DNA of 64,000 bases from NCBI GenBank assembly GCA_963766885.1, contig CAVYBO010000002.1:528606-592605 (forward strand), read 5' to 3'. This DNA comes from an uncultured bacterium. GTDB taxonomy: Bacteria; Patescibacteriota; Minisyncoccia; Phycocordibacterales; CAIRYW01. The position numbers and the translations under genes are program-made. Below the pieces are notes generated by a model. The model made no database searches, was not told the DNA's origin, and saw only the letters and a list, made by a program, of their open reading frames with translations. Position 1 is the stretch's first letter; each line of letters opens with the position of its first letter. Positions 1-64,000 of the stretch are shown in pieces.

Positions 1-810
1 CTGGAAGAAGTGCTTCGCGAGGAATACCCAAAGATTGTAAAAGAAAAATCTCTCTCTCCTATCGGCAGACCAAAGATTGTTGTAACTAAATTGGAAGTTG
101 GAAAAGATGCAGAAGTAACCATCCAAACAGATTTATATCCAGAAATTAAACTTGCCGACTACAAAAAAATCGCAGTCAAAATTCTCAAAGAAAAAGATGA
201 TTTTGAAGTCAAAGATAAAGATGTTGAAGACGCAATTGCCGAAATAAAAAAATACCGCGAGAAAAACGAACCAAAAGAAAGTGAGACTGGTAACAAAGAA
301 CTGAGTGATGAATTTGTCAAAAAGCTTGGTAATTTCAAAAATGTTGCAGATTTCAGAGAAAAACTAAAAGAAAATATCCAAAAAGAAAAAGAGTTCAAAG
401 CCAAAGATCAGAAACGTGGAAAAATGATTGACGAAATTGTAAAAGAAAGCAGTGGAGGACTTCCAGAAATTTTGATTGAAGAAGAAATAGACAAAATGAC
501 AAACGAATTTTCTGGCAATCTTTCGCGCCAGGGGTACACACTTGAACAGTACAAAAAAGAAACCGGCAAAACTGAAGAAACTTTGAGAGAAGACTGGAAA
601 GAGAGTGCGGAAAAAAGAGTTCGTGCTGAATTAATTCTTTTGGAAATTGCAAAGCAAGAAAAGCTTGAAGCCAATCATGATGAAGTTCACAAAGAAATCG
701 CTCAGCTCAAAAAACATTATCCCGAAGCGGACGATGCTCGTCTGCATATCTTTGTTGAAGATCTCCTACTCAAAGAAGAAGTCTTTAAATTTTTGGAAAA
801 AATCTCTTAA
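1..810 (+). CDS. tig: Trigger factor, C-terminal part (5' end outside window)
   Basis: Frame is open from base 1. The C-terminal region (LPEILIEEEIDKMTNEF...RVRAELILLEIAKQEKLE...) matches the conserved trigger factor C-domain pattern. clpP lies downstream, as in the usual tig-clpP arrangement. Confidence 0.7.
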   Translation: MEEVLREEYPKIVKEKSLSPIGRPKIVVTKLEVGKDAEVTIQTDLYPEIKLADYKKIAVKILKEKDDFEVKDKDVEDAIAEIKKYREKNEPKESETGNKELSDEFVKKLGNFKNVADFREKLKENIQKEKEFKAKDQKRGKMIDEIVKESSGGLPEILIEEEIDKMTNEFSGNLSRQGYTLEQYKKETGKTEETLREDWKESAEKRVRAELILLEIAKQEKLEANHDEVHKEIAQLKKHYPEADDARLHIFVEDLLLKEEVFKFLEKIS

Positions 811-818
811 TCGACAAT

Positions 819-1505
819 TCAATTTAGTAGAACAAAAGCGCTTGCAACAATGGCGGCGGTTTCAGCGCGAAGTATTGTTTCACCCAGGGAGATAAACTTT
901 GTGCCGCTGTCTTTTAAAAACTTTCTCTCCTGATCTGTGAAACCGCCTTCTGGACCAATCAACACTCCGCATTCTTGAAGAAAATTTACCTTTTTAATTT
1001 CTTCTCCGCCAAAATCCGCAACAAAAATTTGCACCTCTTTAAAAGGCAACTCAGAAATTTTAATTGCTTCAAGAATTTTTGGAACATCTCCTCTGCCAGA
1101 TTGCTCCGCTGCTTCTTTGATTATTTTCTCCGCTCGTTTGATATTTATATTTTTCTTTTCTGATCTCTCGGCAATCACTGGTACAAAATTTGTTATTCCA
1201 ATCTCCGTGCATTTTTGCAAAACCAATTCAAAATTGTCTTTCTTGATCAAACATTGAAACAAAATGATCTGCTTTTTCGGCATTATAGAATCTTTTTTCT
1301 CCAAAGTCTTCAAAGCAATTTCATTTTTATTCAAATCAACAATTTCGCAAAAATAATCAACCCCATCTCCATTAAATACAATAATATTCTCGCAAATTTT
1401 CATCCGAAAAACATTTCTAATTTGATTTATCAATTCCAAATCATCAAGCAAAATATCTTTGCCAATTTTTATTTCCTCTTTTATATAAAATCTATGCAAT
1501 CTCAT
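819..1505 (-). CDS. rsmE: 16S rRNA (uracil1498-N3)-methyltransferase RsmE
   Basis: MRLHRFYI start motif typical of RsmE, and ...GPEGGFT motif. Start taken at the internal Met (ORF table extends to 1559). Confidence 0.7.
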   Translation of the reverse strand: MRLHRFYIKEEIKIGKDILLDDLELINQIRNVFRMKICENIIVFNGDGVDYFCEIVDLNKNEIALKTLEKKDSIMPKKQIILFQCLIKKDNFELVLQKCTEIGITNFVPVIAERSEKKNINIKRAEKIIKEAAEQSGRGDVPKILEAIKISELPFKEVQIFVADFGGEEIKKVNFLQECGVLIGPEGGFTDQERKFLKDSGTKFISLGETILRAETAAIVASAFVLLN

Positions 1506-2289
1506 TGTTATTTTTTGTTTCTTTATCCAACTCCTTTGCCCTGCTCCAAGAAAGTTCATAAATCTTTTTCATTGCATCAGCTATTTCTTCGCTTTCTATG
1601 ATGATTCCAAGTTTTTCCCGCCAAGAAGCAATCATCACTTTGTTGTCATAAATGTTGATTTCCGGTGAAAAATAGTATTTATCAGCCGGTACAAAGGCGA
1701 TTTCTCTTTTTTCTTCACTATCGTGGGTTTGTCTTTCCTTGCTTGTTGGAGTTTCGGGTACAATAGCACGGATTGAAATATTTTTTGCTGCGCGTCTTTT
1801 GTAATATTCGGGAAAATAAGTCGGGAGAGCATTATGCATATCATCAACCGTTGCATACGCGCGTATTGCTTCAGAACTTGTCAAAGTATCCTCGTAGACA
1901 TGTTCCAATCCCTCTTTTCCCTCATAAAATCTTATCCGTGGGCGATTTTGTTTGGCGTGAAGCAGTTCCAGGTCTGGTACAATTTCTTCGGACTTTTTAA
2001 TTTGGTTCTCAAGCTCTTCTTTTTTTCTTTTTAAATATCCGCTAATAGCCTTTGGCGACTCTGCCGCGTATTCCTGCTTTGGCTCTTTACCCGAAACGCT
2101 TATAACCTGCTTTTCTAACAATGAATTCAAAATATCATAACCAGTTGTTCTGTTTATTCCTGCTTTTCTAGAAATTTCTGAGACTGTGCCCTTTCCAAGC
2201 AGAAGGATAGCCACATATACATCTGTTTCTTTGGGACTCCATCCGAATGAATGAAGAATGATTTTGAGCTGTGAATATTTGTCTTCCAT
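1492..2289 (-). CDS. TrmB-family HTH transcriptional regulator
   Basis: N-terminal winged HTH (LKIILHSFGWSPKETDVYVAILLLGKGTVSEISRKAGINRTTGYDILNSLLEKQVI) plus a C-terminal TrmB-like domain. Confidence 0.55.
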   Translation of the reverse strand: MEDKYSQLKIILHSFGWSPKETDVYVAILLLGKGTVSEISRKAGINRTTGYDILNSLLEKQVISVSGKEPKQEYAAESPKAISGYLKRKKEELENQIKKSEEIVPDLELLHAKQNRPRIRFYEGKEGLEHVYEDTLTSSEAIRAYATVDDMHNALPTYFPEYYKRRAAKNISIRAIVPETPTSKERQTHDSEEKREIAFVPADKYYFSPEINIYDNKVMIASWREKLGIIIESEEIADAMKKIYELSWSRAKELDKETKNNNEIA

Positions 2290-2474
2290 ATCTAGATCTT
2301 ATACCTTAAATTGATTTGTGTCAATAATTTTCCACAAAAATTTGTTGATATTAATAAATATATTGATAAATATGGTTATAATTCAATTTTGTATGACGAT
2401 TTATATTGACATTACCTATAAAATATGATAAACTATTACCAGAAATAAAGAACTTTGAAAACCAGCTTGCGAAT

Positions 2475-2525
2475 GTGGTCATAGCCAATAGATTTTAAAC
2501 ATCGAAATTTGCTGGCTATGACTAC
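2475..2525. promoter_or_regulatory. Imperfect inverted repeat gtggtcatagccaa-N23-ctggctatgactac upstream of the 2562 CDS
   Basis: 12 of 14 bases complementary arms seen directly. Lies in the divergent intergenic region between the TrmB-like gene and the 2562 ORF. Confidence 0.25.
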
Positions 2526-2561
2526 ACAAAACAACACAAAAAAATAACCGAAAGAACAAAA

Positions 2562-3047
2562 ATGCATACTGAAGCTATAGAAAAAACTTGGGTAAAAACT
2601 GATTTCCCAGTCTGGAAAACCGTTATTCACAAAGGATCAGAAATTGATCTGGTGAGAGTTACTCCATATCAGATGGGGCTGAAAATGGGCTACCATTACT
2701 ACGGTTCACGCCATAAATTCTGGCATTCTCTTGATTCAGCAGATGTTGCAGAACGAGGTTTCGAGCTTGGTCTCAGTATAGTTCCACGAGAAGTGCTTGA
2801 AACTCTCAAAACAGAAGCTGAGGGATGGGAAGCCGAACGAGCGGTCGAGGAGTTAGGTGTAACTCAATCTGGATTTGGATCACCCGAGACAGATTTCATA
2901 ACGGGCAGCCATTCACAAGGATTTATTTACCGGAATAGACAAACAGGAGAACTGCGGGTAAATGTCCTCATTTCCAGTCTTCACGACATGTATCTAGGTT
3001 CTAGAGCGGTCTTCGTCAAACCTCGCAAGCGGGAAACGGCAGCATGA
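2562..3047 (+). CDS. Hypothetical protein (GC ~45%, above local background)
   Basis: 161-aa ORF with local GC clearly above neighbours, followed by a strong terminator. Confidence 0.4.
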   Translation: MHTEAIEKTWVKTDFPVWKTVIHKGSEIDLVRVTPYQMGLKMGYHYYGSRHKFWHSLDSADVAERGFELGLSIVPREVLETLKTEAEGWEAERAVEELGVTQSGFGSPETDFITGSHSQGFIYRNRQTGELRVNVLISSLHDMYLGSRAVFVKPRKRETAA

Positions 3048-3083
3048 TCTGCCAAACGCTTTGGAGAATAGCGTACAACTCCA

Positions 3084-3121
3084 GCCCGCAAAATCGAAAG
3101 ATTTTGCGGGCTCAACTTTTT
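3084..3121 (+). terminator. Rho-independent terminator
   Basis: 12-bp perfect stem gcccgcaaaatc / gattttgcgggc with a gaaa loop, followed by a T-run. Confidence 0.6.
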
Positions 3122-3135
3122 AATAAAAATAGCCC

Positions 3136-3258
3136 CTAAGGGCTGTCGTCATCATTTTGATTATTATCCTTTTGAGGAATAAATAACATTCCAAAAAATA
3201 TGAGTCCGCACAAAACAGCAAGCGCCCATATCTGAGTATCAGGATCAAGATTTTTCAT
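3136..3258 (-). CDS. Possible small membrane protein (41 codons)
   Basis: [46 protein letters not shown] with one hydrophobic helix, below the ORF-track length cutoff. A palindrome agcccctaagggct sits at its 3' end. Confidence 0.2.
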
Positions 3259-3384
3259 TCCTTATTCACCATAAACAATTTGGTTTTGAATTGCAAGGAT
3301 TTTTTGGGGAAAAAATATCTTTTCTTGACTATTTTTTTGTTTGCAATATTCTTTAGGCATAGCAATTTAATCCAAAATAAAAAT

Positions 3385-3960
3385 ATGAGTTATTTAATTC
3401 CAACAGTTATAGAAAAAACAAGCTTTGGTGAAAGAGCTTACGACATTTATTCCCGACTTCTGAAAGAAAACATCGTTTTCCTTGGCGGCCCGATTGATGA
3501 TGGCGTGGCTAGCACAGTTATTGCCCAGCTTCTTTTCCTACAATCCGAAGATCCGAAGAAAGACATCACACTATATATAAATTCTCCAGGCGGAGTAATT
3601 ACATCTGGCCTTGCAATTATAGACACAATGAATCACATCAAAAATGATGTCTCAACAATTTGTGTGGGAATGGCGGCTTCAATGGGTGCAGTCATTTTGT
3701 CCGCCGGAGCCAAAGGTAAAAGATTTGCTCTGGAGAATTCTGAAGTGATGATCCACCAACCGCACGGCGGAGCGGAAGGTCAGGCATCTGATATTGAAAT
3801 CAGCGCCAAGCGGATTATCAAAAATCGCGAGGTGCTAAATAAAATTCTAGCCAAAAACACTGGCCAGCCTCTAGTAAAAATAGAAAAAGACGCTGACCGA
3901 GATTTTTTCATGAATTCTGAAGAATCCAAAAAATACGGAATTATCGATAAAGTGATATAA
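3385..3960 (+). CDS. clpP: ATP-dependent Clp protease proteolytic subunit
   Basis: Strong ClpP signature ([19 protein letters not shown]..., catalytic Ser region [17 protein letters not shown]). Start placed at MSYLIPTV, since ClpP normally starts near there. Confidence 0.85.
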
Positions 3961-3995
3961 AAATCTTGCCGCTGAATATTTCAGAGGCAAGTATA

Positions 3996-4250
3996 TTATC
4001 GGGAATCCGGGGTTTGGGAAAGATTAAACCAAAAACCTGCTTCATTCCAATTTTGCTCTTCCATACATTCTCCCGCTAAACCAAGTGCGCAACCTCTGTG
4101 AGCCTTTCCGCCTTTTGGCGATTGACAAACATCTTCAAATTGCTCATCGCCCATAGTTATTTCCTGTTTGCAGATGAAACAAACACTCGGCCGCAGGAGA
4201 GATCTCAAGAGCTCTGGATTTTCAATCAAATCTTTAAGAAAAATGGACAT
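3996..4250 (-). CDS. Hypothetical small Cys-rich protein
   Basis: 84-aa ORF with CFICKQ and HRGCALGLAGEC motifs suggesting a metal-binding site. No recognised family. Confidence 0.3.
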   Translation of the reverse strand: MSIFLKDLIENPELLRSLLRPSVCFICKQEITMGDEQFEDVCQSPKGGKAHRGCALGLAGECMEEQNWNEAGFWFNLSQTPDSR

Positions 4251-4457
4251 AAAACCTTCCTAATATTAGGCTTTATTTCTAATTTGCTCAATATTGGACA
4301 AAATTTTGTTTGTTTTGTATAGTATAAACACGAAATTATTATGTTAATTTATACATTCGCAACTAGAAATTCCGAGACGTTTGCTGACCAAAAGATGACT
4401 TTGATTTTGAAAAACTTTTATAACGCCAAAGAAAAACTGGAAGCGAATTAATCGCTT

Positions 4458-5987
4458 ATGTCATTAAAATTAGTATTCATTTTACTAGCTCTCACAGGAG
4501 CAGTTAGTATCCTAGTCGGATACTTTCTTCGTGTGCTTTTGGCTTTGAGCAAAAGAGGAACAATTGAACATGACATCAAACAGATGATGCTTGATGCCAA
4601 GGAGGAGGCTAAAAAAATTACCTTGACTGCCGAAGAAGATGCAACCCAAACTCTCAAATCGGTGCGCGAAGAATTAAAGGAAAAGGAAGACAAGATCAAA
4701 AAAACCGAAGATCGCCTGGTGGCCAAAGAAGAACTTTTGGATAGGCGCCAAGGAGACATTGACAAAGAAGCTGAGGGAATGAAACTGCGTATCAATGAAT
4801 TAAAAGAAAAGAAAGACAAGATTGACGCAATGGAAAGCTCGAAAAAAACCGAGCTCGAAAAAATTGCTCATATGACTCACGACGAAGCGTTTAATAAAAT
4901 AATTGCTGAAACTGAAGTTGAACAAGAAGATGCAATACTCTCTCGCATGCGCAAGCTCGAACAAAACGGCGAGGAGCGCCTTGAACAAAAAGCTAAAGAA
5001 ATTCTTACGACTTCAATCCAGCGCTTGGCAAATTCTGTCAGTCCGGATATTTTTACGACCTCACTGACAATTCCTTCAGACGAACTTAAAGGCAAGATCA
5101 TCGGCAAAGAAGGCAGAAATATAAAATCTTTTGAACGTGAAACTGGAGTGGAAGTGATTGTTGATGACACTCCCGGGACAATTACAATTTCCTGCTTTGA
5201 CCCGGTGCGCAGAGCTGTTGCAAAGCTTGCTTTGGAAAATTTAATTATTGACGGTAGGATCCAACCTGCAAAAATTGAGAAGGAAGTTGAAAAAGCCAAA
5301 GGCGAAATCAACAAAATCATCAAAGAAAAAGGCGAGCAAGCCGCTTTTGAATGCGGAGTCTTTAACCTAGATCCTAGAATTGTCTCAATTTTGGGAAGAT
5401 TATACTTCCGAACAAGTTACGGACAAAATGTTTTGCAGCACTCAGTTGAAATGACTCACATTGCCGGGATGATTGCTGAGGAACTTGGGGCAAATGTGCA
5501 AGTTGCCAAAGCCGGCGCATTGCTTCACGATATCGGCAAAGCGGTTGACCACGAAGTTCAAGGCACCCATGTGGAAATCGGCAGAAGAATTCTGCAAAAA
5601 TTCGGAGCAAACGCTGAGATTATCAAAGCAATGGAAGCACATCACGAAGAATACCCTTACGAAACGCTTGAATCGCGAATCGTACAGACCGCAGACGCAA
5701 TTTCTGGAGGACGTCCAGGCGCAAGACGCGACACGGTGGAAAATTATCTAAAGAGATTAGGTGATCTGGAAGCGATTGCGGGCGGTTTTCCCGGCATAGA
5801 AAAATCTTACGCTCTCCAAGCCGGCCGAGAAATAAGGGTTTTTGTAAAACCATCCGAAATTTCTGATCTTCAGGCAGTTGAATTAGCCAGAAATATCGCT
5901 CAAAAAATTGAAAACGACATGAAATACCCTGGGGAAATCAAAGTTACGGTGATAAGAGAGAACAAAGTAGTAGAATTCGCCAGATAA
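4458..5987 (+). CDS. rny: Ribonuclease Y
   Basis: N-terminal TM helix, coiled-coil, KH domain (GKEGRNIKSFERETGVEVIV) and HD domain (LLHDIGKAVDHEVQGTHVEIG). Confidence 0.85.
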   Translation: MSLKLVFILLALTGAVSILVGYFLRVLLALSKRGTIEHDIKQMMLDAKEEAKKITLTAEEDATQTLKSVREELKEKEDKIKKTEDRLVAKEELLDRRQGDIDKEAEGMKLRINELKEKKDKIDAMESSKKTELEKIAHMTHDEAFNKIIAETEVEQEDAILSRMRKLEQNGEERLEQKAKEILTTSIQRLANSVSPDIFTTSLTIPSDELKGKIIGKEGRNIKSFERETGVEVIVDDTPGTITISCFDPVRRAVAKLALENLIIDGRIQPAKIEKEVEKAKGEINKIIKEKGEQAAFECGVFNLDPRIVSILGRLYFRTSYGQNVLQHSVEMTHIAGMIAEELGANVQVAKAGALLHDIGKAVDHEVQGTHVEIGRRILQKFGANAEIIKAMEAHHEEYPYETLESRIVQTADAISGGRPGARRDTVENYLKRLGDLEAIAGGFPGIEKSYALQAGREIRVFVKPSEISDLQAVELARNIAQKIENDMKYPGEIKVTVIRENKVVEFAR

Positions 5988-6097
5988 ACCTTCTCCACAG
6001 GACGCCAAAAGGTCTTATTGCGTAAAAAATGCCGTAATTTATAATTGTATAAACCTTTAGGGGTCGAATTTAATAGTCTCGTTACTAATAATTTATT

Positions 6098-6370
6098 ATG
6101 AATAAGCAAAGCATCATTGAAGCAGTACATGGAATCTTGGGCGGCACAAAAGTACAAGCGGAATCTGTTGTTGACACCGTTATTAATACAATCGTCTCAA
6201 GCCTCAAAAAAGGCGAGGAAGTATCAATCGCAGGTCTTGGAATATTTTCTGTGAAGGCTCGCGCAGCAAGAACCGCAAGAAATCCTAGAACTGGAGAAAC
6301 AGTCCAAGTGGCAGCCACTAAAGTTCCAAAATTCAGAGCAGCAAAAGCTCTCAAAGAAGCAGTTAAATAA
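6098..6370 (+). CDS. hup: HU-family DNA-binding protein
   Basis: 90 aa with the canonical HU arm RNPRTGETVQV and GLGIFSV. Confidence 0.85.
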   Translation: MNKQSIIEAVHGILGGTKVQAESVVDTVINTIVSSLKKGEEVSIAGLGIFSVKARAARTARNPRTGETVQVAATKVPKFRAAKALKEAVK

Positions 6371-6395
6371 TATAATTAATTTTGTACCACTTACT

Positions 6396-6424
6396 AAAAA
6401 CCCCTCCATTGGAGGGGTTTTTAG
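6396..6424 (+). terminator. Rho-independent terminator after hup
   Basis: aaaaacccctcc attgg aggggttttt hairpin followed by T-run. Confidence 0.6.
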
Positions 6425-6442
6425 TTTTAAAGTTTCTTTTGA

Positions 6443-6607
6443 CTAATTATCTTCACGCGCTTCTTCAATTGCTTTGCGAAGAGCATCTATTTGTTGAGGA
6501 GTTTTAGCTAGAACATCATCAACATTTGGCAAATCACTTTCCGTATTAGGATTTTCAGGTAAATCATCTTCTATATTATTTTGTGGTAATTCTAAACCTT
6601 CATTCAT
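6443..6607 (-). CDS. Possible small acidic protein (54 aa)
   Basis: ATG ORF MNEGLELPQNNIEDDLPENPNTESDLPNVDDVLAKTPQQIDALRKAIEEAREDN, below the ORF-track cutoff. Confidence 0.2.
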   Translation of the reverse strand: MNEGLELPQNNIEDDLPENPNTESDLPNVDDVLAKTPQQIDALRKAIEEAREDN

Positions 6608-6636
6608 AAATAAATTTTAACATACACTGACTAAAA

Positions 6637-6707
6637 TGCGGGCAGAGAGAATCGAACTCTCGTCTACTGCTTGGAAGGCAGTCATTCTACCACTAAACCA
6701 TGCCCGC
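6637..6707 (-). tRNA. tRNA-Gly (anticodon TCC)
   Basis: Reverse complement GCGGGCATGGTTTAGTGGTAGAATG...ACTGC CTTCCAA GCAGT...GGTTCGATTCTCTCTGCCCGCA gives a cloverleaf with T-loop TTCGATT. No CCA encoded. Confidence 0.85.
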
Positions 6708-6796
6708 AAAATATTAAAGAAGTAGAAGAAATATACCAAATCATAACCCTCTTATCAACCATCCTGCGCAAAATCTTGTTGCTATAATAATCAGTA

Positions 6797-7987
6797 ATGA
6801 TCGCCAAAATTATAGCTGTAACAATAATTTCCATTATGTCTTTTTTGGGTTATCCGCAAAAAGATTATGTCGACTTGCTGCCAAAAAATATCCAAAATGT
6901 TACAGACCCATCCGTAATCCAAAATTCAGCAGGCACTTCTACTCCGAAGCAATCGGGGGCAAGTTTGCCAAAAACAACCACGGAAAATGTAACAAAAGCT
7001 CTTAAACCAATAACCCATAAAAGTAGGCCTAAAATAAGAGTGGTTTTCCAAACAACTCCCAAAATCAGCACCACCCAAACTTCAACACCTACAACTTTAA
7101 TCCCGGGAAGCAATACCTTGCAAATTCAAAAAGTGTTTAACCCCCAACCCCAAATCCTTTCTGCTTTAGCAAACCTCAGTCAAAAAATTCAAGCCTCTAC
7201 GGCAAATATTTACTGCGTGGCAAGGCGAGGACCTTATATTGAACAAACTTCTGGTAGCGCCGTAGAAATCGATCCTTCAGGAGTTTATCTGACAAACGCA
7301 CATGTAGCAGTTTATGTAATGCTTGCAGACACGGAGCCTGACGGCACAGTACTCTGTTATATTCGTGAAGGTTCGCCGGCACAAGAAATTTATCAGGCCA
7401 ATATAGTTTATCTGCCTTCTGCTTGGGTTTATGCCAACAGAAACGCATACTCAATCACAACTCGTCTAACCGGTACAGGAGAAAAAGATTACGCTATCAT
7501 TAAAAGAGGTGAACTGCTCACAAATAATCCACCGGCTGAATGGAGTAGTTCAATTGAAACACAAGCGCCAATTATAGGAGAAACTATTTATCTTTCTGGA
7601 TATCCTGTTTTTGACCAGTCGGTTTTAACTTCTGCACTTGTCTCTATTACAGACCAATCTTCCATAACCAATATATATAATTTATCAAATACAAACGGCG
7701 CCCTGTTTGACAGCGCGCCGACAACCATGGCTCAAATAGGCTCATCTGGCGGAGGAGTATTTGATTCAAATGGGAATCTTTTGGGAATTATGGATGCGGA
7801 AATAAGCTCTGTGCCAGGTGAAGCTCCAAGCGAAAGGATTGTTGGGATAAATTATATTGAAAACGATTTGCAATCGGACACAGGACAAAGCTTGCAAAGC
7901 TTTATCTCAAACGCAGCAAGCGAATCACAAAAATTCCTCCAAAATTCCGCACCAGCTCTTTCAAACATTTTGATTTCTAATCAATAG
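6797..7987 (+). CDS. Membrane-anchored trypsin-like serine protease
   Basis: N-terminal TM helix. Catalytic His region (VYLTNAHV) and Ser region (GSSGGGVF) resemble chymotrypsin-fold S1 peptidases. Confidence 0.55.
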   Translation: MIAKIIAVTIISIMSFLGYPQKDYVDLLPKNIQNVTDPSVIQNSAGTSTPKQSGASLPKTTTENVTKALKPITHKSRPKIRVVFQTTPKISTTQTSTPTTLIPGSNTLQIQKVFNPQPQILSALANLSQKIQASTANIYCVARRGPYIEQTSGSAVEIDPSGVYLTNAHVAVYVMLADTEPDGTVLCYIREGSPAQEIYQANIVYLPSAWVYANRNAYSITTRLTGTGEKDYAIIKRGELLTNNPPAEWSSSIETQAPIIGETIYLSGYPVFDQSVLTSALVSITDQSSITNIYNLSNTNGALFDSAPTTMAQIGSSGGGVFDSNGNLLGIMDAEISSVPGEAPSERIVGINYIENDLQSDTGQSLQSFISNAASESQKFLQNSAPALSNILISNQ

Positions 7988-8002
7988 AAAGTAACAAAAA
8001 TA

Positions 8003-8092
8003 GTTCTCGAAAAAGAGACTTTGGAGGAGCGACGGCGACGGAAGCGAGGAAATTTTTCAGCAGAAAAAATTCCGTGCTCTTTGAGAGAACTA
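8003..8092. repeat. GC-rich structured small repeat element, copy A
   Basis: Core ...ggaggagcgacggcgacggaagcgagg aaatttttcagcagaaaaaattcc... with internal hairpin and imperfect terminal inverted repeats. Homologous to the copy at 30475-30565. Confidence 0.5.
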
Positions 8093-8395
8093 TTTTTGTG
8101 AACGTCTCACAATCTTCAAAACCTCCTCAAAATTATCGTTTTCCAAAAGTTTTATCTTCCTCTCCTCTCCACATGAAACACATTGGTGCGTCAACACATA
8201 ATCCTTTCCTCTCTTCTCCAAGGCAATCAGCTTCATCATTCCTCCGCATTTCTCTGCTCTGTCGCCCGGAAACACATCTACATGTTTGCTCCACAAGCAC
8301 TTTGGACAATGATTTGTATAACCACTCCCTTTAACATCCGCACCGCAGTGCTCACATACAAAATCTTCAATTTTCCTCTGAAATTTTTGGGACAT
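8090..8395 (-). CDS. RNHCP domain-containing protein
   Basis: Contains GYTNHCPKCLWSKH and a second Cys cluster (HQCVSCGEERK) typical of the RNHCP zinc-ribbon domain. GC above background. Confidence 0.5.
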   Translation of the reverse strand: MSQKFQRKIEDFVCEHCGADVKGSGYTNHCPKCLWSKHVDVFPGDRAEKCGGMMKLIALEKRGKDYVLTHQCVSCGEERKIKLLENDNFEEVLKIVRRSQK

Positions 8396-8427
8396 AAATT
8401 TATTCTACTATAAAAAATATTTTTTGA

Positions 8428-8463
8428 GACAAAAAAATTCGGCCCTTGGTTTCCCTCGGGCCG
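8428..8463 (-). terminator. Rho-independent terminator after the 8512-9945 gene
   Basis: On the minus strand cggcccgagggaaaccaagggccg hairpin followed by a T-run. Confidence 0.5.
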
Positions 8464-8511
8464 ACTCGATTTTCTTTATACTCCGTCGTTCGGAGTTTAT
8501 TTCACACAGTA

Positions 8512-9945
8512 CTAATTGACCTCGCTCGTCTCCTTCAACTTTCGAGCTTCCTCGAAGACGGGAGCGAACTCCTTCTCCATTTGCTCGGCCGCGGAATAGA
8601 TGAGCTCAATAGTGCGATCAACTTCAGCGACTTTGTACTGCCGCTGTTGTTCCCTCTTCTGCTCTTCGGCGGCCTGCTTCTGCTTGCGCTCGGTGTCGTC
8701 GCGATAGATCCATCCGTGAGAGTTCCAATCGGGGCACCGGAATCTTCCAGTGATCCCTTTCTTCACTTCATGGACGACTTGATCGAGATTGAGCACTGTC
8801 GGCTCGACGTTGCAGTGCTTCAGCGTTCCGTTGGTGGCGTAGGGCGCCTCCTGGAAACGATTCCACTCTGGGCAAGCTAGCACCGAATCGTGTGAGTATC
8901 GCTCCATATCAGTGAGAACTGACCGGCCGCGCAACTCGTTTTCCTTGTCGCGAAGGCGAGCGCAAACATCGCAGGAACACCAGTGTTTTCGGCGATCCAT
9001 GGCGATGTTGACGTTTCCGGTTTCGGGATTTTTGACAATCACGATTCCGAAACCACCTTTGTTAAGTGCTTCGCTTTGCACCCAGCGATTGTTTGTCACA
9101 ATCGCCAGAAGCGGCACGTCGCCGACACGGGTGTGATCCACCCACACGCTCTGCTCGCCATCTTGGAGATGCTTGCCATTTCTGACGCGCTTAATCTCCG
9201 CCTTGGCCTGCTCTTTAAGCGTGAGTGTGAAACCCATGGCCGCTTCGGCCATGCCGAGAAACCACTCGGCTTTCTTATCGCCGAAGTGTCTGCGAATGAG
9301 AATCACCGCAATACCAACGCAGAGCTGCCACCCCTTCTTATCGCCGTAGGATTCCAACAACTCGTCCTTCTCGGCAAGCTGGAAGTCCTCCCTGATCTGC
9401 GCTGCGTAAGCGAGTGCCGACCAGCCACGAACCTGTTCCTCGGAGTAAAGTTCGGTATCGTGAAGCTGCTTCACCATACCCGGGATTTCCTGCGCCATTT
9501 CGGTGCCATTCTTTTCTTCAAACAGCACCTCTCTCAAGGAACGCTTGATGGCGCGACGCTGGAGCTTATTAAGTCGGAGCTTAGAGACCATTTTGGTGGC
9601 TGCGCACTCCTTCCCATTGATCTCCTCGTGTTCGTCGAAGATATCGACGCGCGGTCCCTTTCCCACACCAACGAAGATCGTGTGAGGACCACCGATATTG
9701 CTGTCGGCGATGTGTTCGTCCGAACTGATATAACCAAACGAGGCCGCGCCGATCGCCGGAAAGGTCTTCGCCACCGCGTCTGGAAAGACACTGTTGATGG
9801 CAAAAATAAAATGCTCGTCGGCATCCATCCGAAGATGGCTGACAAAAAGGGTTACTTTGTTTCCTGGCACCCAGTGCCTGAAATTTTCTGCTGTCATTTT
9901 TTCTAACTCCTGCCTATGACTTGTGACTCTGGTCAATTTGCTCAA
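8512..9945 (-). CDS. MYG1/UPF0160-family metal-dependent hydrolase paralog with Cys-rich C-terminal extension (GC-rich, likely foreign)
   Basis: Aligns block by block with the 10900-11946 protein (H..DADE region, G.G..FDEH, NVEPT near the C-term). Local GC ~55% against ~35% background. Confidence 0.45.
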   Translation of the reverse strand: MSKLTRVTSHRQELEKMTAENFRHWVPGNKVTLFVSHLRMDADEHFIFAINSVFPDAVAKTFPAIGAASFGYISSDEHIADSNIGGPHTIFVGVGKGPRVDIFDEHEEINGKECAATKMVSKLRLNKLQRRAIKRSLREVLFEEKNGTEMAQEIPGMVKQLHDTELYSEEQVRGWSALAYAAQIREDFQLAEKDELLESYGDKKGWQLCVGIAVILIRRHFGDKKAEWFLGMAEAAMGFTLTLKEQAKAEIKRVRNGKHLQDGEQSVWVDHTRVGDVPLLAIVTNNRWVQSEALNKGGFGIVIVKNPETGNVNIAMDRRKHWCSCDVCARLRDKENELRGRSVLTDMERYSHDSVLACPEWNRFQEAPYATNGTLKHCNVEPTVLNLDQVVHEVKKGITGRFRCPDWNSHGWIYRDDTERKQKQAAEEQKREQQRQYKVAEVDRTIELIYSAAEQMEKEFAPVFEEARKLKETSEVN

Positions 9946-10130
9946 GTCGTGTGTATTTAGTCAACTAGTTTTTGCTAGCAGCATTTTAGAAAGAAAAAAT
10001 TCCGTTCAAAATGCTGCCAGCAGTCTGATTTCAAAGACCACTTTATTACTGGTATATTCTATCACATTTTTATCATAAAGTCAAACAAGAATACTCTTAT
10101 AAAATAAGCTTAAAATGCTATAATTTTTTC

Positions 10131-10898
10131 ATGAACGAGGACTTATATAAAGACTACGCCGAACAATGGACAGAAAGAATGCGTGCTGGTAAAAACATAG
10201 TTCACGACTACGTAGCAAAACCTGCTTTATATAAAACTCTTGGTGATCTAAAAAACAAAAAAGTTCTTTGCATTGGGTGTGGATCAGGCGAAGAATGCGC
10301 TTATATTAAATCTCAAGGAGCAAGTGAAGTTGTAGGCACAGATATATCTCCAGATTTTATTAGAATTGCAAAAGAAAGTTTTCCAGATATTGATTTTAAA
10401 GTAATGGATATGGAAAAACTTGTTTTGGAAAAAGGATATTTTGACATAGTAGTATCTAGTTTAACGATGCATTATGTACAGAATTGGAAAAAAACTTTGA
10501 GTGAGATAAAAAAAGTCCTTTCTGATAATGGCAGAGTAATCATTTCAACAAATCACCCAATTCGTTTTGGAGCGGAAGTCAAAAGAGAAAAAGAAAGAGA
10601 AATTTTTCTTTTAGGATATATACGATACAAAGATCCAAAATTATTTGGTGATGTTATAGGAGATTATCTAAATGAAAGAAAAATTGATGATATGTGGTTT
10701 AGAAATAAATTTGCAGTCACTTATTATCACAAGCCAATATCATCAATCTTTAATGAAATAAATGAAAGCGGTTTTGAAATAATAAATTTTTCAGAGCCAA
10801 AACCTGAAGAATGGGTTAAAAAAGAAAACGAAAGTTTCTATAATATCCACACAAAAATTCCCCTCTTCATGATTTTTGAATTGAAGAAGAAAATCTAA
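10131..10898 (+). CDS. Class I SAM-dependent methyltransferase
   Basis: Motif I VLCIGCGSGEE and acidic post-I residue. Confidence 0.65.
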   Translation: MNEDLYKDYAEQWTERMRAGKNIVHDYVAKPALYKTLGDLKNKKVLCIGCGSGEECAYIKSQGASEVVGTDISPDFIRIAKESFPDIDFKVMDMEKLVLEKGYFDIVVSSLTMHYVQNWKKTLSEIKKVLSDNGRVIISTNHPIRFGAEVKREKEREIFLLGYIRYKDPKLFGDVIGDYLNERKIDDMWFRNKFAVTYYHKPISSIFNEINESGFEIINFSEPKPEEWVKKENESFYNIHTKIPLFMIFELKKKI

Positions 10899-10899
10899 A

Positions 10900-11946
10900 T
10901 TACCTCAATCCCTCCTTTACAAGCTCAATCACTTTCTGGTGAGGAATTTTAGTCGGCTCCACATTTGAAGCAGTCAGGCTTCCATTAAATCCCATTGCTT
11001 TTGTATGGAAGAGATACCAAGTTGGAATTCCCTTTACAAATCCTTCTTTGGAAAGCTCTGTCCCATCTTTGACTTTTATCCCTCCCCTAAAATGCTGTTC
11101 GGCCAAGCGAAGCAAAACAAAAGCTTTTGATAAATCAATTTTTCTTTTTGTATCGGTCATTATCGAAACATTTCCGCGCGAAGTAAACTGCACAACTAAG
11201 TGCGCACCATTCGAGCGAGCATATTTATTCATCTCTTCGTTGTCAGATTCAATGTGTGCCACCATCAAAGGCTTTCCGTCCCACGCAATTATTTTTTCCA
11301 TTTTTCCTAATTCTCTAAATTCTTTTTTGGCCTTTTCAAATTGTTCTTGACGAAATTTTATTGCTTCATCAGCAAATTTTTTCCAATTTTCTGCTTCAGA
11401 ATTCCCCTCTTTTTTCAAAAGATCGAAAGTATTTTCCAAAGTTGGTCTTTGCCATTTGTCTTTTGGAGTTGAATCTTTTTCCTCTTTCAGAAAATCTGCA
11501 AAATAAGCAGTCTCTGTCCATTGGTATATTTTTTCTGCATCTGTTGAATACTGATGAATAAACTTAATCACCATCGGCAATTCGTTTTTGACTTTGGAAC
11601 CATGAAGATCTTCTTCTTTCAGAAAAAAAAGTGTTTTCTGCAAAGCCTCATCCCTATCAAGTCCCAAATACTTTGCCACAAGGGTTGCACATATTTCGCC
11701 TTCCACCCTTTCTTTTTGACTTGTGGCATGTTCATCAAACATCCCTCCGCCGCAACCCAAGAAAATGGTTTCCGGAAAATCATCAGCGGTCTTCCCTTCG
11801 GGTAATTCCCCGGTAGACAGAAAAGAAATCTTTGCAGTCGAAACTCCAGGAAACTTTTTCTCTCCTTCTGGAAACTTTTTTAAAAGCATCAAAGCCACCA
11901 GCTCGTCAGCATGAGGCCTAAAATGCGTGACAATTTCTTTAATCAT
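10900..11946 (-). CDS. MYG1/UPF0160-family metal-dependent hydrolase
   Basis: IVTHFRPHADELVALMLL, LGCGGGMFDEHATSQ and LFHTKAMGFNGSLT correspond to the MYG1 GTHNGTFHCDEALA, DVGGEYD..YDHHQ and FVHASGFIGGH blocks. Start placed at MIKEI so the CDS abuts tRNA-Pro. Confidence 0.55.
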   Translation of the reverse strand: MIKEIVTHFRPHADELVALMLLKKFPEGEKKFPGVSTAKISFLSTGELPEGKTADDFPETIFLGCGGGMFDEHATSQKERVEGEICATLVAKYLGLDRDEALQKTLFFLKEEDLHGSKVKNELPMVIKFIHQYSTDAEKIYQWTETAYFADFLKEEKDSTPKDKWQRPTLENTFDLLKKEGNSEAENWKKFADEAIKFRQEQFEKAKKEFRELGKMEKIIAWDGKPLMVAHIESDNEEMNKYARSNGAHLVVQFTSRGNVSIMTDTKRKIDLSKAFVLLRLAEQHFRGGIKVKDGTELSKEGFVKGIPTWYLFHTKAMGFNGSLTASNVEPTKIPHQKVIELVKEGLR

Positions 11947-12017
11947 TCGGAGTGCAGGGATTTGAACCCTGACTACATGCTCCCAAAGCATGGATGCTAC
12001 CGTTACACCACACTCCG
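11947..12017 (-). tRNA. tRNA-Pro (anticodon TGG)
   Basis: Reverse complement CGGAGTGTGGTGTAACGG...CATGC TTTGGGA GCATG...CAGGGTTCAAATCCCTGCACTCCGA. No CCA encoded. Confidence 0.8.
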
Positions 12018-12039
12018 TTAAAAATAGAGTCTAACATAA

Positions 12040-12417
12040 TTATTGTTCCAAAACCAAATCATCAATAAATTTCACTTTTGCCCTTTTATTTTTTTCATCA
12101 ATATAGACAATGCAAAGATCAAACTGCCAATCTTCCTTAATATTTTGATTAGACAGATAAACTTGAATCACTCTTGAAAGTCTCTTTAGCTTCCAAGAAT
12201 GTACGTTTTCTTCTGGCCTATAGTTGTTGTTATTCAGGTAGTCAAGATTTTCACGTGAAACCGCCTTAACTTCAACAAATCTTATAACTCCATCCTTTTT
12301 GGCAATAATATCAATTTCGCCATATCTTCTAAGGAAATTTCTTTCAATTACCTCAAATCCCTTGCCTACCAGGTATTTAACAGCAATATCCTCACCTAAC
12401 TTTCCGATCTTATTCAT
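12040..12417 (-). CDS. YraN-family (UPF0102) endonuclease
   Basis: GEDIAVKYLVGKGFEVIERNFLRRYGEIDIIAKKDGVIRFVEVK is the canonical YraN core. Confidence 0.75.
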   Translation of the reverse strand: MNKIGKLGEDIAVKYLVGKGFEVIERNFLRRYGEIDIIAKKDGVIRFVEVKAVSRENLDYLNNNNYRPEENVHSWKLKRLSRVIQVYLSNQNIKEDWQFDLCIVYIDEKNKRAKVKFIDDLVLEQ

Positions 12418-12424
12418 TTAAGCC

Positions 12425-12880
12425 TTATTTTATATAGTTTTTAATAAAGGACATTTGCTTTTTGTCTTTTACAAATTCTCTCACGTATTTATCCAAACCT
12501 TTTATTTTTAGTAATTTATCAACACTTACCCATTTATACTCAACATGTTCAGTACTTAATACAATTTTTATTGTTGAAGTTGCACGTGAAACATATGTCA
12601 ACCTGACAACATACTTCTCGAACTTAATTATATCCTGGGCAGCAATTATGGTAAAACCTTTAATATTCTTTAGTCCAGTTTCTTCATTTATCTCCCTTTT
12701 CAAATTAGAAATTAAACCAATATCTGCATTAATCCTACCTCCAGGAATATCCCATAAATCATTAACGTTTTTATAAAAGTTTTGATTCCTCTTCAAAATC
12801 AAAACCTCCTTATTTTTATTAATTATAAGGGCTTTAACTCCAACCTGGAGCACAATTTGGCTATTTTTTGATGTTTTCAC
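12425..12880 (-). CDS. NUDIX hydrolase
   Basis: Nudix box GGRINADIGLISNLKREINEETGL. Confidence 0.75.
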   Translation of the reverse strand: MKTSKNSQIVLQVGVKALIINKNKEVLILKRNQNFYKNVNDLWDIPGGRINADIGLISNLKREINEETGLKNIKGFTIIAAQDIIKFEKYVVRLTYVSRATSTIKIVLSTEHVEYKWVSVDKLLKIKGLDKYVREFVKDKKQMSFIKNYIK

Positions 12881-13108
12881 GTGAAAAGTTGTTATAAAAA
12901 CGTTTCTTAAGAAACACTACTCCTAATTCCCACTCTGTCCTTATCTTCCAACACTATTATGTAATTTAAGACATACTAAGGCAATGTCTTTTTTATGTCT
13001 TTTACACATATCCACTGAGTTATCCACAGTTTGGAGCTTGCCCTGCTTCATTTTCTAAAATTTTATCGAAATGTAAAGGTCAAAAATACATTCCTCAACA
13101 ATTATTAG

Positions 13109-13179
13109 TGCGGGTAGAGAGAATCGAACTCTCGTCTCGTCCTTGGCAAGGACGCATTCTACCACTAAACCATACCCGC
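13109..13179 (-). tRNA. tRNA-Gly (anticodon GCC)
   Basis: Reverse complement GCGGGTATGGTTTAGTGGTAGAATGCGTCC TTGCCAA GGACG...GGTTCGATTCTCTCTACCCGCA. No CCA encoded. Confidence 0.85.
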
Positions 13180-13226
13180 AAAGTCATAACATTTTAACAG
13201 AAAAAATATTTAACTCAAAACTAAAC

Positions 13227-13298
13227 TGCCCCCGGCAGGACTCGAACCCGCAACGACAGTTCCGAAGACTGTTGTGATATCCATTTCACCACGGAGGC
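13227..13298 (-). tRNA. tRNA-Arg (anticodon TCG)
   Basis: Reverse complement GCCTCCGTGGTGAAATGGATATCACA ACAGT CTTCGGA ACTGT CGTT GCGGGTTCGAGTCCTGC CGGGGGCA. Acceptor stem has a T4-G69 wobble. No CCA encoded. Confidence 0.75.
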
Positions 13299-13356
13299 GG
13301 AAACTAAAACATCATACCAGCTTAGTGAAAAAACAAAAATATAATACAATACCCAA

Positions 13357-14853
13357 ATGAATTCACCTGCAAATAACACTGATATATTTAATCTGCCGAA
13401 AGAAGCTCTTGATGCCCTAAAAGCGCTTGAAGACAAAGGGTTTGAAGCATATTTGATAGGTGGCTGTGTAAGAGACTTGTTTCTTGGCAGAAAGCCAAAG
13501 GACTGGGATATAACCACAAATGCCAGACCTGAAGAAATTCAAGGTTCGTTTGCAAATACTTTTTATGAAAATGATTTTGGAACAGTGGGAGTAGTTTTTG
13601 AAAACGCAGAAGATCCAACACTGAAAGTTATTGAAATCACACCATACAGAATTGAAGGGAAGTACTCCGATTTAAGACACCCTGACGAAGTAAAATTTTC
13701 AAAAAATCTGGAAGATGATTTAAAAAGACGCGATTTTACAATAAATGCAATTGCCTTAGGGGAGAGAAGCGGGAAATTTGAAATTGTAGATTTGTTTGGA
13801 GGTAAAAAAGATCTACAAAAGGAAATTATCAGAACAGTTGGCAATCCAACAGAAAGATTCCAAGAAGACGGCCTTAGAATTTTACGTGCAGTGCGAATTG
13901 CCACAGAACTTGGATTTTCTATAGATCCAGAAACAGAAAAAGCTATTCTTGAAAACGCTTCGCTTCTAAAAAGTATTTCCGCAGAGAGAATTAGGGAGGA
14001 ATTTGTACGCATTATTATGTCTGATTCTCCTATGCAAGGTCTGCTTTTATGCAAGAAATTAGGCCTTATTTCAGAAATTCTGCCTGAATTGGAAAAGGGA
14101 ATAGGCACCAAGCAAAATCAAGCTCATGCATACGATGTCTTTGAGCATTTAATGCGCACACTAGAACATTCTGCAAAGAAAAAATACTCTCTTGAGGTAC
14201 GTTTGGCAGCGATTTTTCACGACATTGGCAAACCGCCAACAAGAAATTTTTCAAAAGAGAAAAACGATTACACGTTTTACGGCCATGATGTTGTTGGAGC
14301 TAGAATTACAAAAAAAATTCTAGAAAGATTCAAATTTTCCAAAAAAATCATTGACGATGTTACAAAGCTGGTCAGATGGCATATGTTTTTTTCAGACACA
14401 GAAACAATTACTCTTTCTGCAGTAAGAAGGATGGTGCGAAACGTTGGACCAGAGCTAATTTGGGAGCTGATGAACGTGCGGACCTGCGACAGAATAGGCA
14501 CTGGCAGGCCAAAAGAGAGCCCTTACAGGCTGCGAAAGTACCATTCAATGATAGATGAGGCTCTTCGCGATCCAATATCTGTTTCACAGTTGAAAATTGG
14601 CGGGCAGGAGATAATCAACAAAACAGGAATCGCTCCTGGACCAAAAATTGGCTTTATTTTGCACATTTTACTAGACGAAGTTCTGGATGATCCATCAAAA
14701 AATACAGAAGAATATCTTGAAAAAAAATCTGCTGAATTAGCGAAAATGTCAGAAAAAGAAATAAAAATTCTAGGAGAAAAAGCGAAAGAGAGAAAAGAAA
14801 AAGACGAAGAGGAGGAAGTAAAAAAGATCAGAGGCAAGCACCACGTAGAGTAG
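13357..14853 (+). CDS. cca: CCA-adding tRNA nucleotidyltransferase with HD domain
   Basis: PolyA-polymerase head domain (GGCVRDLFLGRKPKDWDITT, RDFTINAIAL) plus HD domain (IFHDIGKP...H). Confidence 0.8.
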   Translation: MNSPANNTDIFNLPKEALDALKALEDKGFEAYLIGGCVRDLFLGRKPKDWDITTNARPEEIQGSFANTFYENDFGTVGVVFENAEDPTLKVIEITPYRIEGKYSDLRHPDEVKFSKNLEDDLKRRDFTINAIALGERSGKFEIVDLFGGKKDLQKEIIRTVGNPTERFQEDGLRILRAVRIATELGFSIDPETEKAILENASLLKSISAERIREEFVRIIMSDSPMQGLLLCKKLGLISEILPELEKGIGTKQNQAHAYDVFEHLMRTLEHSAKKKYSLEVRLAAIFHDIGKPPTRNFSKEKNDYTFYGHDVVGARITKKILERFKFSKKIIDDVTKLVRWHMFFSDTETITLSAVRRMVRNVGPELIWELMNVRTCDRIGTGRPKESPYRLRKYHSMIDEALRDPISVSQLKIGGQEIINKTGIAPGPKIGFILHILLDEVLDDPSKNTEEYLEKKSAELAKMSEKEIKILGEKAKERKEKDEEEEVKKIRGKHHVE

Positions 14854-15261
14854 TAGTGGAAAGAAAATTGTTTTGAAGCTCTAAAAAAAGTATTTTCTTA
14901 TTGCCTAATAAACCGAAAGGCCGCCCAACTAAGGCGGATTGCATCAATTAAAGAAAGCTGCATCCGCCGCAGTGAAGCGGCCAAGCGCCGAAGCGCGAGA
15001 TTTTTGAAGTTGTGTAGAAGAGAAGATGAGTGTCAAGATCTTGAAGCTTGAATCCAAAAAAGATAAAAGTTTTAAAATATTGAGAATTCGCTTCGTAATC
15101 TACGAAACAAAACTTTCTTCATAATATCCTTCAAAAATATAAATGTACTTTTGCCGAAAAATAGATTTGAAATCGGCAACTAAGAATATTGTATTCCTTT
15201 AAAAGGACAGAGTAAAGGACAGTTATCCACATATTGTCCTTTATAAAAGACACCTATTTAT

Positions 15262-16059
15262 TTACAAATCGATATCTAAAAGAACAGGGCAGTGGTCAGA
15301 ACCCATTATTTGGCTTAATATTTCGGTTTTTTTTACTTTTTTATTTAGACTTGAAGAAACAAAAAGGTAATCTATTCTCCACCCAACATTGCGAGCGCGA
15401 GCTTGCGCAAAGTGACTCCACCAACTGTAATGACCGTTGCCTTTTGTAAAAATTCTAAACGTATCAATAAACCCAGCGTCAATAAATTTCTGAATTCCTT
15501 CGCGCTCTTCACTTGTAAAACCTTTTTTGCCAGTATTTTCTTTTGGCCGCGCAAGATCATCTGGAGTATGAGCAACGTTTAAATCTCCGCCAAAAATTAC
15601 AGGTTTGGTTTTTTCTAATATCTGCATATATTCAAGAAAAGCAATATCCCACGATTTGTGACGAAGAGGAATCCGACTCAAATCATCCTTGGCATTGGGA
15701 GTATAAACAGAAACTGCAAAGAACTTATCAAACTCTGCCACTATTACTCGGCCTTCTTTGTTTGGATCTCCGTAAATATCTTTTGAAAATTTGTATTTTT
15801 TTGCCAAGTCTTCTGGAATATTTAGAAAAACATTTTTGGGCTTGGTTTTGGAGAAAATCGCTGTGCCGCTGTAGCCTTTTTTGTCTGCAGAATTCCAAAA
15901 TTCCTCATAATTTGCAAGCTTGATTTCAGATTGATACTTCTCGGCTTTGGTTTCCTGCAAACACAAAATATCTGGCTTGTATTCATCAATAAAAGATACA
16001 AAAAGGTCCTTTTTGTGAACCGCCCGAATGCCATTTACATTCCAAGAAATAATTCTCAT
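15262..16059 (-). CDS. xth: Exodeoxyribonuclease III
   Basis: MRIISWNVNGIRA...LCLQETK...GDLNVAHTPDDL...SDHCPV. Full set of ExoIII/APE1 motifs. Confidence 0.85.
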   Translation of the reverse strand: MRIISWNVNGIRAVHKKDLFVSFIDEYKPDILCLQETKAEKYQSEIKLANYEEFWNSADKKGYSGTAIFSKTKPKNVFLNIPEDLAKKYKFSKDIYGDPNKEGRVIVAEFDKFFAVSVYTPNAKDDLSRIPLRHKSWDIAFLEYMQILEKTKPVIFGGDLNVAHTPDDLARPKENTGKKGFTSEEREGIQKFIDAGFIDTFRIFTKGNGHYSWWSHFAQARARNVGWRIDYLFVSSSLNKKVKKTEILSQIMGSDHCPVLLDIDL

Positions 16060-16229
16060 AAAATAATTTTATCATATATCTAAATTGCCCTTGCACTTCT
16101 ATTGATTTTGTGTAGAATCTATTGCGGAGTTTGATGGCTTAGCACTTACGTTTAGCCAACTCTTTTTTGAAAATTGAATCAGGAAACACTTATGTCCCGT
16201 AACCGCAGTCCAACAAGATACTACCATAT

Positions 16230-16650
16230 ATGATCACACCAGATTCCGACGCTTTTGCGGCCGGCAAACTGGCCGAGCGCCGCGAGGCAATGAGAGCGAA
16301 GCCCCGAACCCGAAGAAAGGATATTGAGACGGTGTTGTGCCACCGAGGCTCCGATCTGCCATTCCCCAGATTCTCTCGGTCTGCAAGTCCAACGCCGAAA
16401 GCCTGATTTTCAGGCCCAATGCTGACATCCTCCGTGAGTTGTCGCGTGCATTCGAACTCACTCCAAGCTCCAGTTAAATATCGGCACCGAAGAAAAGCCT
16501 GACATCGTCAGCATTTACTACCTTGGCAACGTGGAAAGCATCGGCGATGATGTCATCGCCATAGTTCCGTACAGCGTCGCCAGCGAGGAGTGGGCAGTGT
16601 GGGCCGCCCAGAACGCGACCCTTTACCCTCAAGAAGAGGCGGCGGCCTAA
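16230..16650 (+). pseudogene. Decayed high-GC coding fragment (foreign gene remnant)
   Basis: GC ~57% over ~450 bp in a 35% GC genome. Coding-like translation in shifting frames (58-aa ORF MITPDSDAFAAGKLAERREAMRAKPRTRRK..., then ...TEEKPDIVSIYYLGNVESIGDDVIAIVPYSVASEEWAVWAAQNATLYPQEEAAA) broken by stops. Confidence 0.35.
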
Positions 16651-16723
16651 GGCCTAAGCCGCACCCCAAACACAAGTTCATTTCACAAGCCCCCGAAACT
16701 AAACATTTCGCAGGGTAATTTTT

Positions 16724-17656
16724 TTATTTATTGCCGCTGTGGAATTTTTTGTGAATATTGTGTAGTTGCTTGTCTGTAACGTGAGTATAAATCTGCGTTG
16801 TGTTTATGTTTGCGTGCCCCAAAAGCATTTGGACTGATCGCAAATCAGCGCCGTTTTGAAGCAAATCCGTGGCAAAAACATGCCTAATAACGTGTGGGGT
16901 AACTCTTCCTGTAATACCTGCAATCATTGCGTATTTCTTTACAATTCTTTCTACCGAACTTCTATCAAGATTACCATCCCCTTTTTTAATCTCCCTTTTT
17001 TTTGTAGAAATTCTAGTGAAAAGCGCGCCGCCCAAATCTTTACGCAAATTCATATATTCCTTTAAAACTTTTTTGGCATTCCCTGAAACAAAAACTACGC
17101 GGATTTTTCCTCCTTTTCCCCTCACAGAAAGCTCATCTGAAGAAAGGTCTATGTCTCTTGGAAGAGAACAAAGTTCGGAGACTCTAAGTCCTGTGGAAAA
17201 AAGCATTTCCATTATAGCCTTGTCCCTGGCTCTCATTTCGGGATTTTTTTCCATTTTAGGGGCTTCCAGAAGGCGACTGAGTTCAGAGCTTGAGATAACG
17301 TCAATTGACCTTTCGGGCACTTTGGCCAGATCAATTTGGTCGGCTGAAACAAGTGTTTCTATTTTTCTCTTTGAAAGATATTTCAAAAAAACCCTTAGAG
17401 TAATCATGTAATAATTCTGGGTTTTTTTGCTCATTGTTTCGTTTGTGCATTGTTGTGGACGGCCAGGCTGGCGATTTAGCCACAAACGAAACTCCCGAAT
17501 AAATTTTCATTTAATATCTTTCGGTGATTTTATATTTCCGAATTCAAAAAATTTGGTCAAATAACCTTCATAATTTTCAATAGTTCTAAGCGCTCTGCCT
17601 TTTTCTATCTCCAAATATTCAAGAAACTGTCTTTTGAGAGTGTATATGTCGTTCAT
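16724..17656 (-). pseudogene. Tyrosine recombinase (XerC/XerD-like) interrupted by an in-frame TGA
   Basis: Catalytic domain with HVIRHVFATDLL and LLGHANINTTQIYTHV. The N-terminal core-binding segment MNDIYTLKRQFLEYLEIEKGRALRTIENYEGYL... (ATG at 17656) is in the same frame but separated by TGA at 17507-17509. A downstream TTG (17485) could restart a truncated 253-aa product. Confidence 0.6.
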
Positions 17657-17755
17657 ACAAGAATTCTACCACGTCGCACAATATTTTGAAGTAATAATCA
17701 GAATTTATTATGAAATATTGCAAAAAAGAGCCTTTTATGCTATTGTTGCCCAACG

Positions 17756-18022
17756 ATGCTTACAAAGACAAAGAAAACAAAAATCATAAAAGAAGCCAGA
17801 ATTCACGACAAAGACACAGGATCTCCTGAAGTTCAGATTGGCGTGCTTACAAAAAGAATTGAAGAGCTTGCAGATCATCTAAAAAAGCACAAAAAAGACT
17901 TTCACTCAAGAAAGGGACTTCTTCAGCTTGTGGCAGATCGCCAAAAGCATATGCGTTACCTAAGAGGAAAAAATCCAAAAAGGTATGAGGTTGTGGCAAA
18001 GAAATTTGATTTGAAGAAGTAA
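17756..18022 (+). CDS. rpsO: 30S ribosomal protein S15
   Basis: 88 aa with GSPEVQIGVLTKRIEELADHLKKHKKDFHSRKGLL. Confidence 0.9.
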   Translation: MLTKTKKTKIIKEARIHDKDTGSPEVQIGVLTKRIEELADHLKKHKKDFHSRKGLLQLVADRQKHMRYLRGKNPKRYEVVAKKFDLKK

Positions 18023-18098
18023 GCTTTGCACTTTGATTTTGTAGTTTAAAGGTTAATATTTTTTTAATAATTTATCAGGGACTTGTTCCCAAATTTCT

Positions 18099-18698
18099 AT
18101 GAGCGTAATAAAACATAAAGAGCAAAGAGTTGGAGTTTTTATAGATACCCAAAATCTTTATCACAGTGCAAAACATCTATATAATTCAAGAGTAAACTTT
18201 GACCAAGTAGTCAAAGACGCTGTTGCCGGAAGAGAGCTTATTCGAGCTATTGCATATGTAATAACCACCGAAAGCGGCGAAGAAAGACCGTTTTTTGATG
18301 CTCTCAAAAATATGGGCATTGAAGCCAAGACCAAAAACTTGCAGATTTTTGCAGGAGGCGCCAAAAAAGCCGACTGGGACGTTGGACTTGCAGTGGATGC
18401 AATTTCTATTTCGCCAAAACTGGACGCTGTGATTATTATTTCCGGCGATGGAGACTTTGTGCCTTTGGTAGAATTTCTCCGATACAGCAAAGGCTGCCAA
18501 GTAGAAGCGGTTTCCTTTGGCAAATCATCATCTGGAATGCTCAAAGCGGCTGTGGATGAATTTTTGGATCTAGATAAAAACGCTAAAAAATATTTGATGA
18601 CTCACAATAGCGGAGGCAAAGGAAGAGTCGGCAACAAAGCAAAACAAGATTTTACACAAAGTGTTGAGAGCCTGCTTGAAGACTTGCCTCAGGAGTAG
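18099..18698 (+). CDS. NYN-domain (LabA-like) protein
   Basis: VGVFIDTQNLYHSA...IIISGDGDFVPLVEFLR are the NYN/LabA acidic motifs. Confidence 0.65.
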   Translation: MSVIKHKEQRVGVFIDTQNLYHSAKHLYNSRVNFDQVVKDAVAGRELIRAIAYVITTESGEERPFFDALKNMGIEAKTKNLQIFAGGAKKADWDVGLAVDAISISPKLDAVIIISGDGDFVPLVEFLRYSKGCQVEAVSFGKSSSGMLKAAVDEFLDLDKNAKKYLMTHNSGGKGRVGNKAKQDFTQSVESLLEDLPQE

Positions 18699-18807
18699 AT
18701 TTTAAATATATATAAAAGTTAAAACCCCCTCGAAATTAATCGTGGGGGTTGAAGTTTGTTTACGCTGTTCTTCAGAGCGCTTGGCAGACCATACTGCCAT
18801 GTATCTA

Positions 18808-19410
18808 CTACACCCGGAAAAGTGTTGGGATACTCCGATACATCTCAAGCCTGGCGGAATAAAAATCCGTCAGCCGATCATCCACCGGAAAGTCTGAGAG
18901 CATGTCCGCATGCCCTCCCTCCATCGAGTCAAGCTCGATGTGAGTCGTTAGGTAATACCTGAACGCGACCAGTGCGGGACTTTGCCAGTTTTCCGCTTTG
19001 AGCACTTGCTCAAAAATTCCAGGAAGCTCGCTTTCGCGAGAAACAATCGACATCGCCCGAACTTCTGGCGAAAGCTTTCGAATGGCCTCTTGATACTTGA
19101 GACCGGCCTCGAGCACCCCCCTTGAAACCTTGCTGAGAAGTCCGAACCCCTCAACAAAATGCCAGAGAAAATCCGCATGGTCACCGACTTTGTCATAATC
19201 GGCGAACTTGAGATTATTAGTCTCCAGTTCCTCTTCGGCCATTTCCAACAAACCGTGACTCGTCGGGTAGAGAGTAAGAGCTCTCCGCAGACTATCACCG
19301 AACTCGCGTGCTGCGAAGTAGGAGAGAACCATCAGAGCGACCAGCTCGTTTTCGGACAATTTCTGCCAGGAAAGACTGCGAATTTGATTGACGATGTTTT
19401 TGTAGTTCAT
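18808..19410 (-). CDS. Hypothetical protein, GC-rich (~50%), likely horizontally acquired
   Basis: ORF-track ORF 18808-19575. Start moved to MNYKN because the upstream part is at background GC. No confident family assignment. Confidence 0.35.
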   Translation of the reverse strand: MNYKNIVNQIRSLSWQKLSENELVALMVLSYFAAREFGDSLRRALTLYPTSHGLLEMAEEELETNNLKFADYDKVGDHADFLWHFVEGFGLLSKVSRGVLEAGLKYQEAIRKLSPEVRAMSIVSRESELPGIFEQVLKAENWQSPALVAFRYYLTTHIELDSMEGGHADMLSDFPVDDRLTDFYSARLEMYRSIPTLFRV

Positions 19411-19667
19411 TTTATAATGCCTCGTTATCGGAGGACTTTTTTGGTTTTTAATGTACTGACTACGCAATTCATTTGCGTGGCCAGCTGAACCACACAAATC
19501 GTCTTCTGTATCTTCTGATAGAATAATATCACAGATTTTAGTATAAGTCAACGATAAATAGCCTGGTTGAGCCATATTATGTATATTTGAAAAGAATAGT
19601 AATCAAACATATTGCAAAAATAACCTTATTTTGATAGACTTTATAGTGTATTATTTTTTAGAATAAA

Positions 19668-20414
19668 ATGGACAATCTAGAAAAACTAGGCTTCACAAAA
19701 AATCTTTCCGCCGTGTATTTGGCACTTTTGAACGTGGGTCAATTGCGCGCTGGAGGAGTAATCAAGGAAACAAATCTCCAAAGAAGTGTTGTTTACAGCT
19801 CGCTAGAAGAATTAGTATCAAGAAACCTCATCACTAAAACAATTACAAAAGGGGTAGCTGTATTTAGAGCTAACGATCCAAAATCCCTCGTGGATGAAGC
19901 AGAAAGCCGTAGAAAACTTGCAGAGGAAGTCTCTAAAGAATTAAGCACGAAACAGGATGTTGGTAATAGAGAAATTAAAACTTATGAGGGTGATGATATT
20001 AGTGAAAGAGTGGCGGATAAAAGTTTAGAAGTCTTAGAACAAGGAGAAACTGTTTATTTTTTGGGATCTGCTAAATACGGCACTCAAGCTAACCTTGAAA
20101 GATATTGGCAGAAATGGCACAAAAAAAGAATAGAAAAGGGAATTCTTTGCAAGATTCTTTACGATAAAGATACTAACAATGAAACTGTTAACGATAGAAA
20201 TGAACTTCAGGGCTGTGAAGCAAAATATATGCCATTTGGATCTGATTTGCCTATGTGGTTTAACATTTTTGGTGATTATGTTGTGATGTTAATTCCAAGC
20301 GAAGAACCTCCAATTGCATTTTTGATAAAAAGTAGAGCAACAGCCGAAGCTTTGAGTAAGTATTTTCAGTTTTTATGGAATTATCAAAGCCTTGAAAAAA
20401 ATTCCCAAAAATAG
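19668..20414 (+). CDS. TrmB-family HTH transcriptional regulator (second copy)
   Basis: N-terminal HTH LGFTKNLSAVYLALLNVGQLRAGGVIKETNLQRSVVYSSLEELVSRNLI, parallel to the 1492-2289 protein. Confidence 0.5.
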   Translation: MDNLEKLGFTKNLSAVYLALLNVGQLRAGGVIKETNLQRSVVYSSLEELVSRNLITKTITKGVAVFRANDPKSLVDEAESRRKLAEEVSKELSTKQDVGNREIKTYEGDDISERVADKSLEVLEQGETVYFLGSAKYGTQANLERYWQKWHKKRIEKGILCKILYDKDTNNETVNDRNELQGCEAKYMPFGSDLPMWFNIFGDYVVMLIPSEEPPIAFLIKSRATAEALSKYFQFLWNYQSLEKNSQK

Positions 20415-20524
20415 AGACCTGTGTTATAGTCAGAAAGTTAAAAGTTAATCGGTGGCCTGTAGATAGGTAGTAATTGAAGCCCTCAAAGTTTCAATCCTAA
20501 AATCTGCAGATCACTTAAAATAGA

Positions 20525-22627
20525 ATGCAAACAAGAGAATACTCTACGGAGGTAGGAGGAAGAATCCTCAAAGCCTCATTTACAGACCTTGCTGATCAAG
20601 CAAACGGATCTGTGTTAATCACTTATGGCAACACAACATTGCTTGCCACAGCGGTGATGGCCAAAAACGCCAAAGATGGCGACTGGTTTCCATTGACTGT
20701 GGATTTTGAAGAAAGATTTTATGCTGCTGGAAAAATTTTGGGCAGCAGATTTATGAGGCGCGAAGGCAGGCCGTCGGACGAAGCGATTTTGGCTGGACGA
20801 GTAGTGGACAGAACAATCCGACCGCTTTTTGATCAGCACATCAGACATGATGTGCAGGTTGTAATTACCATACTTTCAATTGGAGAAGATGATCCAGATG
20901 TTTTGGCAGTAATCGGCGCATCACTTGCTCTTGGCACTTCTGACATTCCTTGGAATGGACCTGTTAGTTCTGTTCGAATCGGAAGAATCAATGGGGAATT
21001 TATTCTCAACCCAAGCTATGAACAAAGAGAAAGCGCGGAATCAGAAATGGATTTGACTGCCTGCGGCAAAGACGGAAACATCAATATGATTGAAGTCGCT
21101 TCAAAAGAAATTTCAAACGAAACTGCAAGCGAATCTTTCAAAAAAGCATCTGAAGAAATCGAAAAAATTCAGACTTGGCAAAAGGAAATCATCAAAGAAA
21201 TCGGAAAAACAAAAAAGGTGATTGAAAAACCTATAGCTCCGGAAGGAATGAAAGAATTATTTGCGGAAAAAATCGGACCAACATTTAAAGAAAATATTTT
21301 TGTAGGCAAAGCTGGAAAGCAACATATCTCAAAAATTCACGAAGAATGGATTGAAATTTATAGAGAAAAGTTTCCTGAAGAAAAAACTTCTTTTGCTGCA
21401 GATTATTTTGAAGACGAGCTGAATGACTTGGTTCACAAGGAAGCAATTGAAAACAATAAAAGGCCTGACGGCAGAACTCCTGACGAGCTGCGCTCTTTGT
21501 TTGCCAAGGCTGGAGGAATTTCTCCTGTGCTTCACGGTACTGGAATTTTCTACAGAGGAGGCACGCATATTCTTTCGGCGTTAACACTTGGCGGACCTGG
21601 CGAAGCACAAATGATTGACAGTATGGAAGGCCAGACAGAAAAAAAGTTTATGCATCACTACAACTTTCCGCCATTTTCTTCTGGAGAAACTGGCAGAATG
21701 GGCGGATTAAACAGAAGAATGATTGGCCACGGACACTTGGCTGAAAAAGCTTTGATACCAGTGCTTCCGCCAAAAGAAACATTTCCTTACACTATTAGAA
21801 TTGTTTCTGAATCTCTGGCTTCAAACGGATCCACATCAATGGGTTCTGTTTGCGGATCTTCACTTGCTTTGATGGATGCTGGAGTGCCAATCACAAGAGC
21901 TGTTGCAGGAATTGCATCGGGAGTGATGATGCAAGATGAAAATAAATATTGCTTGCTTACAGATATTCAAGGACCGGAAGATCATCACGGTGATATGGAT
22001 TTTAAAGTTGCTGGCACAAGACAGGGAATTACCGCAATTCAAATGGACATAAAAGTTGGAGGAATTCCGCTGAAAATTTTGGCCGGTGCTTTAGAAAAAG
22101 CGGAAAGTGCCAGATTTAGAATCTTGGATGTTATGGAGAAAGAAATTTCGCAACCTCGGCCAGAACTTAATCCAAGCGCTCCAAAAATCCTACAAATAAT
22201 GATTGATCCTGACAAAATCGGATTGGTTATCGGCACAGGAGGCAAAACAATCAAAGAAATAATGAAAGAAACTGGTGCAACGATTGATATTGAAGACGAC
22301 GGTTCGGTTTTCTTTACAGGCAGCAACGGTAGCGCTGAGGCAGCCAAGAAAATCGTGGAAGAAATGACCAAAGAATACAAAAGAGGTGAGGCATTTCCAG
22401 ATGCAGAAGTTATCAAACTTATGGACTTTGGTGCGTTTGTCAAAATCGGGCATAACGCAGAAGGATTGGTGCATATTTCTGAAATGGCGCCGTTTAGAAT
22501 TGAAAAAGTGACGGACTATCTGAAAATCGGCGACAAAGTGCCAGTGGTTATCAAAGAAATTGACGAGAAAGAAAGAATCAATCTTTCAATCAAGCAAGCT
22601 GATCCAAATTTCTTTCAGAAGAAGTAA
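20525..22627 (+). CDS. pnp: Polyribonucleotide nucleotidyltransferase
   Basis: Two RNase PH domains, KH (LVIGTGGKTIKEI) and S1 domains. 700 aa. Confidence 0.9.
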   Translation: MQTREYSTEVGGRILKASFTDLADQANGSVLITYGNTTLLATAVMAKNAKDGDWFPLTVDFEERFYAAGKILGSRFMRREGRPSDEAILAGRVVDRTIRPLFDQHIRHDVQVVITILSIGEDDPDVLAVIGASLALGTSDIPWNGPVSSVRIGRINGEFILNPSYEQRESAESEMDLTACGKDGNINMIEVASKEISNETASESFKKASEEIEKIQTWQKEIIKEIGKTKKVIEKPIAPEGMKELFAEKIGPTFKENIFVGKAGKQHISKIHEEWIEIYREKFPEEKTSFAADYFEDELNDLVHKEAIENNKRPDGRTPDELRSLFAKAGGISPVLHGTGIFYRGGTHILSALTLGGPGEAQMIDSMEGQTEKKFMHHYNFPPFSSGETGRMGGLNRRMIGHGHLAEKALIPVLPPKETFPYTIRIVSESLASNGSTSMGSVCGSSLALMDAGVPITRAVAGIASGVMMQDENKYCLLTDIQGPEDHHGDMDFKVAGTRQGITAIQMDIKVGGIPLKILAGALEKAESARFRILDVMEKEISQPRPELNPSAPKILQIMIDPDKIGLVIGTGGKTIKEIMKETGATIDIEDDGSVFFTGSNGSAEAAKKIVEEMTKEYKRGEAFPDAEVIKLMDFGAFVKIGHNAEGLVHISEMAPFRIEKVTDYLKIGDKVPVVIKEIDEKERINLSIKQADPNFFQKK

Positions 22628-22651
22628 AAAATCTATTGTTGCAAAACAAAT

Positions 22652-22660
22652 GGGGGGGGG
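22652..22660. repeat. G9 homopolymer tract
   Basis: tggggggggg seen directly, ~35 nt upstream of the 22695 start codon. Confidence 0.9.
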
Positions 22661-22694
22661 TAAAATGGTCTTATTAATCGGTAATAATTAAAAA

Positions 22695-23471
22695 ATGAAA
22701 AAATACTTATCTCTCCTTGGTGTCGGTCTACTATCTCTAGCGGTATTTTCTCCAACTTTTGCTCAAAGCGTAAGCGCTTCTGCTACAGTCTCCACTAAAC
22801 AACAGATTATTCAGCTTATTACTCAACTTCTCCAACAGCTTGAAGCAGAGTTGCAGACTTTGCTTGCACAGCAGGGTTCAACGCAAAATCAATCTCCATC
22901 TGCATCAATCCTTACAGCCACACAAGTCACAAATCCAGCCCCATACATAATCGGTACAGCAAGCGGGGTGAGTCAAGTTGGCATCGTTTTAGCTGGACAA
23001 TACGGCGATAAAGTATACGCTAGTGGATTAATTCCTGTCGTGAACGGAAATTGGTCAGTGACTGTGTCGCCAGCTCTAGCTTTAGCACAGTATACGATTT
23101 ATGTCTATGACGCAAATAATAATAAACTGACAAGCGGTCCATTGACTATCGTATCCCCTGCAACGCAAAATCCATCAATCTATTCACTGTCTACTACAAC
23201 AATACCTTTTAGCGGAACAACAAATATTACAATAAACGGCTTTGGGTTTAATAGTTCCACAAGAGTATATATAAACGGTCTTACAGGATCTAAAATCATA
23301 CCAACATCAGTATCAAGCGACGGCACAGCACTAACTTTCACTCTTTCTAATCCTGGAGGTTATTACGGCTACGGCAACATAAGTGTTGGAGTGAGCAATG
23401 ATGGTGTATCAATTAATAATCTTCTTTACCTATCAATTCTTAATCCTACTCAGTGTAAATACTCTTGTTAA
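22695..23471 (+). CDS. Secreted protein with conserved N-terminal QLI..LL..LE.ELQTLLA module
   Basis: Signal peptide MKKYLSLLGVGLLSLAVFSPTFAQ. Shares its N-terminal ~70 aa pattern with the 31133-31747 protein. Confidence 0.5.
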   Translation: MKKYLSLLGVGLLSLAVFSPTFAQSVSASATVSTKQQIIQLITQLLQQLEAELQTLLAQQGSTQNQSPSASILTATQVTNPAPYIIGTASGVSQVGIVLAGQYGDKVYASGLIPVVNGNWSVTVSPALALAQYTIYVYDANNNKLTSGPLTIVSPATQNPSIYSLSTTTIPFSGTTNITINGFGFNSSTRVYINGLTGSKIIPTSVSSDGTALTFTLSNPGGYYGYGNISVGVSNDGVSINNLLYLSILNPTQCKYSC

Positions 23472-23491
23472 CAACTTATAAAGCTGTTATC

Positions 23492-23525
23492 AAAAACCGC
23501 CAGAATTTCTGGCGGTTTTTGTTTT
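23492..23525 (+). terminator. Rho-independent terminator
   Basis: aaaaaccgccag aatttc ctggcggttttt hairpin followed by T-run. Confidence 0.6.
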
Positions 23526-23554
23526 GGCTATAAAAAGATATAATTTACTGACAA

Positions 23555-24574
23555 ATGGCTTTAGAAGAAAAAGACTTTATAGAACAGGAATTAAAGGCTA
23601 ACCAAACAAAAGCGGCCGGACTTAGCATGGCTGATTTGGCGGACAAAAATTCTATTGTAAATAAAGGTCCTGAATTGGAAAAAAGAGAGTCCACAATTCC
23701 AGAAACAAAGTCTAAGTTTGACAGAGAAGGGCTACCAGAACTTCCAAATCTTCGCACATATCACGGCGATGTGGCGGATGCTGTGCGCTCAGGTGGACTT
23801 TCAATGATCAAAGTGGCAACCAGAGAACAAGACCGCCGCAGATTAAGTGGAGTAGAAAAAGATGGCAAACAAAATAATTATCATTTGATTTTGATACTAA
23901 TTGCTTCAACGCTTTTTGTGGCGGGGCTGAGCGCGGTCATAATCGCTTTTTTGGTCAAAAGCCAGCAAGCGACAGTTCCCGTTGTGCAAACACCTACTGC
24001 TCAAGACATAATTCCTGCAGATTCATCAGTAACAATGGACATCACAAATCTTTCGCAGACAGAAATCCAAAGCGCTTTGGCGAAATATCTTGTGCCAGCA
24101 TTGGGCACAGGTTCAATTGAAAAAATTGTTCTGACTGAAAACCAAAATGGCAACAAAATAACACTCTCTGCTTTGGATTTTTTATCTGCAATCAAAACCT
24201 CTCTTCCTCAGGTATTGGAAACTTCCATAGTGCCAAATCAATATATGTTTGGAATATATCAAGGCAACGGCGAAGCAGAACCGTTCTTGATACTTGAAAC
24301 TTCTTCAGATGAAACCGCTTTTCCTGGAATGCTTGATTGGGAGAAAACTTTGGCATTTGATATGGAGCCGATTATGGGGGTAGGAACCATTGCTCCCGGA
24401 AACGCCTTCGTAGATCAAGTTATTTTGAATCATGATGCCAGAGTGCTGACCAACGGTACCACTTCTGTATTCTTTTACACCGTTGTAAATGGAAACATAG
24501 TAGTAATAGCAAAAAGCGCTGATGCTCTGGGGATAATTTTGGATAAATTCCGCGTATCAGCCATTTTGAATTGA
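23555..24574 (+). CDS. Hypothetical single-pass membrane protein
   Basis: One TM helix (LILILIASTLFVAGLSAVIIAFLV) with the C-terminal two-thirds outside. No family recognised. Confidence 0.4.
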   Translation: MALEEKDFIEQELKANQTKAAGLSMADLADKNSIVNKGPELEKRESTIPETKSKFDREGLPELPNLRTYHGDVADAVRSGGLSMIKVATREQDRRRLSGVEKDGKQNNYHLILILIASTLFVAGLSAVIIAFLVKSQQATVPVVQTPTAQDIIPADSSVTMDITNLSQTEIQSALAKYLVPALGTGSIEKIVLTENQNGNKITLSALDFLSAIKTSLPQVLETSIVPNQYMFGIYQGNGEAEPFLILETSSDETAFPGMLDWEKTLAFDMEPIMGVGTIAPGNAFVDQVILNHDARVLTNGTTSVFFYTVVNGNIVVIAKSADALGIILDKFRVSAILN

Positions 24575-24622
24575 TTCTGTTTTTTTACTTGCAACATATA
24601 TATATGCTAAACTTTATGTACA

Positions 24623-24994
24623 ATGGATCAGAAACTTTCACAATACAAAAAGGTCCTTAACGAAGAGAAAAATTTGCTTGAAAACGAGCTGAAAACTGTC
24701 GGCAGAAAAAATGCCGAAAGCTCAGAATGGGAGGCTACGCCATCAGTTCCAGACGACGATAATGATCAGGCAGACAGAAACACTGTTGCCGACGAAATTT
24801 CAGATTATGAAAACAATGCCGCAATATTGAGCCAGCTTCAAGGACGCCTTTACAGTGTTGATCTGGCCTTGGAAAAAATAAAAACCGGAAAATACGGCAA
24901 GTGCGAAATTTGCCAAGAGTCAATTGAAGAGGATCGGCTTCAAGCAAACCCAGCAGCTAGAACCTGCAAAACGCACATCAACGAAAAACTTTAA
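24623..24994 (+). CDS. DksA/TraR-family C4 zinc-finger protein
   Basis: C-terminal CEICQESIEEDRLQANPAARTCKTH four-Cys finger after a coiled-coil region. Confidence 0.6.
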   Translation: MDQKLSQYKKVLNEEKNLLENELKTVGRKNAESSEWEATPSVPDDDNDQADRNTVADEISDYENNAAILSQLQGRLYSVDLALEKIKTGKYGKCEICQESIEEDRLQANPAARTCKTHINEKL

Positions 24995-25019
24995 AAATTA
25001 ATAAAGCCTAAGATCGGAA

Positions 25020-26558
25020 ATGGCAGTATCAAAAGTTTATAGCGCTCAAAATGACATCGGTGGCTCTTCTATTATCGAAATAGAAGCGGATCTTTCTCGC
25101 GGACTCTTTGCTTTTTCAATTGTGGGACTTCCTGACAAAGCTGTCGAGGAAGCCAAGGACAGAGTAAGTGCAGCAATCAAAAACTCTGGCCTTGATTCTC
25201 CAAAAAGCCACAACAGAAAAATTGTTATTTCTCTTGCCCCTGCAGATATAAGAAAAGAGGGACCATCTTTTGATTTGCCAATTGCGCTTTCATACTTGCT
25301 TTCTTCTGGTGATATAAAATTTAATCCCAAAGATAAAATGTTTCTCGGAGAATTGGCGCTTAATGGAGATTTAAGAAAAATCAAAGGCATATTGCCAGCA
25401 GCAATCATCGCTAAGAAAAAAGGGTTCCAGAAAATCTTTGTGCCTGAGCAAAACGCCAGCGAAGCATCACTTGTTTCTGGTATCAAAGTTTTTGGATGTA
25501 AAAATTTAAGAGAAATCATAGATCACTTGGAAGTAGAGGAAAAAGAATCCGGAAAGAAAATAATTGAGTGGCAAAGAAAACCACCATTAGAGATGCCAGT
25601 TGAGAACGAAAATGATTTTGCATACATCAAAGGCCAGAGAGCGGCCAAGCGGGCTTTGGAAATTGCTGCGGCTGGCGGACACAATGTTTTATTCTTTGGG
25701 CCTCCCGGCACAGGCAAGACAATGCTTGCTAAAGCATTCACTTCAATTTTACCAAGTTTAAATTACGACCAAACAATAGAGACGACTTCTATTCATTCGG
25801 TTGCAGGCATTTTAAGCGAGAATATTGTCTCTAAGGCGCCCTTTCGATCTCCGCATCACACATCGTCTCATGTTTCAATTGTTGGAGGTGGAGCACAATT
25901 GCGCTGCGGAGAAATCACTTTGGCGCACAACGGCGTTTTATTTTTAGATGAATTTCCGGAGTTTGATAGAAGGGTGATTGAGTCACTCCGCGAACCTTTG
26001 GAAGAAGGAAAAATTTCAGTTTCCCGGGCAAAAGGTACCGCAATATTTCCTGCAAAAATTATTCTGCTTGCTGCTATGAATCCGTGCCCATGTGGTAATT
26101 ACGGTAGTAGTAAGCAATGCACTTGTTCCGTCTTGATAATCCAAAAATACCAAAGAAAAGTTTCTGGGCCTATCTTGGACAGAATTGATTTGATAATTCC
26201 GGTTGAAGAAATCAAATACGATGAGCTTTCAAGCGACAAATTTGAGGAGTCGTCTAAAGAAATAAAACAGAGAATTGAAAAGGCCAGAGTAATGCAGAAA
26301 GAAAGATTCCGTAAGCTTGGATTAAATATTGATATAAACAAAAACATCAAAGCTAAGCATATAAAGAAAGCATCTTTGATTGAAGACAAAGCTTTTAATC
26401 TTCTTTGCCAATCATCAGAAAAACTTTCTCTCTCGCCTAGATCGTTTCATAGAATGATCCGCGTGGCCCGCACAATAGCTGATTTATCAAATTCCGAAAC
26501 GATCAAAACAGAGCACACTCTGGAAGCATTGCAATTCCGCGGAAAAATTTCGGGGTAA
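25020..26558 (+). CDS. comM: YifB/ComM-family Mg-chelatase-like AAA+ ATPase
   Basis: N-terminal Lon-like domain, Walker A GPPGTGKTMLA, and the C-terminal ComM-specific region. Confidence 0.8.
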   Translation: MAVSKVYSAQNDIGGSSIIEIEADLSRGLFAFSIVGLPDKAVEEAKDRVSAAIKNSGLDSPKSHNRKIVISLAPADIRKEGPSFDLPIALSYLLSSGDIKFNPKDKMFLGELALNGDLRKIKGILPAAIIAKKKGFQKIFVPEQNASEASLVSGIKVFGCKNLREIIDHLEVEEKESGKKIIEWQRKPPLEMPVENENDFAYIKGQRAAKRALEIAAAGGHNVLFFGPPGTGKTMLAKAFTSILPSLNYDQTIETTSIHSVAGILSENIVSKAPFRSPHHTSSHVSIVGGGAQLRCGEITLAHNGVLFLDEFPEFDRRVIESLREPLEEGKISVSRAKGTAIFPAKIILLAAMNPCPCGNYGSSKQCTCSVLIIQKYQRKVSGPILDRIDLIIPVEEIKYDELSSDKFEESSKEIKQRIEKARVMQKERFRKLGLNIDINKNIKAKHIKKASLIEDKAFNLLCQSSEKLSLSPRSFHRMIRVARTIADLSNSETIKTEHTLEALQFRGKISG

Positions 26559-26577
26559 ATGAAACTGGATAAATAAA

Positions 26578-27552
26578 TTAGTTGAAAGGATTCCAATCGC
26601 GAACTTTCCAGCCGTTGACAGAACCCCAAAGCTCAAAGTGAAGGTGTACGCCTGTTGCATTTCCAGTCTCACCCATAATACCGATTGGATCTCCTTGAGA
26701 AACTTGGCCGCCGACAGAAACTCCAATTTCTGACAAGTGAGCGTAAAGAGTTTGCAAACCGTTTGGATGTTGGATAACAATATAATTTCCGTATCCGCCA
26801 TTCCATCCAGAATCCTTTGCGATTATGACAACTCCGGAGGCTGCCGCATATATTGGGAGTTTGGCCTCGCCAAGAGAAGCAAGATCGACAGCTGTATCAT
26901 ATTTTCCGTGAAGACCTTGCGTTTTTCTAACTTCTGTTTCATTAACCGGCCAAGCCAAATACCCAGAAATGCCGGATGATGACTTGGATGAACTACCTGA
27001 ATTTCCTTTTGATGAAGATTTTGAAGAAGACGATTTAGATGATCCAGAGCCAGAACTTGGAGAAGAAACTTCGCCGTTTGGAATAATTATACTCATTCCA
27101 ACGCTAAGTTCCGAGGATGAAGCGCTGCCTGAATAAAGATCGTTAAAACTTGAGATATCATCAGAGCTTGCATTAAACTTTTTAGCAATTTTCTCCAATG
27201 TATCTCCTTTTTGGACAGTATATTCAACTCCTGAAACCGGCAAGATGACAAGCTGATCTCCTGTATGAATAATCGGATTGCCTTTTGAATCAAGTTTTAA
27301 ATCATTCGCCCAAACAATAGTATCAACGCTTACACCAAACATATCTGCAATTTGAGACAAACTTGTGTCTGTATCCCTAACTGTATAAGTGCTAATCGAA
27401 TCGCTCTGGACTGCAGCTTGGATTTGAGCAACTGTTCCCGAAGGACCAACAGCGGTCTGAAGAGCGCTTTGGTCAACATCAGCTAAATCAGTATCTGAAG
27501 TTGGATCAACTTGATTAGGGGCTTCAAGCAGCGGCACATTTTGGGAATTCAA
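26578..27552 (-). CDS. LysM-domain M23 family metallopeptidase
   Basis: Two LysM repeats (YTVRDTDTSLSQIADMFGV, YTVQKGDTLEKIAKKFNA) and the M23 HLHFELW motif. The listed start is TTG. A signal-anchor-like segment lies upstream with no canonical start. Confidence 0.7.
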   Translation of the reverse strand: MNSQNVPLLEAPNQVDPTSDTDLADVDQSALQTAVGPSGTVAQIQAAVQSDSISTYTVRDTDTSLSQIADMFGVSVDTIVWANDLKLDSKGNPIIHTGDQLVILPVSGVEYTVQKGDTLEKIAKKFNASSDDISSFNDLYSGSASSSELSVGMSIIIPNGEVSSPSSGSGSSKSSSSKSSSKGNSGSSSKSSSGISGYLAWPVNETEVRKTQGLHGKYDTAVDLASLGEAKLPIYAAASGVVIIAKDSGWNGGYGNYIVIQHPNGLQTLYAHLSEIGVSVGGQVSQGDPIGIMGETGNATGVHLHFELWGSVNGWKVRDWNPFN

Positions 27553-27938
27553 ACCTTGCGAATCCGAAGCCGCTTCTGTTTGAGGAGCAAGAATACCGCT
27601 TATAAAAGAAATGACGCCTGCTTTGGCGTCTGAAGGATAGAGTGTTGCAAAAAAAGCAACAAAAACAAGTATAATTCCTAGACTTACCTGAATGTTCTTT
27701 CTTAAAATATTTATAAGCCTTTTTAAAGGGTTATGGTCTTTATGGTCAATTTTGGAGATAAAATTTAAATTAAATGGTAATTCTTGGATTCAGAAAGGCT
27801 TAACTGCCTTGTCGATCGGGTTAATCAGGATGTCCATTCATTATAGCAGGAGAAAGGTGCTGTCAAAAGCCTAAATCTGTTGTCTGTGGAAAACCCCAAA
27901 ATGAGAAGTTTTTTCAAAACGATGATATATTTTAGCCG

Positions 27939-29891
27939 ATGAATACGGAAAATAACGAAATTGGAGCTCATTTGAAAGGATTAAACCTAAACCAACTCAA
28001 AGCAGCCAATCATTTGAAAGGTCCCTTGCTTATTTTGGCGGGCGCCGGGGCAGGTAAAACCAAGACCATTACAACAAGAATCATTAATTTGATAAAGAGC
28101 GGCGTAAGTCCAAAAGAAATACTAGCTATAACTTTTACCAACAAAGCAGCTGGCGAAATGCGCGGAAGAATCCTTAAAATGATGGAATTGGAAGAAAAAT
28201 TATACGCCGAAGCGGGTATTTTGCCTTTTGTATCAACATTTCATTCTTTAGGAGTTTACATAATCAGGGAAGAATCTTTCCTTCTGGATTTGCCAAGATT
28301 TTTTAATATTTTTGACAAGGAAGATTCAAAAAAAACAATCAAAGAAGCAATGGAACGCGCCAGCGTGGACCCAAAAGAAATCAATCCAGGCAAAGCGATG
28401 AGTATAATTTCTCGTGAAAAGGGAAATGGCGTGGAATTTGAGGAATTTGAAGCTTCTGGAGAAAAAAACTTCATTGAAGAAAGGGTTTCGGAAATTTGGC
28501 AGCAGTACGAGAAAATTTTGAAAGAAGAGAAAGCTTTGGATTTTGATGATCTTCTGCTTAAAACGCTTAATCTCCTGAAAAGAGAAAGTGTTAGAAAAAA
28601 ATATCAGGAAAGATGGCGTTACATTCACATTGACGAATACCAAGACACAAACCGCGTACAGTATGAAATTGCCAAGCTTTTAGCCGAGCAATCAAAAAAC
28701 ATTGCGGTAGTCGGCGATATTGATCAGTCAATCTACAGCTGGCGCGGCGCAGACTTTAAAAATATTATGCGCTTTGAAAAAGATTATCCGGAAGGCGAAG
28801 TGATTTTGCTTGAAGAAAACTATCGATCCACCAAAAACATTCTGGCTGCGGCAAACGCCATCATCGCCAAAAACACTATGCGGAAAGAAAAAAATCTTTT
28901 TACCAAAAATGCAGATGGGCAGCTTATTTCCACTTATGTAGCACTTGATGAAAAAGACGAAGCTTTTTTTATTGCTTCCCGCGCCAAAGAGCTAATTGCA
29001 GAAGGACAAAATGCTGATGAAATTGCAGTTTTGTACAGAGCAAACTTTCAATCCCGAGGACTTGAAGAAGCTTTTTTGAAATTTGGCGTGCACTATAATC
29101 TTCTGGGCACAAAATTTTTTGAAAGAAAAGAAATCAAAGATGCGCTTTCATATATCAAAGCAGCGTTAAATCCTGGGAGTCAATCTGATTTGAAAAGAAT
29201 TATAAATACCCCGGCCAGAGGAATTGGTAAAGTTTCACTTTTGAAGGTTTTATCTGGACAAGAAAATGAGTTATCGGGAGCGACAGCGGAAAAATTCCAA
29301 AGTTTTAAAAGATTGCTTTCAGAAATCAAAAGTAAAATTGAAAATGAAAAAATAAGCGATGTGGTGAAATTTGTTATCCAAAGATCAGGCCTTGAAGAAA
29401 TGTTTAAAAAAGGCAAAGAGGAGGATTTGGAAAGATTGGAAAACCTGCGAGAGCTTGTAACCTATGCGTCGGCCTTTGATTATTATCCACACGAAGACGG
29501 AGTGCTAAAATTTTTGGAGCACGCGGCGCTTTTTTCCGATCAGGATGAAATCAAAGATGACAGAAAAGGTGTCAAGCTGATGACCGTCCATGCCGCCAAA
29601 GGTTTGGAATTTGACGTTGTTTTTATAACTGGCCTTGAAGAAGATTTATTTCCACACAAACGGCTTGATGAAGACGAAAGGTCGCTTGAAGAAGGAGAAG
29701 AGGAACGCAGATTGTTTTATGTAGCTTTGACTCGCGCTCGCAGGAAAATATTCTTGACATACGCATCGGTACGGACAGTGTTCGGCTCCAGAGAGGTACG
29801 GATGCCGTCGGAATTTGTTTTGGATATTGATGATGATCTGCTTAAAAGAGAAACGGGATTCCTGCATAATCTGCCTGATATTAATTTTTAA
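27939..29891 (+). CDS. UvrD/PcrA/Rep-family ATP-dependent DNA helicase
   Basis: Walker A AGAGAGKTKT and helicase motifs throughout. 650 aa. Confidence 0.8.
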   Translation: MNTENNEIGAHLKGLNLNQLKAANHLKGPLLILAGAGAGKTKTITTRIINLIKSGVSPKEILAITFTNKAAGEMRGRILKMMELEEKLYAEAGILPFVSTFHSLGVYIIREESFLLDLPRFFNIFDKEDSKKTIKEAMERASVDPKEINPGKAMSIISREKGNGVEFEEFEASGEKNFIEERVSEIWQQYEKILKEEKALDFDDLLLKTLNLLKRESVRKKYQERWRYIHIDEYQDTNRVQYEIAKLLAEQSKNIAVVGDIDQSIYSWRGADFKNIMRFEKDYPEGEVILLEENYRSTKNILAAANAIIAKNTMRKEKNLFTKNADGQLISTYVALDEKDEAFFIASRAKELIAEGQNADEIAVLYRANFQSRGLEEAFLKFGVHYNLLGTKFFERKEIKDALSYIKAALNPGSQSDLKRIINTPARGIGKVSLLKVLSGQENELSGATAEKFQSFKRLLSEIKSKIENEKISDVVKFVIQRSGLEEMFKKGKEEDLERLENLRELVTYASAFDYYPHEDGVLKFLEHAALFSDQDEIKDDRKGVKLMTVHAAKGLEFDVVFITGLEEDLFPHKRLDEDERSLEEGEEERRLFYVALTRARRKIFLTYASVRTVFGSREVRMPSEFVLDIDDDLLKRETGFLHNLPDINF

Positions 29892-29894
29892 TTT

Positions 29895-30753
29895 ATGAAT
29901 AAAATTTTTGCAAAAAAATCGCTTGGACAAAACTTTCTTTCTTCGAAAAAAATTGTTGAAAGAATTGTTATGGAAGCAAAAGTTTCCAAAGAAGACTGTG
30001 TGCTTGAAATCGGCCCAGGCAAAGGGATTCTAACGGAAGCTTTGCTTGAAAAGGTAAAAAAAGTGATTGCTGTTGAAAAAGATGATTTTCTATTTGAATT
30101 CTTGAAAGAAAAATTCGCCAAAGAAATCAAAGTAAAAAAATTGGAAATAATTCATGAGGATATTGTTGATTTTGATCAAGAAAAAATAAAAAAACCTTAT
30201 AAACTTGTGGCAAATATTCCATACAACATAACCGGAGAAATTCTTCGAAAATTTTTGTCTGGTAAAAACAAGCCAGAGTCTATGACGGTACTTGTCCAAA
30301 AAGAAGTGGCGGAAAGGATTTTTGCTCGAGATGGCAAAGAAAGCCTGCTTTCAATAAGCGTCAAAATATTCGGCACGCCCCGACTTGGATTTGTCATAAG
30401 CCGCGGACAATTTAACCCTGTCCCAAATGTGGACTCTAGAGTTTTATCAATCGATAATATAAACGAGGTCTCAAAAAAATTTGAGGCTCTCGGAGCGCGA
30501 CGGCGCGAGAGCGAGGATGTTTTTCAGCAGAAAAAACATCCGTACTCAAATTTTTTTGAGCCGAGTGAATATTTTTTCAAAAATCGTCCGAACTGGTTTT
30601 GCCCACAAGCGAAAATTTTTAATAAAAAATTTGGAAAAAGTTATTCCGAAAGAAAAACTAGCCGAAATTTTTGCGGAAGCAAAAATTTCGGCTCTAGCTA
30701 GAGCCGAAAATCTGACAGTGGAAGACTGGTTAAAAATTACTTCTGATTTTTAA
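29895..30753 (+). pseudogene. rsmA: 16S rRNA dimethyladenosine transferase RsmA/KsgA interrupted by a repeat-element insertion
   Basis: KsgA N-terminal two-thirds (LGQNFL, EIGPGKG, ANIPYNIT) in frame 1 up to ~30482. The conserved C-terminus (IFSKIVRTGFAHKRKFLIKNL...) continues in another frame (ORF 30481-30753). The intervening ~90 bp is the GC-rich repeat also found at 8003-8092. Confidence 0.55.
30475..30565. repeat. GC-rich structured small repeat element, copy B (inside ksgA)
   Basis: aaaaaaatttgag...ggagcgcgacggcgcgagagcgagg gatgtttttc agcag aaaaaacatc ...ctcaaattttttt with terminal inverted repeats and internal hairpin. Confidence 0.5.
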
Positions 30754-31136
30754 GTACTAGTTCCTGTCCCCGGTAGACTATTTAGTGTTCCATCAATATT
30801 TACGGTCACACAATCATCTGCCACCAAAATCTCACACTCGCCACCCTGACTATATGAGCCCAGAAGATATCTTGAAGCCCAAATGTCGTCATAAATATAC
30901 AAACGTGATTGGCCTGGTTCATAAAGCAGATTTAATTCCCGCTTTGTTCCAAAATCATAAACTATAACCACATCATTGCTGGCATCGCTGCACGTACAAG
31001 GAAGTGTAACCAAATGCAGAGCTCCAAAATATGTAGAAATTCCAGCAGACTGTGCATAAACACGAGTGACAGCAAGAAAAATCAGGGCAGTTGAAATTAT
31101 AGAGGAAATTATTATCAGATATTTTTGCTTTTTCAT
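30750..31136 (-). CDS. Small secreted Cys-containing protein
   Basis: Signal peptide MKKQKYLIIISSIISTALIFLAVTRVYAQ. No family assignment. Confidence 0.4.
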   Translation of the reverse strand: MKKQKYLIIISSIISTALIFLAVTRVYAQSAGISTYFGALHLVTLPCTCSDASNDVVIVYDFGTKRELNLLYEPGQSRLYIYDDIWASRYLLGSYSQGGECEILVADDCVTVNIDGTLNSLPGTGTST

Positions 31137-31747
31137 TGGGTTGGAAAAATGTTTATTGAAACCGGAACTTGGTTGCTTTGTCCAAATTGATTAGTAACGC
31201 TAATAGATGTATTCAAGTATGCTGTATTTTGACTTGGTGAATCAAATATTTTTTCCATTGAAGATTCCATCATGCTTGTTAGTTGGCTTCCATAAGGCTT
31301 GGTATTGTTTTGAGAAATTAAATTTTTCATACTCTGCCCAACATTGGTTGAAATATTTACTTGTATAGTCTGACCGTCAAGAGAAGTGACTGATATAGGT
31401 TCTGTTGGAAATAATGCAATCTGAAGGGTATCTGTTGGGCTAAAGCCGGTTCCTTTGATTTGGATTTCTGAATCATCATTAAAAGTAGATGGGTTTATTG
31501 ATAATATAACCGGTTTAGATATAACAGGAACAGAGCTTGTGGCATTACTAGCTTCATTTGCCAAAAGAGTTTGGAGTTCCGACTCAAGCTGGCTTAATAA
31601 TTCAGTTAAAAGACTTATTAATTGCTGTTTGGCAGAGTTATAAGCAGTTGAGGTGCTTGCAGTTTGAGCAAAAGTCGGAGAAAAAACCGATAATGAAATC
31701 AGTCCAACAACCAAAAAGGAAAAGTATTTTTTACTGCCCTGATTCAT
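31133..31747 (-). CDS. Secreted protein, paralog of the 22695-23471 N-terminal module
   Basis: Signal peptide ...LISLSVFSPTFAQ followed by QQLISLLTELLSQLESELQTLLA. Confidence 0.5.
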   Translation of the reverse strand: MNQGSKKYFSFLVVGLISLSVFSPTFAQTASTSTAYNSAKQQLISLLTELLSQLESELQTLLANEASNATSSVPVISKPVILSINPSTFNDDSEIQIKGTGFSPTDTLQIALFPTEPISVTSLDGQTIQVNISTNVGQSMKNLISQNNTKPYGSQLTSMMESSMEKIFDSPSQNTAYLNTSISVTNQFGQSNQVPVSINIFPTQ

Positions 31748-31795
31748 ATGATAATTCTATCACGAGCAGATATGTTTTGATGCTATAATATTTTA

Positions 31796-32710
31796 ATGAT
31801 GAGTAAAGTAAAAAAACCAAGCAAAAAAATCATTGCTCTGCTCATAATTTGCTTGGCGATTATTGCAAGTCTGCTCATTATCACCAGAAAAACACTGCCT
31901 ATCGCCGCTCCTGCTCTTGGATACAAAATCGAAGATATACAAACATATAATTCGGAGCACGACAACGATCAAGATTCGCAAGAATTGCAGAATCTATTAG
32001 GAAACGCAAGTTCCACAGATGATTCAGCTGATGCTTCTTCCACCAACACAAGTGATCTTGTGGCCAGAAGTTTATACGCAGGATATCTGCAATTGTCCCA
32101 AAACAATGATACATCTGATCAGTCAAAAATAGACCTGACTCAAAGCATAGTATCCCAAGCTGCGCAGAATTTTGCATATACGCAATTTTCGCCCGGCAAC
32201 ATGAATATTGTAAGCGATCCAAACCAACAATCTATCCAATTTTTTGCTTCTTCTCTGGCTTCTATCCAAGAAGAAATTCTTGCCGGAATGGTGTCAGAAA
32301 GTCAAAAGCCGGGTGCAATAAATTTGTCCAATATTTCAAATATTTACACAAAAGCAGCGCAGGATGTTTATAATCTTCCAACACCTGTTGATCTATCAAG
32401 CACAGCCCTGGATATTGCCAACAATTACAACATCACAGCCGCTTTTTATATGGATCTTTATAACGAAAAAAAGGATCCTGTAACAGTTGAAATCGCAATC
32501 AAATATTTTGAAACTGCTGCCGCAAATCAGACTAGCGACCTTAACGCCATAGCGGATTATTTGAAGCAGAGTGGTATAATTTTTTCACCAGATGAGATAG
32601 GAAATTATTGGAGTAATTTCGGCACAGGATCAATAAACGATATTCCAGCAACAAATAATACATCAGAAAATTCAGACACTTCTTCTTTGGATTCGGAACA
32701 ATCGCAATGA
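31796..32710 (+). CDS. Membrane-anchored hypothetical protein
   Basis: N-terminal TM helix IIALLIICLAIIASLLII. Ser/Asp-rich. Confidence 0.4.
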   Translation: MMSKVKKPSKKIIALLIICLAIIASLLIITRKTLPIAAPALGYKIEDIQTYNSEHDNDQDSQELQNLLGNASSTDDSADASSTNTSDLVARSLYAGYLQLSQNNDTSDQSKIDLTQSIVSQAAQNFAYTQFSPGNMNIVSDPNQQSIQFFASSLASIQEEILAGMVSESQKPGAINLSNISNIYTKAAQDVYNLPTPVDLSSTALDIANNYNITAAFYMDLYNEKKDPVTVEIAIKYFETAAANQTSDLNAIADYLKQSGIIFSPDEIGNYWSNFGTGSINDIPATNNTSENSDTSSLDSEQSQ

Positions 32711-32720
32711 AAATAACACA

Positions 32721-34553
32721 ATGAAAATAAACTGTAGAAAAATTTTTAATTTTTTCTCTCCGATATTAATATTTTCAATGGTTTTTTATCTTCCTCTCAG
32801 TGCTTATGCCCAAGCCACACAAGCCCAGGTTCAACAGTATTCGAGTGCGCTTTCACAATACGGAACATCAGTGCAAGGCGGCACAGGCACAAGCCCAACT
32901 TATGGACAATCTGGGACAGCAGGACTGGCAGGTGCGGCGGGTTCTTGTTCAATCGGCACACTAGGTGCAGCGTTAATTACCAGCACGATAACAAAAGCTA
33001 TTGGCGCTGTGGCCGGTTTGGGACAAACAGCAACTGGTGCCGGAACAAGCGCAGTCACAAGCTCAACTGGCCAAGCTGTTCCAATCCAATACGCCACAGG
33101 GGATGAAATGGTTTTTCAAGCCATAAGCAAAAACCTCAAGGACCAAGGTCAAAGAAATTTTTCCTTAAATGCAAGCGATGGTTCTTTCAACGGAATTGTG
33201 GCTCAAGGAGCTTCGCTTGGATTTAATCTACCGAGCCTCAACGCCATTGGATTTTGCATAGTAAATGAGATTCTTGCCTATATTACCCAGTCAACAATTC
33301 AGTGGATTAACAGCGGTTTTCAAGGCAGTCCTGTTTTTGTGTCAAATACCGGAGAGTTCTTGCAAGGAGTAGAAGACCAAGAACTTGGAAATTTTGTGAA
33401 CGGTATTGCAGAGGGAACCCTCGGAATAAATCTCTGCCAACCTTTTAAGGTGCAGGTGCTTTTGGGCACCCTTGGTGTTGGCGGAAGAGGCCAGCAAAAT
33501 CCATTAAGCTGCACATTAAACGCTATAAAAAATAACTACAATCAATTTGTGGGAGGCAACTGGGGTTCGGGCGGAATGCAAGGTTGGTTTGAGCTTACTC
33601 AAGGAGCAAATAATCCATACGGAGCTACAATGATCGCTCAGCAGCAAGCCCTACTCCAAGTCAACAAACAGCAAAATAATCTTTTGATTAATCTTAATTG
33701 GGCAAAGGGCTATCACGACTTTACATATTGTCAGGATAAAAGCACCCCTAACACCACAACAGGCAAATGCTCCAACGGAGCAGCGCCGGTTACAGGCACT
33801 CCAGGCGATTATATTCAAAACCAAGTCAACGCCAGAGCAGCTGCTCCAGAACAACGTCTGAATATTGCTACAGACTTTGATCAATTAGTTTCAGCGTTAG
33901 TTAATGAGCTGATACAAATCGCTATAAATAAAACACTGGAATCTGCAAATCCTAATACTCCTTACTACACTCCTCCAACTTACAACAACACATCATCAGG
34001 CGGCGGATCTTCTGGTGGTTCGCCAGTAACATATACTCAACCTGTTGTATCTTGTTCTGGTAGTGATGTATATACGACAAACAGTACTGCAAGCAGTACC
34101 TCAACAATAATATGGTCTGCTTCTGCTACAGGCGGAAGCGGCAACTTCGTATATTATTGGAACGGAGACGCTTATGGAAATTCTCAAAATGTTACAAATA
34201 CATACAGCACATCTGGAACAAAAAATGCCACACTAACTGTATATGACGCTACTTCTGGACAGACATCCTTGGCTACTTGTTCTGCTGTTGTATATGGCGG
34301 CAGCACTAGCAGCATTACCGCTTCTTGCTCAGCATACCCATCAGGAAACGCTATAACCTGGATTGCCGACACCACGGGCGGAAGCGGCAACTACACATAC
34401 TCTTGGAGCGGAGACGCTTACGGATCTTATTCAAGCGTTACAAACACATACGCCACTAGTACAAGTGGAACAAAAAGCGGAACAGTGACCGTCTCTGACG
34501 CGTCTTCTTCAAGCACTCCAGCCACAGCTAGCTGCTCTGCAAGCATTAGTTAG
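32721..34553 (+). CDS. Secreted Gly/Ser-rich protein with two C-terminal PKD-like ~85-aa domains
   Basis: Signal peptide. The C-terminal repeats containing TGGSGN(F/Y)(V/T)Y(Y/S)W(N/S)GDAYG and bounding Cys residues resemble the repeat unit of the 61023 gene. Confidence 0.5.
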   Translation: MKINCRKIFNFFSPILIFSMVFYLPLSAYAQATQAQVQQYSSALSQYGTSVQGGTGTSPTYGQSGTAGLAGAAGSCSIGTLGAALITSTITKAIGAVAGLGQTATGAGTSAVTSSTGQAVPIQYATGDEMVFQAISKNLKDQGQRNFSLNASDGSFNGIVAQGASLGFNLPSLNAIGFCIVNEILAYITQSTIQWINSGFQGSPVFVSNTGEFLQGVEDQELGNFVNGIAEGTLGINLCQPFKVQVLLGTLGVGGRGQQNPLSCTLNAIKNNYNQFVGGNWGSGGMQGWFELTQGANNPYGATMIAQQQALLQVNKQQNNLLINLNWAKGYHDFTYCQDKSTPNTTTGKCSNGAAPVTGTPGDYIQNQVNARAAAPEQRLNIATDFDQLVSALVNELIQIAINKTLESANPNTPYYTPPTYNNTSSGGGSSGGSPVTYTQPVVSCSGSDVYTTNSTASSTSTIIWSASATGGSGNFVYYWNGDAYGNSQNVTNTYSTSGTKNATLTVYDATSGQTSLATCSAVVYGGSTSSITASCSAYPSGNAITWIADTTGGSGNYTYSWSGDAYGSYSSVTNTYATSTSGTKSGTVTVSDASSSSTPATASCSASIS

Positions 34554-34639
34554 AAGTGGTCACTGTCAGATTAAAATAAATAAAAATATTCAGGATTTTC
34601 TTTTTGATTTGTTCTATAATATAAACATATTCAACTGAA

Positions 34640-37399
34640 ATGACTTCAAAAAGATTTTTAAAATGGGCGGGATTTATTTCTATATTTTTTGTTTTATGTA
34701 TTTTTAGTACCAGCAGCGCAAGGGCAGATACTCCTGTAATAATTACTACGAAAGGTCTTCCCTCTGGCGTATCAATTCCTTCTACATCACCGTCTTTAAC
34801 ACTTACTGATAGTAGTGGAAACACAGATAGTAATGTGTACAAAGCAAGTAATGGAAACTACTACGAATTAGCGCTACCATCTTACTCAAATGGAGAGACT
34901 GCAACATTTACACAAGTAACACCAAAAACTGATGCGAATGGAAACCCTATAATTACGAGTACTGGACAACCTTTTGGAAGTTCTTCTAACGGATCAGGTG
35001 CCTCCACAGGGGCTAATGGCCAAAACGGCTATACTAGCGGAGGAGTCAACACCGCCGCTGAAACTAATAGCCAATGTCAGGGTACTCTTGCAATTTTATT
35101 TGATGTTGAATGTTGGATATATGCTGTAATGTATTTTATTTTGTGGGCACTGAGTTTGGTCATAACAGTTGTTGGATCTCTGTTTAATTTTGTCTTCAGT
35201 TATACGGTCTTTGATATGTCTGCCAACATCAACAGCTTGGGTGCAATAGACGTGGCTTGGAAAACTATGCGCGACTTAGCTAACATCTGTTTTATATTTA
35301 TTCTTCTTTACCTTGCTATTTCCACAATTCTTGGCTTGGATGAGCACGGGGTCAAGCACACTCTCTCAAAGCTTATTATTATGGCCCTTCTTCTAAACTT
35401 CAGTATGTTCTTTACTAAAATAATAATTGATGCGGCGAACATCATTTCTATAAATTTCTATAATGCAATCAATTATGGCGGAAATGCAAATATGGGAGAT
35501 ATTTTTATGTCTGCTTTCCAACTTCAAACAATATACAACAATTCGGGTATAAACGTCGCTAACACACAATCGGCCAATACCATAAGCAATATTGCGGCAT
35601 TCATTCAAAGCGATCATCCTATAGCGATATTCTTGGGAGGATCAATTTTTGAACTTGTGGCCCTGGCTGTTTTGGTTTCATCAATAATGATGTTCATCAA
35701 GCGTTTTGTAATATTAGTGTTGGTAATCATATTTTCTCCTCTTGCCTTTGCTGGAATGGTGCTTCACCAAACCGAGCACTTTGTGCGCGAATGGTGGAAT
35801 TATCTTCTAAAAGAAGCGTTCTTTGCTGCGATTTATATGATAATGCTTTGGGTCGTAATATCCATAATCGCTAGTTGTGGATTCAAAGCAAGTATCGGAT
35901 TGCTCCCAAGCGGCGCAAGTTGTAAAAACAGCACAGACACCAGTTCTTCTTCTAGTGTAGGCGGACAAGGCTTGGGGTATTCTTTTGAAAATCCAGTAGC
36001 AACTGGGGCTAATGGCTTGGGAGGTTCTGGAGCAGTTTTCTTTGATTTTGCTATTGTAACGGCGCTTCTAATTGCCATTCTTATTGCATCAGAACATATG
36101 GGAGTTGTGGGAGCAGACAAAGCAGTGCATGGAGTAGAGCATTTTATGGGCAATGTCGGCGGCTGGGTTGGGTCAAATACATTAGGAAGGATTGGGAATA
36201 CAGTATTGAACAAAGGTGATTCTGCTACATTTTTGCGAGATGCTGCTGCTGGTAGACTTGGTAATAATCCTGTATCTAAATTCATATATCGTAGAATTGG
36301 AGAGGCTGGAGTGGGTGTTACCTCAAGCATGAGTGCGGGTAAATATGGAGGACATCATAGTTATGAAGATAAGGTTCATCACAGAGAGGAGGCGTTTGAA
36401 GCATCAAGCGATGAACACCACGAGGATTCATTAGTTGACGCAGAGATGCTTATGCGAGGAGCAAGTGATCCCCTAAGAACTATGGGTACAGATTTTAAGA
36501 CTGCCGATCATTTACATCATAAATGGAACGCGGAAAAACACGCTAACGTAATGCTAGCACTCCAAAGTATTGAAGGAGATGCAAATAGACCTGCAGCAGA
36601 AAGAGCAAGAGCAACAGGAGCATTGGACAGATTTTATACGGGGGGTCATGCCGGAACAGGAAGGCTAACACCTGAAAAAGCTAACCAGGTATCTAGAGCA
36701 ATAAGTGGGGGTGTGGAATTTATTAACGATCAATATAGAAACTTGATAAATAATTTTGACCCAAATAATCAAGCAACAGTTGATGCTTTTAGAAACTTCT
36801 TTCGTGCTGAAGGTAGGACTCAAGCGCAAATCTTGCAGGCAATTAAATCGCAAGGACAAGCTGCTGCTACACGATTCATGGGTGCCACAGCCCAGGCGCA
36901 GACGCTGCGAGACACGTTAACAGAAGAAACAAGAAATGTTTTCAACGGAGAAAGGCCTTACGCAGCCATTGCAAGCGATGATCTTATAAGCGACGAAGTT
37001 AAAACAGCTATTGCCACGGGCGGTTACCAAAAAACAATGTTATCAAATCTTTATTCTATCTTTACAGGAGCACATGCTAACACAGCTCGTACCAATCCAG
37101 CCGTAGTAGCTGATTTTCTACATAGGCTTACAGATTACGCGGCGCATGCCCCGGCAGCAAATGTTCAACAGATTACAGCAGCTCTTGGACAAATTACACC
37201 CGGCATGACACCAGCTCAAGAACAAGCAGTGTTACAAGCAGCAATTACAGCATACGGAAATGAAGGAACGACTCATGCAGCAACAGCGTCTTACTATAAT
37301 GGACAAAATGGACAACGAAGCCAGACTAGATCTCCTGTAATAGATCGGGAATACAGACAAAATAGTAATTGGATGAATGATCCAAACTTAAGACCGTAA
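34640..37399 (+). CDS. Large polytopic membrane protein, VirB6/TrbL-like (tentative)
   Basis: Signal peptide, then a cluster of 5-6 TM helices with conserved aromatic residues, then a long hydrophilic C-terminal extension. Sits in a locus with VirB4 and PrgI-like genes. Confidence 0.4.
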   Translation: MTSKRFLKWAGFISIFFVLCIFSTSSARADTPVIITTKGLPSGVSIPSTSPSLTLTDSSGNTDSNVYKASNGNYYELALPSYSNGETATFTQVTPKTDANGNPIITSTGQPFGSSSNGSGASTGANGQNGYTSGGVNTAAETNSQCQGTLAILFDVECWIYAVMYFILWALSLVITVVGSLFNFVFSYTVFDMSANINSLGAIDVAWKTMRDLANICFIFILLYLAISTILGLDEHGVKHTLSKLIIMALLLNFSMFFTKIIIDAANIISINFYNAINYGGNANMGDIFMSAFQLQTIYNNSGINVANTQSANTISNIAAFIQSDHPIAIFLGGSIFELVALAVLVSSIMMFIKRFVILVLVIIFSPLAFAGMVLHQTEHFVREWWNYLLKEAFFAAIYMIMLWVVISIIASCGFKASIGLLPSGASCKNSTDTSSSSSVGGQGLGYSFENPVATGANGLGGSGAVFFDFAIVTALLIAILIASEHMGVVGADKAVHGVEHFMGNVGGWVGSNTLGRIGNTVLNKGDSATFLRDAAAGRLGNNPVSKFIYRRIGEAGVGVTSSMSAGKYGGHHSYEDKVHHREEAFEASSDEHHEDSLVDAEMLMRGASDPLRTMGTDFKTADHLHHKWNAEKHANVMLALQSIEGDANRPAAERARATGALDRFYTGGHAGTGRLTPEKANQVSRAISGGVEFINDQYRNLINNFDPNNQATVDAFRNFFRAEGRTQAQILQAIKSQGQAAATRFMGATAQAQTLRDTLTEETRNVFNGERPYAAIASDDLISDEVKTAIATGGYQKTMLSNLYSIFTGAHANTARTNPAVVADFLHRLTDYAAHAPAANVQQITAALGQITPGMTPAQEQAVLQAAITAYGNEGTTHAATASYYNGQNGQRSQTRSPVIDREYRQNSNWMNDPNLRP

Positions 37400-37400
37400 A

Positions 37401-38102
37401 ATGCAAAAGCTAAAACAAAATCAATACACCGAAATTTTTCAAAAGCTTCCTGCTCCAATCAAGGATGTGGTAGCAGCAAGTACCACTTCGGAAAAAATTT
37501 TTAAGATTGCCCAGACACATCGTCTGCAAGTGGATCAATCTGGAACTTTAAATAATATAGTGCTTGATGTTTTGATGGGTATTACTTCTGTCAAAAATTT
37601 TTTGGACACAGTTAAGCAAGAAATCAATCTGGAACCCCACGAAGCGGTGGCACTGGTAAATGATATTGATGAACAAATATTCAAGCCGGTGCGAGAAGCT
37701 ATGGAAAAGGCTTTTGCCGGCGGAGCGCCTTACAAGCCGCGAACAATAGCCACAGCAGACGAGAATGACGATGAGCATCTGCATCTTACCAAGCGCGATG
37801 TCCTAAAGGAGATTGAAAATCCGGCGGAATCTCAAGTAAGAAAAGTTTTGATTAATAATCCTGATTCTCATAAAGAAGATAATCCAAAACCTGAAAATAT
37901 TCCCAAGGAGCCCGAAGCGACAATAGCAACAACAGAGGCAGTGGAGGAATATCACGAAGAGCTTACTGGGAATAAAATTGAAATAAGAAAATTGCCAGTA
38001 GAAGCATCTGAAGAAGCGCCAAAAGAAGAAATCAAAACTCCAGAACCTCAAAACACTGAACAAAAATACCAAGTTGATCCATACAGAGAGCCGATAGAAT
38101 AA
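37401..38102 (+). CDS. Hypothetical acidic protein
   Basis: ORF immediately following and co-directional with the T4SS-like genes. Confidence 0.35.
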   Translation: MQKLKQNQYTEIFQKLPAPIKDVVAASTTSEKIFKIAQTHRLQVDQSGTLNNIVLDVLMGITSVKNFLDTVKQEINLEPHEAVALVNDIDEQIFKPVREAMEKAFAGGAPYKPRTIATADENDDEHLHLTKRDVLKEIENPAESQVRKVLINNPDSHKEDNPKPENIPKEPEATIATTEAVEEYHEELTGNKIEIRKLPVEASEEAPKEEIKTPEPQNTEQKYQVDPYREPIE

Positions 38103-38135
38103 CTACACATAGGAATTTTCTGCTATAATTTATAT

Positions 38136-38627
38136 ATGCAGTATCAAGTTCCTCAATTCATAGAAATAGAAGACAAGATTTTTGGTCCTCTGACCTTTAA
38201 GCAATTTGCATATGTGGCCGGAGGCGGCGCAATGTGCTTCTTGGCTTGGAGATTTTTGCCTGTTTTCATAAGTATTTTTATCATAGTTCCTGTTGGCGGC
38301 TTTGCCTTAGCATTAGCATTCTATAAAGTGAACAACAGGCCTTTTGTTTTTATGGTTGAGTCGGCTATAAAATATTTTTTCAACAAAAAACTTTATATCT
38401 GGCAAAAAGAGAAGAAAAAACAGGTAGAAAAAACTGCAGCTGTGGCAGCAAATAAAGTTTATATACCCAAACTTTCCGAATCTAAACTCAAAGAGCTGAC
38501 ATGGAGCTTGGATATTAATGATACAATTTATTCAAAGTCCCAAAAATCGCCAATCATTAACGGGGATAGTAAAGAAGTTTCGAGTTTCAAAGGACTAAGC
38601 GAAGATATGAAAAAACAATGGCAATAA
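38136..38627 (+). CDS. PrgI-family (VirB3-like) small membrane protein (tentative)
   Basis: VPQFIEIEDKIFGPLTFKQF followed by two TM helices. Positioned directly upstream of VirB4, as PrgI/VirB3 usually is. Confidence 0.45.
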   Translation: MQYQVPQFIEIEDKIFGPLTFKQFAYVAGGGAMCFLAWRFLPVFISIFIIVPVGGFALALAFYKVNNRPFVFMVESAIKYFFNKKLYIWQKEKKKQVEKTAAVAANKVYIPKLSESKLKELTWSLDINDTIYSKSQKSPIINGDSKEVSSFKGLSEDMKKQWQ

Positions 38628-39259
38628 GTTCTCAAGATTTTGTTCCAATAAAAGAAGTAAGGGAAGGCGTCGTGATTATGAAAGACGGCTCCCTTAGGAA
38701 TATCATTATGACTTCTTCAATAAACTTCGCCCTCAAAAGTGAAGACGAGCAAGAAGCGATTATAATCCAATTCCAAAATTTCTTGAATACTCTGAATTTT
38801 TCAATTCAGATTTTTATGCAATCCCGTCGTTTGGATATTAGACCGTACATTGCCCTTTTGGAAAATGTTCTCAAAGAACAGAGGAACGACTTGCTTAAAA
38901 TCCAAACCAGAGAATATATCGCTTTTATCAAGACGTTCACCGAGCAGGTAAACGTTATGAGCAAGAGTTTTTTTATCGTAGTGTCTTATGAACCAGCCAT
39001 GCTAAAAATGAAAAAAAACCCTGTAAGTAAATTCATTGGGTCTAAAAAAGAAGAGGATAAAGTGCAGAGTAATGACAATTTTGAAGAACAGCGGGAACAG
39101 CTTCTTGAAAGAGTGGAAGTGGTTATTCAAGGGCTGACTAGACTGGGTGTACGGTCTTTGACTCTCGGCACCGAGGAAGTCATTGAGCTTTATTACAAGC
39201 TTTTCAACCCAGGTGAAACAGAGAAGCCTATAAATATAAACCAAGTAGTAGAACATTAA
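38618..39259 (+). CDS. VirB4-family ATPase, N-terminal fragment
   Basis: DFVPIKEVREGVVIMKDGSLRNIIMTSSINFALKSEDEQEAIIIQFQNFLNTL resembles the N-terminus of Gram-positive VirB4 homologues (TrsE/Orf16-type). Stops 2 nt before the next ORF. Confidence 0.55.
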   Translation: MAISSQDFVPIKEVREGVVIMKDGSLRNIIMTSSINFALKSEDEQEAIIIQFQNFLNTLNFSIQIFMQSRRLDIRPYIALLENVLKEQRNDLLKIQTREYIAFIKTFTEQVNVMSKSFFIVVSYEPAMLKMKKNPVSKFIGSKKEEDKVQSNDNFEEQREQLLERVEVVIQGLTRLGVRSLTLGTEEVIELYYKLFNPGETEKPININQVVEH

Positions 39260-39261
39260 TT

Positions 39262-41085
39262 ATGTCAGTATTAGATAAATTATTTAATAGAAAACAAGAT
39301 TCACAATTGCGGCCCGCAACAGCAATATTGCCGGAAGAAATTTACGAATCGGCGGTATTGGAACTCAAAGACGTCATCGCTCCATCAGCCATCAAAGTAT
39401 CTCCTCGAGAACTCAATCTGGGCGACAAAATAGCCAGAACATTTTTTGTTATTTCTTATCCAAGATTTTTGACCGAAAGCTGGTTCGCGCCGATAATCAA
39501 TCTGGATAAAATTTTTGATGTTTCAATATTCATTCATCCGATAGACACAGCTCAAATCCTTAGAACATTTCAAAAAAAAGTGGCAGAAGTCCAAAGCCAG
39601 ATACATATGCGGGAAGCAAAGGGCTTGGTCAGAGACCCTGTGCTAGACACCGCATATCAAGACCTGGAACAACTTCGAGACCAGCTGCAACAAGCCCAAG
39701 AAAAAATATTTGATGTTGGACTTTACTTCAGTATTTATGGCAGCACCGATGAAGAATTGGACAAGATCGAATCAGAAATAAAGTCCATCCTTGAATCAAA
39801 GCTTGTTTACGTAAAGCCTGCGCTATTTCAGCAAGAACAGGGCTTCAGAAGCGTTATGCCATTTTGTAATGATGAGCTCAACGTCAATTCCAAATTAAAT
39901 TCTTCTCCGCTTTCAAGCGTTTTCCCGTTTATTTCTTTTGACCTGACAAGCGACAAAGGTATTCTCTACGGCGTCAATCGTCATAATTCCAGCCTTATTC
40001 TTTTTGACAGATTCTCTCTTGAAAATTACAACTCAGTAACGTTCGCCAAAGCGGGAAGCGGCAAAAGCTACTGCACCAAACTTGAAATTCTGCGTAGTCT
40101 GATGTTTGACATAGATGTTATTGTTATTGACCCGGAAAAAGAATACGAATATTTATCCGAAGCCACAGGCGGAAGATATTTTAATATTTCCTTGAATTCC
40201 GAGCACCATATCAATCCTTTTGACCTGCCGATTCCAAGAGAAGACGAATCTCCTGCAGATGTTTTGAGAGGAAATATTATTAACCTTGTGGGACTCTTTA
40301 GAATAATGCTTGGCGGCATCACTCCTGAAGAAGACTCGATCATAGACAAAGCAATTACTGAAACATACGCTCTCAAAGACATTACCCCAGAATCAGATTT
40401 TGGATCAATTGAGCCGCCGCTTCTTTCTGACTTTGAATTGGTGCTCGCAGGAATGGAAGGCGGTGATTCGCTTGTACAACGCCTTGAAAAATACACCAAA
40501 GGCACATGGGCGGGATTTATCAACAAGCCGTCAAACGTGGACATCAACAAAAAATTCGTGGTGTTTTCACTGCGAGATATGGAAGACGAGCTCAAACCTG
40601 TGGCAATGTATATCGTCACTCACTATATATGGAACGCTATCAGGCAGAAATTAAAGAAAAGAATTCTGGTTATTGATGAGGCCTGGTGGATGATGAAGTC
40701 CGAAGACACAGCGTCGTTCCTGCTTGGGCTTGCTAAACGATGCAGAAAATATTTTCTTGGGCTTGCCACAATCACCCAAGACGTGGACGACTTTCTCAAA
40801 TCTCCATACGGCTTGCCGATTATCACAAACTCATCCATTCAGATTTTGCTCAAGCAATCCCCGTCTTCAATAGACAACGTGCAGCATACTTTTAACTTAA
40901 CAGATGAAGAAAAATATCTTTTACTTGAATCAGATGTCGGTGAAGGAATATTTTTTGCTGGCCTCAAGCACGTGGCAATCAAAATCATTGCTTCATACAC
41001 CGAAGACCAAATCATCACTTCTGACCCATCTCAAGTTTTGGCAATTCAACAGGCCAAGAAAGATGCTGAGGAGGATAAGTTATAA
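39262..41085 (+). CDS. VirB4/TrsE/PrgJ-family type IV secretion ATPase, main part
   Basis: Walker A FAKAGSGKSYCTKLEI, Walker B VLVIDEAWWMM and CagE/TrbE/VirB domain features. Confidence 0.8.
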   Translation: MSVLDKLFNRKQDSQLRPATAILPEEIYESAVLELKDVIAPSAIKVSPRELNLGDKIARTFFVISYPRFLTESWFAPIINLDKIFDVSIFIHPIDTAQILRTFQKKVAEVQSQIHMREAKGLVRDPVLDTAYQDLEQLRDQLQQAQEKIFDVGLYFSIYGSTDEELDKIESEIKSILESKLVYVKPALFQQEQGFRSVMPFCNDELNVNSKLNSSPLSSVFPFISFDLTSDKGILYGVNRHNSSLILFDRFSLENYNSVTFAKAGSGKSYCTKLEILRSLMFDIDVIVIDPEKEYEYLSEATGGRYFNISLNSEHHINPFDLPIPREDESPADVLRGNIINLVGLFRIMLGGITPEEDSIIDKAITETYALKDITPESDFGSIEPPLLSDFELVLAGMEGGDSLVQRLEKYTKGTWAGFINKPSNVDINKKFVVFSLRDMEDELKPVAMYIVTHYIWNAIRQKLKKRILVIDEAWWMMKSEDTASFLLGLAKRCRKYFLGLATITQDVDDFLKSPYGLPIITNSSIQILLKQSPSSIDNVQHTFNLTDEEKYLLLESDVGEGIFFAGLKHVAIKIIASYTEDQIITSDPSQVLAIQQAKKDAEEDKL

Positions 41086-41086
41086 A

Positions 41087-41659
41087 ATGGATAAAAAAGA
41101 AAGAATTTCAAAAGGCACCAGAAAACTAATGATTGGCTTTACGTTAACCCTGGATGCAATAAAGTTTTTGCTTGCAATTCTAGTAATAGGCGAAATTGCC
41201 AATAGGCTTATAAATATTTTTGCGGAAATAATACTTTGGATATGGTTTAAATCCAAGGGAGTAAGTTTTTATGGGTCAAGAAATGCAGTCAGGGCTGGCA
41301 CTACTTTTTTTATCGGAACAACACTTGGAGAAGTACCTGTGGTTGGGGACTGCTTATTAACTGTTGAAACAGCTTTGATACTTTATATGATAAAATTGGA
41401 AGATAAGACAGGACTTTCAACACAAAAATTAATACAGGATCCGGTCCAGATGAATAAAATTGTCCGATACGGCCAAAAAATTAATAATAAAATACAAAAA
41501 ACAGGCAACCCTCAACAGCAAAAAATTATAGCCCAAAGGGAACATTTAGCAAAACGAAACGCGGATAATCAGCCTAAAAACATACTCACTCCAGCAAATT
41601 TAAGTAAAAATAATGTCGAAAATAATTCAACACAAGAAAATCTTCAAGCCGCTGCTTAG
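41087..41659 (+). CDS. Hypothetical membrane protein
   Basis: Start taken at MDKKER immediately after the VirB4 stop. 2-3 TM helices. Confidence 0.4.
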   Translation: MDKKERISKGTRKLMIGFTLTLDAIKFLLAILVIGEIANRLINIFAEIILWIWFKSKGVSFYGSRNAVRAGTTFFIGTTLGEVPVVGDCLLTVETALILYMIKLEDKTGLSTQKLIQDPVQMNKIVRYGQKINNKIQKTGNPQQQKIIAQREHLAKRNADNQPKNILTPANLSKNNVENNSTQENLQAAA

Positions 41660-42692
41660 CGCTTTGGGTCTTATATGCATATTTGGATTTGCATTTGAAG
41701 TAAAAGCTCAATTGGACACTTCTCCTTCTATTCCTTCCGAGATACCAGAAATCCAAGAACAAGTTTACGTTGACCAAGCTCCGGGAAATCCAAATCCGGG
41801 AGACACGGTGAAAATAAGTTTGGAAGCCTACGGCACAGACTTGAACTCCGCAAATGTTACTTGGAAAATTAACGGCACCGTTGCCAAAGAAGGCAGGGGG
41901 ATTGCAGAGCTTGATGTTGTTGCCGGAGATTCTGGCACCAAAAAAACCGTAGATGTATATATCGACCCTCCAAATGGCCCAGAGATACAAAAAACAGTAG
42001 TCATAGAGCCGGAGCAACTGGATATTGTATGGGAAGCCAAAGCATATACACCTCCGTTTTATAAAGGCAAAGCCTTGTATGCTCCGCAAGAAAAAGTTGT
42101 CATTGCTGCTTTTCCAAACTTTGAAGCAGATGGTTCAGTTGGAGTTGACCCAAGCCACATCTCATACAGTTGGACAAACAATCTTGACGCTGTGCCGCAA
42201 TATTCCGGTTACGGATCAAACTATATGCTTTTCCAAGGGCCGATTGTCCAAGATGATCAATATATATATGTAACAGCAACAGCCGATTCTGGAGCTAGCG
42301 CTGAAGCCAATATAGACATGCTTCCAACGCTCCCAAATGTTTTAGTTTACGAAGACAATCCGCTTTATGGAGTATTATTCAACAAAGCACTGCCGGCAAA
42401 CTTTAGTCTTCAAGACAGCCAGACCACATTGGCGGCTTATCCATATTACTTTGGATTTACATCACAGACTGATCCAAATGCAGAATATCAGTGGACAATT
42501 AATGGACAAAATATTTCTGCTTCGCAAAGTCAGGCTACAATGGTATTTACCAACTCTTCTGGACAATCCGGAAGCTCTGAGGTAGGTATTGATGTACAGA
42601 ATGCAAACAATTTTTTGGAAGAAGCAACCCAGAATCTAAATATAAATTTTAATGCAACGAGCAATCAACAGAATACAGGTGTATCATTTTAA
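41613..42692 (+). CDS. Secreted or membrane-anchored hypothetical protein
   Basis: Signal/anchor LLSALGLICIFGFAFEVKAQ. No family recognised. Confidence 0.4.
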   Translation: MSKIIQHKKIFKPLLSALGLICIFGFAFEVKAQLDTSPSIPSEIPEIQEQVYVDQAPGNPNPGDTVKISLEAYGTDLNSANVTWKINGTVAKEGRGIAELDVVAGDSGTKKTVDVYIDPPNGPEIQKTVVIEPEQLDIVWEAKAYTPPFYKGKALYAPQEKVVIAAFPNFEADGSVGVDPSHISYSWTNNLDAVPQYSGYGSNYMLFQGPIVQDDQYIYVTATADSGASAEANIDMLPTLPNVLVYEDNPLYGVLFNKALPANFSLQDSQTTLAAYPYYFGFTSQTDPNAEYQWTINGQNISASQSQATMVFTNSSGQSGSSEVGIDVQNANNFLEEATQNLNINFNATSNQQNTGVSF

Positions 42693-42696
42693 TTAA

Positions 42697-43911
42697 ATGC
42701 AAAATATTAAAAACCAAAAAAATAGACTCTTCAAAATAATAATATTTTTTATTGTTTTAACTTCTTCTGCAGGTTTGGTAAAAGCCCAACAAACAGCACA
42801 ACCGTACACTCAACTTGCTCCTATTACTTTGCCGTCTGCTTTGCCAGGTAGCAGCAACCAAATTACAAGCAGCAACTTAGGACAATATTTTTCTCAGATG
42901 TATCAATTAGGGGTAGGAGTGGCTACGGCATTAGCAGTACTAATGATAATTCTTGGAGGAGTTGAGTATGTGACCACAGACGCAATTGGTGGCAAAGAAG
43001 AGGGAAAAACAAAAGTTCAGAATGCAATATTAGGACTTTTACTAGCTTTAGGCTCGTGGATAATTCTCAATACAATTAATCCCGCTTTCTTGAATACCAA
43101 CTTGCAGATTTCAAATGTCACTTTGAATTGTACTAATCCTGCTGGCTGCGGGCCTGGATTTGGAAATTCTAATGGGTTAAGTACAGGAAATGGTGGGGAA
43201 GGAGCAGGAACAAACAACAGCACAGTGGGTGCTTTAACACCTAGTCAACTTGCAATTAATAGTATGACACCAGCTCAACAACAAGCTTATGAGCAGGCTC
43301 TTTATGATCAAGCCATGGGTAATCCTCTAACACCAGATGATCTAGCCGCAATGTCAGAATACAACACTGCACTTACCGCTGATAGTTCCAGTTCCAATGC
43401 CACTGGTGGAGTCCCAAATAATGGAGGAAACATTGCGCAAAATTCTTTAGCAGGATCAACTTTTCCAGCAGGTAGTGGTGTTACAAATGCGCAGGTGTTA
43501 AATTTAATAAATCAATCAGGACTTACAGGACTAAGTCCATCCGATGCTTCTAATTATTTTCCAAATGGACAAATCACAGCTCAGGATTATGAGAGTCTTC
43601 TTGCAAGTGTGGCAGACAGTGAATCTGGATTTAACCCACAAGATAATACTAATGGCAAAACTGTTGATTATATTGACCCGAATACTGGTCAGCCGGTGTA
43701 CTCGGAAGGTCTTTTTTCACTTAGTACAACAGATCCAGCAGTAACAGCTTTGGCAAACCAATATGGAATTACCCCTCAACAAGTTATAAGCAATCCCCTA
43801 TATAATACTCAAGCTGCAATAAATATTTTAAAAACTCAAATACAAAAAACCGGATCTATAGCTGGTAATGCTGGCATACATTATTGGGGACCGCTTTATA
43901 AGGGAGAGTAG
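42697..43911 (+). CDS. VirB2/TrbC-like membrane domain fused to SLT-type lytic transglycosylase (VirB1-like)
   Basis: N-terminal signal plus two hydrophobic segments (YQLGVGVATALAVLMIILGGVEYV...AILGLLLALGSWIILN). C-terminal ESGFNPQDNTNG...GLFSLS corresponds to the SLT E-S-x-F-N-P ... GLMQ motifs. Confidence 0.5.
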   Translation: MQNIKNQKNRLFKIIIFFIVLTSSAGLVKAQQTAQPYTQLAPITLPSALPGSSNQITSSNLGQYFSQMYQLGVGVATALAVLMIILGGVEYVTTDAIGGKEEGKTKVQNAILGLLLALGSWIILNTINPAFLNTNLQISNVTLNCTNPAGCGPGFGNSNGLSTGNGGEGAGTNNSTVGALTPSQLAINSMTPAQQQAYEQALYDQAMGNPLTPDDLAAMSEYNTALTADSSSSNATGGVPNNGGNIAQNSLAGSTFPAGSGVTNAQVLNLINQSGLTGLSPSDASNYFPNGQITAQDYESLLASVADSESGFNPQDNTNGKTVDYIDPNTGQPVYSEGLFSLSTTDPAVTALANQYGITPQQVISNPLYNTQAAINILKTQIQKTGSIAGNAGIHYWGPLYKGE

Positions 43912-43951
43912 AGATTATAATAATCCAATTAAATTTGTATAAAATATAAAA

Positions 43952-45394
43952 ATGTCCAGAAAACAAATATTCATAATATTCTCACTAATCCTGCTTATTT
44001 TGATTTTTGTTTTTATTTATATTTTTGCTTTGCTCCAAAAAAACAATGGCCAATACGATCTAAGCGACGGATTTTCAAATTCTGTCAGAGGTTTTCTTCC
44101 TTTTGGCAATCTGGCTCCGTCAAATGTCGTAAGTAATAATCAAAATTTAAACCCAAATAGCAGTCCATCAAATATTTCTTCCACAACTCTACCAGAAATT
44201 ATGCCCCGTCTTCGAGAAATTTCTTCTGTGCCTGTGGCCGGATCTGAAATCGTAGCAAGGGAAAGAGATGTTGTTGTAAACAAAGTTAAAACAAAAGTTT
44301 ATGATCAATACATCAGATTTGTGGACAGGGCAACGGGCCATGTTTTTGAAACCAAAAGTGATAGCCCTGCTATCACAGAAATTTCCGATACCACAATACC
44401 AAAAGTTTATGAAGTGGATTTTTCTTCAAATCCGAATGTGGCGATTTTCAGATCGTTGGATGAATCCACAGATACTATTCTTTCTGAAGTGGCCACTCTA
44501 GCAAGTTCAACTTTACCAATACAAGCCACTTCCACAGCTTTTGAAATAAATTCTACCTCAACAACAACCAGCACTTCAACAGTTGAAGTTTATACTGGCA
44601 CTCCTTACAAAACTGAAATCTCATATCTTCCTAACAATATTGCAAATCTTGCCGTGGGTCCTAGCTTGCAAAAAATGATTTATTCACTGCCAAATGCTAG
44701 TGGAGGAAACATACTAGTTTCAAATATAGACGGCTCCAAACCTTTGGTGGCATTTACTTCTGCTCTCAGCGGCTGGCTGCTTAGCTGGCCAAACTCCAAA
44801 TATACGGTTTTGACTACCAAGCCATCCGGCTTTGCCAACGGCATCTCGCTTCTGTTAAATCTTTCGAGCGGCTCTTTAAGCAAAATTGCTTCTGGCAATG
44901 GCCTGACAACTCTTGTTTCTCCAGATTTAAGCACAGCTTTAGTCGGGAAAGGTGGATTAACAATGGATTTGAGTGCGGAGAACTTAAAAGACAGCAGTTC
45001 TTTAGGACTCTCTCTTCAAACTCTTCCTGAAAAATGTGTCTGGGCAAATACTGAAAACTCAATTGCATATTGTGCTATTCCTAACATAGTGCCTAAAGGC
45101 ACTTACCCAGATGATTGGTATCAAGGATTAATTTCATTTACAGATAATATTTGGGAAATAAATACCTCAACAGGAGTAAGTAATATAGTTGCCGCACTTT
45201 CGGAAGATTACAATCAAAACATCGACGCTATCAACCTGCAAATTTCTTCAGATGATTCTTATCTTACTTTTATGAACAAAGATGATCTGACTCTCTGGGG
45301 ATACTGGCTTCGCCTTGCAACTTCAACTCAAGCAACATCCACCACAGCTTCAACCAACAAATCAAATAGTGCCTCCACTTCTGCCACCTTCTAA
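43952..45394 (+). CDS. Membrane-anchored Ser/Thr-rich hypothetical protein
   Basis: N-terminal TM helix IFIIFSLILLILIFVFIYIFALL. Last gene of the co-directional cluster. Confidence 0.4.
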   Translation: MSRKQIFIIFSLILLILIFVFIYIFALLQKNNGQYDLSDGFSNSVRGFLPFGNLAPSNVVSNNQNLNPNSSPSNISSTTLPEIMPRLREISSVPVAGSEIVARERDVVVNKVKTKVYDQYIRFVDRATGHVFETKSDSPAITEISDTTIPKVYEVDFSSNPNVAIFRSLDESTDTILSEVATLASSTLPIQATSTAFEINSTSTTTSTSTVEVYTGTPYKTEISYLPNNIANLAVGPSLQKMIYSLPNASGGNILVSNIDGSKPLVAFTSALSGWLLSWPNSKYTVLTTKPSGFANGISLLLNLSSGSLSKIASGNGLTTLVSPDLSTALVGKGGLTMDLSAENLKDSSSLGLSLQTLPEKCVWANTENSIAYCAIPNIVPKGTYPDDWYQGLISFTDNIWEINTSTGVSNIVAALSEDYNQNIDAINLQISSDDSYLTFMNKDDLTLWGYWLRLATSTQATSTTASTNKSNSASTSATF

Positions 45395-45873
45395 ATATTT
45401 TCAGAAATTTTATCCAGTTCGTTTTGTTTTTCAACAAACTTAACAATAATCCTTCTGAATTTTCCTTCACCGACTGATTCGGTTTTTATATAAGGCATTG
45501 ATTCAAGCGCTGTATGCACAATCATCCTGTCGTAGGAGGACATCGGTTCCATCTCAATATCTTTTTTGAATTCTCTGGCACGCTCAGCAATGATTTTGGC
45601 TTTGGTTTTTAAAGTTTCTTCCTGCTTTTGTTTTATATTATTAAAATCCACTGAAACTTTTTTTTCTTCTCCAAGAATTTTTTCAGCCATTCTTTTAAGC
45701 AGATAGGACAGGGCATCGAACCTGTCTTTGTCTCTGCTGATAAAATCCTTGCTTTCATCGCACTTTATAGAAATAAGATAGCCAAATTCGCTTTGTTCTA
45801 TCTGAATATCACACTCCGAAATGCCGAGTTTATCTAAAAAAGATAAAGTTTGATTTTTTAGGTCTTCTATCAT
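45391..45873 (-). CDS. Jag/KhpB-like RNA-binding protein (KH + R3H)
   Basis: Position after yidC, domain pattern, and C-terminal R3H-like region. Confidence 0.65.
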   Translation of the reverse strand: MIEDLKNQTLSFLDKLGISECDIQIEQSEFGYLISIKCDESKDFISRDKDRFDALSYLLKRMAEKILGEEKKVSVDFNNIKQKQEETLKTKAKIIAERAREFKKDIEMEPMSSYDRMIVHTALESMPYIKTESVGEGKFRRIIVKFVEKQNELDKISENI

Positions 45874-45915
45874 AGACCTTTATCTTATATATTCAATGCC
45901 CAAAGTCAACCGAGA

Positions 45916-46635
45916 TTAGACTGTAGGATTTTTTCTTTTTCTTCTTACGATAAATTCTTGAATAGACATAAATGTGCTTCTGGAAGCCCAATAAAGGGGC
46001 AGGGCGCTTGGAAGAGTGGTGCCTATCATCAGGATAATGACAGGCAAAAAGTACTTCATCTGCATATTCATTGAATGAGCAAAATCCTCAGCCATGCTGC
46101 CGTTTTCGCTTTTCTTTGTTTTTGGAGACATAATCTGGGCTTGGATAAATTGGGCAACCCCCGCAATTATTGCCATAAAAATGTTTTTCTTGCTTATGTT
46201 AAGAATGCCCAAAAAATTCATGTTTACCATCTTAGGGATCATCACAAAAGGATAAAGCGTTTTGACATTTATCGAGGGTAAGCCTCCTTTATAAAAAACA
46301 TAATACAAGCCCAAAAGAATAGGAATTTGGAGGAGAGCCACAACAATTCCTGAAAAGGGATTGATCTTGTATTTTTTATAAAGTTCTAGGGTCGCTTTTG
46401 TTTGCTGCTCTTTGTCTTTTATCTGCTCTTTGATTTTTTTTAGTTCCGGTTCAATCTCTTTCATTTTGAGCTGGGTTTTGATTGCTTGTTTGGAAATTGA
46501 AAACAAAAGCAGGCTAACCACCAAGGTTGTTCCGATTACTGCAAGCCCAACATCATGATTGGGCATTATATCAATCAGCCAAACTAAAAGATTGTAGAGT
46601 GGAAGGTAGAAAATATTATTGAATAACCATTGCAT
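45916..46635 (-). CDS. yidC: Membrane protein insertase YidC/Oxa1 family
   Basis: Multi-TM 60-kDa inner-membrane protein family pattern. Sits in the rpmH-rnpA-yidC operon. Confidence 0.8.
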   Translation of the reverse strand: MQWLFNNIFYLPLYNLLVWLIDIMPNHDVGLAVIGTTLVVSLLLFSISKQAIKTQLKMKEIEPELKKIKEQIKDKEQQTKATLELYKKYKINPFSGIVVALLQIPILLGLYYVFYKGGLPSINVKTLYPFVMIPKMVNMNFLGILNISKKNIFMAIIAGVAQFIQAQIMSPKTKKSENGSMAEDFAHSMNMQMKYFLPVIILMIGTTLPSALPLYWASRSTFMSIQEFIVRRKRKNPTV

Positions 46636-46649
46636 AAAAATATTTTAAC

Positions 46650-47000
46650 TCATTGCGCTTTTTTAAGATAGTTGCTTTTAAGATACTCTACAAACTTTTC
46701 CGCTTGTTCTTTTAAATTTTCAAAATTAATATCAAGAGAATTTTTCTGAATAAAGACTACAGCTTCTACCGGTGGAATATTTAGAGCAAGCGGGGTAAAA
46801 GCTTCTCTTATTCTTCTTTTGGCCAAATTTCTTTGGACCGCCTTTTTAAATTCTTTTTTTGAAGCAACAAAGGCAATCTTTGGCTTTCCTACTGAGTTTT
46901 TTCTAAATCTGACATAAAAGCATTCCGAAGAATATTTTTGACTGCTTTTTAAGACCAAAGGGATTTCTTTGGCAGAGAGGGAGTGCGCTCTTTTCATCAA
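46650..47000 (-). CDS. rnpA: Ribonuclease P protein component
   Basis: RNLAKRRIRE motif. Between rpmH and yidC. Confidence 0.75.
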   Translation of the reverse strand: MMKRAHSLSAKEIPLVLKSSQKYSSECFYVRFRKNSVGKPKIAFVASKKEFKKAVQRNLAKRRIREAFTPLALNIPPVEAVVFIQKNSLDINFENLKEQAEKFVEYLKSNYLKKAQ

Positions 47001-47017
47001 AATAAATTTTAATCCGA

Positions 47018-47152
47018 TTAGACAGAAAGCTTCTTTCGGCCTTTTCTCATTCTGCTCTTGATTACTCTTTTACCTCCGTGAGTTTTCATCCTCACGAGGA
47101 ATCCGTGAGTTCTGGCTCGTTTTCTTTTTTTTGGCTGGTATGTTACTGACAT
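47018..47152 (-). CDS. rpmH: 50S ribosomal protein L34
   Basis: [44 protein letters not shown]. Start at the internal Met of the listed ORF. Confidence 0.85.
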
Positions 47153-47207
47153 GATTTTAGTTGACAAACTATAATATAAAATGTTCTTTAATGCAAATTT
47201 GTTTTTG

Positions 47208-47216
47208 TTATCCACA
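47208..47216. promoter_or_regulatory. Consensus DnaA box TTATCCACA between rpmH and dnaA
   Basis: Perfect 9-mer seen directly in the rpmH-dnaA intergenic region. Confidence 0.5.
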
Positions 47217-47282
47217 AATTATCAACATACTTATGAACTTATTTCAAGTTCCTAAAGAACGCATGGATACTATAATTCTTTC

Positions 47283-48635
47283 ATGCAAGACCTTGAAGAA
47301 AAAGAATCAACTTGGAAAAAAGTTTTATCTGGTGTAGAACTTGAACTCTCCAAGCCTAATTTTACTACATGGTTTAAAGGCACATCACTGGTCAAAATAG
47401 ACGATGGAATGGTTTTTGTCGGTGTACCGAACGCTTTTGTAAGAGATTGGCTTTTAAATAAGTATCACAAAATCATTTTGAAGTCTTTAAGAGACATTTC
47501 TTATGAGGTCAGGGGTGTAGAATACATTATAGTCAAAGAAAATCCCATTCAAAAAGCGGAAGTTAGGCCTGTTTTTAAAATTTCTACGGCAAGTGAATTG
47601 CCGCTTGCAGATTTGTATATCAATAAGGACTACAACCTAAATCCTAGATACACTTTTGACAATTTCGTCATTGGTCCGTTTAATGAGCTTGCATATGCGG
47701 CTGCACAGGCGGTGATAAAAAAACTGGCGTCTTATAATCCTTTGTTTTTCTATGGAAGTACCGGGCGAGGAAAAACCCATCTTATCCAAGCCATCGGCAA
47801 CCACATCAAAAAAGATTTTCCTTCGACAAAAATCTTTTATATCAGCTCGGATCGTTTTGTTCAGGAATACACAACCGCAGTTCAAGACGGAAAAATCAAT
47901 ACTTTCAAGGAAAAATATCGCAAATATGATGTTTTTATAGTGGATGACATACAGTTTCTTTCCAAAAAAGAAAAAACTCAGGAAGAATTATTCCATCTGT
48001 TCAACTTTTTTCACGAGAACAACAAGCAAATCGTCTTTTCTTCAGACCAGCATCCAAATTACATACCAGATCTTGAAGAAAGAATAAAATCTCGCCTGGT
48101 TTCAGGAATGATTATAGATATTGGTGCTCCGGACTTTGAATCCCGAGCTGCTATTGTCCGAAACAAAGCCAAGTTAAGAAATTTTAACCTGCCTGACGAG
48201 ATTATTGACTTTCTTGCCGGCTCAATAGAAGGGAATATAAGGGAATTGGAGGGTATATTAAACACCATTATCTGCCAAACAGAACTCAAAAACAGAGACT
48301 TGGATCTTACTGAGGTAAAAAATCTAATCAAAGACTCCGCCAAGCCGCAAAAAACCGTTTCGGTGAAAGATGTTTTGAAAGTAATATCAAAATATTACGA
48401 TGTGGAAGAAAGCTCTCTTATAGACAAGACTAGAAAGAAAGAAGTGGTAAAACCTCGCCAAGTGGCAATGTATATTCTGCGCGAAGACTACAATATTTCC
48501 TTTCCTTCAATCGGAGCGAAGCTAGGGGGCAGAGACCATACCACAGTTATTCACTCTTGTGAGAAGGTAAAAACCGATATAAAAAATAATCCTGGTCTTG
48601 CTCGCGAGGTTACAGAAATCCGGACAATGCTGTGA
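47283..48635 (+). CDS. dnaA: Chromosomal replication initiator protein DnaA
   Basis: AAA+ Walker A GSTGRGKTHL and C-terminal DNA-binding domain ending ...IRTML. Confidence 0.9.
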   Translation: MQDLEEKESTWKKVLSGVELELSKPNFTTWFKGTSLVKIDDGMVFVGVPNAFVRDWLLNKYHKIILKSLRDISYEVRGVEYIIVKENPIQKAEVRPVFKISTASELPLADLYINKDYNLNPRYTFDNFVIGPFNELAYAAAQAVIKKLASYNPLFFYGSTGRGKTHLIQAIGNHIKKDFPSTKIFYISSDRFVQEYTTAVQDGKINTFKEKYRKYDVFIVDDIQFLSKKEKTQEELFHLFNFFHENNKQIVFSSDQHPNYIPDLEERIKSRLVSGMIIDIGAPDFESRAAIVRNKAKLRNFNLPDEIIDFLAGSIEGNIRELEGILNTIICQTELKNRDLDLTEVKNLIKDSAKPQKTVSVKDVLKVISKYYDVEESSLIDKTRKKEVVKPRQVAMYILREDYNISFPSIGAKLGGRDHTTVIHSCEKVKTDIKNNPGLAREVTEIRTML

Positions 48636-48639
48636 ACAA

Positions 48640-48853
48640 CATGTTGGTAAGGCTCGGGTTTATTTGTTGATAATTTGTTAGGGAGTTTGCAATAAAAAAA
48701 TATTTTAAAAAGTAACAAACATGAAAACCCAATTTTCCACATCCTCAATTATCAAAAAGGTAAATAAAAACCTTTTAAACAAAGGTTTTTTAAAGTTTTC
48801 CCCACTGTCCACATACCTTTATTAATCTTATTTATTTATATTAAATATATTAT
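48640..48853. promoter_or_regulatory. Putative oriC region (dnaA-dnaN intergenic)
   Basis: DnaA-box-like 9-mers ttttccaca (48733-48741) and tgtccaca (48805-48812), plus an AT-only stretch tattaatcttatttatttatattaaatatattat that could serve as a DNA-unwinding element. Confidence 0.45.
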
Positions 48854-49954
48854 ATGAGAATAGAGTTACCAAAAGAAAAATTTACAGAAGCAGTGGCAAG
48901 TGCTGAAAGAATTACAAGTAAGAACGCATCGCTGAAATCTTTGTCTTGTATTTTGATAGAATTTTCTGAGAAAGAGGTTGTGGTTAAAGCCACCAACTTA
49001 GACGTTGGTGTTGAGTTCAGGGTTCCGGCAAAATCCAGCGGTGAAGGAATGTTTTTGATAAATGGAACCTCTCTCAGATCTTTTTTAACCAACTCGCCTG
49101 TTTCCAAAGAGGTTGTGCTTGAAAAGAAAGAAAATATTTTGGAAATAAAATCAGGATTAAGCGAAGGAGAACTTGTTCTTGAATCGTCAGAAGAATTTCC
49201 AATTATTCCAAAGGTTGAAAATGCTACAGAATTTGAAATTTTAGCTGAAGAGCTTGTTTCTGGTATCAAGTCTGTATTTTGGAGCGCTTCAATGTCGCAA
49301 ATAAAGCCTGAATTATCAAGTGTTTATATTTATGAAGACAAGGAAGATTTGGTTTTTGTGGCTACTGATTCATTTCGCCTTGCCGAAAAAAGAATCAAGA
49401 CTAAAAAAACCAAAAATATCAGCTCAGTTTTGATTCCTTTTAGAAATATTTCAGAGGTTCTAAGGATTTTTGACGGACTTAAAGGCTCGGTTGCGGTCAA
49501 GACCAACAAGAACCAGATATCTTTCCAATTAGGGGGTATTTATGCCACTTCACGCCTCATTGATGGTATCTTCCCAGACTACAAACAGATTATTCCAAAA
49601 GAATTTTCGACCAAGGCTATTATTCTGAAGGAAGAACTTTCAAGCGCTCTTCGCCTAACAGGTTCGTTTGCCGATTCTTTCAATCAAATTGAGTTTAAAG
49701 TAACTCCATCCAAAGAAAAGCTGACTATCAAATCAAGCAACAAAGGCACAGGAGTTGTTTCTGAGGAAATCAAAGGTTCTTTTGAAGGCGAAGAGGTTCA
49801 GCTTTCTTTTAATCACAAATACATCACTGAAGCTCTACCCTCGATTAATTCTTCAAGTGTAAGTGTTTCCCTAAATTCTCAAGGCAAGCCAATGATAATT
49901 CGTGAAAGTTCCAATCCAAGCTTTCTGTATCTTGTTATGCCTATGAACAAATAA
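48854..49954 (+). CDS. dnaN: DNA polymerase III beta sliding clamp
   Basis: 366 aa, three-domain clamp pattern, directly downstream of dnaA. Confidence 0.85.
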   Translation: MRIELPKEKFTEAVASAERITSKNASLKSLSCILIEFSEKEVVVKATNLDVGVEFRVPAKSSGEGMFLINGTSLRSFLTNSPVSKEVVLEKKENILEIKSGLSEGELVLESSEEFPIIPKVENATEFEILAEELVSGIKSVFWSASMSQIKPELSSVYIYEDKEDLVFVATDSFRLAEKRIKTKKTKNISSVLIPFRNISEVLRIFDGLKGSVAVKTNKNQISFQLGGIYATSRLIDGIFPDYKQIIPKEFSTKAIILKEELSSALRLTGSFADSFNQIEFKVTPSKEKLTIKSSNKGTGVVSEEIKGSFEGEEVQLSFNHKYITEALPSINSSSVSVSLNSQGKPMIIRESSNPSFLYLVMPMNK

Positions 49955-49955
49955 A

Positions 49956-50210
49956 ATGGACTTAATAAGTTCTTTTCTTGATAAATTTAAAAAGTTTGAG
50001 GATCCTAAGAAAGCTCGAGGGCAAATTGCCAAGATAATAAGCGCTGAGTTGGGCGAAGAAATAAGTGAATCTGCGGTTACAATAAAAAATAAAGCTATAT
50101 TTTTGAATATTAATCCGATGCTCAAAAGCCAAATTTTCATAAAAAAAGAAAAAATCCTCTCTGCCATAAAATCTGAAATGAAAAATATTTACGCGGAGGA
50201 TGTGAGGTAG
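49956..50210 (+). CDS. Small hypothetical protein downstream of dnaN
   Basis: 84-aa ORF coupled to the dnaN stop. Confidence 0.3.
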   Translation: MDLISSFLDKFKKFEDPKKARGQIAKIISAELGEEISESAVTIKNKAIFLNINPMLKSQIFIKKEKILSAIKSEMKNIYAEDVR

Positions 50211-50303
50211 ATATATAAAAGTGAAAACCCCATATCGATCAAGATATGAGGTTGAAGGTTTGCGGCCATCCTTCAGGCCGAGTGGTCTACCACTATATTT
50301 GAT

Positions 50304-51044
50304 TTACGAATTGAGCATCTTCTTCCAGTCGAGCCGCTCAAAGCCGAGTTGCTGCCCGATTTTGTCGATGGCCCCGAACTGGTTGCGAAGCCGCTTCCTG
50401 TCTCCTTTGACTCCGTCGCGCTCTGCCGCCTTGAAATCAGCAGCAGTTTTTTGCGCAAGAGTGTCCAAAGTAGACTCGAGCCTTTTCTGGAGCTCCTCTC
50501 CGCCGAAATCGAAGTCATCGATTTCCCACAACAAGCGACTACCGTCACTATCATGTTGGGAATGCCACTGGATTTCGAAGGCGAGGCCTTCAATAATTTT
50601 TGCAGCAATCACTCGCTTGCGCCACGGCCTCCAGGCTTTTGCCACCATCTTGGTGGTGTCGCCGGGGCGACTGGATAAAGCCCTTTTATTTGGGAAATAG
50701 AGCAGACCGACTAGTATTGAGAGAAATATCCCAACCATCGAATATGTGTCCAGGTAGTGGCGTGTAGATACGACAATCACCGCGGTAATCGGGATGATTA
50801 TCAATACCGAGCACAGAAACATCCACAACTTGATGGAATTCCATTCGCTGAGCTTATTGAGGCAGCTCTCCGCGTTGTCCAGGAAGCCCTTGAGCTTAGA
50901 ATTGCCCAAGGATTCGATGAACGTTTTGGTGAAGTGGGTTCCGATGACCTGCAGCGCGTAGCTGCTGGCCTGGTCGCCACTTATCCCCTCCCTTTTTTGG
51001 GGAAGGGTTATTCTTACGGTTTCTTTCTTCGTTATCATTTTCAA
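50304..51044 (-). CDS. Hypothetical two-TM membrane protein, GC-rich (~50%)
   Basis: Complete ORF. GC clearly above flanking genes. Two adjacent TM helices. Confidence 0.4.
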   Translation of the reverse strand: MKMITKKETVRITLPQKREGISGDQASSYALQVIGTHFTKTFIESLGNSKLKGFLDNAESCLNKLSEWNSIKLWMFLCSVLIIIPITAVIVVSTRHYLDTYSMVGIFLSILVGLLYFPNKRALSSRPGDTTKMVAKAWRPWRKRVIAAKIIEGLAFEIQWHSQHDSDGSRLLWEIDDFDFGGEELQKRLESTLDTLAQKTAADFKAAERDGVKGDRKRLRNQFGAIDKIGQQLGFERLDWKKMLNS

Positions 51045-51233
51045 TGTTCCTTATAGCCATTCAAATACAAGATAGGGCGCTTTGCCCAGACTGCTTTTTC
51101 GTCTGCAAAGACGAGGTATCTGCTAAGACACCAGACAGTCCTGTTATCTCGCAAGAGTATTTTGGCCTATGACTCTGTAATATATTATATCACATTTATG
51201 TAAAAAATCAATAGCAATATAAAATCACCACTT

Positions 51234-51827
51234 TTATGAAGTCCTTCTCCTAATGAAACATATAATTAACACAGTTAAGTTGCAAATAATAATAGTTACA
51301 AGATAGGTTAGTGTTAGAAAATTATATTGAGCGCTTGAAGCTACGGTGAGAATATTTGCAACTACCATAATCGCCCAAAATTTAAGGGTTTCACTCCAAG
51401 GATCTTCAAAAGATTTTCTAAAAGTTGGAAAGTAACCAAAGCCATCAATTATAGAAATCATTATTATTGCAAGCAGTAGGTCTTTTAATTGCCACCACAC
51501 AACGATAGCAACTAAGCAGAAAAGAAGGATTACTGTGTCTATTGGCTTTATATTTTTTGTTCCGTATTTAAAAGAAAGAAGAAAAACTAAAATAACAAGA
51601 AGTAGGCAGGTGAATAGAACTAGTGTCGCAAAATTTCCGCCGCCATACCACGAAGCTATCGTTGCCATACCTACAGTGATTGTCCATATCAGCCAAGTGT
51701 ACAAATGAGGTTTTGTTTTCCTAAGAAAAATATCTTTGAAATACGGAATGTATCCTAAAATAGTGAGTATTACAGCTATGACAGCAAATATAAATTTGTA
51801 ATTTATGTAAAACAACTTTTTAATCAC
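51234..51827 (-). CDS. Hypothetical polytopic membrane protein
   Basis: 5-6 predicted TM helices. Confidence 0.4.
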   Translation of the reverse strand: MIKKLFYINYKFIFAVIAVILTILGYIPYFKDIFLRKTKPHLYTWLIWTITVGMATIASWYGGGNFATLVLFTCLLLVILVFLLSFKYGTKNIKPIDTVILLFCLVAIVVWWQLKDLLLAIIMISIIDGFGYFPTFRKSFEDPWSETLKFWAIMVVANILTVASSAQYNFLTLTYLVTIIICNLTVLIICFIRRRTS

Positions 51828-54252
51828 TCAAACCTTGCACTTGGAAATTTACGCTGGCTGTGCCGGTGTTGTTGTTTTGGTCGGTGATGACAACTTTCAG
51901 AGTGTTCGTGCCTGGTGTCGCGCCGACGCCTGTTGGAATAAAGCTGAATGAAAATGGGTAACTTGTAGAACTGCCTATATAGTTTCCGTTCAAAAAGTAG
52001 TCTGCTTTTTTTGGAGCGCTTGTGCTATTGATGCTTACCACTGTTTGAGTATTTGCAGGAATTGTTGCTCCATTTGTTGGGGTGATGAATGCAACGCCGA
52101 GCTGGCTTGATGTCACTGTTGGGCTTGAGAAATTAATTCGGCCTACGCTCTGAAGCCAGTATTGAACACCGTATTCCCAGCGGGAAAATTGCGGATCGTT
52201 GTTTGGATTTGAAGGAGGAGGGCCGAGGGGATTGCTTTTGTCTATCCAATAAAGCTCTGAGTGTATTGATCCGTCCGGGCCGACATATGTGCCGTTTAAG
52301 AGCGGTTTTTGATTGCTAACATCAACCGGATCCGGCTTATCAAATGATTCGTTTGGAAGTCCTGGTAAAATCTCGTTCATAAACGCGTGCCACATCGGAC
52401 CGGCAATATATCCTGCCACTTGCTTAGCGATAGGGCTGTTGTCGTTGTTTCCCATCCATGCGCCAACTGTAATTGACGGAGTGTAGCCAATAATCCACAT
52501 ATCACGGAAATCATTTGTTGTTCCTGTTTTAACAGCAACATCTCTGCCGGGAAAATACAAACTTGATGCTGCTCCGAATTCCGGAGTTCGGGCCACGTTG
52601 TCGGAGAGAACATCTGTTATTAGAAGGGCAGTTTGTTTTGGAAGAACTTGTATAGGGTTATTCTGGTACTGTTCCAAAACATTTCCCACACTGTCGGTAA
52701 TGCTTAATATTCCGGTGTCAGGATGCCTTACCCCTTCGTCTGCAAATACACTATAAGCAGATGTCATATCAAGAAGTTTTACCGCTCCTCCTCCAAGCAC
52801 AAGGGACAAACCGTATTCCTTTGGATCTGTCAGAGTTGTGATGCCCATGTCTTGAGCCATTTTGATAGCGTTAGGCACTCCTACTAGATAAAGCGTTTTT
52901 ACTGCCGGAATGTTTATGGATTGTGCCAGGGCATTTCTGATTGTTATTGGTCCGCGGAATTTGTTGTCATAGTCGTTTGGCGAGTAGCAGTTTTTAGAGT
53001 TATCGTTTGATGTGCTGTAGAACGGACAGGTTGTTGAGAACTGTGTTTTAACGTCAAATAGTACGGTGTTTGGCGTATATCCATCATTGAATGCTACAGA
53101 ATATACAAAAGGCTTGAACGAAGATCCTGGCTGACGAAGAGCGGTTGTTACGTTGAAGTTGCCGTCGTTTGCTGTATCAAAATAGTCTGCTGAACCAACC
53201 ATAGCTAAAATTTGTCCTGTCGGAGAATCAATTGCCACAAGACCGGCATTTGTAGCGTGGTATTTCACAGCATCTGTTGCAACATATTGTTTGACGACAG
53301 CTTCTGCTTTTTGCTGCATATCGTAATCAAGGGTGGTGATTACTTTAAGTCCACCGGTCTGTAAAATTGTGTCGCCATACTTTTGCTCAATGTAATCTCT
53401 GATATACATCACAAAATGCGGCGCCTTGATGCCTCCGGAGAGAGAATCTTGGAAAGCCACTTTTTCGTTTACAGCCTGTTCATATTGCGTTTCTGTGATG
53501 TATCCGTACTGCTTCATTTTTTGGAGAACAAGATTCTTTCTTGTTTCAAGATCGCTTAGATGGCTTCCATATGGAGAATAATATGTGGGCGCTTGAGGAA
53601 GAGCTGCAATATATGCTGACTCGGCAATATCCACATCACTTGCATTTTTTCCAAAAAATTGTTCCGCTGCTTCCTGTACGCCGTAAATAGTGCCGCCGTA
53701 AGGAGTTTCATTTAGATAAAGCTCCAGAATTTTGTCTTTACTCAATTCTTGTTCAAGTTTTATTGAAAGTACTATTTCTTTGATTTTTCTGGTGATTGTT
53801 TTGTCCTGGGTTAAGAGGGCGTTTTTGATAACCTGCTGTGTAATTGTTGATCCTCCTTGGCTGAATTTTAGGGAAAATATGTCGGCAAGAGCAGCGCGGA
53901 TTGTTGAAGAAACTTTTATTCCTCCATGGCTGTAAAATCCCTCATCTTCAATTGAAATCGTAGCATCCTGAATGTAGGGAGAGATTTTATCAAGCGGCTC
54001 GTAAGTGCGGCGTGTACTATTGCCGAAGTCATAAAGCAAAACCGTGCCGGTACGATCGTAAATCTTGGTAGACTGGCTCATTATCTGCTGGTCAAAATTT
54101 GAAAGATCTGGGAGCTGAAGAGAGGAAATCCAGATAACAAGTCCGCCGGCAAGCAAAAGGAAAATGATCAAACCAATCATCATTAACTCCTTTACTTTTG
54201 CTTTAAGGAGCCATTTTTTTACCCTTTTAAAAAATCGGCTTATTTTCTTCAC
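51820..54252 (-). CDS. Class A penicillin-binding protein (glycosyltransferase + transpeptidase)
   Basis: N-terminal TM, GT51 motifs (EDEGFYSHGGI, GGSTITQQV) and transpeptidase region. Confidence 0.8.
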   Translation of the reverse strand: MKKISRFFKRVKKWLLKAKVKELMMIGLIIFLLLAGGLVIWISSLQLPDLSNFDQQIMSQSTKIYDRTGTVLLYDFGNSTRRTYEPLDKISPYIQDATISIEDEGFYSHGGIKVSSTIRAALADIFSLKFSQGGSTITQQVIKNALLTQDKTITRKIKEIVLSIKLEQELSKDKILELYLNETPYGGTIYGVQEAAEQFFGKNASDVDIAESAYIAALPQAPTYYSPYGSHLSDLETRKNLVLQKMKQYGYITETQYEQAVNEKVAFQDSLSGGIKAPHFVMYIRDYIEQKYGDTILQTGGLKVITTLDYDMQQKAEAVVKQYVATDAVKYHATNAGLVAIDSPTGQILAMVGSADYFDTANDGNFNVTTALRQPGSSFKPFVYSVAFNDGYTPNTVLFDVKTQFSTTCPFYSTSNDNSKNCYSPNDYDNKFRGPITIRNALAQSINIPAVKTLYLVGVPNAIKMAQDMGITTLTDPKEYGLSLVLGGGAVKLLDMTSAYSVFADEGVRHPDTGILSITDSVGNVLEQYQNNPIQVLPKQTALLITDVLSDNVARTPEFGAASSLYFPGRDVAVKTGTTNDFRDMWIIGYTPSITVGAWMGNNDNSPIAKQVAGYIAGPMWHAFMNEILPGLPNESFDKPDPVDVSNQKPLLNGTYVGPDGSIHSELYWIDKSNPLGPPPSNPNNDPQFSRWEYGVQYWLQSVGRINFSSPTVTSSQLGVAFITPTNGATIPANTQTVVSINSTSAPKKADYFLNGNYIGSSTSYPFSFSFIPTGVGATPGTNTLKVVITDQNNNTGTASVNFQVQGLSD

Positions 54253-54309
54253 TGTTTGTATATTTTACACTAAAAAGTAATTTTTTTGTGGTAAAGTAAT
54301 ATAACTATT

Positions 54310-55509
54310 ATGGCCGCTAAAGTAAACACTGACCCAAAACTGATTGATGAGATTTTAAGCCGGGGAACGGAGGAAATTTTTATCAGAGAAGATTTGAGGA
54401 AAAAACTTCTTTCGGGAGAAAAATTACGTATTAAACTCGGCGTTGATCCAACTTCGTCTCACATTCACATAGGCAGAGCGATTCCTTTGAGGAAACTCCG
54501 AGATTTTCAAAGGCTCGGCCACAAAGTTGTTTTTATTGTTGGAGATTTTACCGCGCGCATTGGAGATGCTTCGGATAAATTAAACAAGCGCCCAATGCTT
54601 TCAAGTTTGGATATAAAAAATAATTTAAAAACTTACAAAGCTCAGGTTGGAAAAATATTAGATCTTTCAAAAGCCGAGTTTTATTACAACAGCAAGTGGC
54701 TTTCAAAACTTAAATTTGCAGAAATTGCAGAATTGGCAGAAAGCTTTTCTGTTCAGCAAATGATCGCTCGCAAGAACTTTAAAGACAGATATGAGGGTGG
54801 CGAAGAGATATCGCTTAGAGAATTTTTGTATCCACTGATGCAAGGCTTCGACTCTGTTGCAATCAAAGCCGATGTTGAAATCGGCGGTTTTGACCAACTA
54901 TTTAATCTCAAGGCCGGAAGAGTGATTCAAAAACACTACAAATATTCAGAGCAAAACATAATGACATTTAAGATGCTTTTGGGCACCGACGGCAGGAAAA
55001 TGTCTTCAAGTTGGGGAAATATTATTGCTATTGATGACACTTCCGACAGCATGTTTGGAAAAGTAATGAGCATCAAAGATGAATTGGTTCCTGACTATTT
55101 GGATCTGACAACAGATTTTTCTGTGGATGAAATTAGTGATATAAAAAATAAGCTCGGCGCCGGAGAAAACCCAAAAAATATTAAATTAATCTTAGCTAGA
55201 GAAATTGTCAGAATTTACCATGGTGAGAAAGAGGCAACCAAAGCCTTGGAAAATTTTGAATCAACCTTTTCCAAAAAAGAAATTCCAGAAAATATTCAAG
55301 AAGTTTCAGCTTCTAACACAGAATTTCTATCAGATGTTCTATTCCGAGAAAAAGTTATTTCTTCAAAATCTGATTTTGTACGTCTAACTAGAGAAGGTGC
55401 AATCACAGAACTTGAAAGCAATAAGAAAATCACAGAAATAAAAGCACCCGCAGAAGCGGGTACCTACAAAATCGGCAAACACCGATTTATAAAAATTAAA
55501 AATAAATAG
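54310..55509 (+). CDS. tyrS: Tyrosine--tRNA ligase
   Basis: GVDPTSSHIHIGRAIPL (HIGH region), QGFD, GGFDQ and KMSSS (KMSKS). Confidence 0.75.
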   Translation: MAAKVNTDPKLIDEILSRGTEEIFIREDLRKKLLSGEKLRIKLGVDPTSSHIHIGRAIPLRKLRDFQRLGHKVVFIVGDFTARIGDASDKLNKRPMLSSLDIKNNLKTYKAQVGKILDLSKAEFYYNSKWLSKLKFAEIAELAESFSVQQMIARKNFKDRYEGGEEISLREFLYPLMQGFDSVAIKADVEIGGFDQLFNLKAGRVIQKHYKYSEQNIMTFKMLLGTDGRKMSSSWGNIIAIDDTSDSMFGKVMSIKDELVPDYLDLTTDFSVDEISDIKNKLGAGENPKNIKLILAREIVRIYHGEKEATKALENFESTFSKKEIPENIQEVSASNTEFLSDVLFREKVISSKSDFVRLTREGAITELESNKKITEIKAPAEAGTYKIGKHRFIKIKNK

Positions 55510-55514
55510 AGAGA

Positions 55515-55673
55515 TTATCTTTCTTCGTCCTCATCCCACATTGGTTCGTCTTCATCATCTACTGCAACATCTGGAACAGTGTCATCATCAACATCTTCAA
55601 GGGCATCAGAATCTATTTCATCTGTATCGCTGGTTGCAGCAAAGGGATCTTTAAGCTCATCATCGTCTGGCAT
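55515..55673 (-). CDS. Possible small highly acidic protein (52 aa)
   Basis: ATG ORF MPDDDELKDPFAATSDTDEIDSDALEDVDDDTVPDVAVDDEDEPMWDEDEER, below the ORF-track cutoff. Confidence 0.2.
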   Translation of the reverse strand: MPDDDELKDPFAATSDTDEIDSDALEDVDDDTVPDVAVDDEDEPMWDEDEER

Positions 55674-55757
55674 TTTGTTTCTTAATTACTTAATAATCTT
55701 GTTATAGTTTTTTATCAAAACTAAATAAATAATGCAAGACCCAACAATGTGGAAAAC

Positions 55758-56270
55758 TTATTTAAGATATTTTGATCGCTGTAAAAATTTTTGGAGCGCG
55801 AAAAAAGCTAAGCCGCAGGCTATAGCATCAAACTCATCGTCAAGCTTTTTTTCTTTATTATTGCCTTTAATATTAAGGATTATCTGAACCATTTTAATCA
55901 TTGCTTTTTTATCAGCACTTGCTGTGCCGCAAACAGCGATTTTTATTTCAGCAGGAGAGAGCTCGCAGATTTGAAGCTTATTTTCTAAAGCTTTTGAAAG
56001 CAATGCGCCGCGCACCTCAGCAACTTTCATTGCGGTTTTGGCATTTTTGGCAAAAAACAATGTTTCAATTACTATTGCCTCTGGATCAAATTTTCTGATT
56101 ATTTTTTCAAGCTCGCAGGCTACCAAAAATATTCTTTCCGGATGGGATAAATCTTTGGATGTCTTGAAGCAATCAGAAAAAATCAATTTCTCTTTACCGC
56201 CATTTTTTTCTTTTTCAAGCACGGCAATGCCCAATCTTTCGTATCCAGGATCAATTGCGATTATCTTCAT
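55758..56270 (-). CDS. ruvC: Crossover junction endodeoxyribonuclease RuvC
   Basis: MKIIAIDPGYERLGIAVLE and RNase H-like fold motifs. Confidence 0.85.
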   Translation of the reverse strand: MKIIAIDPGYERLGIAVLEKEKNGGKEKLIFSDCFKTSKDLSHPERIFLVACELEKIIRKFDPEAIVIETLFFAKNAKTAMKVAEVRGALLSKALENKLQICELSPAEIKIAVCGTASADKKAMIKMVQIILNIKGNNKEKKLDDEFDAIACGLAFFALQKFLQRSKYLK

Positions 56271-56273
56271 TTT

Positions 56274-56801
56274 TTATTCTACGTTAGTGAAGACTTCTTG
56301 CACCTCGTCGTTTTCTTCAAGTTCATCAACAAGACTCGCAAGAATTTCTAAATCGCTGTCTGAAATATCAACAGTTGTTTGTGGAATCCATTTCATCTGC
56401 TCTTTTTTAAATGCCCAGCTTGCCGATCCTGGCGCGGCCAAAGCAAATCCGTTTTTGCTCAAAATATGTTTTATTTCCTGCGCAGCTTTATTGCGGTTTG
56501 AAGTTAAAGCCTCAACAATAATTGCGCTTCCGCCCGGACCGTATGTTTCGTAGACAATCGTTTCAAGGGCTTCGCCACCAACCTCAGTGCCTTTTTTGAT
56601 TGCTCTTTCAATCACTTCTTTTGGCACGTTGTCTCTTTTGGCGTTTTCAATTACTTGGTTTAGGCTTGCTGACATTCCTCCGCTGGATTTTTTTGATTCA
56701 AGAGAAATAAGTCTGGCGTGCTTGGAAAAAACTTTACTCTTCTTGGCATCTGTTGCTCCTTTCTGCCTTTTTATTTGAGTCCATTTATTGTGTCCTGACA
56801 T
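56274..56801 (-). CDS. YebC/PmpR-family DNA-binding regulator (short form)
   Basis: MSGHNKWTQIKRQKGATDAKKSKVFSKHARLI. Confidence 0.7.
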   Translation of the reverse strand: MSGHNKWTQIKRQKGATDAKKSKVFSKHARLISLESKKSSGGMSASLNQVIENAKRDNVPKEVIERAIKKGTEVGGEALETIVYETYGPGGSAIIVEALTSNRNKAAQEIKHILSKNGFALAAPGSASWAFKKEQMKWIPQTTVDISDSDLEILASLVDELEENDEVQEVFTNVE

Positions 56802-56827
56802 ATTACTGATTTTAGTATTTTTTAAAA

Positions 56828-57109
56828 TTAAAACAAATACGAATGAGATCCTAGCTCAACTAAGATAAGAATCATTTTCTCCTTTTCAATCTTATATACA
56901 AGCAAAACATTTGCCCTGATATGGCATTCTCTAAATCCTGCATATTCTCCTTGAAGCGCATGGTCAGTATATTTTGGATTAAGTTTCAAACCAGCAGCGA
57001 GTGTGTTTATTACAGAACTTAAATCCAAAAGAATCTTTTTGCCGCTGATTCCGGAACTAATTCTTTTTACACTTTTCAAAAAAGATTTGCTTTTATAAAT
57101 CCGATACAT
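56828..57109 (-). CDS. Type II toxin, YafQ/RelE family
   Basis: C-terminal ...FRECHIRANVLLVYKIEKEKMILILVELGSHSYLF matches the YafQ-type motif. Confidence 0.6.
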   Translation of the reverse strand: MYRIYKSKSFLKSVKRISSGISGKKILLDLSSVINTLAAGLKLNPKYTDHALQGEYAGFRECHIRANVLLVYKIEKEKMILILVELGSHSYLF

Positions 57110-57114
57110 ATTTT

Positions 57115-57366
57115 CTACAAAAGTTCATGGAACATTTCTTCGGCCGATCCATAACTTTTTGTTTTTAAAGCTTCTTTTACTTCCTTGTTCCATTTTGCTC
57201 GTATAGCCCTTCTTTGGGCGCTTGGAGTGAAAGGCAGCCCTTCTTCTATTACAACCTGGTTTAGGAAAATTTTTATGGCGGTTGACATATCTATGCCCAA
57301 AGAGGACAAAGTTTTGTTTGCTTTTCTCTTTATGCTTTCTTCAATTCTTATGTTTATATTGGTCAT
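57115..57366 (-). CDS. Type II antitoxin, DinJ/RelB family
   Basis: MTNINIRIEESIKRKANKTLSSLGIDMSTAIKIFLNQVV is a ribbon-helix-helix antitoxin pattern. Lies 6 nt upstream of the toxin. Confidence 0.6.
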   Translation of the reverse strand: MTNINIRIEESIKRKANKTLSSLGIDMSTAIKIFLNQVVIEEGLPFTPSAQRRAIRAKWNKEVKEALKTKSYGSAEEMFHELL

Positions 57367-57503
57367 ATTTAAATTATATACTCCGTGCGCACACTGTCAA
57401 TACATAATGACGAGTCACATAATGATATCTTACAAATCCTTTTTTAGTAAAACTTGTCTTGGGTTTTCTCTACCTTTTTCTTTTTGAAATTCTTCTTCAC
57501 TAT

Positions 57504-57794
57504 TTATTCTTGTATCAAAATTCTTAACATTAAACCGCCGGAAATAATGCCACCTTTACTACTTTTATTTTCAATACCTGTGATGCCAAAGCGACCGTCT
57601 TCAACTTCAAAAGAGACAGGTATTTCAAAATCACCAACTTTAATATTATGAATATTTGTTTCTTCGGCACGGTGTGGATGAATAAATTTATCGGGGATAC
57701 GAGTTTCGTAGTAGATTGACTGTGCAACTTCGGTTTCAGGTTGGCCTCGTTCGTCGATATTTTCCTCTGTTTTTGGTATACCGAAATTTTCCAT
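57504..57794 (-). CDS. Hypothetical protein
   Basis: 96-aa ORF translationally coupled to ruvB. Not similar to RuvA. Confidence 0.3.
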   Translation of the reverse strand: MENFGIPKTEENIDERGQPETEVAQSIYYETRIPDKFIHPHRAEETNIHNIKVGDFEIPVSFEVEDGRFGITGIENKSSKGGIISGGLMLRILIQE

Positions 57795-57797
57795 AAA

Positions 57798-58811
57798 TTA
57801 AAACAATTTCTGCCTATCAAGGGGAAAATCAATATCTAAATGTTTGTAGGCTTTTTCTGTTGCCATTCGGCCGCGGGGAGTGCGTTCAATAAATCCAATC
57901 TGCAAAAAATACGGCTCGTGAAATTCTTCGATTGTGGCTTCTTCTTCTGCAAGTGAGGCGGCAAGAGTATTTAATCCAACCGGCCCTCCGCCGAATTTAT
58001 CAATCATGGTTTTTAGAATCTTTATATCAGCACTAGATAGACCTTCGGTATCTATACCAATCATCTCCAGTGCTTTCTCTGCGAGTTTTTTATCAATATT
58101 TTTATTTTCCATCTGAGCCACGTCGCGTGTGCGCTTCAGTAGATAGTTTGCAGTTCGCGGAGTTTTGCGGCTTCGCTTGGCGATTTCCTTGCTTGATTCA
58201 ACGTCAATTTTTATTCCAAGAAGTTCTGCAGAACGCCTGATTATTTTTTCTATTTCTTCATCTGTATAAAAATCCAGGCGAAAAACCCCGCCAGAAAATC
58301 TGGAGCGAAGCGGGGAAGAAACCATTGCGATACGCGTAGTGGCAGCAATTAACGTAAAGGGAGGAAGATCCAATTGAATGGTGCGAGCTGATGGACCCTT
58401 GCCGATTATGATATCTAAAGCGCCGGATTCCATTGCAGGGTAGAGAATTTCTTCAACGGATTTATTTAAGCGGTGAATCTCATCAATAAACAAAATATCA
58501 CCAGGCGAAAGGTTGGTTAGGATTGATGCCAAGTCGCCAACTTTTTCAATTGCGGGACCGGAAGTAATTTTCATTTCAGATCCTGCTTCTCTAGCAATAA
58601 TGTGGGCCAAGGTAGTTTTGCCCAAACCCGGTGGACCATAAAACATAATATGCTCTGGAGCATGATTCCGGGCTTTGGCAGCGGAAATTAGAATTGAAAG
58701 ATTTTTTTTGATTGCCTCTTGTCCAACGTATTCAGCAAAAGAACCGGGCCGAAGTGTTTGATCCAGCACACGGTCTTCAGAAAGATTTTTCTCACTATTT
58801 TTAGTGCTCAT
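57798..58811 (-). CDS. ruvB: Holliday junction ATP-dependent DNA helicase RuvB
   Basis: Walker [12 protein letters not shown], sensor motifs and C-terminal winged helix. Confidence 0.9.
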
Positions 58812-59145
58812 AACTTAATTCTTGCTGTTTAATTAAAAGTCCTTGACATAAAAAAGATACTATGCTAATATTGTAACACAAGTTCTATAAAACATCTCAG
58901 CGTTTTGACGCAAAGAATCTCTAAGCAATGGGACAATTAATTTTGTCTTTTGGTATAGTTTAAAGGACGACATGGTTTTCTCCTTTGAGAGAAGCGACTG
59001 TTTCTATCCTCAAAATTATTCCTTACTTTTGCACCACGCCAAAGTATTGCTCAGAGATTCTTTTCGTGAAATCACGTAGGAATCTCTTATCTCAATTATA
59101 CCTCAGACTATTTTTTGTCTATCTTTTCAAGACAGACTTTTTGTT

Positions 59146-60870
59146 TTATTCCACTCCTTCTGTTTGTGGGGCGTTGTATAGAAAATTCTCTGGAAGCTCA
59201 AAAGACAGATCAACTGTGCCTTCAAGTTCTGTAAGAGAAGTAATACCGTCCGCAACTTTCAGGAGTCCGTCTTGGGCAAGAGAGAGAATGTTTTGTGGTT
59301 CTGCTCCGTCTGCAATTTCTCTTTCACTTGGGTTTTCTTCGATTAGTTTTTCAATTGCACGATCTATCATAATGGCTTCATAAATTCCAATTCTGCCTTT
59401 GTAGCCGGTATTATTGCATTCTTTACAGCCAACTTCTTGATAGACAAAATCTCTCTGTGATACTTTTTGCCCCTTTTTTTCAATTTTTGCCCAGATGATT
59501 TCCAAAGCAGCTTTTTTATCTGCTGGAATTGGAATTTGTTTTTTACATACGTTGCAAAGTCTTCGCAAAAGTCTTTGGGCTATTGCCAAGTTGATTGCTG
59601 AAACAAGAATCTTTGGATTTACTCCTAAATCCATAAGGCGGGGGAATGCGCCAGCGGCGTTGTTGGTGTGAAGAGTGGAAAAAACTAAGTGTCCTGTCAG
59701 CGCGGCTTGCACAGCAATTTCCGCTGTTTCATTATCTCGAATTTCACCAACCATGATTACGTCAGGATCTTGCCGGAGGGTGGAGCGAAGTCCTGAAGCA
59801 AATGTGTATCCTTTTTCAACATCAACTTGAGTCTGCACAATTCCTTCCAGGTGATATTCAACAGGATCTTCAATAGTAATTATTTTTACTTCCGGAGTGT
59901 GCACTCTTCGAAGAAAGGCGTAAAGAGTGGTGGTTTTTCCGCTTCCTGTCGGTCCAGTAGTTAGGATCATTCCATTTGGCTTTGAAATTTCTCTGATAAA
60001 AAGATCCAAAAGTTTTGGTGGAATACCAAGTTCCTTGAGAGGAAACTGAATTGATTTTGGATTTAGAATTCTAAGCACTATTGATTCTCCAAAAGCTCCG
60101 GGCAAAAGAGAAGTTCTGATTTCAATGTCGTCATTAAAAATTTTGACGCTAAATCTGCCGTCTTGAGCGTTGTTTTTTATATTCAACTTCAATCCTGAAA
60201 GAAGTTTTATTCTTGAAAGCAGAAGTTGGTATGTTTCTTTGTCAAACTGTAGAAGTTCAACAAGAGCGCCATCTAAACGGTATCTTAAGCGGGTGAATTT
60301 TTCTTCTGGTTCAATATGTATGTCAGATGCTGCTGTTGAAATGCTTCCGGCGATTATGATTGCCAAAATTTTTGAAACTCTGTAAACCTTGTTGGTGTCA
60401 ACGTTTTCGAGGATAAGAGTTTTGATATCATTGAGGGACTGTACTTTATTCAAAAAACCTTCAATTTCATCATTGGAAATATCCAAGGTTCCGGCTTTTG
60501 TTTCTGTAGCAAAAGAAAGATCCTTATATCTACTCCAGGCTTTTTCCAAACTCTGTCTAGAAACCATATAAGGCTCAAGAGTATAATCTTTTTCTTCAAG
60601 TTTATTCATCATTTCAATAGTGCTTTCATTTTTTGGGGCGCGCATAGCTACAAAAAGTTTCTTTCCAACTATTTTGAAAGATGCCATTTCTCTTGCCCGC
60701 GCTTCCGCCTCAGGAATTATTCTTAGGGCATCCGTATCAATTGGAATACCTGAAAGATCAGCGTATTTAACACTATATTTTTGAGAAAGAATTTCAGCTG
60801 ATTTTTCTTCTTCATCCTCAAGAAGTTCTTTAAGCTGTCTATTTTGCTTGTCCTCATCAAATTTAACCAC
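59146..60870 (-). CDS. GspE/PilB-family type II secretion / type IV pilus assembly ATPase
   Basis: Walker A TGPTGSGKTTTL, Asp and His boxes, and the tetracysteine motif (CNVCKK...CKECNNTGY). Confidence 0.8.
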   Translation of the reverse strand: MVKFDEDKQNRQLKELLEDEEEKSAEILSQKYSVKYADLSGIPIDTDALRIIPEAEARAREMASFKIVGKKLFVAMRAPKNESTIEMMNKLEEKDYTLEPYMVSRQSLEKAWSRYKDLSFATETKAGTLDISNDEIEGFLNKVQSLNDIKTLILENVDTNKVYRVSKILAIIIAGSISTAASDIHIEPEEKFTRLRYRLDGALVELLQFDKETYQLLLSRIKLLSGLKLNIKNNAQDGRFSVKIFNDDIEIRTSLLPGAFGESIVLRILNPKSIQFPLKELGIPPKLLDLFIREISKPNGMILTTGPTGSGKTTTLYAFLRRVHTPEVKIITIEDPVEYHLEGIVQTQVDVEKGYTFASGLRSTLRQDPDVIMVGEIRDNETAEIAVQAALTGHLVFSTLHTNNAAGAFPRLMDLGVNPKILVSAINLAIAQRLLRRLCNVCKKQIPIPADKKAALEIIWAKIEKKGQKVSQRDFVYQEVGCKECNNTGYKGRIGIYEAIMIDRAIEKLIEENPSEREIADGAEPQNILSLAQDGLLKVADGITSLTELEGTVDLSFELPENFLYNAPQTEGVE

Positions 60871-61022
60871 CTATATATACTAACGTTTTTATTTCAATCT
60901 GTCTTTACTAAATAGCTATAAAAAATATGCAATAACTTTTTTATCTAGTATAGTTCTTGACAATATTTATAAATAGTGTATAATAGCCTAATTAGTAAGA
61001 AAGGTTAGTAAAAAGCGAATAT

Positions 61023-64000
61023 ATGCAACATAAATCAAGACAAGTAAATACGTTTCTGGTCGCAATTCTAATCATTTTTTGTATTTCCTTTCCTATAGTT
61101 ACATTTGCTCAGTACGACGATGGTTCAGATGATTCTGGTTCTACATACGATTCAGGAAACTACGGATCAACATATGACTCTGGAGATTCTGGTTCTACAT
61201 ACGATTCAGGAAACTACGGATCAACATATGACTCTGGAGATTCTGGTTCTACATACGATTCAGGAAACTACGGATCAACATATGACTCTGGAGATTCTGG
61301 TTCTACATACGATTCAGGAAACTACGGATCAACATATGACTCTGGAGATTCTGGTTCTACATACGATTCAGGAAACTACGGATCAACATATGACTCTGGA
61401 GATTCTGGTTCTACATACGATTCAGGAAACTACGGATCAACATATGACTCTGGAGATTCTGGTTCTACATACGATTCAGGAAACTACGGATCAACATATG
61501 ACTCTGGAGATTCTGGTTCTACATACGATTCAGGAAACTACGGATCAACATATGACTCTGGAGATTCTGGTTCTACATACGATTCAGGAAACTACGGATC
61601 AACATATGACTCTGGAGATTCTGGTTCTACATACGATTCAGGAAACTACGGATCAACATATGACTCTGGAGATTCTGGTTCTACATACGATTCAGGAAAC
61701 TATTCTTCAGATGAATATTACATTACAGGGACAGGATCTGAAGAATATATATATTCAACAACACCCACTTATTCTTTCATACCATATTATTCAACCACTG
61801 TTGTAAATAATAATTGTACTGGTTCTAGTTGTAATACAACCACAAAAACCCCTCCACCACTTACTGGTTTTTGTTTAGGATATCCAAGTTCTGTAATGAC
61901 TGGCCAATCTGTAGATTGGTCTGTTACTGCGTCTGGAAGCAAGGGAGATTATGCATACTCATGGAGCGGAGCTGTCAGTGGATCTGATAAAAGTTTATCA
62001 ACATCATATGATACTGCCGGTATCAAAACTGCTGATGTTGTGATTTCTTCTGGCGGTTCAAGTTTTAGTACAAATTGTTCTGTAAAAGTTACCGCGCCCC
62101 CTCCAGTCAAAGCATATTGTATTGCAAACCCATCAAGCACCAAGATCGGTGATGAAGTAACCTTCAGAGTAGCTCCATCTGGCGGAAGAGGAGGAGCAGG
62201 ATACACATACTCATGGAGCGGAGCGGTTAGCGGAAACAACATCAGTGAATCAAATACTTTCTCTTCTTCTGGAACAAAGACTGCTGTAGTGAAAGTGACT
62301 TCTGGATCTGACAGTGTAGAAGCACAGTGCTCAACAAACATCCAACCAAACCAAGTCATCCCTCCAGTCAAAGCATATTGTATTGCAAACCCATCAAGCA
62401 CCAAGATCGGTGATGAAGTAACCTTCAGAGTAGCTCCATCTGGCGGAAGAGGAGGAGCAGGATACACATACTCATGGAGCGGAGCGGTTAGCGGAAACAA
62501 CATCAGTGAATCAAATACTTTCTCTTCTTCTGGAACAAAGACTGCTGTAGTGAAAGTGACTTCTGGATCTGACAGTGTAGAAGCACAGTGCTCAACAAAC
62601 ATCCAACCAAACCAAGTCATCCCTCCAGTCAAAGCATATTGTATTGCAAACCCATCAAGCACCAAGATCGGTGATGAAGTAACCTTCAGAGTAGCTCCAT
62701 CTGGCGGAAGAGGAGGAGCAGGATACACATACTCATGGAGCGGAGCGGTTAGCGGAAACAACATCAGTGAATCAAATACTTTCTCTTCTTCTGGAACAAA
62801 GACTGCTGTAGTGAAAGTGACTTCTGGATCTGACAGTGTAGAAGCACAGTGCTCAACAAACATCCAACCAAACCAAGTCATCCCTCCAGTCAAAGCATAT
62901 TGTATTGCAAACCCATCAAGCACCAAGATCGGTGATGAAGTAACCTTCAGAGTAGCTCCATCTGGCGGAAGAGGAGGAGCAGGATACACATACTCATGGA
63001 GCGGAGCGGTTAGCGGAAACAACATCAGTGAATCAAATACTTTCTCTTCTTCTGGAACAAAGACTGCTGTAGTGAAAGTGACTTCTGGATCTGACAGTGT
63101 AGAAGCACAGTGCTCAACAAACATCCAACCAAACCAAGTCATCCCTCCAGTCAAAGCATATTGTATTGCAAACCCATCAAGCACCAAGATCGGTGATGAA
63201 GTAACCTTCAGAGTAGCTCCATCTGGCGGAAGAGGAGGAGCAGGATACACATACTCATGGAGCGGAGCGGTTAGCGGAAACAACATCAGTGAATCAAATA
63301 CTTTCTCTTCTTCTGGAACAAAGACTGCTGTAGTGAAAGTGACTTCTGGATCTGACAGTGTAGAAGCACAGTGCTCAACAAACATCCAACCAAACCAAGT
63401 CATCCCTCCAGTCAAAGCATATTGTATTGCAAACCCATCAAGCACCAAGATCGGTGATGAAGTAACCTTCAGAGTAGCTCCATCTGGCGGAAGAGGAGGA
63501 GCAGGATACACATACTCATGGAGCGGAGCGGTTAGCGGAAACAACATCAGTGAATCAAATACTTTCTCTTCTTCTGGAACAAAGACTGCTGTAGTGAAAG
63601 TGACTTCTGGATCTGACAGTGTAGAAGCACAGTGCTCAACAAACATCCAACCAAACCAAGTCATCCCTCCAGTCAAAGCATATTGTATTGCAAACCCATC
63701 AAGCACCAAGATCGGTGATGAAGTAACCTTCAGAGTAGCTCCATCTGGCGGAAGAGGAGGAGCAGGATACACATACTCATGGAGCGGAGCGGTTAGCGGA
63801 AACAACATCAGTGAATCAAATACTTTCTCTTCTTCTGGAACAAAGACTGCTGTAGTGAAAGTGACTTCTGGATCTGACAGTGTAGAAGCACAGTGCTCAA
63901 CAAACATCCAACCAAACCAAGTCATCCCTCCAGTCAAAGCATATTGTATTGCAAACCCATCAAGCACCAAGATCGGTGATGAAGTAACCTTCAGAGTAGC
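61023..64000 (+). CDS. Giant secreted tandem-repeat surface protein (3' end outside window)
   Basis: ATG at 61023, signal peptide MQHKSRQVNTFLVAILIIFCISFPIVTFAQ, then (SGSTYDSGNYGSTYDSGD)x10, then a linker and at least 8 PKD-like ~87-aa domains. No stop in frame to the window end. Absent from the ORF track because it has no stop. Confidence 0.6.
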   Translation, partial: MQHKSRQVNTFLVAILIIFCISFPIVTFAQYDDGSDDSGSTYDSGNYGSTYDSGDSGSTYDSGNYGSTYDSGDSGSTYDSGNYGSTYDSGDSGSTYDSGNYGSTYDSGDSGSTYDSGNYGSTYDSGDSGSTYDSGNYGSTYDSGDSGSTYDSGNYGSTYDSGDSGSTYDSGNYGSTYDSGDSGSTYDSGNYGSTYDSGDSGSTYDSGNYGSTYDSGDSGSTYDSGNYSSDEYYITGTGSEEYIYSTTPTYSFIPYYSTTVVNNNCTGSSCNTTTKTPPPLTGFCLGYPSSVMTGQSVDWSVTASGSKGDYAYSWSGAVSGSDKSLSTSYDTAGIKTADVVISSGGSSFSTNCSVKVTAPPPVKAYCIANPSSTKIGDEVTFRVAPSGGRGGAGYTYSWSGAVSGNNISESNTFSSSGTKTAVVKVTSGSDSVEAQCSTNIQPNQVIPPVKAYCIANPSSTKIGDEVTFRVAPSGGRGGAGYTYSWSGAVSGNNISESNTFSSSGTKTAVVKVTSGSDSVEAQCSTNIQPNQVIPPVKAYCIANPSSTKIGDEVTFRVAPSGGRGGAGYTYSWSGAVSGNNISESNTFSSSGTKTAVVKVTSGSDSVEAQCSTNIQPNQVIPPVKAYCIANPSSTKIGDEVTFRVAPSGGRGGAGYTYSWSGAVSGNNISESNTFSSSGTKTAVVKVTSGSDSVEAQCSTNIQPNQVIPPVKAYCIANPSSTKIGDEVTFRVAPSGGRGGAGYTYSWSGAVSGNNISESNTFSSSGTKTAVVKVTSGSDSVEAQCSTNIQPNQVIPPVKAYCIANPSSTKIGDEVTFRVAPSGGRGGAGYTYSWSGAVSGNNISESNTFSSSGTKTAVVKVTSGSDSVEAQCSTNIQPNQVIPPVKAYCIANPSSTKIGDEVTFRVAPSGGRGGAGYTYSWSGAVSGNNISESNTFSSSGTKTAVVKVTSGSDSVEAQCSTNIQPNQVIPPVKAYCIANPSSTKIGDEVTFRV
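61131..61705 (+). repeat. Ten perfect 54-bp tandem repeats (18-aa units) plus a partial unit
   Basis: Unit gattctggttctacatacgattcaggaaactacggatcaacatatgactctgga starts at 61131, 61185, ... 61617. Confidence 0.9.
62101..64000 (+). repeat. At least seven identical 261-bp tandem repeats (87-aa PKD-like domain), continuing past the window end
   Basis: Unit starts at 62101, 62362, 62623, 62884, 63145, 63406, 63667 and 63928 with exact 261-bp period. Confidence 0.9.

Follow-up and report, generated by a model that had tools for sequence, protein, structure and literature searches.

Has ksgA in this bacterium been destroyed by a small repeat, or does it carry one as an extra loop? In the stretch of DNA analysed here (64,000 nucleotides of a 596-kb genome from an uncultured bacterium; hereafter, the window), the coding sequence of ksgA (29895–30753, plus strand) is divided over two reading frames and a folding insert lies at the join. 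The original prediction saw in this a natural knockout caused by insertion of a MITE-like element.

The ksgA gene and its two frames

An open reading frame in frame 0 (29895–30701) encodes the methyltransferase part of KsgA and another in frame +1 (30481–30753) encodes the C-terminal part (IFSKIVRTGFAHKRKFLIKNLEK...), which bears out the predicted division into two frames. Joining the C-terminal domain to the catalytic domain requires the removal of one base. The segments of the gene are as follows.

29895–30485, plus strand: N-terminal SAM-dependent methyltransferase domain of KsgA/RsmA and start of the inter-domain linker; frame 0, ending ...DNINEVSKKFE
30579–30701, plus strand: tail of the frame-0 reading frame, out of frame as assembled; KNRPNWFCPQAKIF...GSS, without similarity to KsgA
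30583–30753, plus strand: C-terminal helical domain of KsgA; frame +1, IVRTGFAHKRKFLIKNLEK...ITSDF and then the stop, with no further defects

The host gene is an ordinary KsgA, a member of the KsgA/RsmA family (PF00398), the dimethyltransferase of A1518 and A1519 in 16S rRNA. Its N-terminal part has PF00398 homologues at 65–69% identity, the homologues retrieved reach E values down to 1e-102 (every one assigned to PF00398) and KsgA chains in the PDB match the product at E = 3e-33. The motifs EIGPGKG (SAM) and ANIPYNIT occupy invariant alignment columns, FAHKRK is found in the C-terminal helix domain, and the uvrD–ksgA gene order is common to the window and relatives. Alignments with homologues and PDB chains also revealed that the C-terminal domain in frame +1 is undamaged and as well conserved as the rest of the protein, which argues against an old pseudogene. 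Measured against PF00398, the window gene has the methyltransferase similarity and motifs of the family, and differs in an extra 25-residue linker insert and, as assembled, in a frame shift that places the C-terminal domain in a frame of its own.

A folded insert at the join

The palindrome at the join consists of an outer stem (P1) and two hairpins (A and B) that together form a three-way junction.

30470–30560, plus strand: full palindrome of the repeat element; 91 nt, outer stem P1 and hairpins A and B, three-way junction
30470–30485, plus strand: 5′ arm of P1; CTCAAAAAAATTTGAG, encoding (V)SKKFE
30486–30512, plus strand: hairpin A; GCUCUC/GAGAGC lower stem, GGA internal loop, GCGC/GCGC upper stem, GACG loop
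30515–30541, plus strand: hairpin B; GGAUGUUUUUC AGCA GAAAAA(A)CAUCC, in frame 0 EDVFQQKKHP
30545–30560, plus strand: 3′ arm of P1; CTCAAATTTTTTTGAG, the exact reverse complement of 30470–30485, in frame 0 YSNFFE
30486–30560, plus strand: net inserted DNA, best estimate; 75 nt = 25 codons, in frame

P1 in ksgA is a perfect 16-nt inverted repeat (30470–30485 and 30545–30560), and the arms of hairpin B (30515–30541) read as DNA GGATGTTTTT..AAAAACATCC, also written GGATGTTTTTC..GAAAAAACATCC. The predicted RNA fold of 30460–30575 has an energy of −50.3 kcal/mol, versus −25.7 ± 2.9 kcal/mol for shuffled sequences (z = −8.4; 0 of 200 shuffles folded as well), and the core pattern of the element has an expectation of 0 from 100 shuffles. 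The small structured repeat with terminal inverted repeats and a hairpin that had been predicted at the join is real on these measures, and on its membership of a family (below). It had also been called GC-rich, a description that suits hairpin A, where the G+C is concentrated, and the element overall only moderately (0.45 versus 0.39 for the window).

The boundaries of the 75-nt insert at 30486–30560 are ambiguous by the repeated GAG/TTTGAG and by up to ~16 nt; TTTGAG and CTCAAA recur 75 nt apart in ksgA, yet both belong to the palindrome. The 5′ arm of P1 may be native to the gene, as relatives carry SKEKF or SKENF at that place and the ‘tca aaa aaa ttt’ of the arm resembles the ‘agt aaa gaa aaa ttt’ (SKEKF) of two of them (L064 and L001). 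The same arm also resembles that of a second copy of the element in the window (TCTCAAAAAAA..GAG versus TCTCGAAAAAGAG).

A repeat family across Patescibacteria

The ksgA insert belongs to a multi-copy, folded repeat family that extends across Patescibacteria, bacteria thought to be streamlined and poor in mobile elements. An exact-motif scan with the 21 specified bases of hairpin B (GAGGANNTTTTTCAGCAGAAAAA) over species-representative genomes, one per species, found 27 loci, 26 of which are in Patescibacteria (Saccharibacteria, Zambryski-, Kaiser-, Taylor- and Parcubacteria, and unclassified members). A locus in Saprospiraceae (L009) was rejected as a member, being a chance nucleotide match in the protein motif EEVFQQK with neither outer stem nor hairpin A. 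The family numbers about 30 copies, both intergenic and inside unrelated protein genes.

Element length across the family is 90–170 nt, with a conserved core of about 60 nt. The outer stem is long (up to about 35 bp), variable in sequence and almost perfectly paired; hairpin A has a lower and a 4-bp upper stem, separated by a G(G/C)A / GA internal loop, and is capped by a loop of 4–5 nt; and hairpin B, the most conserved segment, has an invariant apex (UUUUUCAGCAGAAAAA). Among the 26 copies from other genomes, compensatory changes were found in 14 of 25 consensus pairs, and helices 2 and 3 of hairpin A covary. Paired cells amount to 93% in these copies (78% when shuffled and 44–60% with slid partners), and cells changed on both sides number 106 against an expected 30. 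The outer stem and hairpins A and B thus recur with the compensatory changes that a three-way-junction family should have.

A covariance model (R2), built from the 26 copies in other genomes without any window sequence, matches the ksgA copy over 30472–30555 with 75.9 bits (E = 4.3e-20) and the second window copy over 8004–8087 with 47.1 bits (E = 1.4e-11). No convincing copy beyond these two was found in the R2 scan of the window, a count that refers to this 64-kb stretch. The second copy is less strongly folded (z = −4.95), with a partly degenerate hairpin A.

7994–8099 (about), plus strand: second window copy, intergenic, between the convergent genes 6797–7987 (plus strand) and 8090–8395 (minus strand); repeat families D8/D10

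Palindrome length modulo 3 was uninformative over the copies, since their outermost pairs are uncertain. Copies group by host lineage, suggesting chiefly vertical descent with spread inside lineages. Rfam showed no meaningful overlap with the element in the ksgA region at E ≤ 10, and only tRNAs reached gathering scores at seven other loci. No copy was found in the viral contigs, phage collection and plasmid collection searched. The open-access literature searched held no description of such an element in Patescibacteria/CPR, an absence that is not proof of novelty.

Copies inside genes of other genomes

Copies in other genomes lie inside uvrC (L002), tsaD (L004 in sense orientation; L007 and L015 in antisense), tgt and uvrB (both in L026) and the gene for RNase R (L028). 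All of the other in-gene copies are stop-free and keep the reading frame (8/8), and in a frame-blind survey of 34 model matches (32 in other genomes and 2 in the window) ksgA alone has differing frames on either side. The uvrB insert is exactly 42 residues long and falls between PDB residues 427 and 428; that of tgt comprises 44 residues relative to a solved structure. The entire palindrome is part of the insertion in both. That one arm of P1 is always native target sequence was accordingly rejected as a rule, although it is possible for ksgA.

In-gene elements occur in both orientations, the majority antisense to the mRNA. The antisense reading gives ..YFSAEK.PPS..PKVAL.. and the sense reading gives ..RESE(E/D)(I/V)FQQK.., and frame 0 of ksgA reads hairpin B (EDVFQQK) in the frame that is also used by the tsaD sense copy (EEIFQQK), the one other sense-oriented in-gene copy with which ksgA can be compared. 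In the apical stem of hairpin A, amino acids vary between copies and base pairs are kept, indicating selection on the nucleic-acid fold and not on the peptide. Were frame irrelevant, eight in-frame copies out of eight would have a probability of ~1.5e-4, which argues against a general removal of the element from mRNA.

Position of the frame break

Frame 0 continues past the element, and a single-base deletion scan located the likeliest surplus base beyond its 3′ arm.

30561–30578, plus strand: native ksgA codons after the element, still frame 0; ccg agt gaa tat ttt ttc = PSEYFF
30572–30577, plus strand: T6 run, second-best surplus site in the single-base deletion scan
30579–30583, plus strand: A5 run, likeliest site in the single-base deletion scan of the one-base surplus that takes frame 0 to frame +1; 19–23 nt downstream of the element

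The frame-0 residues EPSEYFF past the element correspond to ENESFFF in the KsgA of B. subtilis (6ifs). The repaired KsgA aligns with 6ifs over query residues 6–185 (to 22–207) and 222–282 (to 219–284), with EPSEYFFKIVRTGFAHKRK opposite ENESFFFQLIKASFAQRRK, and its net gain over the solved B. subtilis protein is exactly 25 residues in the PDB alignment. Close relatives read EEEKFFEVVKAGF and EEEIFFSVVKAGF here (EEKFF/EEIFF), the FF pair being nearly invariant, and the resemblance extends to the DNA (‘gaa tat ttt ttc’ in the window and ‘gaa att ttt ttc’ in L065). Some of the FF evidence comes cheaply, since a T run gives Phe in two frames. Scored against a profile of 119 homologues, the reconstructions of ksgA were ranked as follows.

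75-nt excision and one A out of 30579–30583: 386.5 bits
75-nt excision and one T out of 30572–30577: 381.7 bits
90-nt excision and one A removed: 381.0 bits
76-nt excision (junction extra base): 379.9 bits
85-nt excision (30480–30564): 376.6 bits
91-nt excision (whole palindrome): 374.8 bits

An in-frame 75-nt insert with a surplus A exceeds the models in which the element breaks the frame by 7–12 bits. Restoration of the open reading frame is itself uninformative. Frames 0 and +1 are both open over 30463–30701 (an overlap of 238 nt), so all 3n+1 deletions tried in the region restore it, as does each single-base deletion tried between 30470 and 30585. The original prediction had proposed removing 30480–30564, which indeed yields a continuous KsgA of 257 aa and, for this reason, does not discriminate between the models.

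Of the genes in the window, ksgA is the only one found broken, and its break lies within 25 nt of the element. The chance of an unrelated indel falling so close in an 860-nt gene is about 6%, which makes a link plausible, whether the insertion was imprecise, the hairpin promoted slippage or the assembly has a local error. We consider it fairly probable that an in-frame 25-codon insert, together with a separate one-base surplus downstream, explains ksgA. The frame break would then be an event distinct from the insertion, most likely one surplus A in 30579–30583.

Competing explanations

An element of 3n+1 length (76, 85 or 91 nt) could instead have broken ksgA by its own insertion, as a natural knockout of the MITE-like kind originally proposed. 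The full palindrome is 91 nt, so insertion of the whole of it, as seen in uvrB and tgt, would itself break the frame; excision of 85 or 91 nt restores the open reading frame, the break adjoins the element, and bacteria tolerate the loss of KsgA. This explanation nevertheless scores 7–12 bits worse against the 119 homologues, leaves the linker 3–5 residues short, loses the near-invariant FF and has to set aside that frame 0 beyond the element fits KsgA in both protein and DNA; the 8/8 frame-preserving copies and the lack of decay in the C-terminal domain also count against it, and we regard it as unlikely. Of the proposed knockout, the two frames and the element at the join stand, whereas the frame-breaker is probably not the insertion, given the frames kept in other genes, the 25-residue gain and the profile scores. 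Use of the element by the host as a structured nucleic acid (a terminator, RNA-processing or protein-binding site), with the ksgA copy incidental or regulatory, is quite unlikely. The absence of orientation bias relative to flanking genes, the antisense majority of in-gene copies, the unrelated contexts with no recurrent neighbour gene and the degenerate second window copy all speak against such a role, and it is difficult to see why a regulatory site should lie in the protein loops of six different housekeeping genes. In its favour are a core conserved with covariation over distant Patescibacteria lineages, the better folding of the sense strand (25/27) with its bias towards G-U (13 versus 4 A-C) in P1 and many U-G pairs in helix 2, the position of the intergenic window copy exactly between two convergent genes, and two copies that adjoin tRNA genes.

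A real break might also be corrected in expression, by transcriptional slippage, +1 ribosomal slippage or removal of the hairpin from the mRNA. Owing to the 238-nt overlap of open frames, a shift anywhere in 30470–30583 yields the full-length protein, complete with its intact C-terminal domain. The sequence UUU UUC AAA AAU permits perfect +1 re-pairing of tRNA-Phe or tRNA-Lys, but the runs are short (5–7) and no stall codon or downstream stimulator accompanies the +1 site; the heptamers in phase within the P1 arms (A AAA AAA and U UUU UUU) would yield −1 and not +1. Excision from mRNA has a parallel in animals, where base-paired inverted repeats set off the excision of transposons (PMC12779559), but is contradicted here by the 8/8 frame-kept copies (about 1.5e-4), and Rfam returned no intron-like or ribozyme match. 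Slippage rescue is possible in principle and lacks specific support, and correction in expression as a whole is very unlikely. It is hardly credible that the entire insert arose in assembly, through a chimeric join or a palindromic read artefact: the long perfect tandem repeats in the window do suggest a long-read assembly, open to local errors, but the insert is a canonical and complete member of a family present in 26 other genomes from independent projects, with several in-gene copies, and is in frame with the 5′ side of ksgA and with six codons of the 3′ side.

Relation to known elements

The element behaves like the palindromic elements of Rickettsia (RPEs), does not qualify as a MITE or a REP, and matches no known RNA family. 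RPEs are short palindromic repeats found between genes and, in frame, inside housekeeping genes (Ogata et al. 2000, via PMC10969869), and the likeness extends to a reduced genome, a recurrent reading frame and the addition of a few dozen residues at fold-compatible sites (PMC10969869). The present palindrome is likewise multi-copy, intergenic and in-gene, with the frame kept and free of stops in 8/8 other in-gene copies; in the ksgA copy, the best reconstruction keeps the frame through the element and shifts the gene 19–23 nt later. RPEs, by contrast, are about 100–150 bp long and largely confined to one genus, whereas this element occurs in several Patescibacteria lineages; no sequence similarity is expected, given the taxonomic distance and the different architecture. 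Also unlike RPEs, it combines a conserved, covarying three-way-junction core with an outer stem that varies, and is found inside genes in both orientations.

As to ‘MITE-like’, the label fits loosely. Like the bacterial MITEs (Correia, ERIC, BOX and RUP; PMC10969869), the element is small, multi-copy, non-autonomous, hairpin-forming and sometimes in frame within genes. MITEs, however, are defined by terminal inverted repeats that are conserved, by target-site duplications and by a related IS (PMC10969869), whereas here the termini vary and the centre is conserved: outer stems differ between copies and between subfamilies. No partner IS or transposase was found near the copies at the 26 loci, and no clear target-site duplication was seen.

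The strand asymmetry of folding (below) would fit recognition as a folded single strand, as in REP/REPIN–RAYT systems, the hairpin ends of IS200/IS605 and attC sites, a parallel that is mechanistic speculation. REPs are extragenic, 20–40 nt long and marked by a GTAG/CGTC head, whereas the element is 90–170 nt long, occurs in genes and has no such head. In attC sites conserved ends flank variable centres, the opposite of the arrangement here. Among the copies examined (26 loci), none has a linked RAYT, Y1 transposase or integrase. Perfect inverted repeats with both arms translated are also known from the coding sequences of Nematomorpha mitochondrial genes (PMC6649704), but these are organellar, far longer and share no core (PMC6649704), whereas the element has a conserved one. 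A structured insert where the frame changes further recalls T4 gene 60, the mitochondrial byps and programmed frameshift sites. Unlike the gene 60 bypass, ksgA has no pair of take-off and landing codons, and frame 0 is stop-free until 30699–30701; nor does it have a known stimulatory layout for a +1 shift, and the other members of the family are plainly read through.

Proposed behaviour of the element

We infer that the element is selfish and mobile and that it acts as a folded single strand, the sense strand. In 25 of 27 copies the sense strand has the better fold of the two (mean, 6.8 kcal/mol), mismatches in P1 are G-U in 13 cases and A-C in 4, and helix 2 is rich in U-G pairs; this asymmetry suggests that the element works as a single strand in folded form. 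A role in mRNA is unlikely, because in-gene copies are mostly antisense and intergenic copies have no orientation bias relative to flanking genes. By analogy with IS200/IS605 ends, REPs and attC sites, our guess would be a single-stranded DNA stage. No gene or transposase recurs near the copies at the 26 loci, except for the host gene tsaD.

The element would insert between genes and also at places that encode permissive surface loops of housekeeping proteins; inside a gene, it would be read through and add 25–45 residues. In ksgA it would add 25 codons in the linker between the methyltransferase and C-terminal domains, and part of its outer stem there may derive from the target. The near-perfect pairing of long outer stems that diverge in sequence suggests that they are shaped by arm-to-arm correction or template switching. 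A broader proposal, which we advance tentatively and with more doubt than confidence, is a new class of non-autonomous element: an as yet unknown Patescibacteria enzyme would recognize the single-stranded three-way junction, essential genes would be colonized in frame, and the closing stem would be self-built, partly from the target, by inverted duplication or template-switch palindrome correction. If this were true, the element would keep supplying the proteins of these minimal genomes with new surface loops.

Fate of KsgA and consequences

Most likely the gene encodes an intact KsgA that carries an extra loop of 25 residues, with a one-base problem in addition. The surplus base may be an assembly error, leaving KsgA intact with the loop, or may be a real and very recent mutation, leaving KsgA without its C-terminal domain. 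With a real surplus base, the product would consist of the catalytic domain followed by the 25-residue insert and a tail of 41 nonsense residues; as the C-terminal domain is required for binding to the 30S subunit, such a frameshifted KsgA would be inactive. Perfect 261-nt tandem repeats (seven or more) at 62.1–64.0 kb suggest that a long-read assembly lies behind the window, and homopolymer errors are the typical residual error of such assemblies. Indel errors do not seem frequent in the window, since five suspicious adjoining pairs of open reading frames elsewhere in it are separate complete genes with no sign of a frameshift. The collections searched held no second assembly of the source organism. 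A metagenome scan for close ksgA relatives gave a best identity of 54%; the element was found in none of them, nor was an empty site. The assembly by itself does not justify calling ksgA dead.

The linker between the methyltransferase and C-terminal domains appears to be a permissive insertion site, and KsgA would tolerate the insert there: in other Patescibacteria this linker loop holds different inserts, as in the homologues P0006 and P0081. If the element is what it seems, it would be a second, independent case of selfish DNA inside proteins after Rickettsia, affecting uvrB, uvrC, tsaD, tgt, RNase R and ksgA. It would account for part of the odd insertions in Patescibacteria proteins, and can mislead gene callers and pseudogene counts. 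The covariance model R2 offers a handle for tracing the mobilizing enzyme.

Other features were seen in ksgA genes. Further inserts occur in KsgA homologues (P0081 and L036), and the ksgA of a relative (L001) contains a different 43-nt G+C hairpin twice, in frame, with one copy at the same linker position. The ksgA genes of the clade also share a conserved hairpin of 14–19 bp in the 3′ coding region (30660–30693 in the window). Comparison of four genomes shows compensatory changes in this hairpin, and when read on the minus strand it resembles an intrinsic terminator serving the convergent gene downstream.

Palindromes within the ksgA reading frame

The palindromic element inside ksgA carries slippery heptamers of the classic type in both arms of its outer stem P1, because the arms form a palindrome. 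Both heptamers, tcA AAA AAA (30473–30479) and aaU UUU UUU (30551–30557), lie in phase with frame 0, and the former is followed by 6 nt and then the G+C-rich hairpin A, a layout typical of −1 frameshifting. A −1 shift at these heptamers would not repair ksgA.

Two further palindromes were located in the 3′ coding part of the gene:

Window 30660–30709 region, within the ksgA 3′ coding region: perfect 15-bp hairpin, AGCCGAAATTTTTGC GGAA GCAAAAATTTCGGCT
Window 30686–30709: second palindrome, overlapped by the 15-bp hairpin

The 15-bp hairpin codes for AEIFAEAKISA and is kept, with compensatory changes, in the ksgA genes of three other loci (L001, L063 and L064); in L064 the compensatory change alters the amino acids. 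On the minus strand, each of the two hairpins is followed by a T-rich tail and both were called terminator-like; they may be terminators, embedded in ksgA, of the convergent gene at 30750–31136 (minus strand). The covariance model of the element gave weak matches at these hairpins (window 30660–30709; E about 0.01–0.1).

Other inserts in KsgA homologues

The ksgA gene of a Pacebacteria relative (locus L001, protein P0006) contains a 43-nt G+C-rich hairpin (GCCTGCCCGCCATTGACTGAGCCTACAGGCGATGGCAGGCGGG, encoding the peptide ACPPLTEPTGDGRR) that is unrelated to the element of the window and is present twice, both times in frame:

L001 10079–10121: copy of the 43-nt hairpin
L001 10697–10739: copy of the 43-nt hairpin

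One copy is close to the N-terminus and the other directly follows SKENF, the linker position of the insert in the window. Another homologue, P0081, has approximately 40 extra residues in this same linker, and the homologue of locus L036 (2282–3172) has approximately 50 within the N-terminal domain, in a segment whose two halves look reverse-complement related (SPLLPSPL ... GEGGEGGWGG). These sequences suggest that these bacteria have several families of coding palindromes.

Element copies at other loci

In the tsaD genes of two Zambryskibacteria (L004, 1417–1532; L007, 4674–4788), the outer arms of the element are homologous (GAATCTGCAGAAAAC...), whereas the cores are oriented oppositely. This arrangement would be expected if the core had inverted between its own inverted repeats, or if two independent insertions had entered the same tsaD loop. 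Locus L015 holds a truncated version of the tsaD element. Two copies in Saccharibacteria have a tRNA gene as neighbour and end at its 5′ end or within a few bases of it:

L003 7282–7390: element copy; tRNA at 7211–7282
L027 555–650: element copy; tRNA at 478–550

The copy in L010 has an extra small hairpin (5036–5070; CCGCCTCTGGCGG and surroundings) nested within the P1 5′ arm; this hairpin is missing from the otherwise near-identical copies of L020 and L025. Besides its element insert, the tgt gene of L026 (6668–7999) encodes a second extra segment of approximately 30 residues (query 101–130) relative to solved Tgt structures.

G+C-rich islands and tandem repeats in the window

Three islands of 62–74% G+C stand out in a genome of 39% G+C, and the window also holds two tandem repeat arrays:

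8500–9950: G+C-rich island
16250–16620: G+C-rich island
50300–51050: G+C-rich island
61012–61821: array of 27/54-nt units, inside a large ORF
62099–63964: array of at least 7 units of 261 nt, 100% identical, inside a large ORF and reaching the window end

One island corresponds to a 477-amino-acid ORF (8512–9945, minus strand) that adjoins the intergenic element copy and had no Pfam match; another adjoins a phage-integrase-family gene (16724–17485, minus strand). The islands are possibly foreign or mobile DNA. Repetitive surface proteins are the probable products of both arrays, whose presence is also a hint that long reads went into the assembly.

Follow-up and report, generated by a model that had tools for sequence, protein, structure and literature searches.

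The window, the whole 64-kb stretch of DNA that was analysed, very probably carries at positions 31796-45394 (+ strand) a genuine Gram-positive-type T4SS cluster, situated beside replication genes; this confidence covers the identity of the cluster and its general mode of action, and does not extend to the direction of transport. It belongs to a tiny-genome CPR bacterium, Paceibacteria-like. Rather than a discovery, the locus is a good instance of a system already known: the relaxase absence, the proximity to the origin, and a proposed non-conjugative role in host interaction have already been published in papers of 2023-2025 (Wang 2023; Quinonero-Coronel 2025). In Patescibacteria, a large radiation of uncultured organisms, few machines have been shown to be indispensable for epibiotic life, and the T4SS is one of them. 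The present locus adds nothing categorical and is a clean, complete Paceibacteria-type example, which shows an ATPase that is more conserved than DnaA, outward-facing parts that all turn over fast, and an abundant Pfam-less secreted family.

Gene order and chromosomal setting

The cluster comprises 11 closely packed, co-directional genes (Table 1), with gaps between them of -47 to +86 nt, no terminator found on the + strand inside the cluster, and a GC of 0.38-0.42 that equals the GC of the flanks. Each of the ten co-directional ORFs described in the sequence-only reading is present where it was placed; the count of ten is extended by one, as an eleventh co-directional gene, at 31796-32710, is probably part of the cluster and probably the first gene of the operon. 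It ends 10 nt upstream of the gene for the 610-aa secreted protein, and in 18 relatives a counterpart (~24% identity) occupies the corresponding place. Its product has an N-terminal hydrophobic anchor followed by an acidic S/D/N-rich region, and no match to it was found in Pfam, NCBIfam, PHROG or PDB profiles.

Table 1. Features of the cluster and of the adjoining replication region (positions in the window)
Feature	Coordinates	Strand or place	Basis or character
Bitopic membrane protein, 304 aa	31796-32710	+	one N-terminal hydrophobic segment
Secreted protein, 610 aa	32721-34553	+	signal peptide, helical core, PKD/Ig-like tail
Extended VirB6-like polytopic membrane protein, 919 aa	34640-37399	+	folds and orthologues
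Soluble acidic protein, 233 aa	37401-38102	+	no hydrophobic segment
PrgI/VirB3-like two-helix membrane protein	38136-38627	+	PF12666
TrsD-like protein, free-standing VirB4 N-terminal-domain homologue	38618-39259	+	NCBIfam
VirB4 ATPase, MPF_FATA / CD1110 type	39262-41085	+	profiles and motifs
Small membrane protein, 190 aa	41087-41659	+	two hydrophobic segments (hydropathy)
Secreted beta-rich protein, 359 aa	41613-42692	+	N-terminal hydrophobic segment
VirB2-type pilin module with probable SLT lytic-transglycosylase domain	42697-43911	+	Pfam and orthologues
Membrane-anchored protein, 480 aa	43952-45394	+	strong N-terminal transmembrane segment
jag	45391-45873	-	Pfam
yidC	45916-46635	-	Pfam
rnpA	46650-47000	-	Pfam
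rpmH	47018-47152	-	translation read
DnaA boxes	47208-47227	rpmH-dnaA spacer	one perfect, one with 1 mismatch
dnaA	47283-48635	+	Pfam

The locus had been thought to end about 500 bp from jag and its neighbours, but it abuts jag, since the stop of the last gene overlaps the jag stop at 45391-45394; the distance from the cluster end to the dnaA start is 1.9 kb. The flank from 45391 to 48635 probably marks the replication origin region, a reading based on the gene order and the DnaA boxes; a clear switch in GC skew was not seen. For comparison, 80 loci were used from relatives picked by VirB4 similarity, and the synteny check across related CPR genomes gave an identical order, uvrD-ksgA-[cluster]-jag-yidC-dnaA-dnaN, in 41/41 fully flanked loci (Taylor-, Zambryski-, Nomura- and Campbellbacteria-type genomes). 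A mobile-element context for the cluster fails on this fixed position, on the flank-like GC, and on the lack of an adjacent recombinase. In particular, there is no integrase beside the cluster, and the sole recombinase of the window (16724-17485) lies 14 kb off.

The sequence-only reading had also noted the absence of a relaxase, VirD4/T4CP, and VirB11, and this is borne out for the 64-kb window, part of a contig of roughly 596 kb, by a Pfam scan of the cluster and of 30 ORFs of at least 170 aa outside it. A T2SSE-family ATPase at 59146-60870, the only such ATPase in the window, was considered as VirB11 and rejected, as it is of the PilB type (TIGR02538, 7e-143).

Membrane core, pilin and surface proteins

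The VirB4 family call for the ATPase is upheld by a score above cutoff against the NCBIfam model conju_CD1110 (364.7 bits, cutoff 325) and by matches to P-loop_TraG (1.8e-26) and to PDB 4ag5, the VirB4 C-terminal domain (2e-38); the translation itself shows both Walker motifs intact, A as AGSGKS and B as VIDEAW. With CD1110/MPF_FATA as the best model and Firmicutes and Actinobacteria as the source of the nearest plasmid VirB4s (28-35% identity, none above 35%), the secretion system is, by these matches, of the Gram-positive type. Hundreds of VirB4s from Paceibacteria/Parcubacteria have 79-91% identity to this product, and the range among the relatives is 79-84%. Over 28 shared loci the identity is 81% for VirB4 (a figure somewhat inflated by the selection of relatives on VirB4 similarity), 58% for DnaA, 54% for UvrD and 42% for DnaN. 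This excess of VirB4 over the other three indicates very strong purifying selection.

The ORF that precedes virB4 had been taken for an N-terminal fragment of it. It is instead a conserved, independent TrsD-like gene, present as its own ORF of ~213 aa in 77/80 loci with a junction to virB4 that varies, and its product matches the NCBIfam models VirB4_plasma (2.6e-9), CD1110 (positions 2-127, 9.8e-7) and TrsD NF041427 (9.7e-6). The junction reads TAA (39257), tt, ATG (39262), with a change of frame between the two genes. A frameshift or pseudogene of VirB4 is ruled out, as TAA-tt-ATG divides two ORFs that are separate, with variable spacing, in 77 relatives; an alternative genetic code is also ruled out, as table 11 gives long, uninterrupted ORFs and the stop codon at the junction is a TAA. 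The arrangement of TrsD and VirB4 as two genes is known from pGO1-type systems (PMC12102498).

The other membrane components called from the sequence also stand. The PrgI/VirB3 product has two transmembrane segments and lies above the gathering score of PF12666 (E 2.6e-9, 38 bits, gathering cutoff 27); it is found in 76/80 loci (52% identity). The VirB6/TrbL call is sustained by fold matches to TrwI/VirB6 and DotA and by TrbL matches in 5/40 orthologues and in many database homologues, while a Pfam search with the protein itself gave no match. In this protein a signal peptide and a disordered N-terminal region precede no fewer than 7 hydrophobic segments (about 150-505), and helical repeats make up a C-terminal extension of 400 aa. 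Identity to R388 TrwI/VirB6 and Legionella DotA is just 9-12%, and compared with these proteins it adds the signal peptide, the disordered region, and the 400-aa helical-repeat extension, which is of the 'extended VirB6' type. Among relatives this C-terminal tail is hypervariable.

In the product that had been read as a VirB2-like domain joined to a lytic transglycosylase, the pilin module has a signal peptide and two transmembrane helices (residues 65-127), followed by a low-complexity linker; its own T4SS_pilin match (PF18895; E 5.1e-5, 23.7 bits) is below the gathering cutoff of 26.6, but 37/38 orthologues match the model (best 4.7e-10), and an HMM built from the family locates a single pilin ORF across the window. 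In the 280-aa tail, the SLT domain (PF01464) at residues 298-386 is also below threshold (E 6.2e-4, 19.8 bits, cutoff 21.3); a match to the PDB SLT-domain protein 6ta9 (E 0.005) and an E-S motif within ADSESGF suggest that it is probably a lytic transglycosylase. (Matches of this tail to TAL effectors were set aside as an artefact of summed sub-threshold repeat matches.) The SLT tail is common to only 3/80 relatives; 47 pilin tails that were compared fall into 36 groups, and other relatives have He_PIG or M15 peptidase tails.

The 610-aa secreted protein begins with a signal peptide and a G/A/S/T-rich linker, continues with a Cys-containing helical core (~165-410), and ends in two PKD/Ig-like beta-sandwich domains (442-524 and 533-609). 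In its AF2 model the tail has a pLDDT of ~90 and the core one of 45-70, so that only the PKD-like tail can be interpreted; the confident tandem beta-sandwich and Foldseek matches to PKD/Ig adhesion folds (E 4e-5) agree with the PKD-like repeats that had been noticed. The core is kept in 57/80 loci and the PKD tail in only 2. A profile search places in this family 5,641 cluster representatives at 50% identity, 3,084 of them at E<=1e-30, and no Pfam model matches the core among 42 members; a PDB search with the family profile likewise gave no match.

The 359-aa beta-rich protein, found in 76/80 loci, repeats a W-x-(I/V)-N-G motif in its alignment and probably holds three Ig-like domains, as judged from faint matches to PKD_3/Ig_3 in Pfam and, by profile, to Hoc and a decoration protein. 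An earlier guess that it is TcpC/VirB8-like was not sustained, its profile giving faint Ig-like signals alone. The anchored protein at the cluster end (62/80 loci) carries a TolB-like beta-propeller and has a conserved Cys pair in the alignment, and its profile matches a PDB TolB propeller at E 8e-4. Searches of PDB at E<=1 with the family profiles of these two proteins, of the 610-aa secreted protein, of the first gene product (31796-32710), and of the soluble acidic protein (37401-38102) found no VirB8, TcpC, TraM or PrgL. The acidic protein has an invariant C-terminal DPYRE motif and is kept at the same position in 29 loci; no family (Pfam, NCBIfam, PHROG) or PDB match to it was found. The small membrane protein is detected in 14 loci and has no family match in Pfam, PHROGs or NCBIfam; its ORF (40904-41659) most likely begins at Met-62, at an ATG (41087) that sits one base past the virB4 stop codon.

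Relation to known systems

The cluster can be assigned with high confidence, on its gene content and order, to the Patescibacteria T4SS clade derived from monoderm MPF_FATA machinery, in the Paceibacteria-type arrangement between ksgA and jag-yidC-rnpA-rpmH-dnaA. As described by Quinonero-Coronel et al. 2025 (Microb Genom, PMC12102498), this clade likewise has a VirB4 that descends from MPF_FATA, TrsD as a protein of its own, PrgI/VirB3, VirB6, a PF18895 VirB2-like pilin, and, in Paceibacteria, a VirB1 linked to virB4; its loci are chromosomal, without a nearby relaxase or T4CP, and lie beside ksgA, rnpA, rpmH, dnaA and dnaN. That paper gives these components, the lack of a relaxase, and the dnaA/dnaN/rnpA/ksgA/rpmH surroundings for 2,400+ Patescibacteria genomes, and nothing essential differs between its account and the locus here. 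Details possibly not reported in it are the pilin and SLT domain in one polypeptide, a VirB4 more conserved than DnaA, the hypervariable C-terminal tails of pilin and VirB6, and a conserved trio of unannotated surface proteins; the large Pfam-less secreted family of 32721-34553 may also be unreported.

The only member with functional data is the T4SS of Southlakia epibionticum ML1 (SEML1_0006-0019), which Tn-seq has shown to be essential for epibiotic growth (Wang et al. 2023, Cell, PMC10633639); comEC, in contrast, is not essential (PMC10633639, PMC12857230). It is similarly Gram-positive-like, has pilin genes, is also at the chromosome start, and has neither a relaxase nor a coupling protein that could be recognised among the cluster genes (PMC10633639). 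Southlakia belongs to another class (Saccharimonadia), and downstream of its virB4 it has an array of six divergent pilins and, as genes of their own, a peptidase and a lysozyme, whereas the locus here has one pilin gene, fused to the probable hydrolase.

With the MPF_FATA systems of Firmicutes (C. difficile CTn2 CD1110; pGO1 TrsD/TrsE; pCF10), the locus shares the CD1110 model and the pGO1-like split of TrsD and VirB4. Unlike them, it has no relaxase or T4CP (in the 64-kb window) and no mobile-element context; its VirB6 has 919 aa versus about 300, and VirB4 identity is at most 35%. The order VirB6-VirB3-VirB4-...-hydrolase parallels prgH-I-J-K of pCF10 (PrgH-PrgI-PrgJ-PrgK-PrgL). A VirB2-type pilin, which is present here, is missing from Gram-positive systems (PMC12857230; PMC12102498).

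Proposed function and alternatives

Homology shows a membrane core in which the extended VirB6, as channel subunit, is joined by PrgI/VirB3 and by a VirB4 motor in two pieces (TrsD and the ATPase), and a single VirB2-type pilin that bears an outward-facing C-terminal tail; as a probable lytic transglycosylase, this tail would supply the wall-opening function of VirB1. Judging by sequence features, the five products with a signal peptide or an anchor, whose domains are PKD/Ig-like, a beta-propeller or an unknown helical core, would form a cell-wall-spanning, host-contacting part. The cluster is probably a single operon for an ATP-driven pilus or conduit, assembled where symbiont and host meet, and the conduit would move macromolecules rather than conjugating DNA. 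In favour of this reading, tubular structures at a parasite-host interface, together with acquired host RNA, have been described (bioRxiv 10.64898/2026.06.21.733656). The non-conjugative host-interaction role that had been suggested for a small-genome episymbiont appears supported, and it matches the published reading for the clade. Between the two directions of transport, the import of material from the host, nucleic acids for instance, seems slightly favoured over the export of effector proteins.

Export, in which proteins such as hydrolases or toxins would be injected into or released onto the host bacterium, is a real but lesser possibility: it is offered as an option by Wang et al. (PMC10633639), T4SSs that export protein without a T4CP exist, e.g. 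Ptl and Brucella VirB (PMC12857230; PMC12102498), the pilin carries a probable wall-degrading domain, and the hypervariable outward tails resemble host-range determinants. Yet Pfam and NCBIfam reveal no gene, either within the cluster or next to it, for a candidate effector, a chaperone, or a substrate receptor, and the variable domains form part of structural subunits instead of occurring as free substrates. It is unlikely that the apparatus serves attachment only, with the ATPase assembling a pilus or surface adhesin complex to keep the cell attached to its host and with nothing translocated. VirB4 does drive pilus biogenesis, and 5/11 products are surface proteins with adhesin-like folds, but the VirB6 channel subunit is kept and conserved, and in this phylum adhesion to the host is already the task of type IV pili (PMC10633639), a PilB-type ATPase being present in the window.

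A working conjugation apparatus (an ICE or chromosomal transfer system), with its relaxase and coupling protein encoded elsewhere in the genome, is more improbable still, even though the core shares its ancestry with the conjugation machinery of Gram-positive bacteria and the inspected window is only a tenth of the contig. As a rule, the T4CP homologues of Patescibacteria sit far from virB4, and 5,713 VirD4-like proteins are reported from the group; relaxases, in contrast, occur in just 103/3,035 Patescibacteria genomes and are seldom linked to virB4 (PMC12102498). Against conjugation are also the fixed chromosomal position (41/41 relatives), the lack of an adjacent integrase, the GC like that of the flanks, and a VirB4 conservation far above what is expected for a gene of a mobile element. 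Finally, the apparent split of VirB4, with its change of frame at 39259/39262, and the several cluster genes that have no family match could point to a decaying remnant, a frameshifted VirB4 with orphan membrane genes from an old mobile element. That reading has practically no probability left, and is refuted by the two-gene arrangement of TrsD and VirB4, which is conserved in 77/80 relatives and known from pGO1-type systems, by the intact Walker motifs, by the intactness and synteny of every gene, and by the 81% conservation of VirB4.

A more specific form of the uptake reading can be put forward as a speculation with a rather low probability: pilin and VirB6 would be conserved membrane modules with interchangeable C-terminal domains, and a lineage-specific tip that breaches the host wall or binds the host, together with the 32721-34553 family, would set the host range of an importer of host nucleic acids. 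Once a Paceibacteria-host co-culture is genetically tractable, useful targets will include the tails of the pilin, the extension of VirB6, and the 610-aa family.

Composition and position of the cluster

Eleven co-directional plus-strand ORFs, bounded by ksgA (29895-30701) and jag (45391-45873, minus strand), make up the cluster resembling a type IV secretion system (T4SS). The sequence-only reading had listed ten genes, 32721-45394; all of these belong to the cluster, and it lacked only the eleventh, which ends 10 nt upstream of the first. Neighbouring genes overlap by up to 47 nt or are separated by up to 86 nt, and a terminator scan found no plus-strand terminator-like site inside the cluster. 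Given this spacing and common direction, a single operon would be the simplest reading. The GC content of the cluster (0.38-0.42) is the same as that of its flanks.

The stop codons of the last gene and jag overlap, and thus the cluster abuts jag-yidC-rnpA-rpmH; these neighbours had been named correctly, but the distance had been put at about 500 bp. dnaA starts 1.9 kb downstream, and the rpmH-dnaA spacer holds one perfect DnaA box and one with a single mismatch. Since GC skew over the window has no clear switch, placement beside the origin is based on gene order and the DnaA boxes. (DnaA-box-like 9-mers, TTATCCACA with at most one mismatch, number 34 across the window against 15.5 expected, a count that no shuffle reached; the excess is window-wide rather than confined to the dnaA region.)

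Features of the cluster, with median identity to the window over the 28 related loci in which every gene was detectable
Feature	Position	Strand	Basis	Median identity
Bitopic protein	31796-32710	+		
Secreted 610-aa protein	32721-34553	+	Two C-terminal beta-sandwiches, confident prediction; PKD/Ig adhesion fold matches	
Extended VirB6	34640-37399	+	NCBIfam, orthologue, homologue and fold evidence	
Soluble acidic protein	37401-38102	+		
PrgI/VirB3	38136-38627	+	PF12666 2.6e-9; two transmembrane helices	52%
TrsD-like protein	38618-39259	+	CD1110 positions 2-127; N-terminal regions of other VirB4 models; TrsD (NCBIfam)	59%
VirB4 ATPase	39262-41085	+	P-loop_TraG 1.8e-26, also AAA_10 and DUF87 (Pfam)	81%
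Small protein, two hydrophobic segments	41087-41659	+		
Secreted beta-rich protein	41613-42692	+	Three W-x-(I/V)-N-G repeats; only faint Ig-like signals	
VirB2-type pilin with probable SLT	42697-43911	+	Signal peptide, two-helix T4SS_pilin domain	38% (pilin domain)
Membrane-anchored protein	43952-45394	+	TolB-like propeller, profile E 8e-4	
Other envelope proteins				28-30%
DnaA				58%
UvrD				54%
DnaN				42%

The VirB4 and PrgI/VirB3 assignments made from the sequence are both borne out by profile matches. Besides its Pfam domains, VirB4 matches the NCBIfam model 'VirB4-like conjugal transfer ATPase, CD1110 family' (364.7 bits, curated cutoff 325) over model positions 183-733 of 752, and the solved C-terminal domain of Thermoanaerobacter VirB4 (2e-38); its Walker A (AGSGKS) and Walker B (VIDEAW) motifs are intact. 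The ORF just upstream had been taken for an N-terminal fragment of VirB4, a reading that does not hold. The junction between the two is TAA-tt-ATG with a frame change, and in 77 of the 80 related loci the gene upstream of virB4 forms its own ORF of about 213 aa at a variable distance, which rules out a broken piece of VirB4 and identifies the protein as TrsD-like, the counterpart of the protein known from pGO1-type systems.

The VirB6 protein itself has no Pfam match. The extended VirB6 call is nevertheless upheld by weak NCBIfam matches to Mycoplasma ICE conjugal membrane proteins, by TrbL/VirB6 matches in 5 of 40 orthologues, by the presence of PF04610 or PF19590 in numerous homologues from databases, and by a Foldseek match to TrwI (probability 0.99). 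The protein begins with a signal peptide, its N-terminal region is disordered, and its tail consists of 400 aa of helical repeats. The proposed fusion of a VirB2-like domain to a lytic transglycosylase also stands, its second half as probable: the pilin domain scores just below gathering (5.1e-5), with 37 of 38 orthologues matching the model (best 4.7e-10), and the SLT domain, which follows a low-complexity linker, lies below the Pfam threshold (6.2e-4), matches a solved SLT protein at 0.005 and has the E-S motif. From VirB2 topology, the C-terminal tail of the pilin should face outward. Whereas Saccharimonadia have pilin arrays, a single pilin gene is present in 66 of 71 loci here.

The signal-peptide protein credited with PKD-like repeats is the 610-aa protein, whose C-terminal domains are predicted to adopt such folds; for its conserved helical core, which contains Cys, searches of Pfam, NCBIfam and the PDB turned up no relative. 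A profile search with this protein retrieved 5,641 representatives of 50%-identity clusters, 3,084 of them at E<=1e-30; tails among these relatives carry Big_2, Big_7, TIG, PKD or PG_binding_1 domains. The bitopic, soluble acidic and small two-segment proteins have no relatives of known function in PHROG or NCBIfam (nor, for the first two, among PDB profiles), and no VirB8-like subunit was recognised among the cluster proteins.

Conservation and published counterparts

Scanning GTDB with one genome for each species gave 573 VirB4 relatives, the best 80 of which come from Paceibacteria-type MAGs (Taylor-, Zambryski-, Nomura-, Campbellbacteria and 'Parcubacteria'). All 41 loci with full 10-kb flanks have the order uvrD-ksgA-(304)-610-VirB6-(233)-PrgI-TrsD-VirB4-(small TM)-359-pilin-480-(jag)-yidC-dnaA-dnaN, in which numbers are protein lengths in aa. 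(Many of the related MAGs, those of loci L001 and L003-L006 among them, are titled 'uncultured Candidatus Saccharibacteria' yet have a Paceibacteria-type VirB4, 80-87% identical, and the synteny of the Taylor- and Zambryskibacteria MAGs; these titles look like pipeline mislabels.) VirB4 stands at 81% against 41-58% for DnaA, UvrD, KsgA, YidC and DnaN, a figure somewhat inflated because the 28 loci were picked by VirB4 similarity, although the gap is still large. Turnover is fast in the hydrophilic C-terminal parts: the SLT tail of the window recurs in only 3 loci, its VirB6 extension in 1-2 and its PKD repeats in 2. Among 47 pilin tails there are 36 unrelated groups, and among 58 VirB6 tails there are 23. 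Pilin tails of other loci carry He_PIG or Peptidase_M15 domains. The closest plasmid VirB4s, from Gram-positive replicons, are 28-35% identical, a distance that would fit common ancestry or an acquisition long ago, and not a mobile element that arrived recently.

The feature exists and the sequence-only reading got it right, but earlier publications describe it already. Quinonero-Coronel et al. 2025 (PMC12102498) report VirB4 in 2,417 of 3,035 Patescibacteria genomes, nearly all of it within a single clade inside MPF_FATA, associated with TrsD, PrgI/VirB3, VirB6 and PF18895 pilins, with VirB1 in Paceibacteria, where dnaA, dnaN, rnpA, ksgA and rpmH are enriched beside virB4. In that survey only 103 genomes yielded a relaxase, and most T4CP homologues were distant from virB4; the authors propose a repurposed, possibly importing, machine. 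In Southlakia, according to Wang et al. 2023 (PMC10633639), T4SS genes including TrsD, PrgI, VirB6 and pilins are essential for epibiotic growth and comEC is not. A 2025 review calls these systems 'newcomers' to the superfamily (PMC12857230), and a 2026 preprint describes tubular structures at a parasite-host interface and acquisition of host RNA (bioRxiv 10.64898/2026.06.21.733656). Observation and interpretation in the sequence-only reading both coincide with these accounts. In their available portions no match was found for the modular, hypervariable pilin and VirB6 tails, the pilin-hydrolase fusion in this sublineage, a VirB4 more conserved than DnaA, or the family to which the 610-aa protein belongs, which is very large and has no annotation.

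Missing conjugation genes and direction of transport

As had been noted, no relaxase, VirD4/TcpA or VirB11 turned up: a Pfam scan found none in the 30 window ORFs of at least 170 aa outside the cluster, the window being about one tenth of the 596,164-bp contig. These ORFs are housekeeping only, among them trigger factor, RNase Y, CCA-adding enzyme, PNPase, ComM-like, PcrA/UvrD, PBP1, TyrRS/TrpRS, RuvABC and a Xer-like recombinase 14 kb from the cluster. A T2SSE ATPase (59146-60870, minus strand), also 14 kb away, is ruled out as VirB11, being a PilB-type ATPase of type IV pilus assembly (TIGR02538, 7e-143). Besides the T4SS, type IV pili are reported to be an envelope machine essential for epibiosis (Wang et al. 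2023, PMC10633639).

Homology shows a membrane channel of VirB6 and VirB3 that TrsD and VirB4 energise, together with the VirB2-type pilin and a probable wall hydrolase. The surface proteins may extend through the wall and make contact with the host, and the whole, presumably a pilus or conduit, would move macromolecules other than conjugative DNA. We lean slightly toward import of host material, since no gene for a substrate receptor or effector lies nearby, VirB4-driven import systems without a relaxase exist (ComB and Ced), these organisms are not known to synthesise nucleotides, and comEC, unlike the T4SS, can be dispensed with. Export of protein is a serious rival because exporters without a T4CP exist, although the same want of a nearby receptor or effector speaks against it.

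Other features of the surrounding sequence

Several genes not adjacent to the cluster may be mentioned: a probably Xer-like tyrosine recombinase (16724-17485, minus strand; Phage_integrase 1.1e-38) and a LysM-M23 peptidoglycan peptidase (26578-27552, minus strand). RNase Y (4458-5987), a CCA-adding/poly(A) polymerase-family enzyme (13357-14853) and PNPase (20525-22627) are located upstream of the T4SS, no more than 30 kb away; PNPase and VirB4 have been linked to feeding on host RNA in the phylum (bioRxiv 10.64898/2026.06.21.733656). A GC-rich island at 8500-9900 (0.51-0.575, against 0.34-0.41 around it), which may be foreign DNA, coincides with a minus-strand 477-aa ORF of ordinary composition (8512-9945) for which Pfam, NCBIfam, PHROG and Rfam gave no match.

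A large plus-strand gene (61002-64000), which starts with a signal peptide and continues past the window end, contains two sets of perfect repeats: ten copies of a 54-bp sequence (DSGSTYDSGNYGSTYDSG) and at least 7.3 copies of a 261-bp sequence that codes for a PKD-like unit; as the repeats are 100% identical, they point to very recent expansion or assembly collapse. A minus-strand 673-aa ORF opposite this gene is an antisense shadow. The 261-bp units carry a Y-x-Y-S-W-S motif, and a similar motif is found in the 610-aa protein.

Follow-up and report, generated by a model that had tools for sequence, protein, structure and literature searches.

Type IV secretion systems (T4SSs) of Gram-positive bacteria need a membrane-anchored wall hydrolase, such as PrgK, TraG of pIP501 or TcpG. 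PrgK (pCF10), TraG (pIP501), TcpG and VirB1 all belong to the lysozyme/SLT superfamily, cleave peptidoglycan and are encoded with their T4SSs (PMC12102498), as is predicted for the protein described here. A 2025 survey that covered 3,035 genomes counted VirB1 and VirB2 each as a component of its own and found most VirB2-containing genomes to be without VirB1, from which it would follow that pilus biogenesis does not need VirB1 (PMC12102498). A FEMS review credits Patescibacteria only with the 'potential to elaborate conjugative pili', and no T4SS pilus of this group is reported to have been visualised. In the sole genetically tractable Patescibacteria species, growth on the host requires the T4SS, its pilins included. 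The T4SS cluster of Southlakia epibionticum encodes a protein combining a DslA-like (ECOD e6tabA1) lysozyme with a Cys-peptidase, and an M15B-like protein, adjoining pilins of the family PF18895 (Wang 2023 Table S2; PMC12102498), and these wall enzymes, SEML1_0006 and SEML1_0007, are reported to be essential for epibiotic growth (PMC12102498). DslA itself, from Bdellovibrio bacteriovorus (Bd0314; PDB 6TA9/6TAB/6TAD/6TAF), is a lysozyme specific for GlcNAc-deacetylated peptidoglycan.

Here we describe a gene of an ultra-small Patescibacteria (CPR) bacterium, found in a 64-kb stretch of DNA (the window), that joins a T4SS pilin module to a DslA-like domain in one protein. Judged from its sequence and its neighbours, the fusion is probably the peptidoglycan-cutting component of a Patescibacteria T4SS, appended to the C-terminus of a VirB2-type pilin where other systems have a separate protein of the VirB1/PrgK type. 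A pilin-wall-enzyme fusion is not mentioned in the existing annotation or the literature that we searched: two relatives are named only 'pilin' by NCBI, and NCBIfam has no model for the fusion protein, its C-terminal domain or its uncharacterised neighbours.

Gene and operon context

The gene, annotated from its open reading frame, Pfam matches and homologues as a fusion of a pilin module and a DslA-like muramidase, occupies 42697..43911 on the + strand, as do all features below. It encodes 404 residues plus a stop codon, has an ATG start and begins 4 nt past the end of the preceding gene. We regard it as a real gene because it has full-length homologues, at 45-53% identity, in conserved synteny.

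The gene order in the window is PrgI, TrsD, VirB4, two genes, the fusion, one gene, jag/yidC and dnaA, and the locus is origin-proximal. The preliminary description had assigned the gene to a T4SS operon, and the three T4SS genes upstream bear this out. Specifically, PrgI (VirB3-like; 38136..38627) matches PF12666 with E=2.6e-9 and is syntenic in L001-L015; a TrsD/TraC-like gene (38618..39259), with a VirB4 N-terminal-type domain as a separate ORF, has a weak TraC_F_IV match, while its homologues have PF26593 TraC-like; and a VirB4-type ATPase (39262..41085) matches P-loop_TraG (E=1.8e-26) and AAA_10. The supplement of PMC12102498 lists the TrsD type under the name FATA_TrsD. Further upstream, a 919-aa polytopic protein (34640..37399) is a tentative candidate for a VirB6-like channel subunit, with sub-threshold NCBIfam matches only, to conjugal-transfer membrane proteins of Mycoplasma ICEs (E=5e-4).

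The fusion gene is flanked by two conserved genes. Directly upstream, p359 (41613..42692) encodes a conserved, secreted or anchored protein of 359 aa with weak Ig/PKD-like Pfam matches only, and in every locus whose flank reaches far enough a homologue of it immediately precedes the fusion. Directly downstream, p480 (43952..45394) encodes a conserved 480-aa protein with no Pfam or NCBIfam match. Since p480 is retained whichever enzyme the pilin in the slot carries, it is ruled out as a cognate immunity protein.

The gene order is identical in L001-L004, L007-L012, L014 and L015, the fusion sits in the identical slot of 10 other distinct loci, and the order agrees with that of the Patescibacteria T4SS in PMC12102498. 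Also in the neighbourhood are dnaN and, at 51820-54252, a class A PBP. No other wall-enzyme domain or pilin module is recognised in the T4SS cluster or the 64-kb window, and no phage genes were found near the fusion gene. Scans for promoters and terminators between 31 and 46 kb stayed at chance level and define no operon boundary.

Pilin module

The N-terminal part of the protein begins with a predicted signal peptide (residues 1-30; 42697..42786), assigned from hydropathy and charge count and modelled by AF2 as a helix over residues 3-27. Its n-region contains five K/R and its h-region spans residues 11-24; a VKA|QQ site follows residue 30, where the -3/-1 rule places the likely cleavage. The mature N-terminal segment (residues 31-62; 42787..42882) carries a Y-x-P/Q-L-A-P-I motif, conserved in alignments, and is predicted to be disordered, with pLDDT <50 over residues 24-60 of the AF2 model. 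The T4SS_pilin (VirB2-like) hairpin (residues 63-133; 42883..43095), delimited by PF18895, AF2 models and identity to stand-alone pilins, consists of helix 1, a charged loop from D95 to K106, and helix 2, which closes with an NTINP motif.

Hydropathy analysis gives three hydrophobic segments, namely an N-terminal signal-type segment, TM1 (~66-89) and TM2 (~107-127), with TM1 and TM2 divided by a 15-residue charged loop, TTDAIGGKEEGKTK. It thus agrees with the preliminary description, which had read a signal sequence and two hydrophobic segments around a short polar loop from the sequence, and the loop sequence that it quoted is present. AF2 places helices at residues 61-93 and 97-127 of the protein and at 25-59 and 65-93 of a module-only model, a two-helix hairpin in both cases.

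Scanned alone, the module matches PF18895 (T4SS_pilin) with 27.7 bits against a cut-off of 26.6 (E=2.8e-6); the whole protein scores 23.7 bits (E=5e-5), just below the same 26.6. The family is matched by 11 of the 12 full-length relatives (best E=6e-7) and by all stand-alone relatives (34/34), and the module is up to 73% identical to stand-alone pilins of 110-190 aa. In addition, Patescibacteria PF18895 pilins such as SEML1_0014-0019 of Southlakia epibionticum have in common with the fusion a signal peptide, a Y-x-P-L motif, two hydrophobic helices and an NTINP end, and the fusion gene likewise lies beside VirB4/PrgI. The stand-alone pilins stop a few residues past NTINP (at 108-190 aa in total), whereas the window protein runs ~270 residues further. 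The assignment to the Patescibacteria T4SS_pilin family is firm, although at this length the protein is not a typical member.

The preliminary description had named the N-terminus TrbC/VirB2-type; the pilin assignment holds for the Patescibacteria family, while homology to classical TrbC/VirB2 proteins looks weak, though consistent. Specifically, PF04956 (TrbC/VirB2) gives weak matches in 23 of 34 relatives (best E=0.0043), reaches E<=1e-3 in 4/77 relatives (best 1.8e-4), and has no match in the 404-aa window protein up to E=1. A profile of the module has A. tumefaciens VirB2 as its best match in the PDB, in register but non-significant (E=0.27). The predicted helical hairpin is compatible with the fold of solved pilus subunits, but a Foldseek search of the PDB with the isolated hairpin model returned nothing at E<=1e-3, with VirB2 and TraA outside the top 50; its matches are generic helical hairpins, uninformative either way for so unspecific a fold. 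Two other kinds of pilin are ruled out, the type IV pilus (T4P) pilin by the absence of a class III prepilin signal and the sortase pilin by the absence of an LPXTG motif.

Between the hairpin and the C-terminal domain lie a flexible and a helical spacer, ~110 residues in total. The first is a linker rich in G/N/S/T (residues 134-181; 43096..43239), predicted to be disordered from its composition and a pLDDT of 27-42, and it holds C145 and C151, the sole cysteines of the whole protein. The second is a small helical spacer (residues 182-232; 43240..43392), with AF2 helices at 182-188, 192-207 and 213-232 (pLDDT 70-86), and represents a degenerate version of the module 'W-x-N-W..DQxNF..A...LTPxQQAA'. 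This module, sometimes doubled, recurs in pilin fusions with other enzymes; its motif is found in P0013-P0019, P0021, P0025 and the paralogues of L005 and L006.

Putative catalytic domain

The C-terminal domain (residues 245-404; 43429..43908) is assigned by profile, Foldseek and Pfam SLT matches to a DslA-like, GH23/SLT-related branch of the lysozyme superfamily. In the whole protein, Pfam SLT (PF01464) reaches 19.8 bits against a cut-off of 21.3 (E=6e-4), and 10/12 full-length relatives match it at E<0.01 (best 1.7e-7); P0020 scores 25.5 bits. A profile of the C-domain family matches the DslA entries 6ta9/6tab/6tad/6taf with E=2e-5 over query residues 52-153 of 160; with the single window protein, phmmer finds nothing among PDB sequences, so that DslA is reached by the family profile only. 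Foldseek likewise ranks 6taf/6tad at the top (Foldseek probability 1.00; target-normalised TM 0.48-0.51 over 137-142 aligned columns), and DslA is the sole PDB sequence match and the sole confident Foldseek match of the domain.

The joining of a pilin-type module to an SLT-type domain, which the preliminary description had put forward, is thus recovered by the Pfam T4SS_pilin and SLT matches and by the DslA profile. Its label of a VirB1-like enzyme needs amending: the lysozyme/GH23 superfamily stands, but by profile and Foldseek the domain is nearer to the DslA branch than to SLT/VirB1, and the Pfam SLT match is marginal.

The putative general acid is E309 of the E309-S310 pair (43621..43626), an ES motif identified from the DslA alignment at the end of helix 295-310. 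The catalytic glutamate for which the preliminary description had suggested looking in this motif is present, with Glu in 64/64 and Ser in 62/64 aligned relatives. E309 aligns with DslA E143, and the mutant chain 6tad (E143Q) has Q in the same column; the E143Q mutant is inactive (PMC7511926). The fusion also has in common with DslA an S-x-GL motif and, besides the ES motif in register, a YW active-site-loop motif. The latter is Y396-W397 (43882..43887), aligned with DslA Y228-W229 and kept in 47-49/54 aligned relatives; its role in DslA is described in PMC7511926.

There are clear differences from DslA as well. DslA is an inverting hydrolase with a second catalytic glutamate (E143 + E154), whereas the position of E154 is Gly320 in the window protein, and E in 30/65 and H in 15/65 relatives. 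Possible substitute acids are D316 (34/65), D324 (32/65) and the invariant D283, which are sequence positions, none of them placed in 3D. Because the E154 equivalent is Gly320, the chemistry and even the full activity of the domain remain predictions. GH23 lytic transglycosylases operate with the single acid corresponding to E309 (PMC7511926), and the domain may be either a lytic transglycosylase or a hydrolysing lysozyme. DslA has disulfides C117:C253 and C182:C199, whereas residues 245-404 of the fusion are without Cys; the DslA fold is traced in the crystal from residue 74 (PMC7511926), whereas the fusion enzyme is tethered to a pilin module. Furthermore, the fusion gene, unlike that of DslA, is part of a T4SS operon and comes from a monoderm CPR bacterium.

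SLT family 1 is marked by motifs of the G-L-M-Q and A-Y-N-x-G type. The SLT motifs that had been read from the sequence, ESGFNPQ (with E309) and GLFSLS (with G338-L339), are present in the protein, but the latter departs from G-L-M-Q; G338-L339 is conserved and Gln is found at position 341 in 28/65 relatives. The AYNxG motif is absent from the window protein, which has YWGP in the C-terminal loop instead.

Enzyme exchange across the family

The fusion architecture was found in 62 of the 204 proteins collected and is recurrent in Paceibacteria-type genomes. The preliminary description had called such a fusion unusual; this is right relative to the classical Gram-positive T4SSs, but the fusion is not a one-off. 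Almost all proteins with this C-domain have the pilin module too (62/65), and two of the three exceptions are fragments. A homologue search with the C-domain alone returned two proteins.

Other enzyme domains occur on the pilin module in related genomes. In the same slot, L005 has an NlpC/CHAP-like domain whose profile matches the endolysin 8tw1 (E=1.6e-8), and the catalytic Cys and His are invariant in this group; L006 has a YkuD_2 domain, and the locus of another relative a VanY domain. SLT, M15 and 3D domains are found on the module in further relatives, with Pfam 3D matches in 2/77, a weak DPBB_1 match, and no match in the PDB for a profile of the presumed 3D/DPBB-like C-domains. Pfam recognises no C-domain in about 60 of the 77 sampled.

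In the L005 and L006 assemblies, tandem paralogues have 5' DNA that is 100% identical over ~420 nt (~nt 30-450) and then diverges abruptly into different enzyme domains. The pilin module of the window protein shares 69% identity with modules that carry other C-domains, compared with a median of 40% for the modules of other DslA-type fusions, and the nearest module belongs to a protein of different architecture for 27 of the 62 DslA-type fusions. Enzyme type does not track pilin-module relatedness. In L001, the module of the fusion is 77% identical to an adjoining stand-alone pilin, and no stand-alone pilin is encoded nearby in 6/11 distinct loci, the window included. Since the same module bears interchangeable wall enzymes in related genomes, the pilin is best described as a common carrier of peptidoglycan-active domains. 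Such exchange behind identical pilin modules is more typical of variable-target effectors than of a housekeeping hole-puncher.

Discussion

We propose the following working model for the fusion as the peptidoglycan-cutting component of the T4SS. Export and cleavage of the signal peptide would leave the hairpin in the membrane, its charged loop facing the cytoplasm and the enzyme lying outside, where it would end up even if the signal peptide were retained. Because the hairpin is the module that a T4SS handles as a pilin, the enzyme would accumulate at the machine, whether it is kept as a store in the membrane or raised by VirB4 with a pilus, at its base or along its length. The ~110-residue spacer would be long enough for the enzyme to get to the glycan strands and cut them, E309 acting as the general acid. 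The producer's own wall would thereby be opened for the passage of the machine or pilus, the role of VirB1, PrgK and TraG, and the wall of an attached host cell may be opened too; the target could be the own wall, the host wall or both. YkuD-type L,D-transpeptidases, found in the same slot, are not lytic and count against a wall-cutting role.

A second reading, which we hold to be possible but doubtful, sees the fusion as a polymorphic effector on an 'armed pilus', in which the module polymerises, by itself or together with stand-alone pilins, the enzyme is shown along or at the tip of the pilus, and the main target is the host wall, the exchangeable C-domains being 'warheads' fitted to host wall chemistry. 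The evidence of exchange speaks for it most directly, namely the identical 5' regions of the L005 and L006 paralogues with their abrupt switch of enzyme domain, and the independence of enzyme type from pilin-module relatedness. The long flexible spacer would also suit it, and the 77% identity of the L001 fusion module to the adjacent stand-alone pilin fits co-assembly. Muramidase, NlpC/CHAP, M15 and L,D-transpeptidase-like enzymes are all known antibacterial effector classes of the T6SS and the X-T4SS, and F-pilin tolerates short C-terminal additions, which are surface-exposed. DslA, moreover, is a predator enzyme that cuts a modified prey wall and spares that of the predator, and its YW motif is conserved in the fusion. 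Finally, Southlakia cannot grow as an epibiont without its T4SS and pilins, and neither a relaxase nor a coupling protein can be recognised.

Against this reading, no PF18895 protein is known to form a filament, and an extension of 270 residues on every subunit is sterically demanding, with no stand-alone pilin nearby to dilute it in 6/11 loci. No variable immunity-like gene lies beside the enzyme, p480 being constant, and the machine's own passage needs a wall enzyme anyway, with no other recognised in the operon. Self-protection could instead come from a DslA-like preference for a wall modification that the epibiont lacks, and not from an immunity protein. Spelled out in full, a Patescibacteria T4SS pilus would carry interchangeable wall enzymes on flexible stalks, on all subunits or on a subset at the tip or base, and drill the host wall at contact, a picture that we offer as speculative and rather improbable.

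That the fusion is a generic membrane-anchored autolysin, its hairpin a mere anchor and its enzyme serving wall growth or cell separation, is very unlikely. The hairpin fold is indeed unspecific, and yidC, dnaA, dnaN and the class A PBP give the gene a housekeeping neighbourhood, but the anchor shares homology with T4SS_pilin proteins that stand alone (<=73% identity), the gene has a fixed position within the PrgI-TrsD-VirB4 operon in every locus examined, and its C-domain hardly ever occurs where the pilin module is missing.

Equally hard to sustain, and perhaps a shade harder, is the view that the lysozyme-like domain is a non-catalytic adhesin, which binds peptidoglycan or glycans and so attaches the pilin or pilus to a wall. 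The Gly at the position of the second catalytic Glu of DslA would fit a binding protein. However, such inactive lysozyme-like proteins as have been cited are without the Glu of the ES motif, which is kept as E309 in every aligned relative, GH23 lytic transglycosylases function on a single acid (PMC7511926), and the alternative domains of the slot retain catalytic signatures, such as the Cys and His of the NlpC/CHAP-like group. A prophage-type holin-endolysin or SAR-endolysin-like lysis protein, suggested by membrane helices combined with a lysozyme-like domain and by the likeness of the NlpC/CHAP-like relatives to the phage endolysin 8tw1, can be dismissed, as there is no phage context, the chromosomal T4SS operon position is conserved across species and the N-terminal module is a T4SS_pilin family member.

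Returning to the fusion as a wall-cutting part of the T4SS, our analysis suggests that, at least in Paceibacteria-type genomes, a wall-enzyme function can hide in genes scored or annotated as 'pilin', and that VirB2-type pilins can bear large C-terminal cargo, exchanged like cassettes. Patescibacteria account for much of bacterial diversity, and the fusions bear on how CPR epibionts cross two cell walls. Were the enzyme in fact displayed on a pilus, no earlier T4SS pilin would be known to carry an enzyme as cargo, and there would be a concrete mechanism by which CPR epibionts breach their hosts.

Comparison with other secretion systems

The hydrolases of Gram-positive T4SSs are membrane-tethered, extracytoplasmic and encoded in the T4SS operon, and the same would be true of the fusion, given its predicted topology. 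PrgK, TraG and TcpG have a single N-terminal TM anchor, whereas the fusion has a signal peptide and a VirB2-type pilin hairpin. They are also multi-domain proteins, with SLT and CHAP (with or without LytM) domains (PMC12102498), whereas the fusion has one catalytic domain and other activities are found on separate pilin fusions.

The proteins SEML1_0006 and SEML1_0007 of Southlakia epibionticum represent the same enzyme classes as occur on the pilin modules of Paceibacteria. By the structure-based annotation table, on which this comparison relies, they are separate or multi-enzyme proteins for which no pilin domain is given (Wang 2023 Table S2).

A further likeness is to systems that deliver wall-degrading effectors. 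'Evolved' VgrG, Hcp and PAAR proteins of the T6SS carry C-terminal wall hydrolases, and the bacteria-killing X-T4SS has wall-degrading effectors. These differ from the fusion in machine and carrier fold, and the fusion is without an evident immunity gene, its cell-to-cell delivery being hypothetical. The logic is nevertheless the same, with a conserved structural or delivery module combined with interchangeable peptidoglycan-active domains, and the abrupt identity breakpoints of the fusion paralogues resemble those of polymorphic toxin loci.

Architecture of the fusion protein

The fusion ORF lies at 42697..43911 on the + strand, where the preliminary description had placed it, and encodes a 404-aa protein with an ATG start, 4 nt from the upstream gene. 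A Kyte-Doolittle scan (19-residue window, combined with charge counts) reveals three hydrophobic segments, bearing out the topology predicted in that description, a signal sequence followed by two hydrophobic segments with a polar loop. Specifically, the N terminus is signal-peptide-like, with five K/R residues, a hydrophobic core at residues 11–24 and the junction VKA/QQ after residue 30, while helix 1 (about residues 66–89) and helix 2 (about residues 107–127) of the pilin module are separated by the charged loop TTDAIGGKEEGKTK. The C-terminal 270 residues are predicted to lie outside the membrane, whether or not the signal peptide is cleaved.

Pfam comparison of the whole protein returns T4SS_pilin (PF18895) for residues 65–127 (E = 5e-5) and SLT (PF01464) for residues 298–386 (E = 6e-4), both slightly under the curated cut-offs; the N-terminal module scanned alone passes, with 27.7 bits against a cut-off of 26.6. 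T4SS_pilin matches 11 of 12 full-length relatives and SLT 10 of 12, and stand-alone pilins of 108–190 aa share up to 73% identity with the N-terminal module. At the family level, both sequence-based assignments are firm. PF04956 (TrbC/VirB2) gives weak matches in 23 of 34 relatives, and a pilin profile compared with 177,635 PDB sequences ranks A. tumefaciens VirB2 first, in an in-register alignment, but with E = 0.27. The VirB2/TrbC-type pilin proposed at the outset holds as T4SS_pilin membership, whereas the kinship of the module to classical TrbC/VirB2 is weak but consistent. AF2 models show the module as a two-helix hairpin, which Foldseek does not discriminate from other helical hairpins. 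Neither a second pilin module nor a second copy of the C-domain is present anywhere in the 64-kb window.

Between the pilin module and the C-domain lie a G/N/S/T-rich disordered linker (residues 134–181) and a small helical spacer (residues 182–232, window 43240–43392; pLDDT 70–86). The spacer is a degenerate version of a ~45-residue helical module, W-x-N-W..DQxNF..A...LTPxQQAA, that has no Pfam match and also occurs in the relatives P0013–P0019, P0021 and P0025, doubled in P0015 and P0018. The module is common to fusions bearing different enzymes, where it sits between hairpin and enzyme, and could act as a stalk, bind the wall or mediate docking.

A DslA-like C-terminal domain

A profile of 13 C-domain sequences finds a sole solved relative, the Bdellovibrio lysozyme DslA (6TA9/6TAB/6TAD/6TAF; E = 2e-5). 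AF2 models the complete protein with a mean pLDDT of 66.5 and most C-domain blocks at 80–92, and DslA is the only confident Foldseek match of this model (probability 1.00, TM about 0.5). The motifs noted beforehand are present, with E309-S310 within ADSESGFNPQ and G338-L339 within EGLFSLS. The E309 column is occupied by Q in 6tad, the chain of the DslA E143Q mutant, which is catalytically dead (PMC7511926). Among 65 C-domains, 64 of which are aligned at E309 and 54 at the YW motif, E309, the candidate catalytic Glu of the ES motif, is found in 64/64, S310 in 62, and S336, G338 and L339 each in at least 62; Y396-W397, the DslA YW loop motif, is kept in 47–49 of 54.

In contrast, the second catalytic Glu of DslA, E154, is replaced by Gly320 in the window protein and is Glu in just 30 of the 65 relatives, and the DslA disulfides are missing. 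Taken as a whole, the comparisons identify a predicted lysozyme-superfamily, GH23-related muramidase domain, whose sequence is compatible with either hydrolysis or single-acid lytic transglycosylase chemistry. The VirB1-like transglycosylase of the preliminary description stands as an SLT-type domain with its ES Glu, but DslA-like or GH23-related fits better than VirB1-like. In addition, D283 (window 43543–43545), in the motif S-D-x-x-x-Y-F-P located 26 residues before the ES motif, is invariant (64/64 aligned). No equivalent of this Asp has been described for DslA, and it may play a structural part or be the second acidic residue of the family. A further relative of the C-domain, P0205 (246 aa, 31% identity), is more DslA-like, has several Cys and a lipoprotein-type N terminus (LLESC), lacks a pilin module, and may mark a non-CPR branch that was the source of the C-domain.

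Conservation and genomic context

The pilin module and the C-domain occur in a single ORF at 10 other distinct loci (L001-3, L004, L007–L012, L014 and L015), always between homologues of the 359-aa upstream (41613..42692) and 480-aa downstream (43952..45394) gene products and downstream of PrgI-TrsD-VirB4, with dnaA further downstream where the flank is long enough. An extra pilin gene adjoins the fusion at five loci and is absent at six, the window included. The closest homologues are in Candidatus Paceibacterota and Nomurabacteria MAGs. A family profile search returned 27,443 cluster representatives at E ≤ 1e-3 among 1.84 billion proteins, most of them pilins. Among 204 collected proteins, 62 combine the pilin module with the C-domain, three (two of them fragments) have the C-domain without the module, in a further 77 the module precedes a stretch of 100 or more other residues, and nine have two to four tandem modules. 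The fusion is real and its first interpretation essentially right; described as unusual, it is not a singleton but a recurrent, modular trait of Paceibacteria T4SS operons.

Tandem-module proteins include P0094 (618 aa), P0109, P0123, P0124, P0153, P0155, P0004 and L008:5038–6471. P0094 carries four T4SS_pilin modules and then a canonical SLT domain (RESGG...GLMQI...AYNCG), and P0004 and L008:5038–6471 each carry two and then a DslA-like domain. Such proteins could be cleaved polyproteins or multi-hairpin membrane proteins.

The co-directional block holding the fusion extends from 31796 to 45394 and encodes, on the + strand, PrgI (38136–38627), a 213-aa TrsD/TraC-like protein (38618–39259, sharing 10 nt with the prgI 3′ end) and the 607-aa P-loop ORF of the VirB4 ATPase (39262–41085, starting 3 nt past the TrsD/TraC-like ORF), as well as large proteins without known function, among which a 919-aa protein is weakly similar to Mycoplasma ICE transfer membrane proteins. 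VirB4 function is divided over two ORFs (38618–41085); all related loci share the split (212–217 aa plus 603–609 aa), which rules out a frameshift. The ORF listed at 40904–41659 shares its first 182 nt with the end of virB4; a start at the in-frame ATG at 41087, which immediately follows the stop codon of virB4 and has AGGATAAG in front of it, would give a ~190-aa product with hydrophobic helices, matching the size of the same-position gene in relatives (177–263 aa). Upstream of the block are ksgA and uvrD, downstream are jag and yidC on the opposite strand and then dnaA (47283) and dnaN, and a class A PBP is encoded near the block, inside the window. The operon is the origin-proximal Patescibacteria T4SS, characterized by Quinonero-Coronel et al. 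2025 (PMC12102498) as MPF-FATA-like with VirB2-like pilins.

Elsewhere in the window, GC content spikes to 0.50 at 8001–10000, against about 0.38 in the remainder, coinciding with a 477-aa ORF of no assigned function (8512–9945, − strand). The interval has no rRNA, and Rfam matches in the window are four tRNAs only (6637, 11947, 13109 and 13227); horizontal acquisition of the region is possible.

Other enzymes in the fusion slot

In relatives, the same slot encodes this pilin module joined to an NlpC/CHAP-like cysteine peptidase in L005, to YkuD_2 in L006 and to VanY on the P0029 contig. The L005 C-domain profile matches endolysin 8tw1 (E = 1.6e-8), followed by CwlO and MepS. Among the 77 extended pilins, Pfam recognizes SLT (three), VanY (three), Peptidase_M15_3 (two), Peptidase_M15_4 (one), YkuD_2 (two), YkuD (one) and 3D (two), the other non-pilin matches being nearly all weak and to membrane-protein families; about 60 C-extensions have no Pfam recognition.

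In L005:10001–12191 and L006:10001–12686, tandem fusion genes are 100% identical at the nucleotide level between about nt 30 and 450, counted from the start codon, and unrelated beyond, pairing an NlpC/CHAP-like and a YkuD_2 domain, respectively, with an unrecognized one. Both are short-read metagenome contigs, and the paralogues could reflect gene conversion, cassette exchange or an assembly artefact. L005:1–21110 is a near-perfect palindrome, with the order from VirB4 to a 483-aa gene mirrored from about 13,700, and probably owes this to an artefactual inverted duplication in assembling the metagenome scaffold. In a sample biased to top matches, the window pilin module is 69% identical to modules with other C-domains, compared with a median identity of 40% to those of other DslA-type fusions, and 27 of 62 DslA-type fusions have their nearest module in a different architecture. 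Enzyme type is uncoupled from pilin-module relatedness, which, together with the identical 5′ DNA of the paralogues, points to domain shuffling.

Discussion

From its domain composition, outward-facing enzyme, T4SS operon, conserved Glu and tight domain coupling, we infer that the fusion is a wall enzyme that is tethered through a pilin and dedicated to T4SS function. Its hairpin would be the part recognized by the T4SS machine and stored in the membrane, the spacer would give the enzyme reach to glycan strands, and E309 would cut them, so that the machine or pilus can pass through the wall. Action on the producer's own wall is parsimonious, since the PBP indicates that the cell makes peptidoglycan and no other wall enzyme is recognized in the operon.

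In the main rival model, the pilin module polymerizes and presents the enzyme to the wall of the host. Several features favour display: enzymes are exchanged like cassettes, the stalk is long, the enzyme resembles that of a predator (DslA), a fusion's module is 77% identical to the stand-alone pilin beside it in L001, and the T4SS and its pilins are required for epibiotic growth of Southlakia. However, a T4SS pilus has so far not been seen in Patescibacteria, cargo on each subunit would be sterically demanding, a plain pilin is absent nearby in half of the loci, and no immunity-like gene varies with the enzyme. The fusion is relevant to how cell walls are breached by CPR epibionts, and is open to direct test.

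The fusion joins two parts of known kinds, a VirB2-type pilin and a T4SS wall hydrolase. Two of the fusions are labelled just 'pilin' by NCBI, and a full-text literature search gave no account of the pilin-enzyme architecture, although other literature or InterPro architecture listings may have one. The wall-opening job falls to VirB1 in diderms and to membrane-anchored PrgK, TraG and TcpG in Gram-positives, and the fusion would play that same role. The main text and part of the tables of the 2025 survey (PMC12102498) do not mention pilin-enzyme fusions; there, VirB1 and VirB2 are scored separately and most genomes with VirB2 lack VirB1. In Southlakia, whose T4SS cluster is essential, SEML1_0006 combines a DslA-like ECOD domain (e6tabA1) with a second lysozyme domain and a Cys-peptidase domain, SEML1_0007 is M15B-like, and SEML1_0014–0019 are PF18895 pilins (Wang et al. 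2023, Table S2). According to that annotation table, Saccharibacteria thus have the same T4SS-linked enzyme classes as separate proteins, whereas the Paceibacteria type carries them on the pilin.
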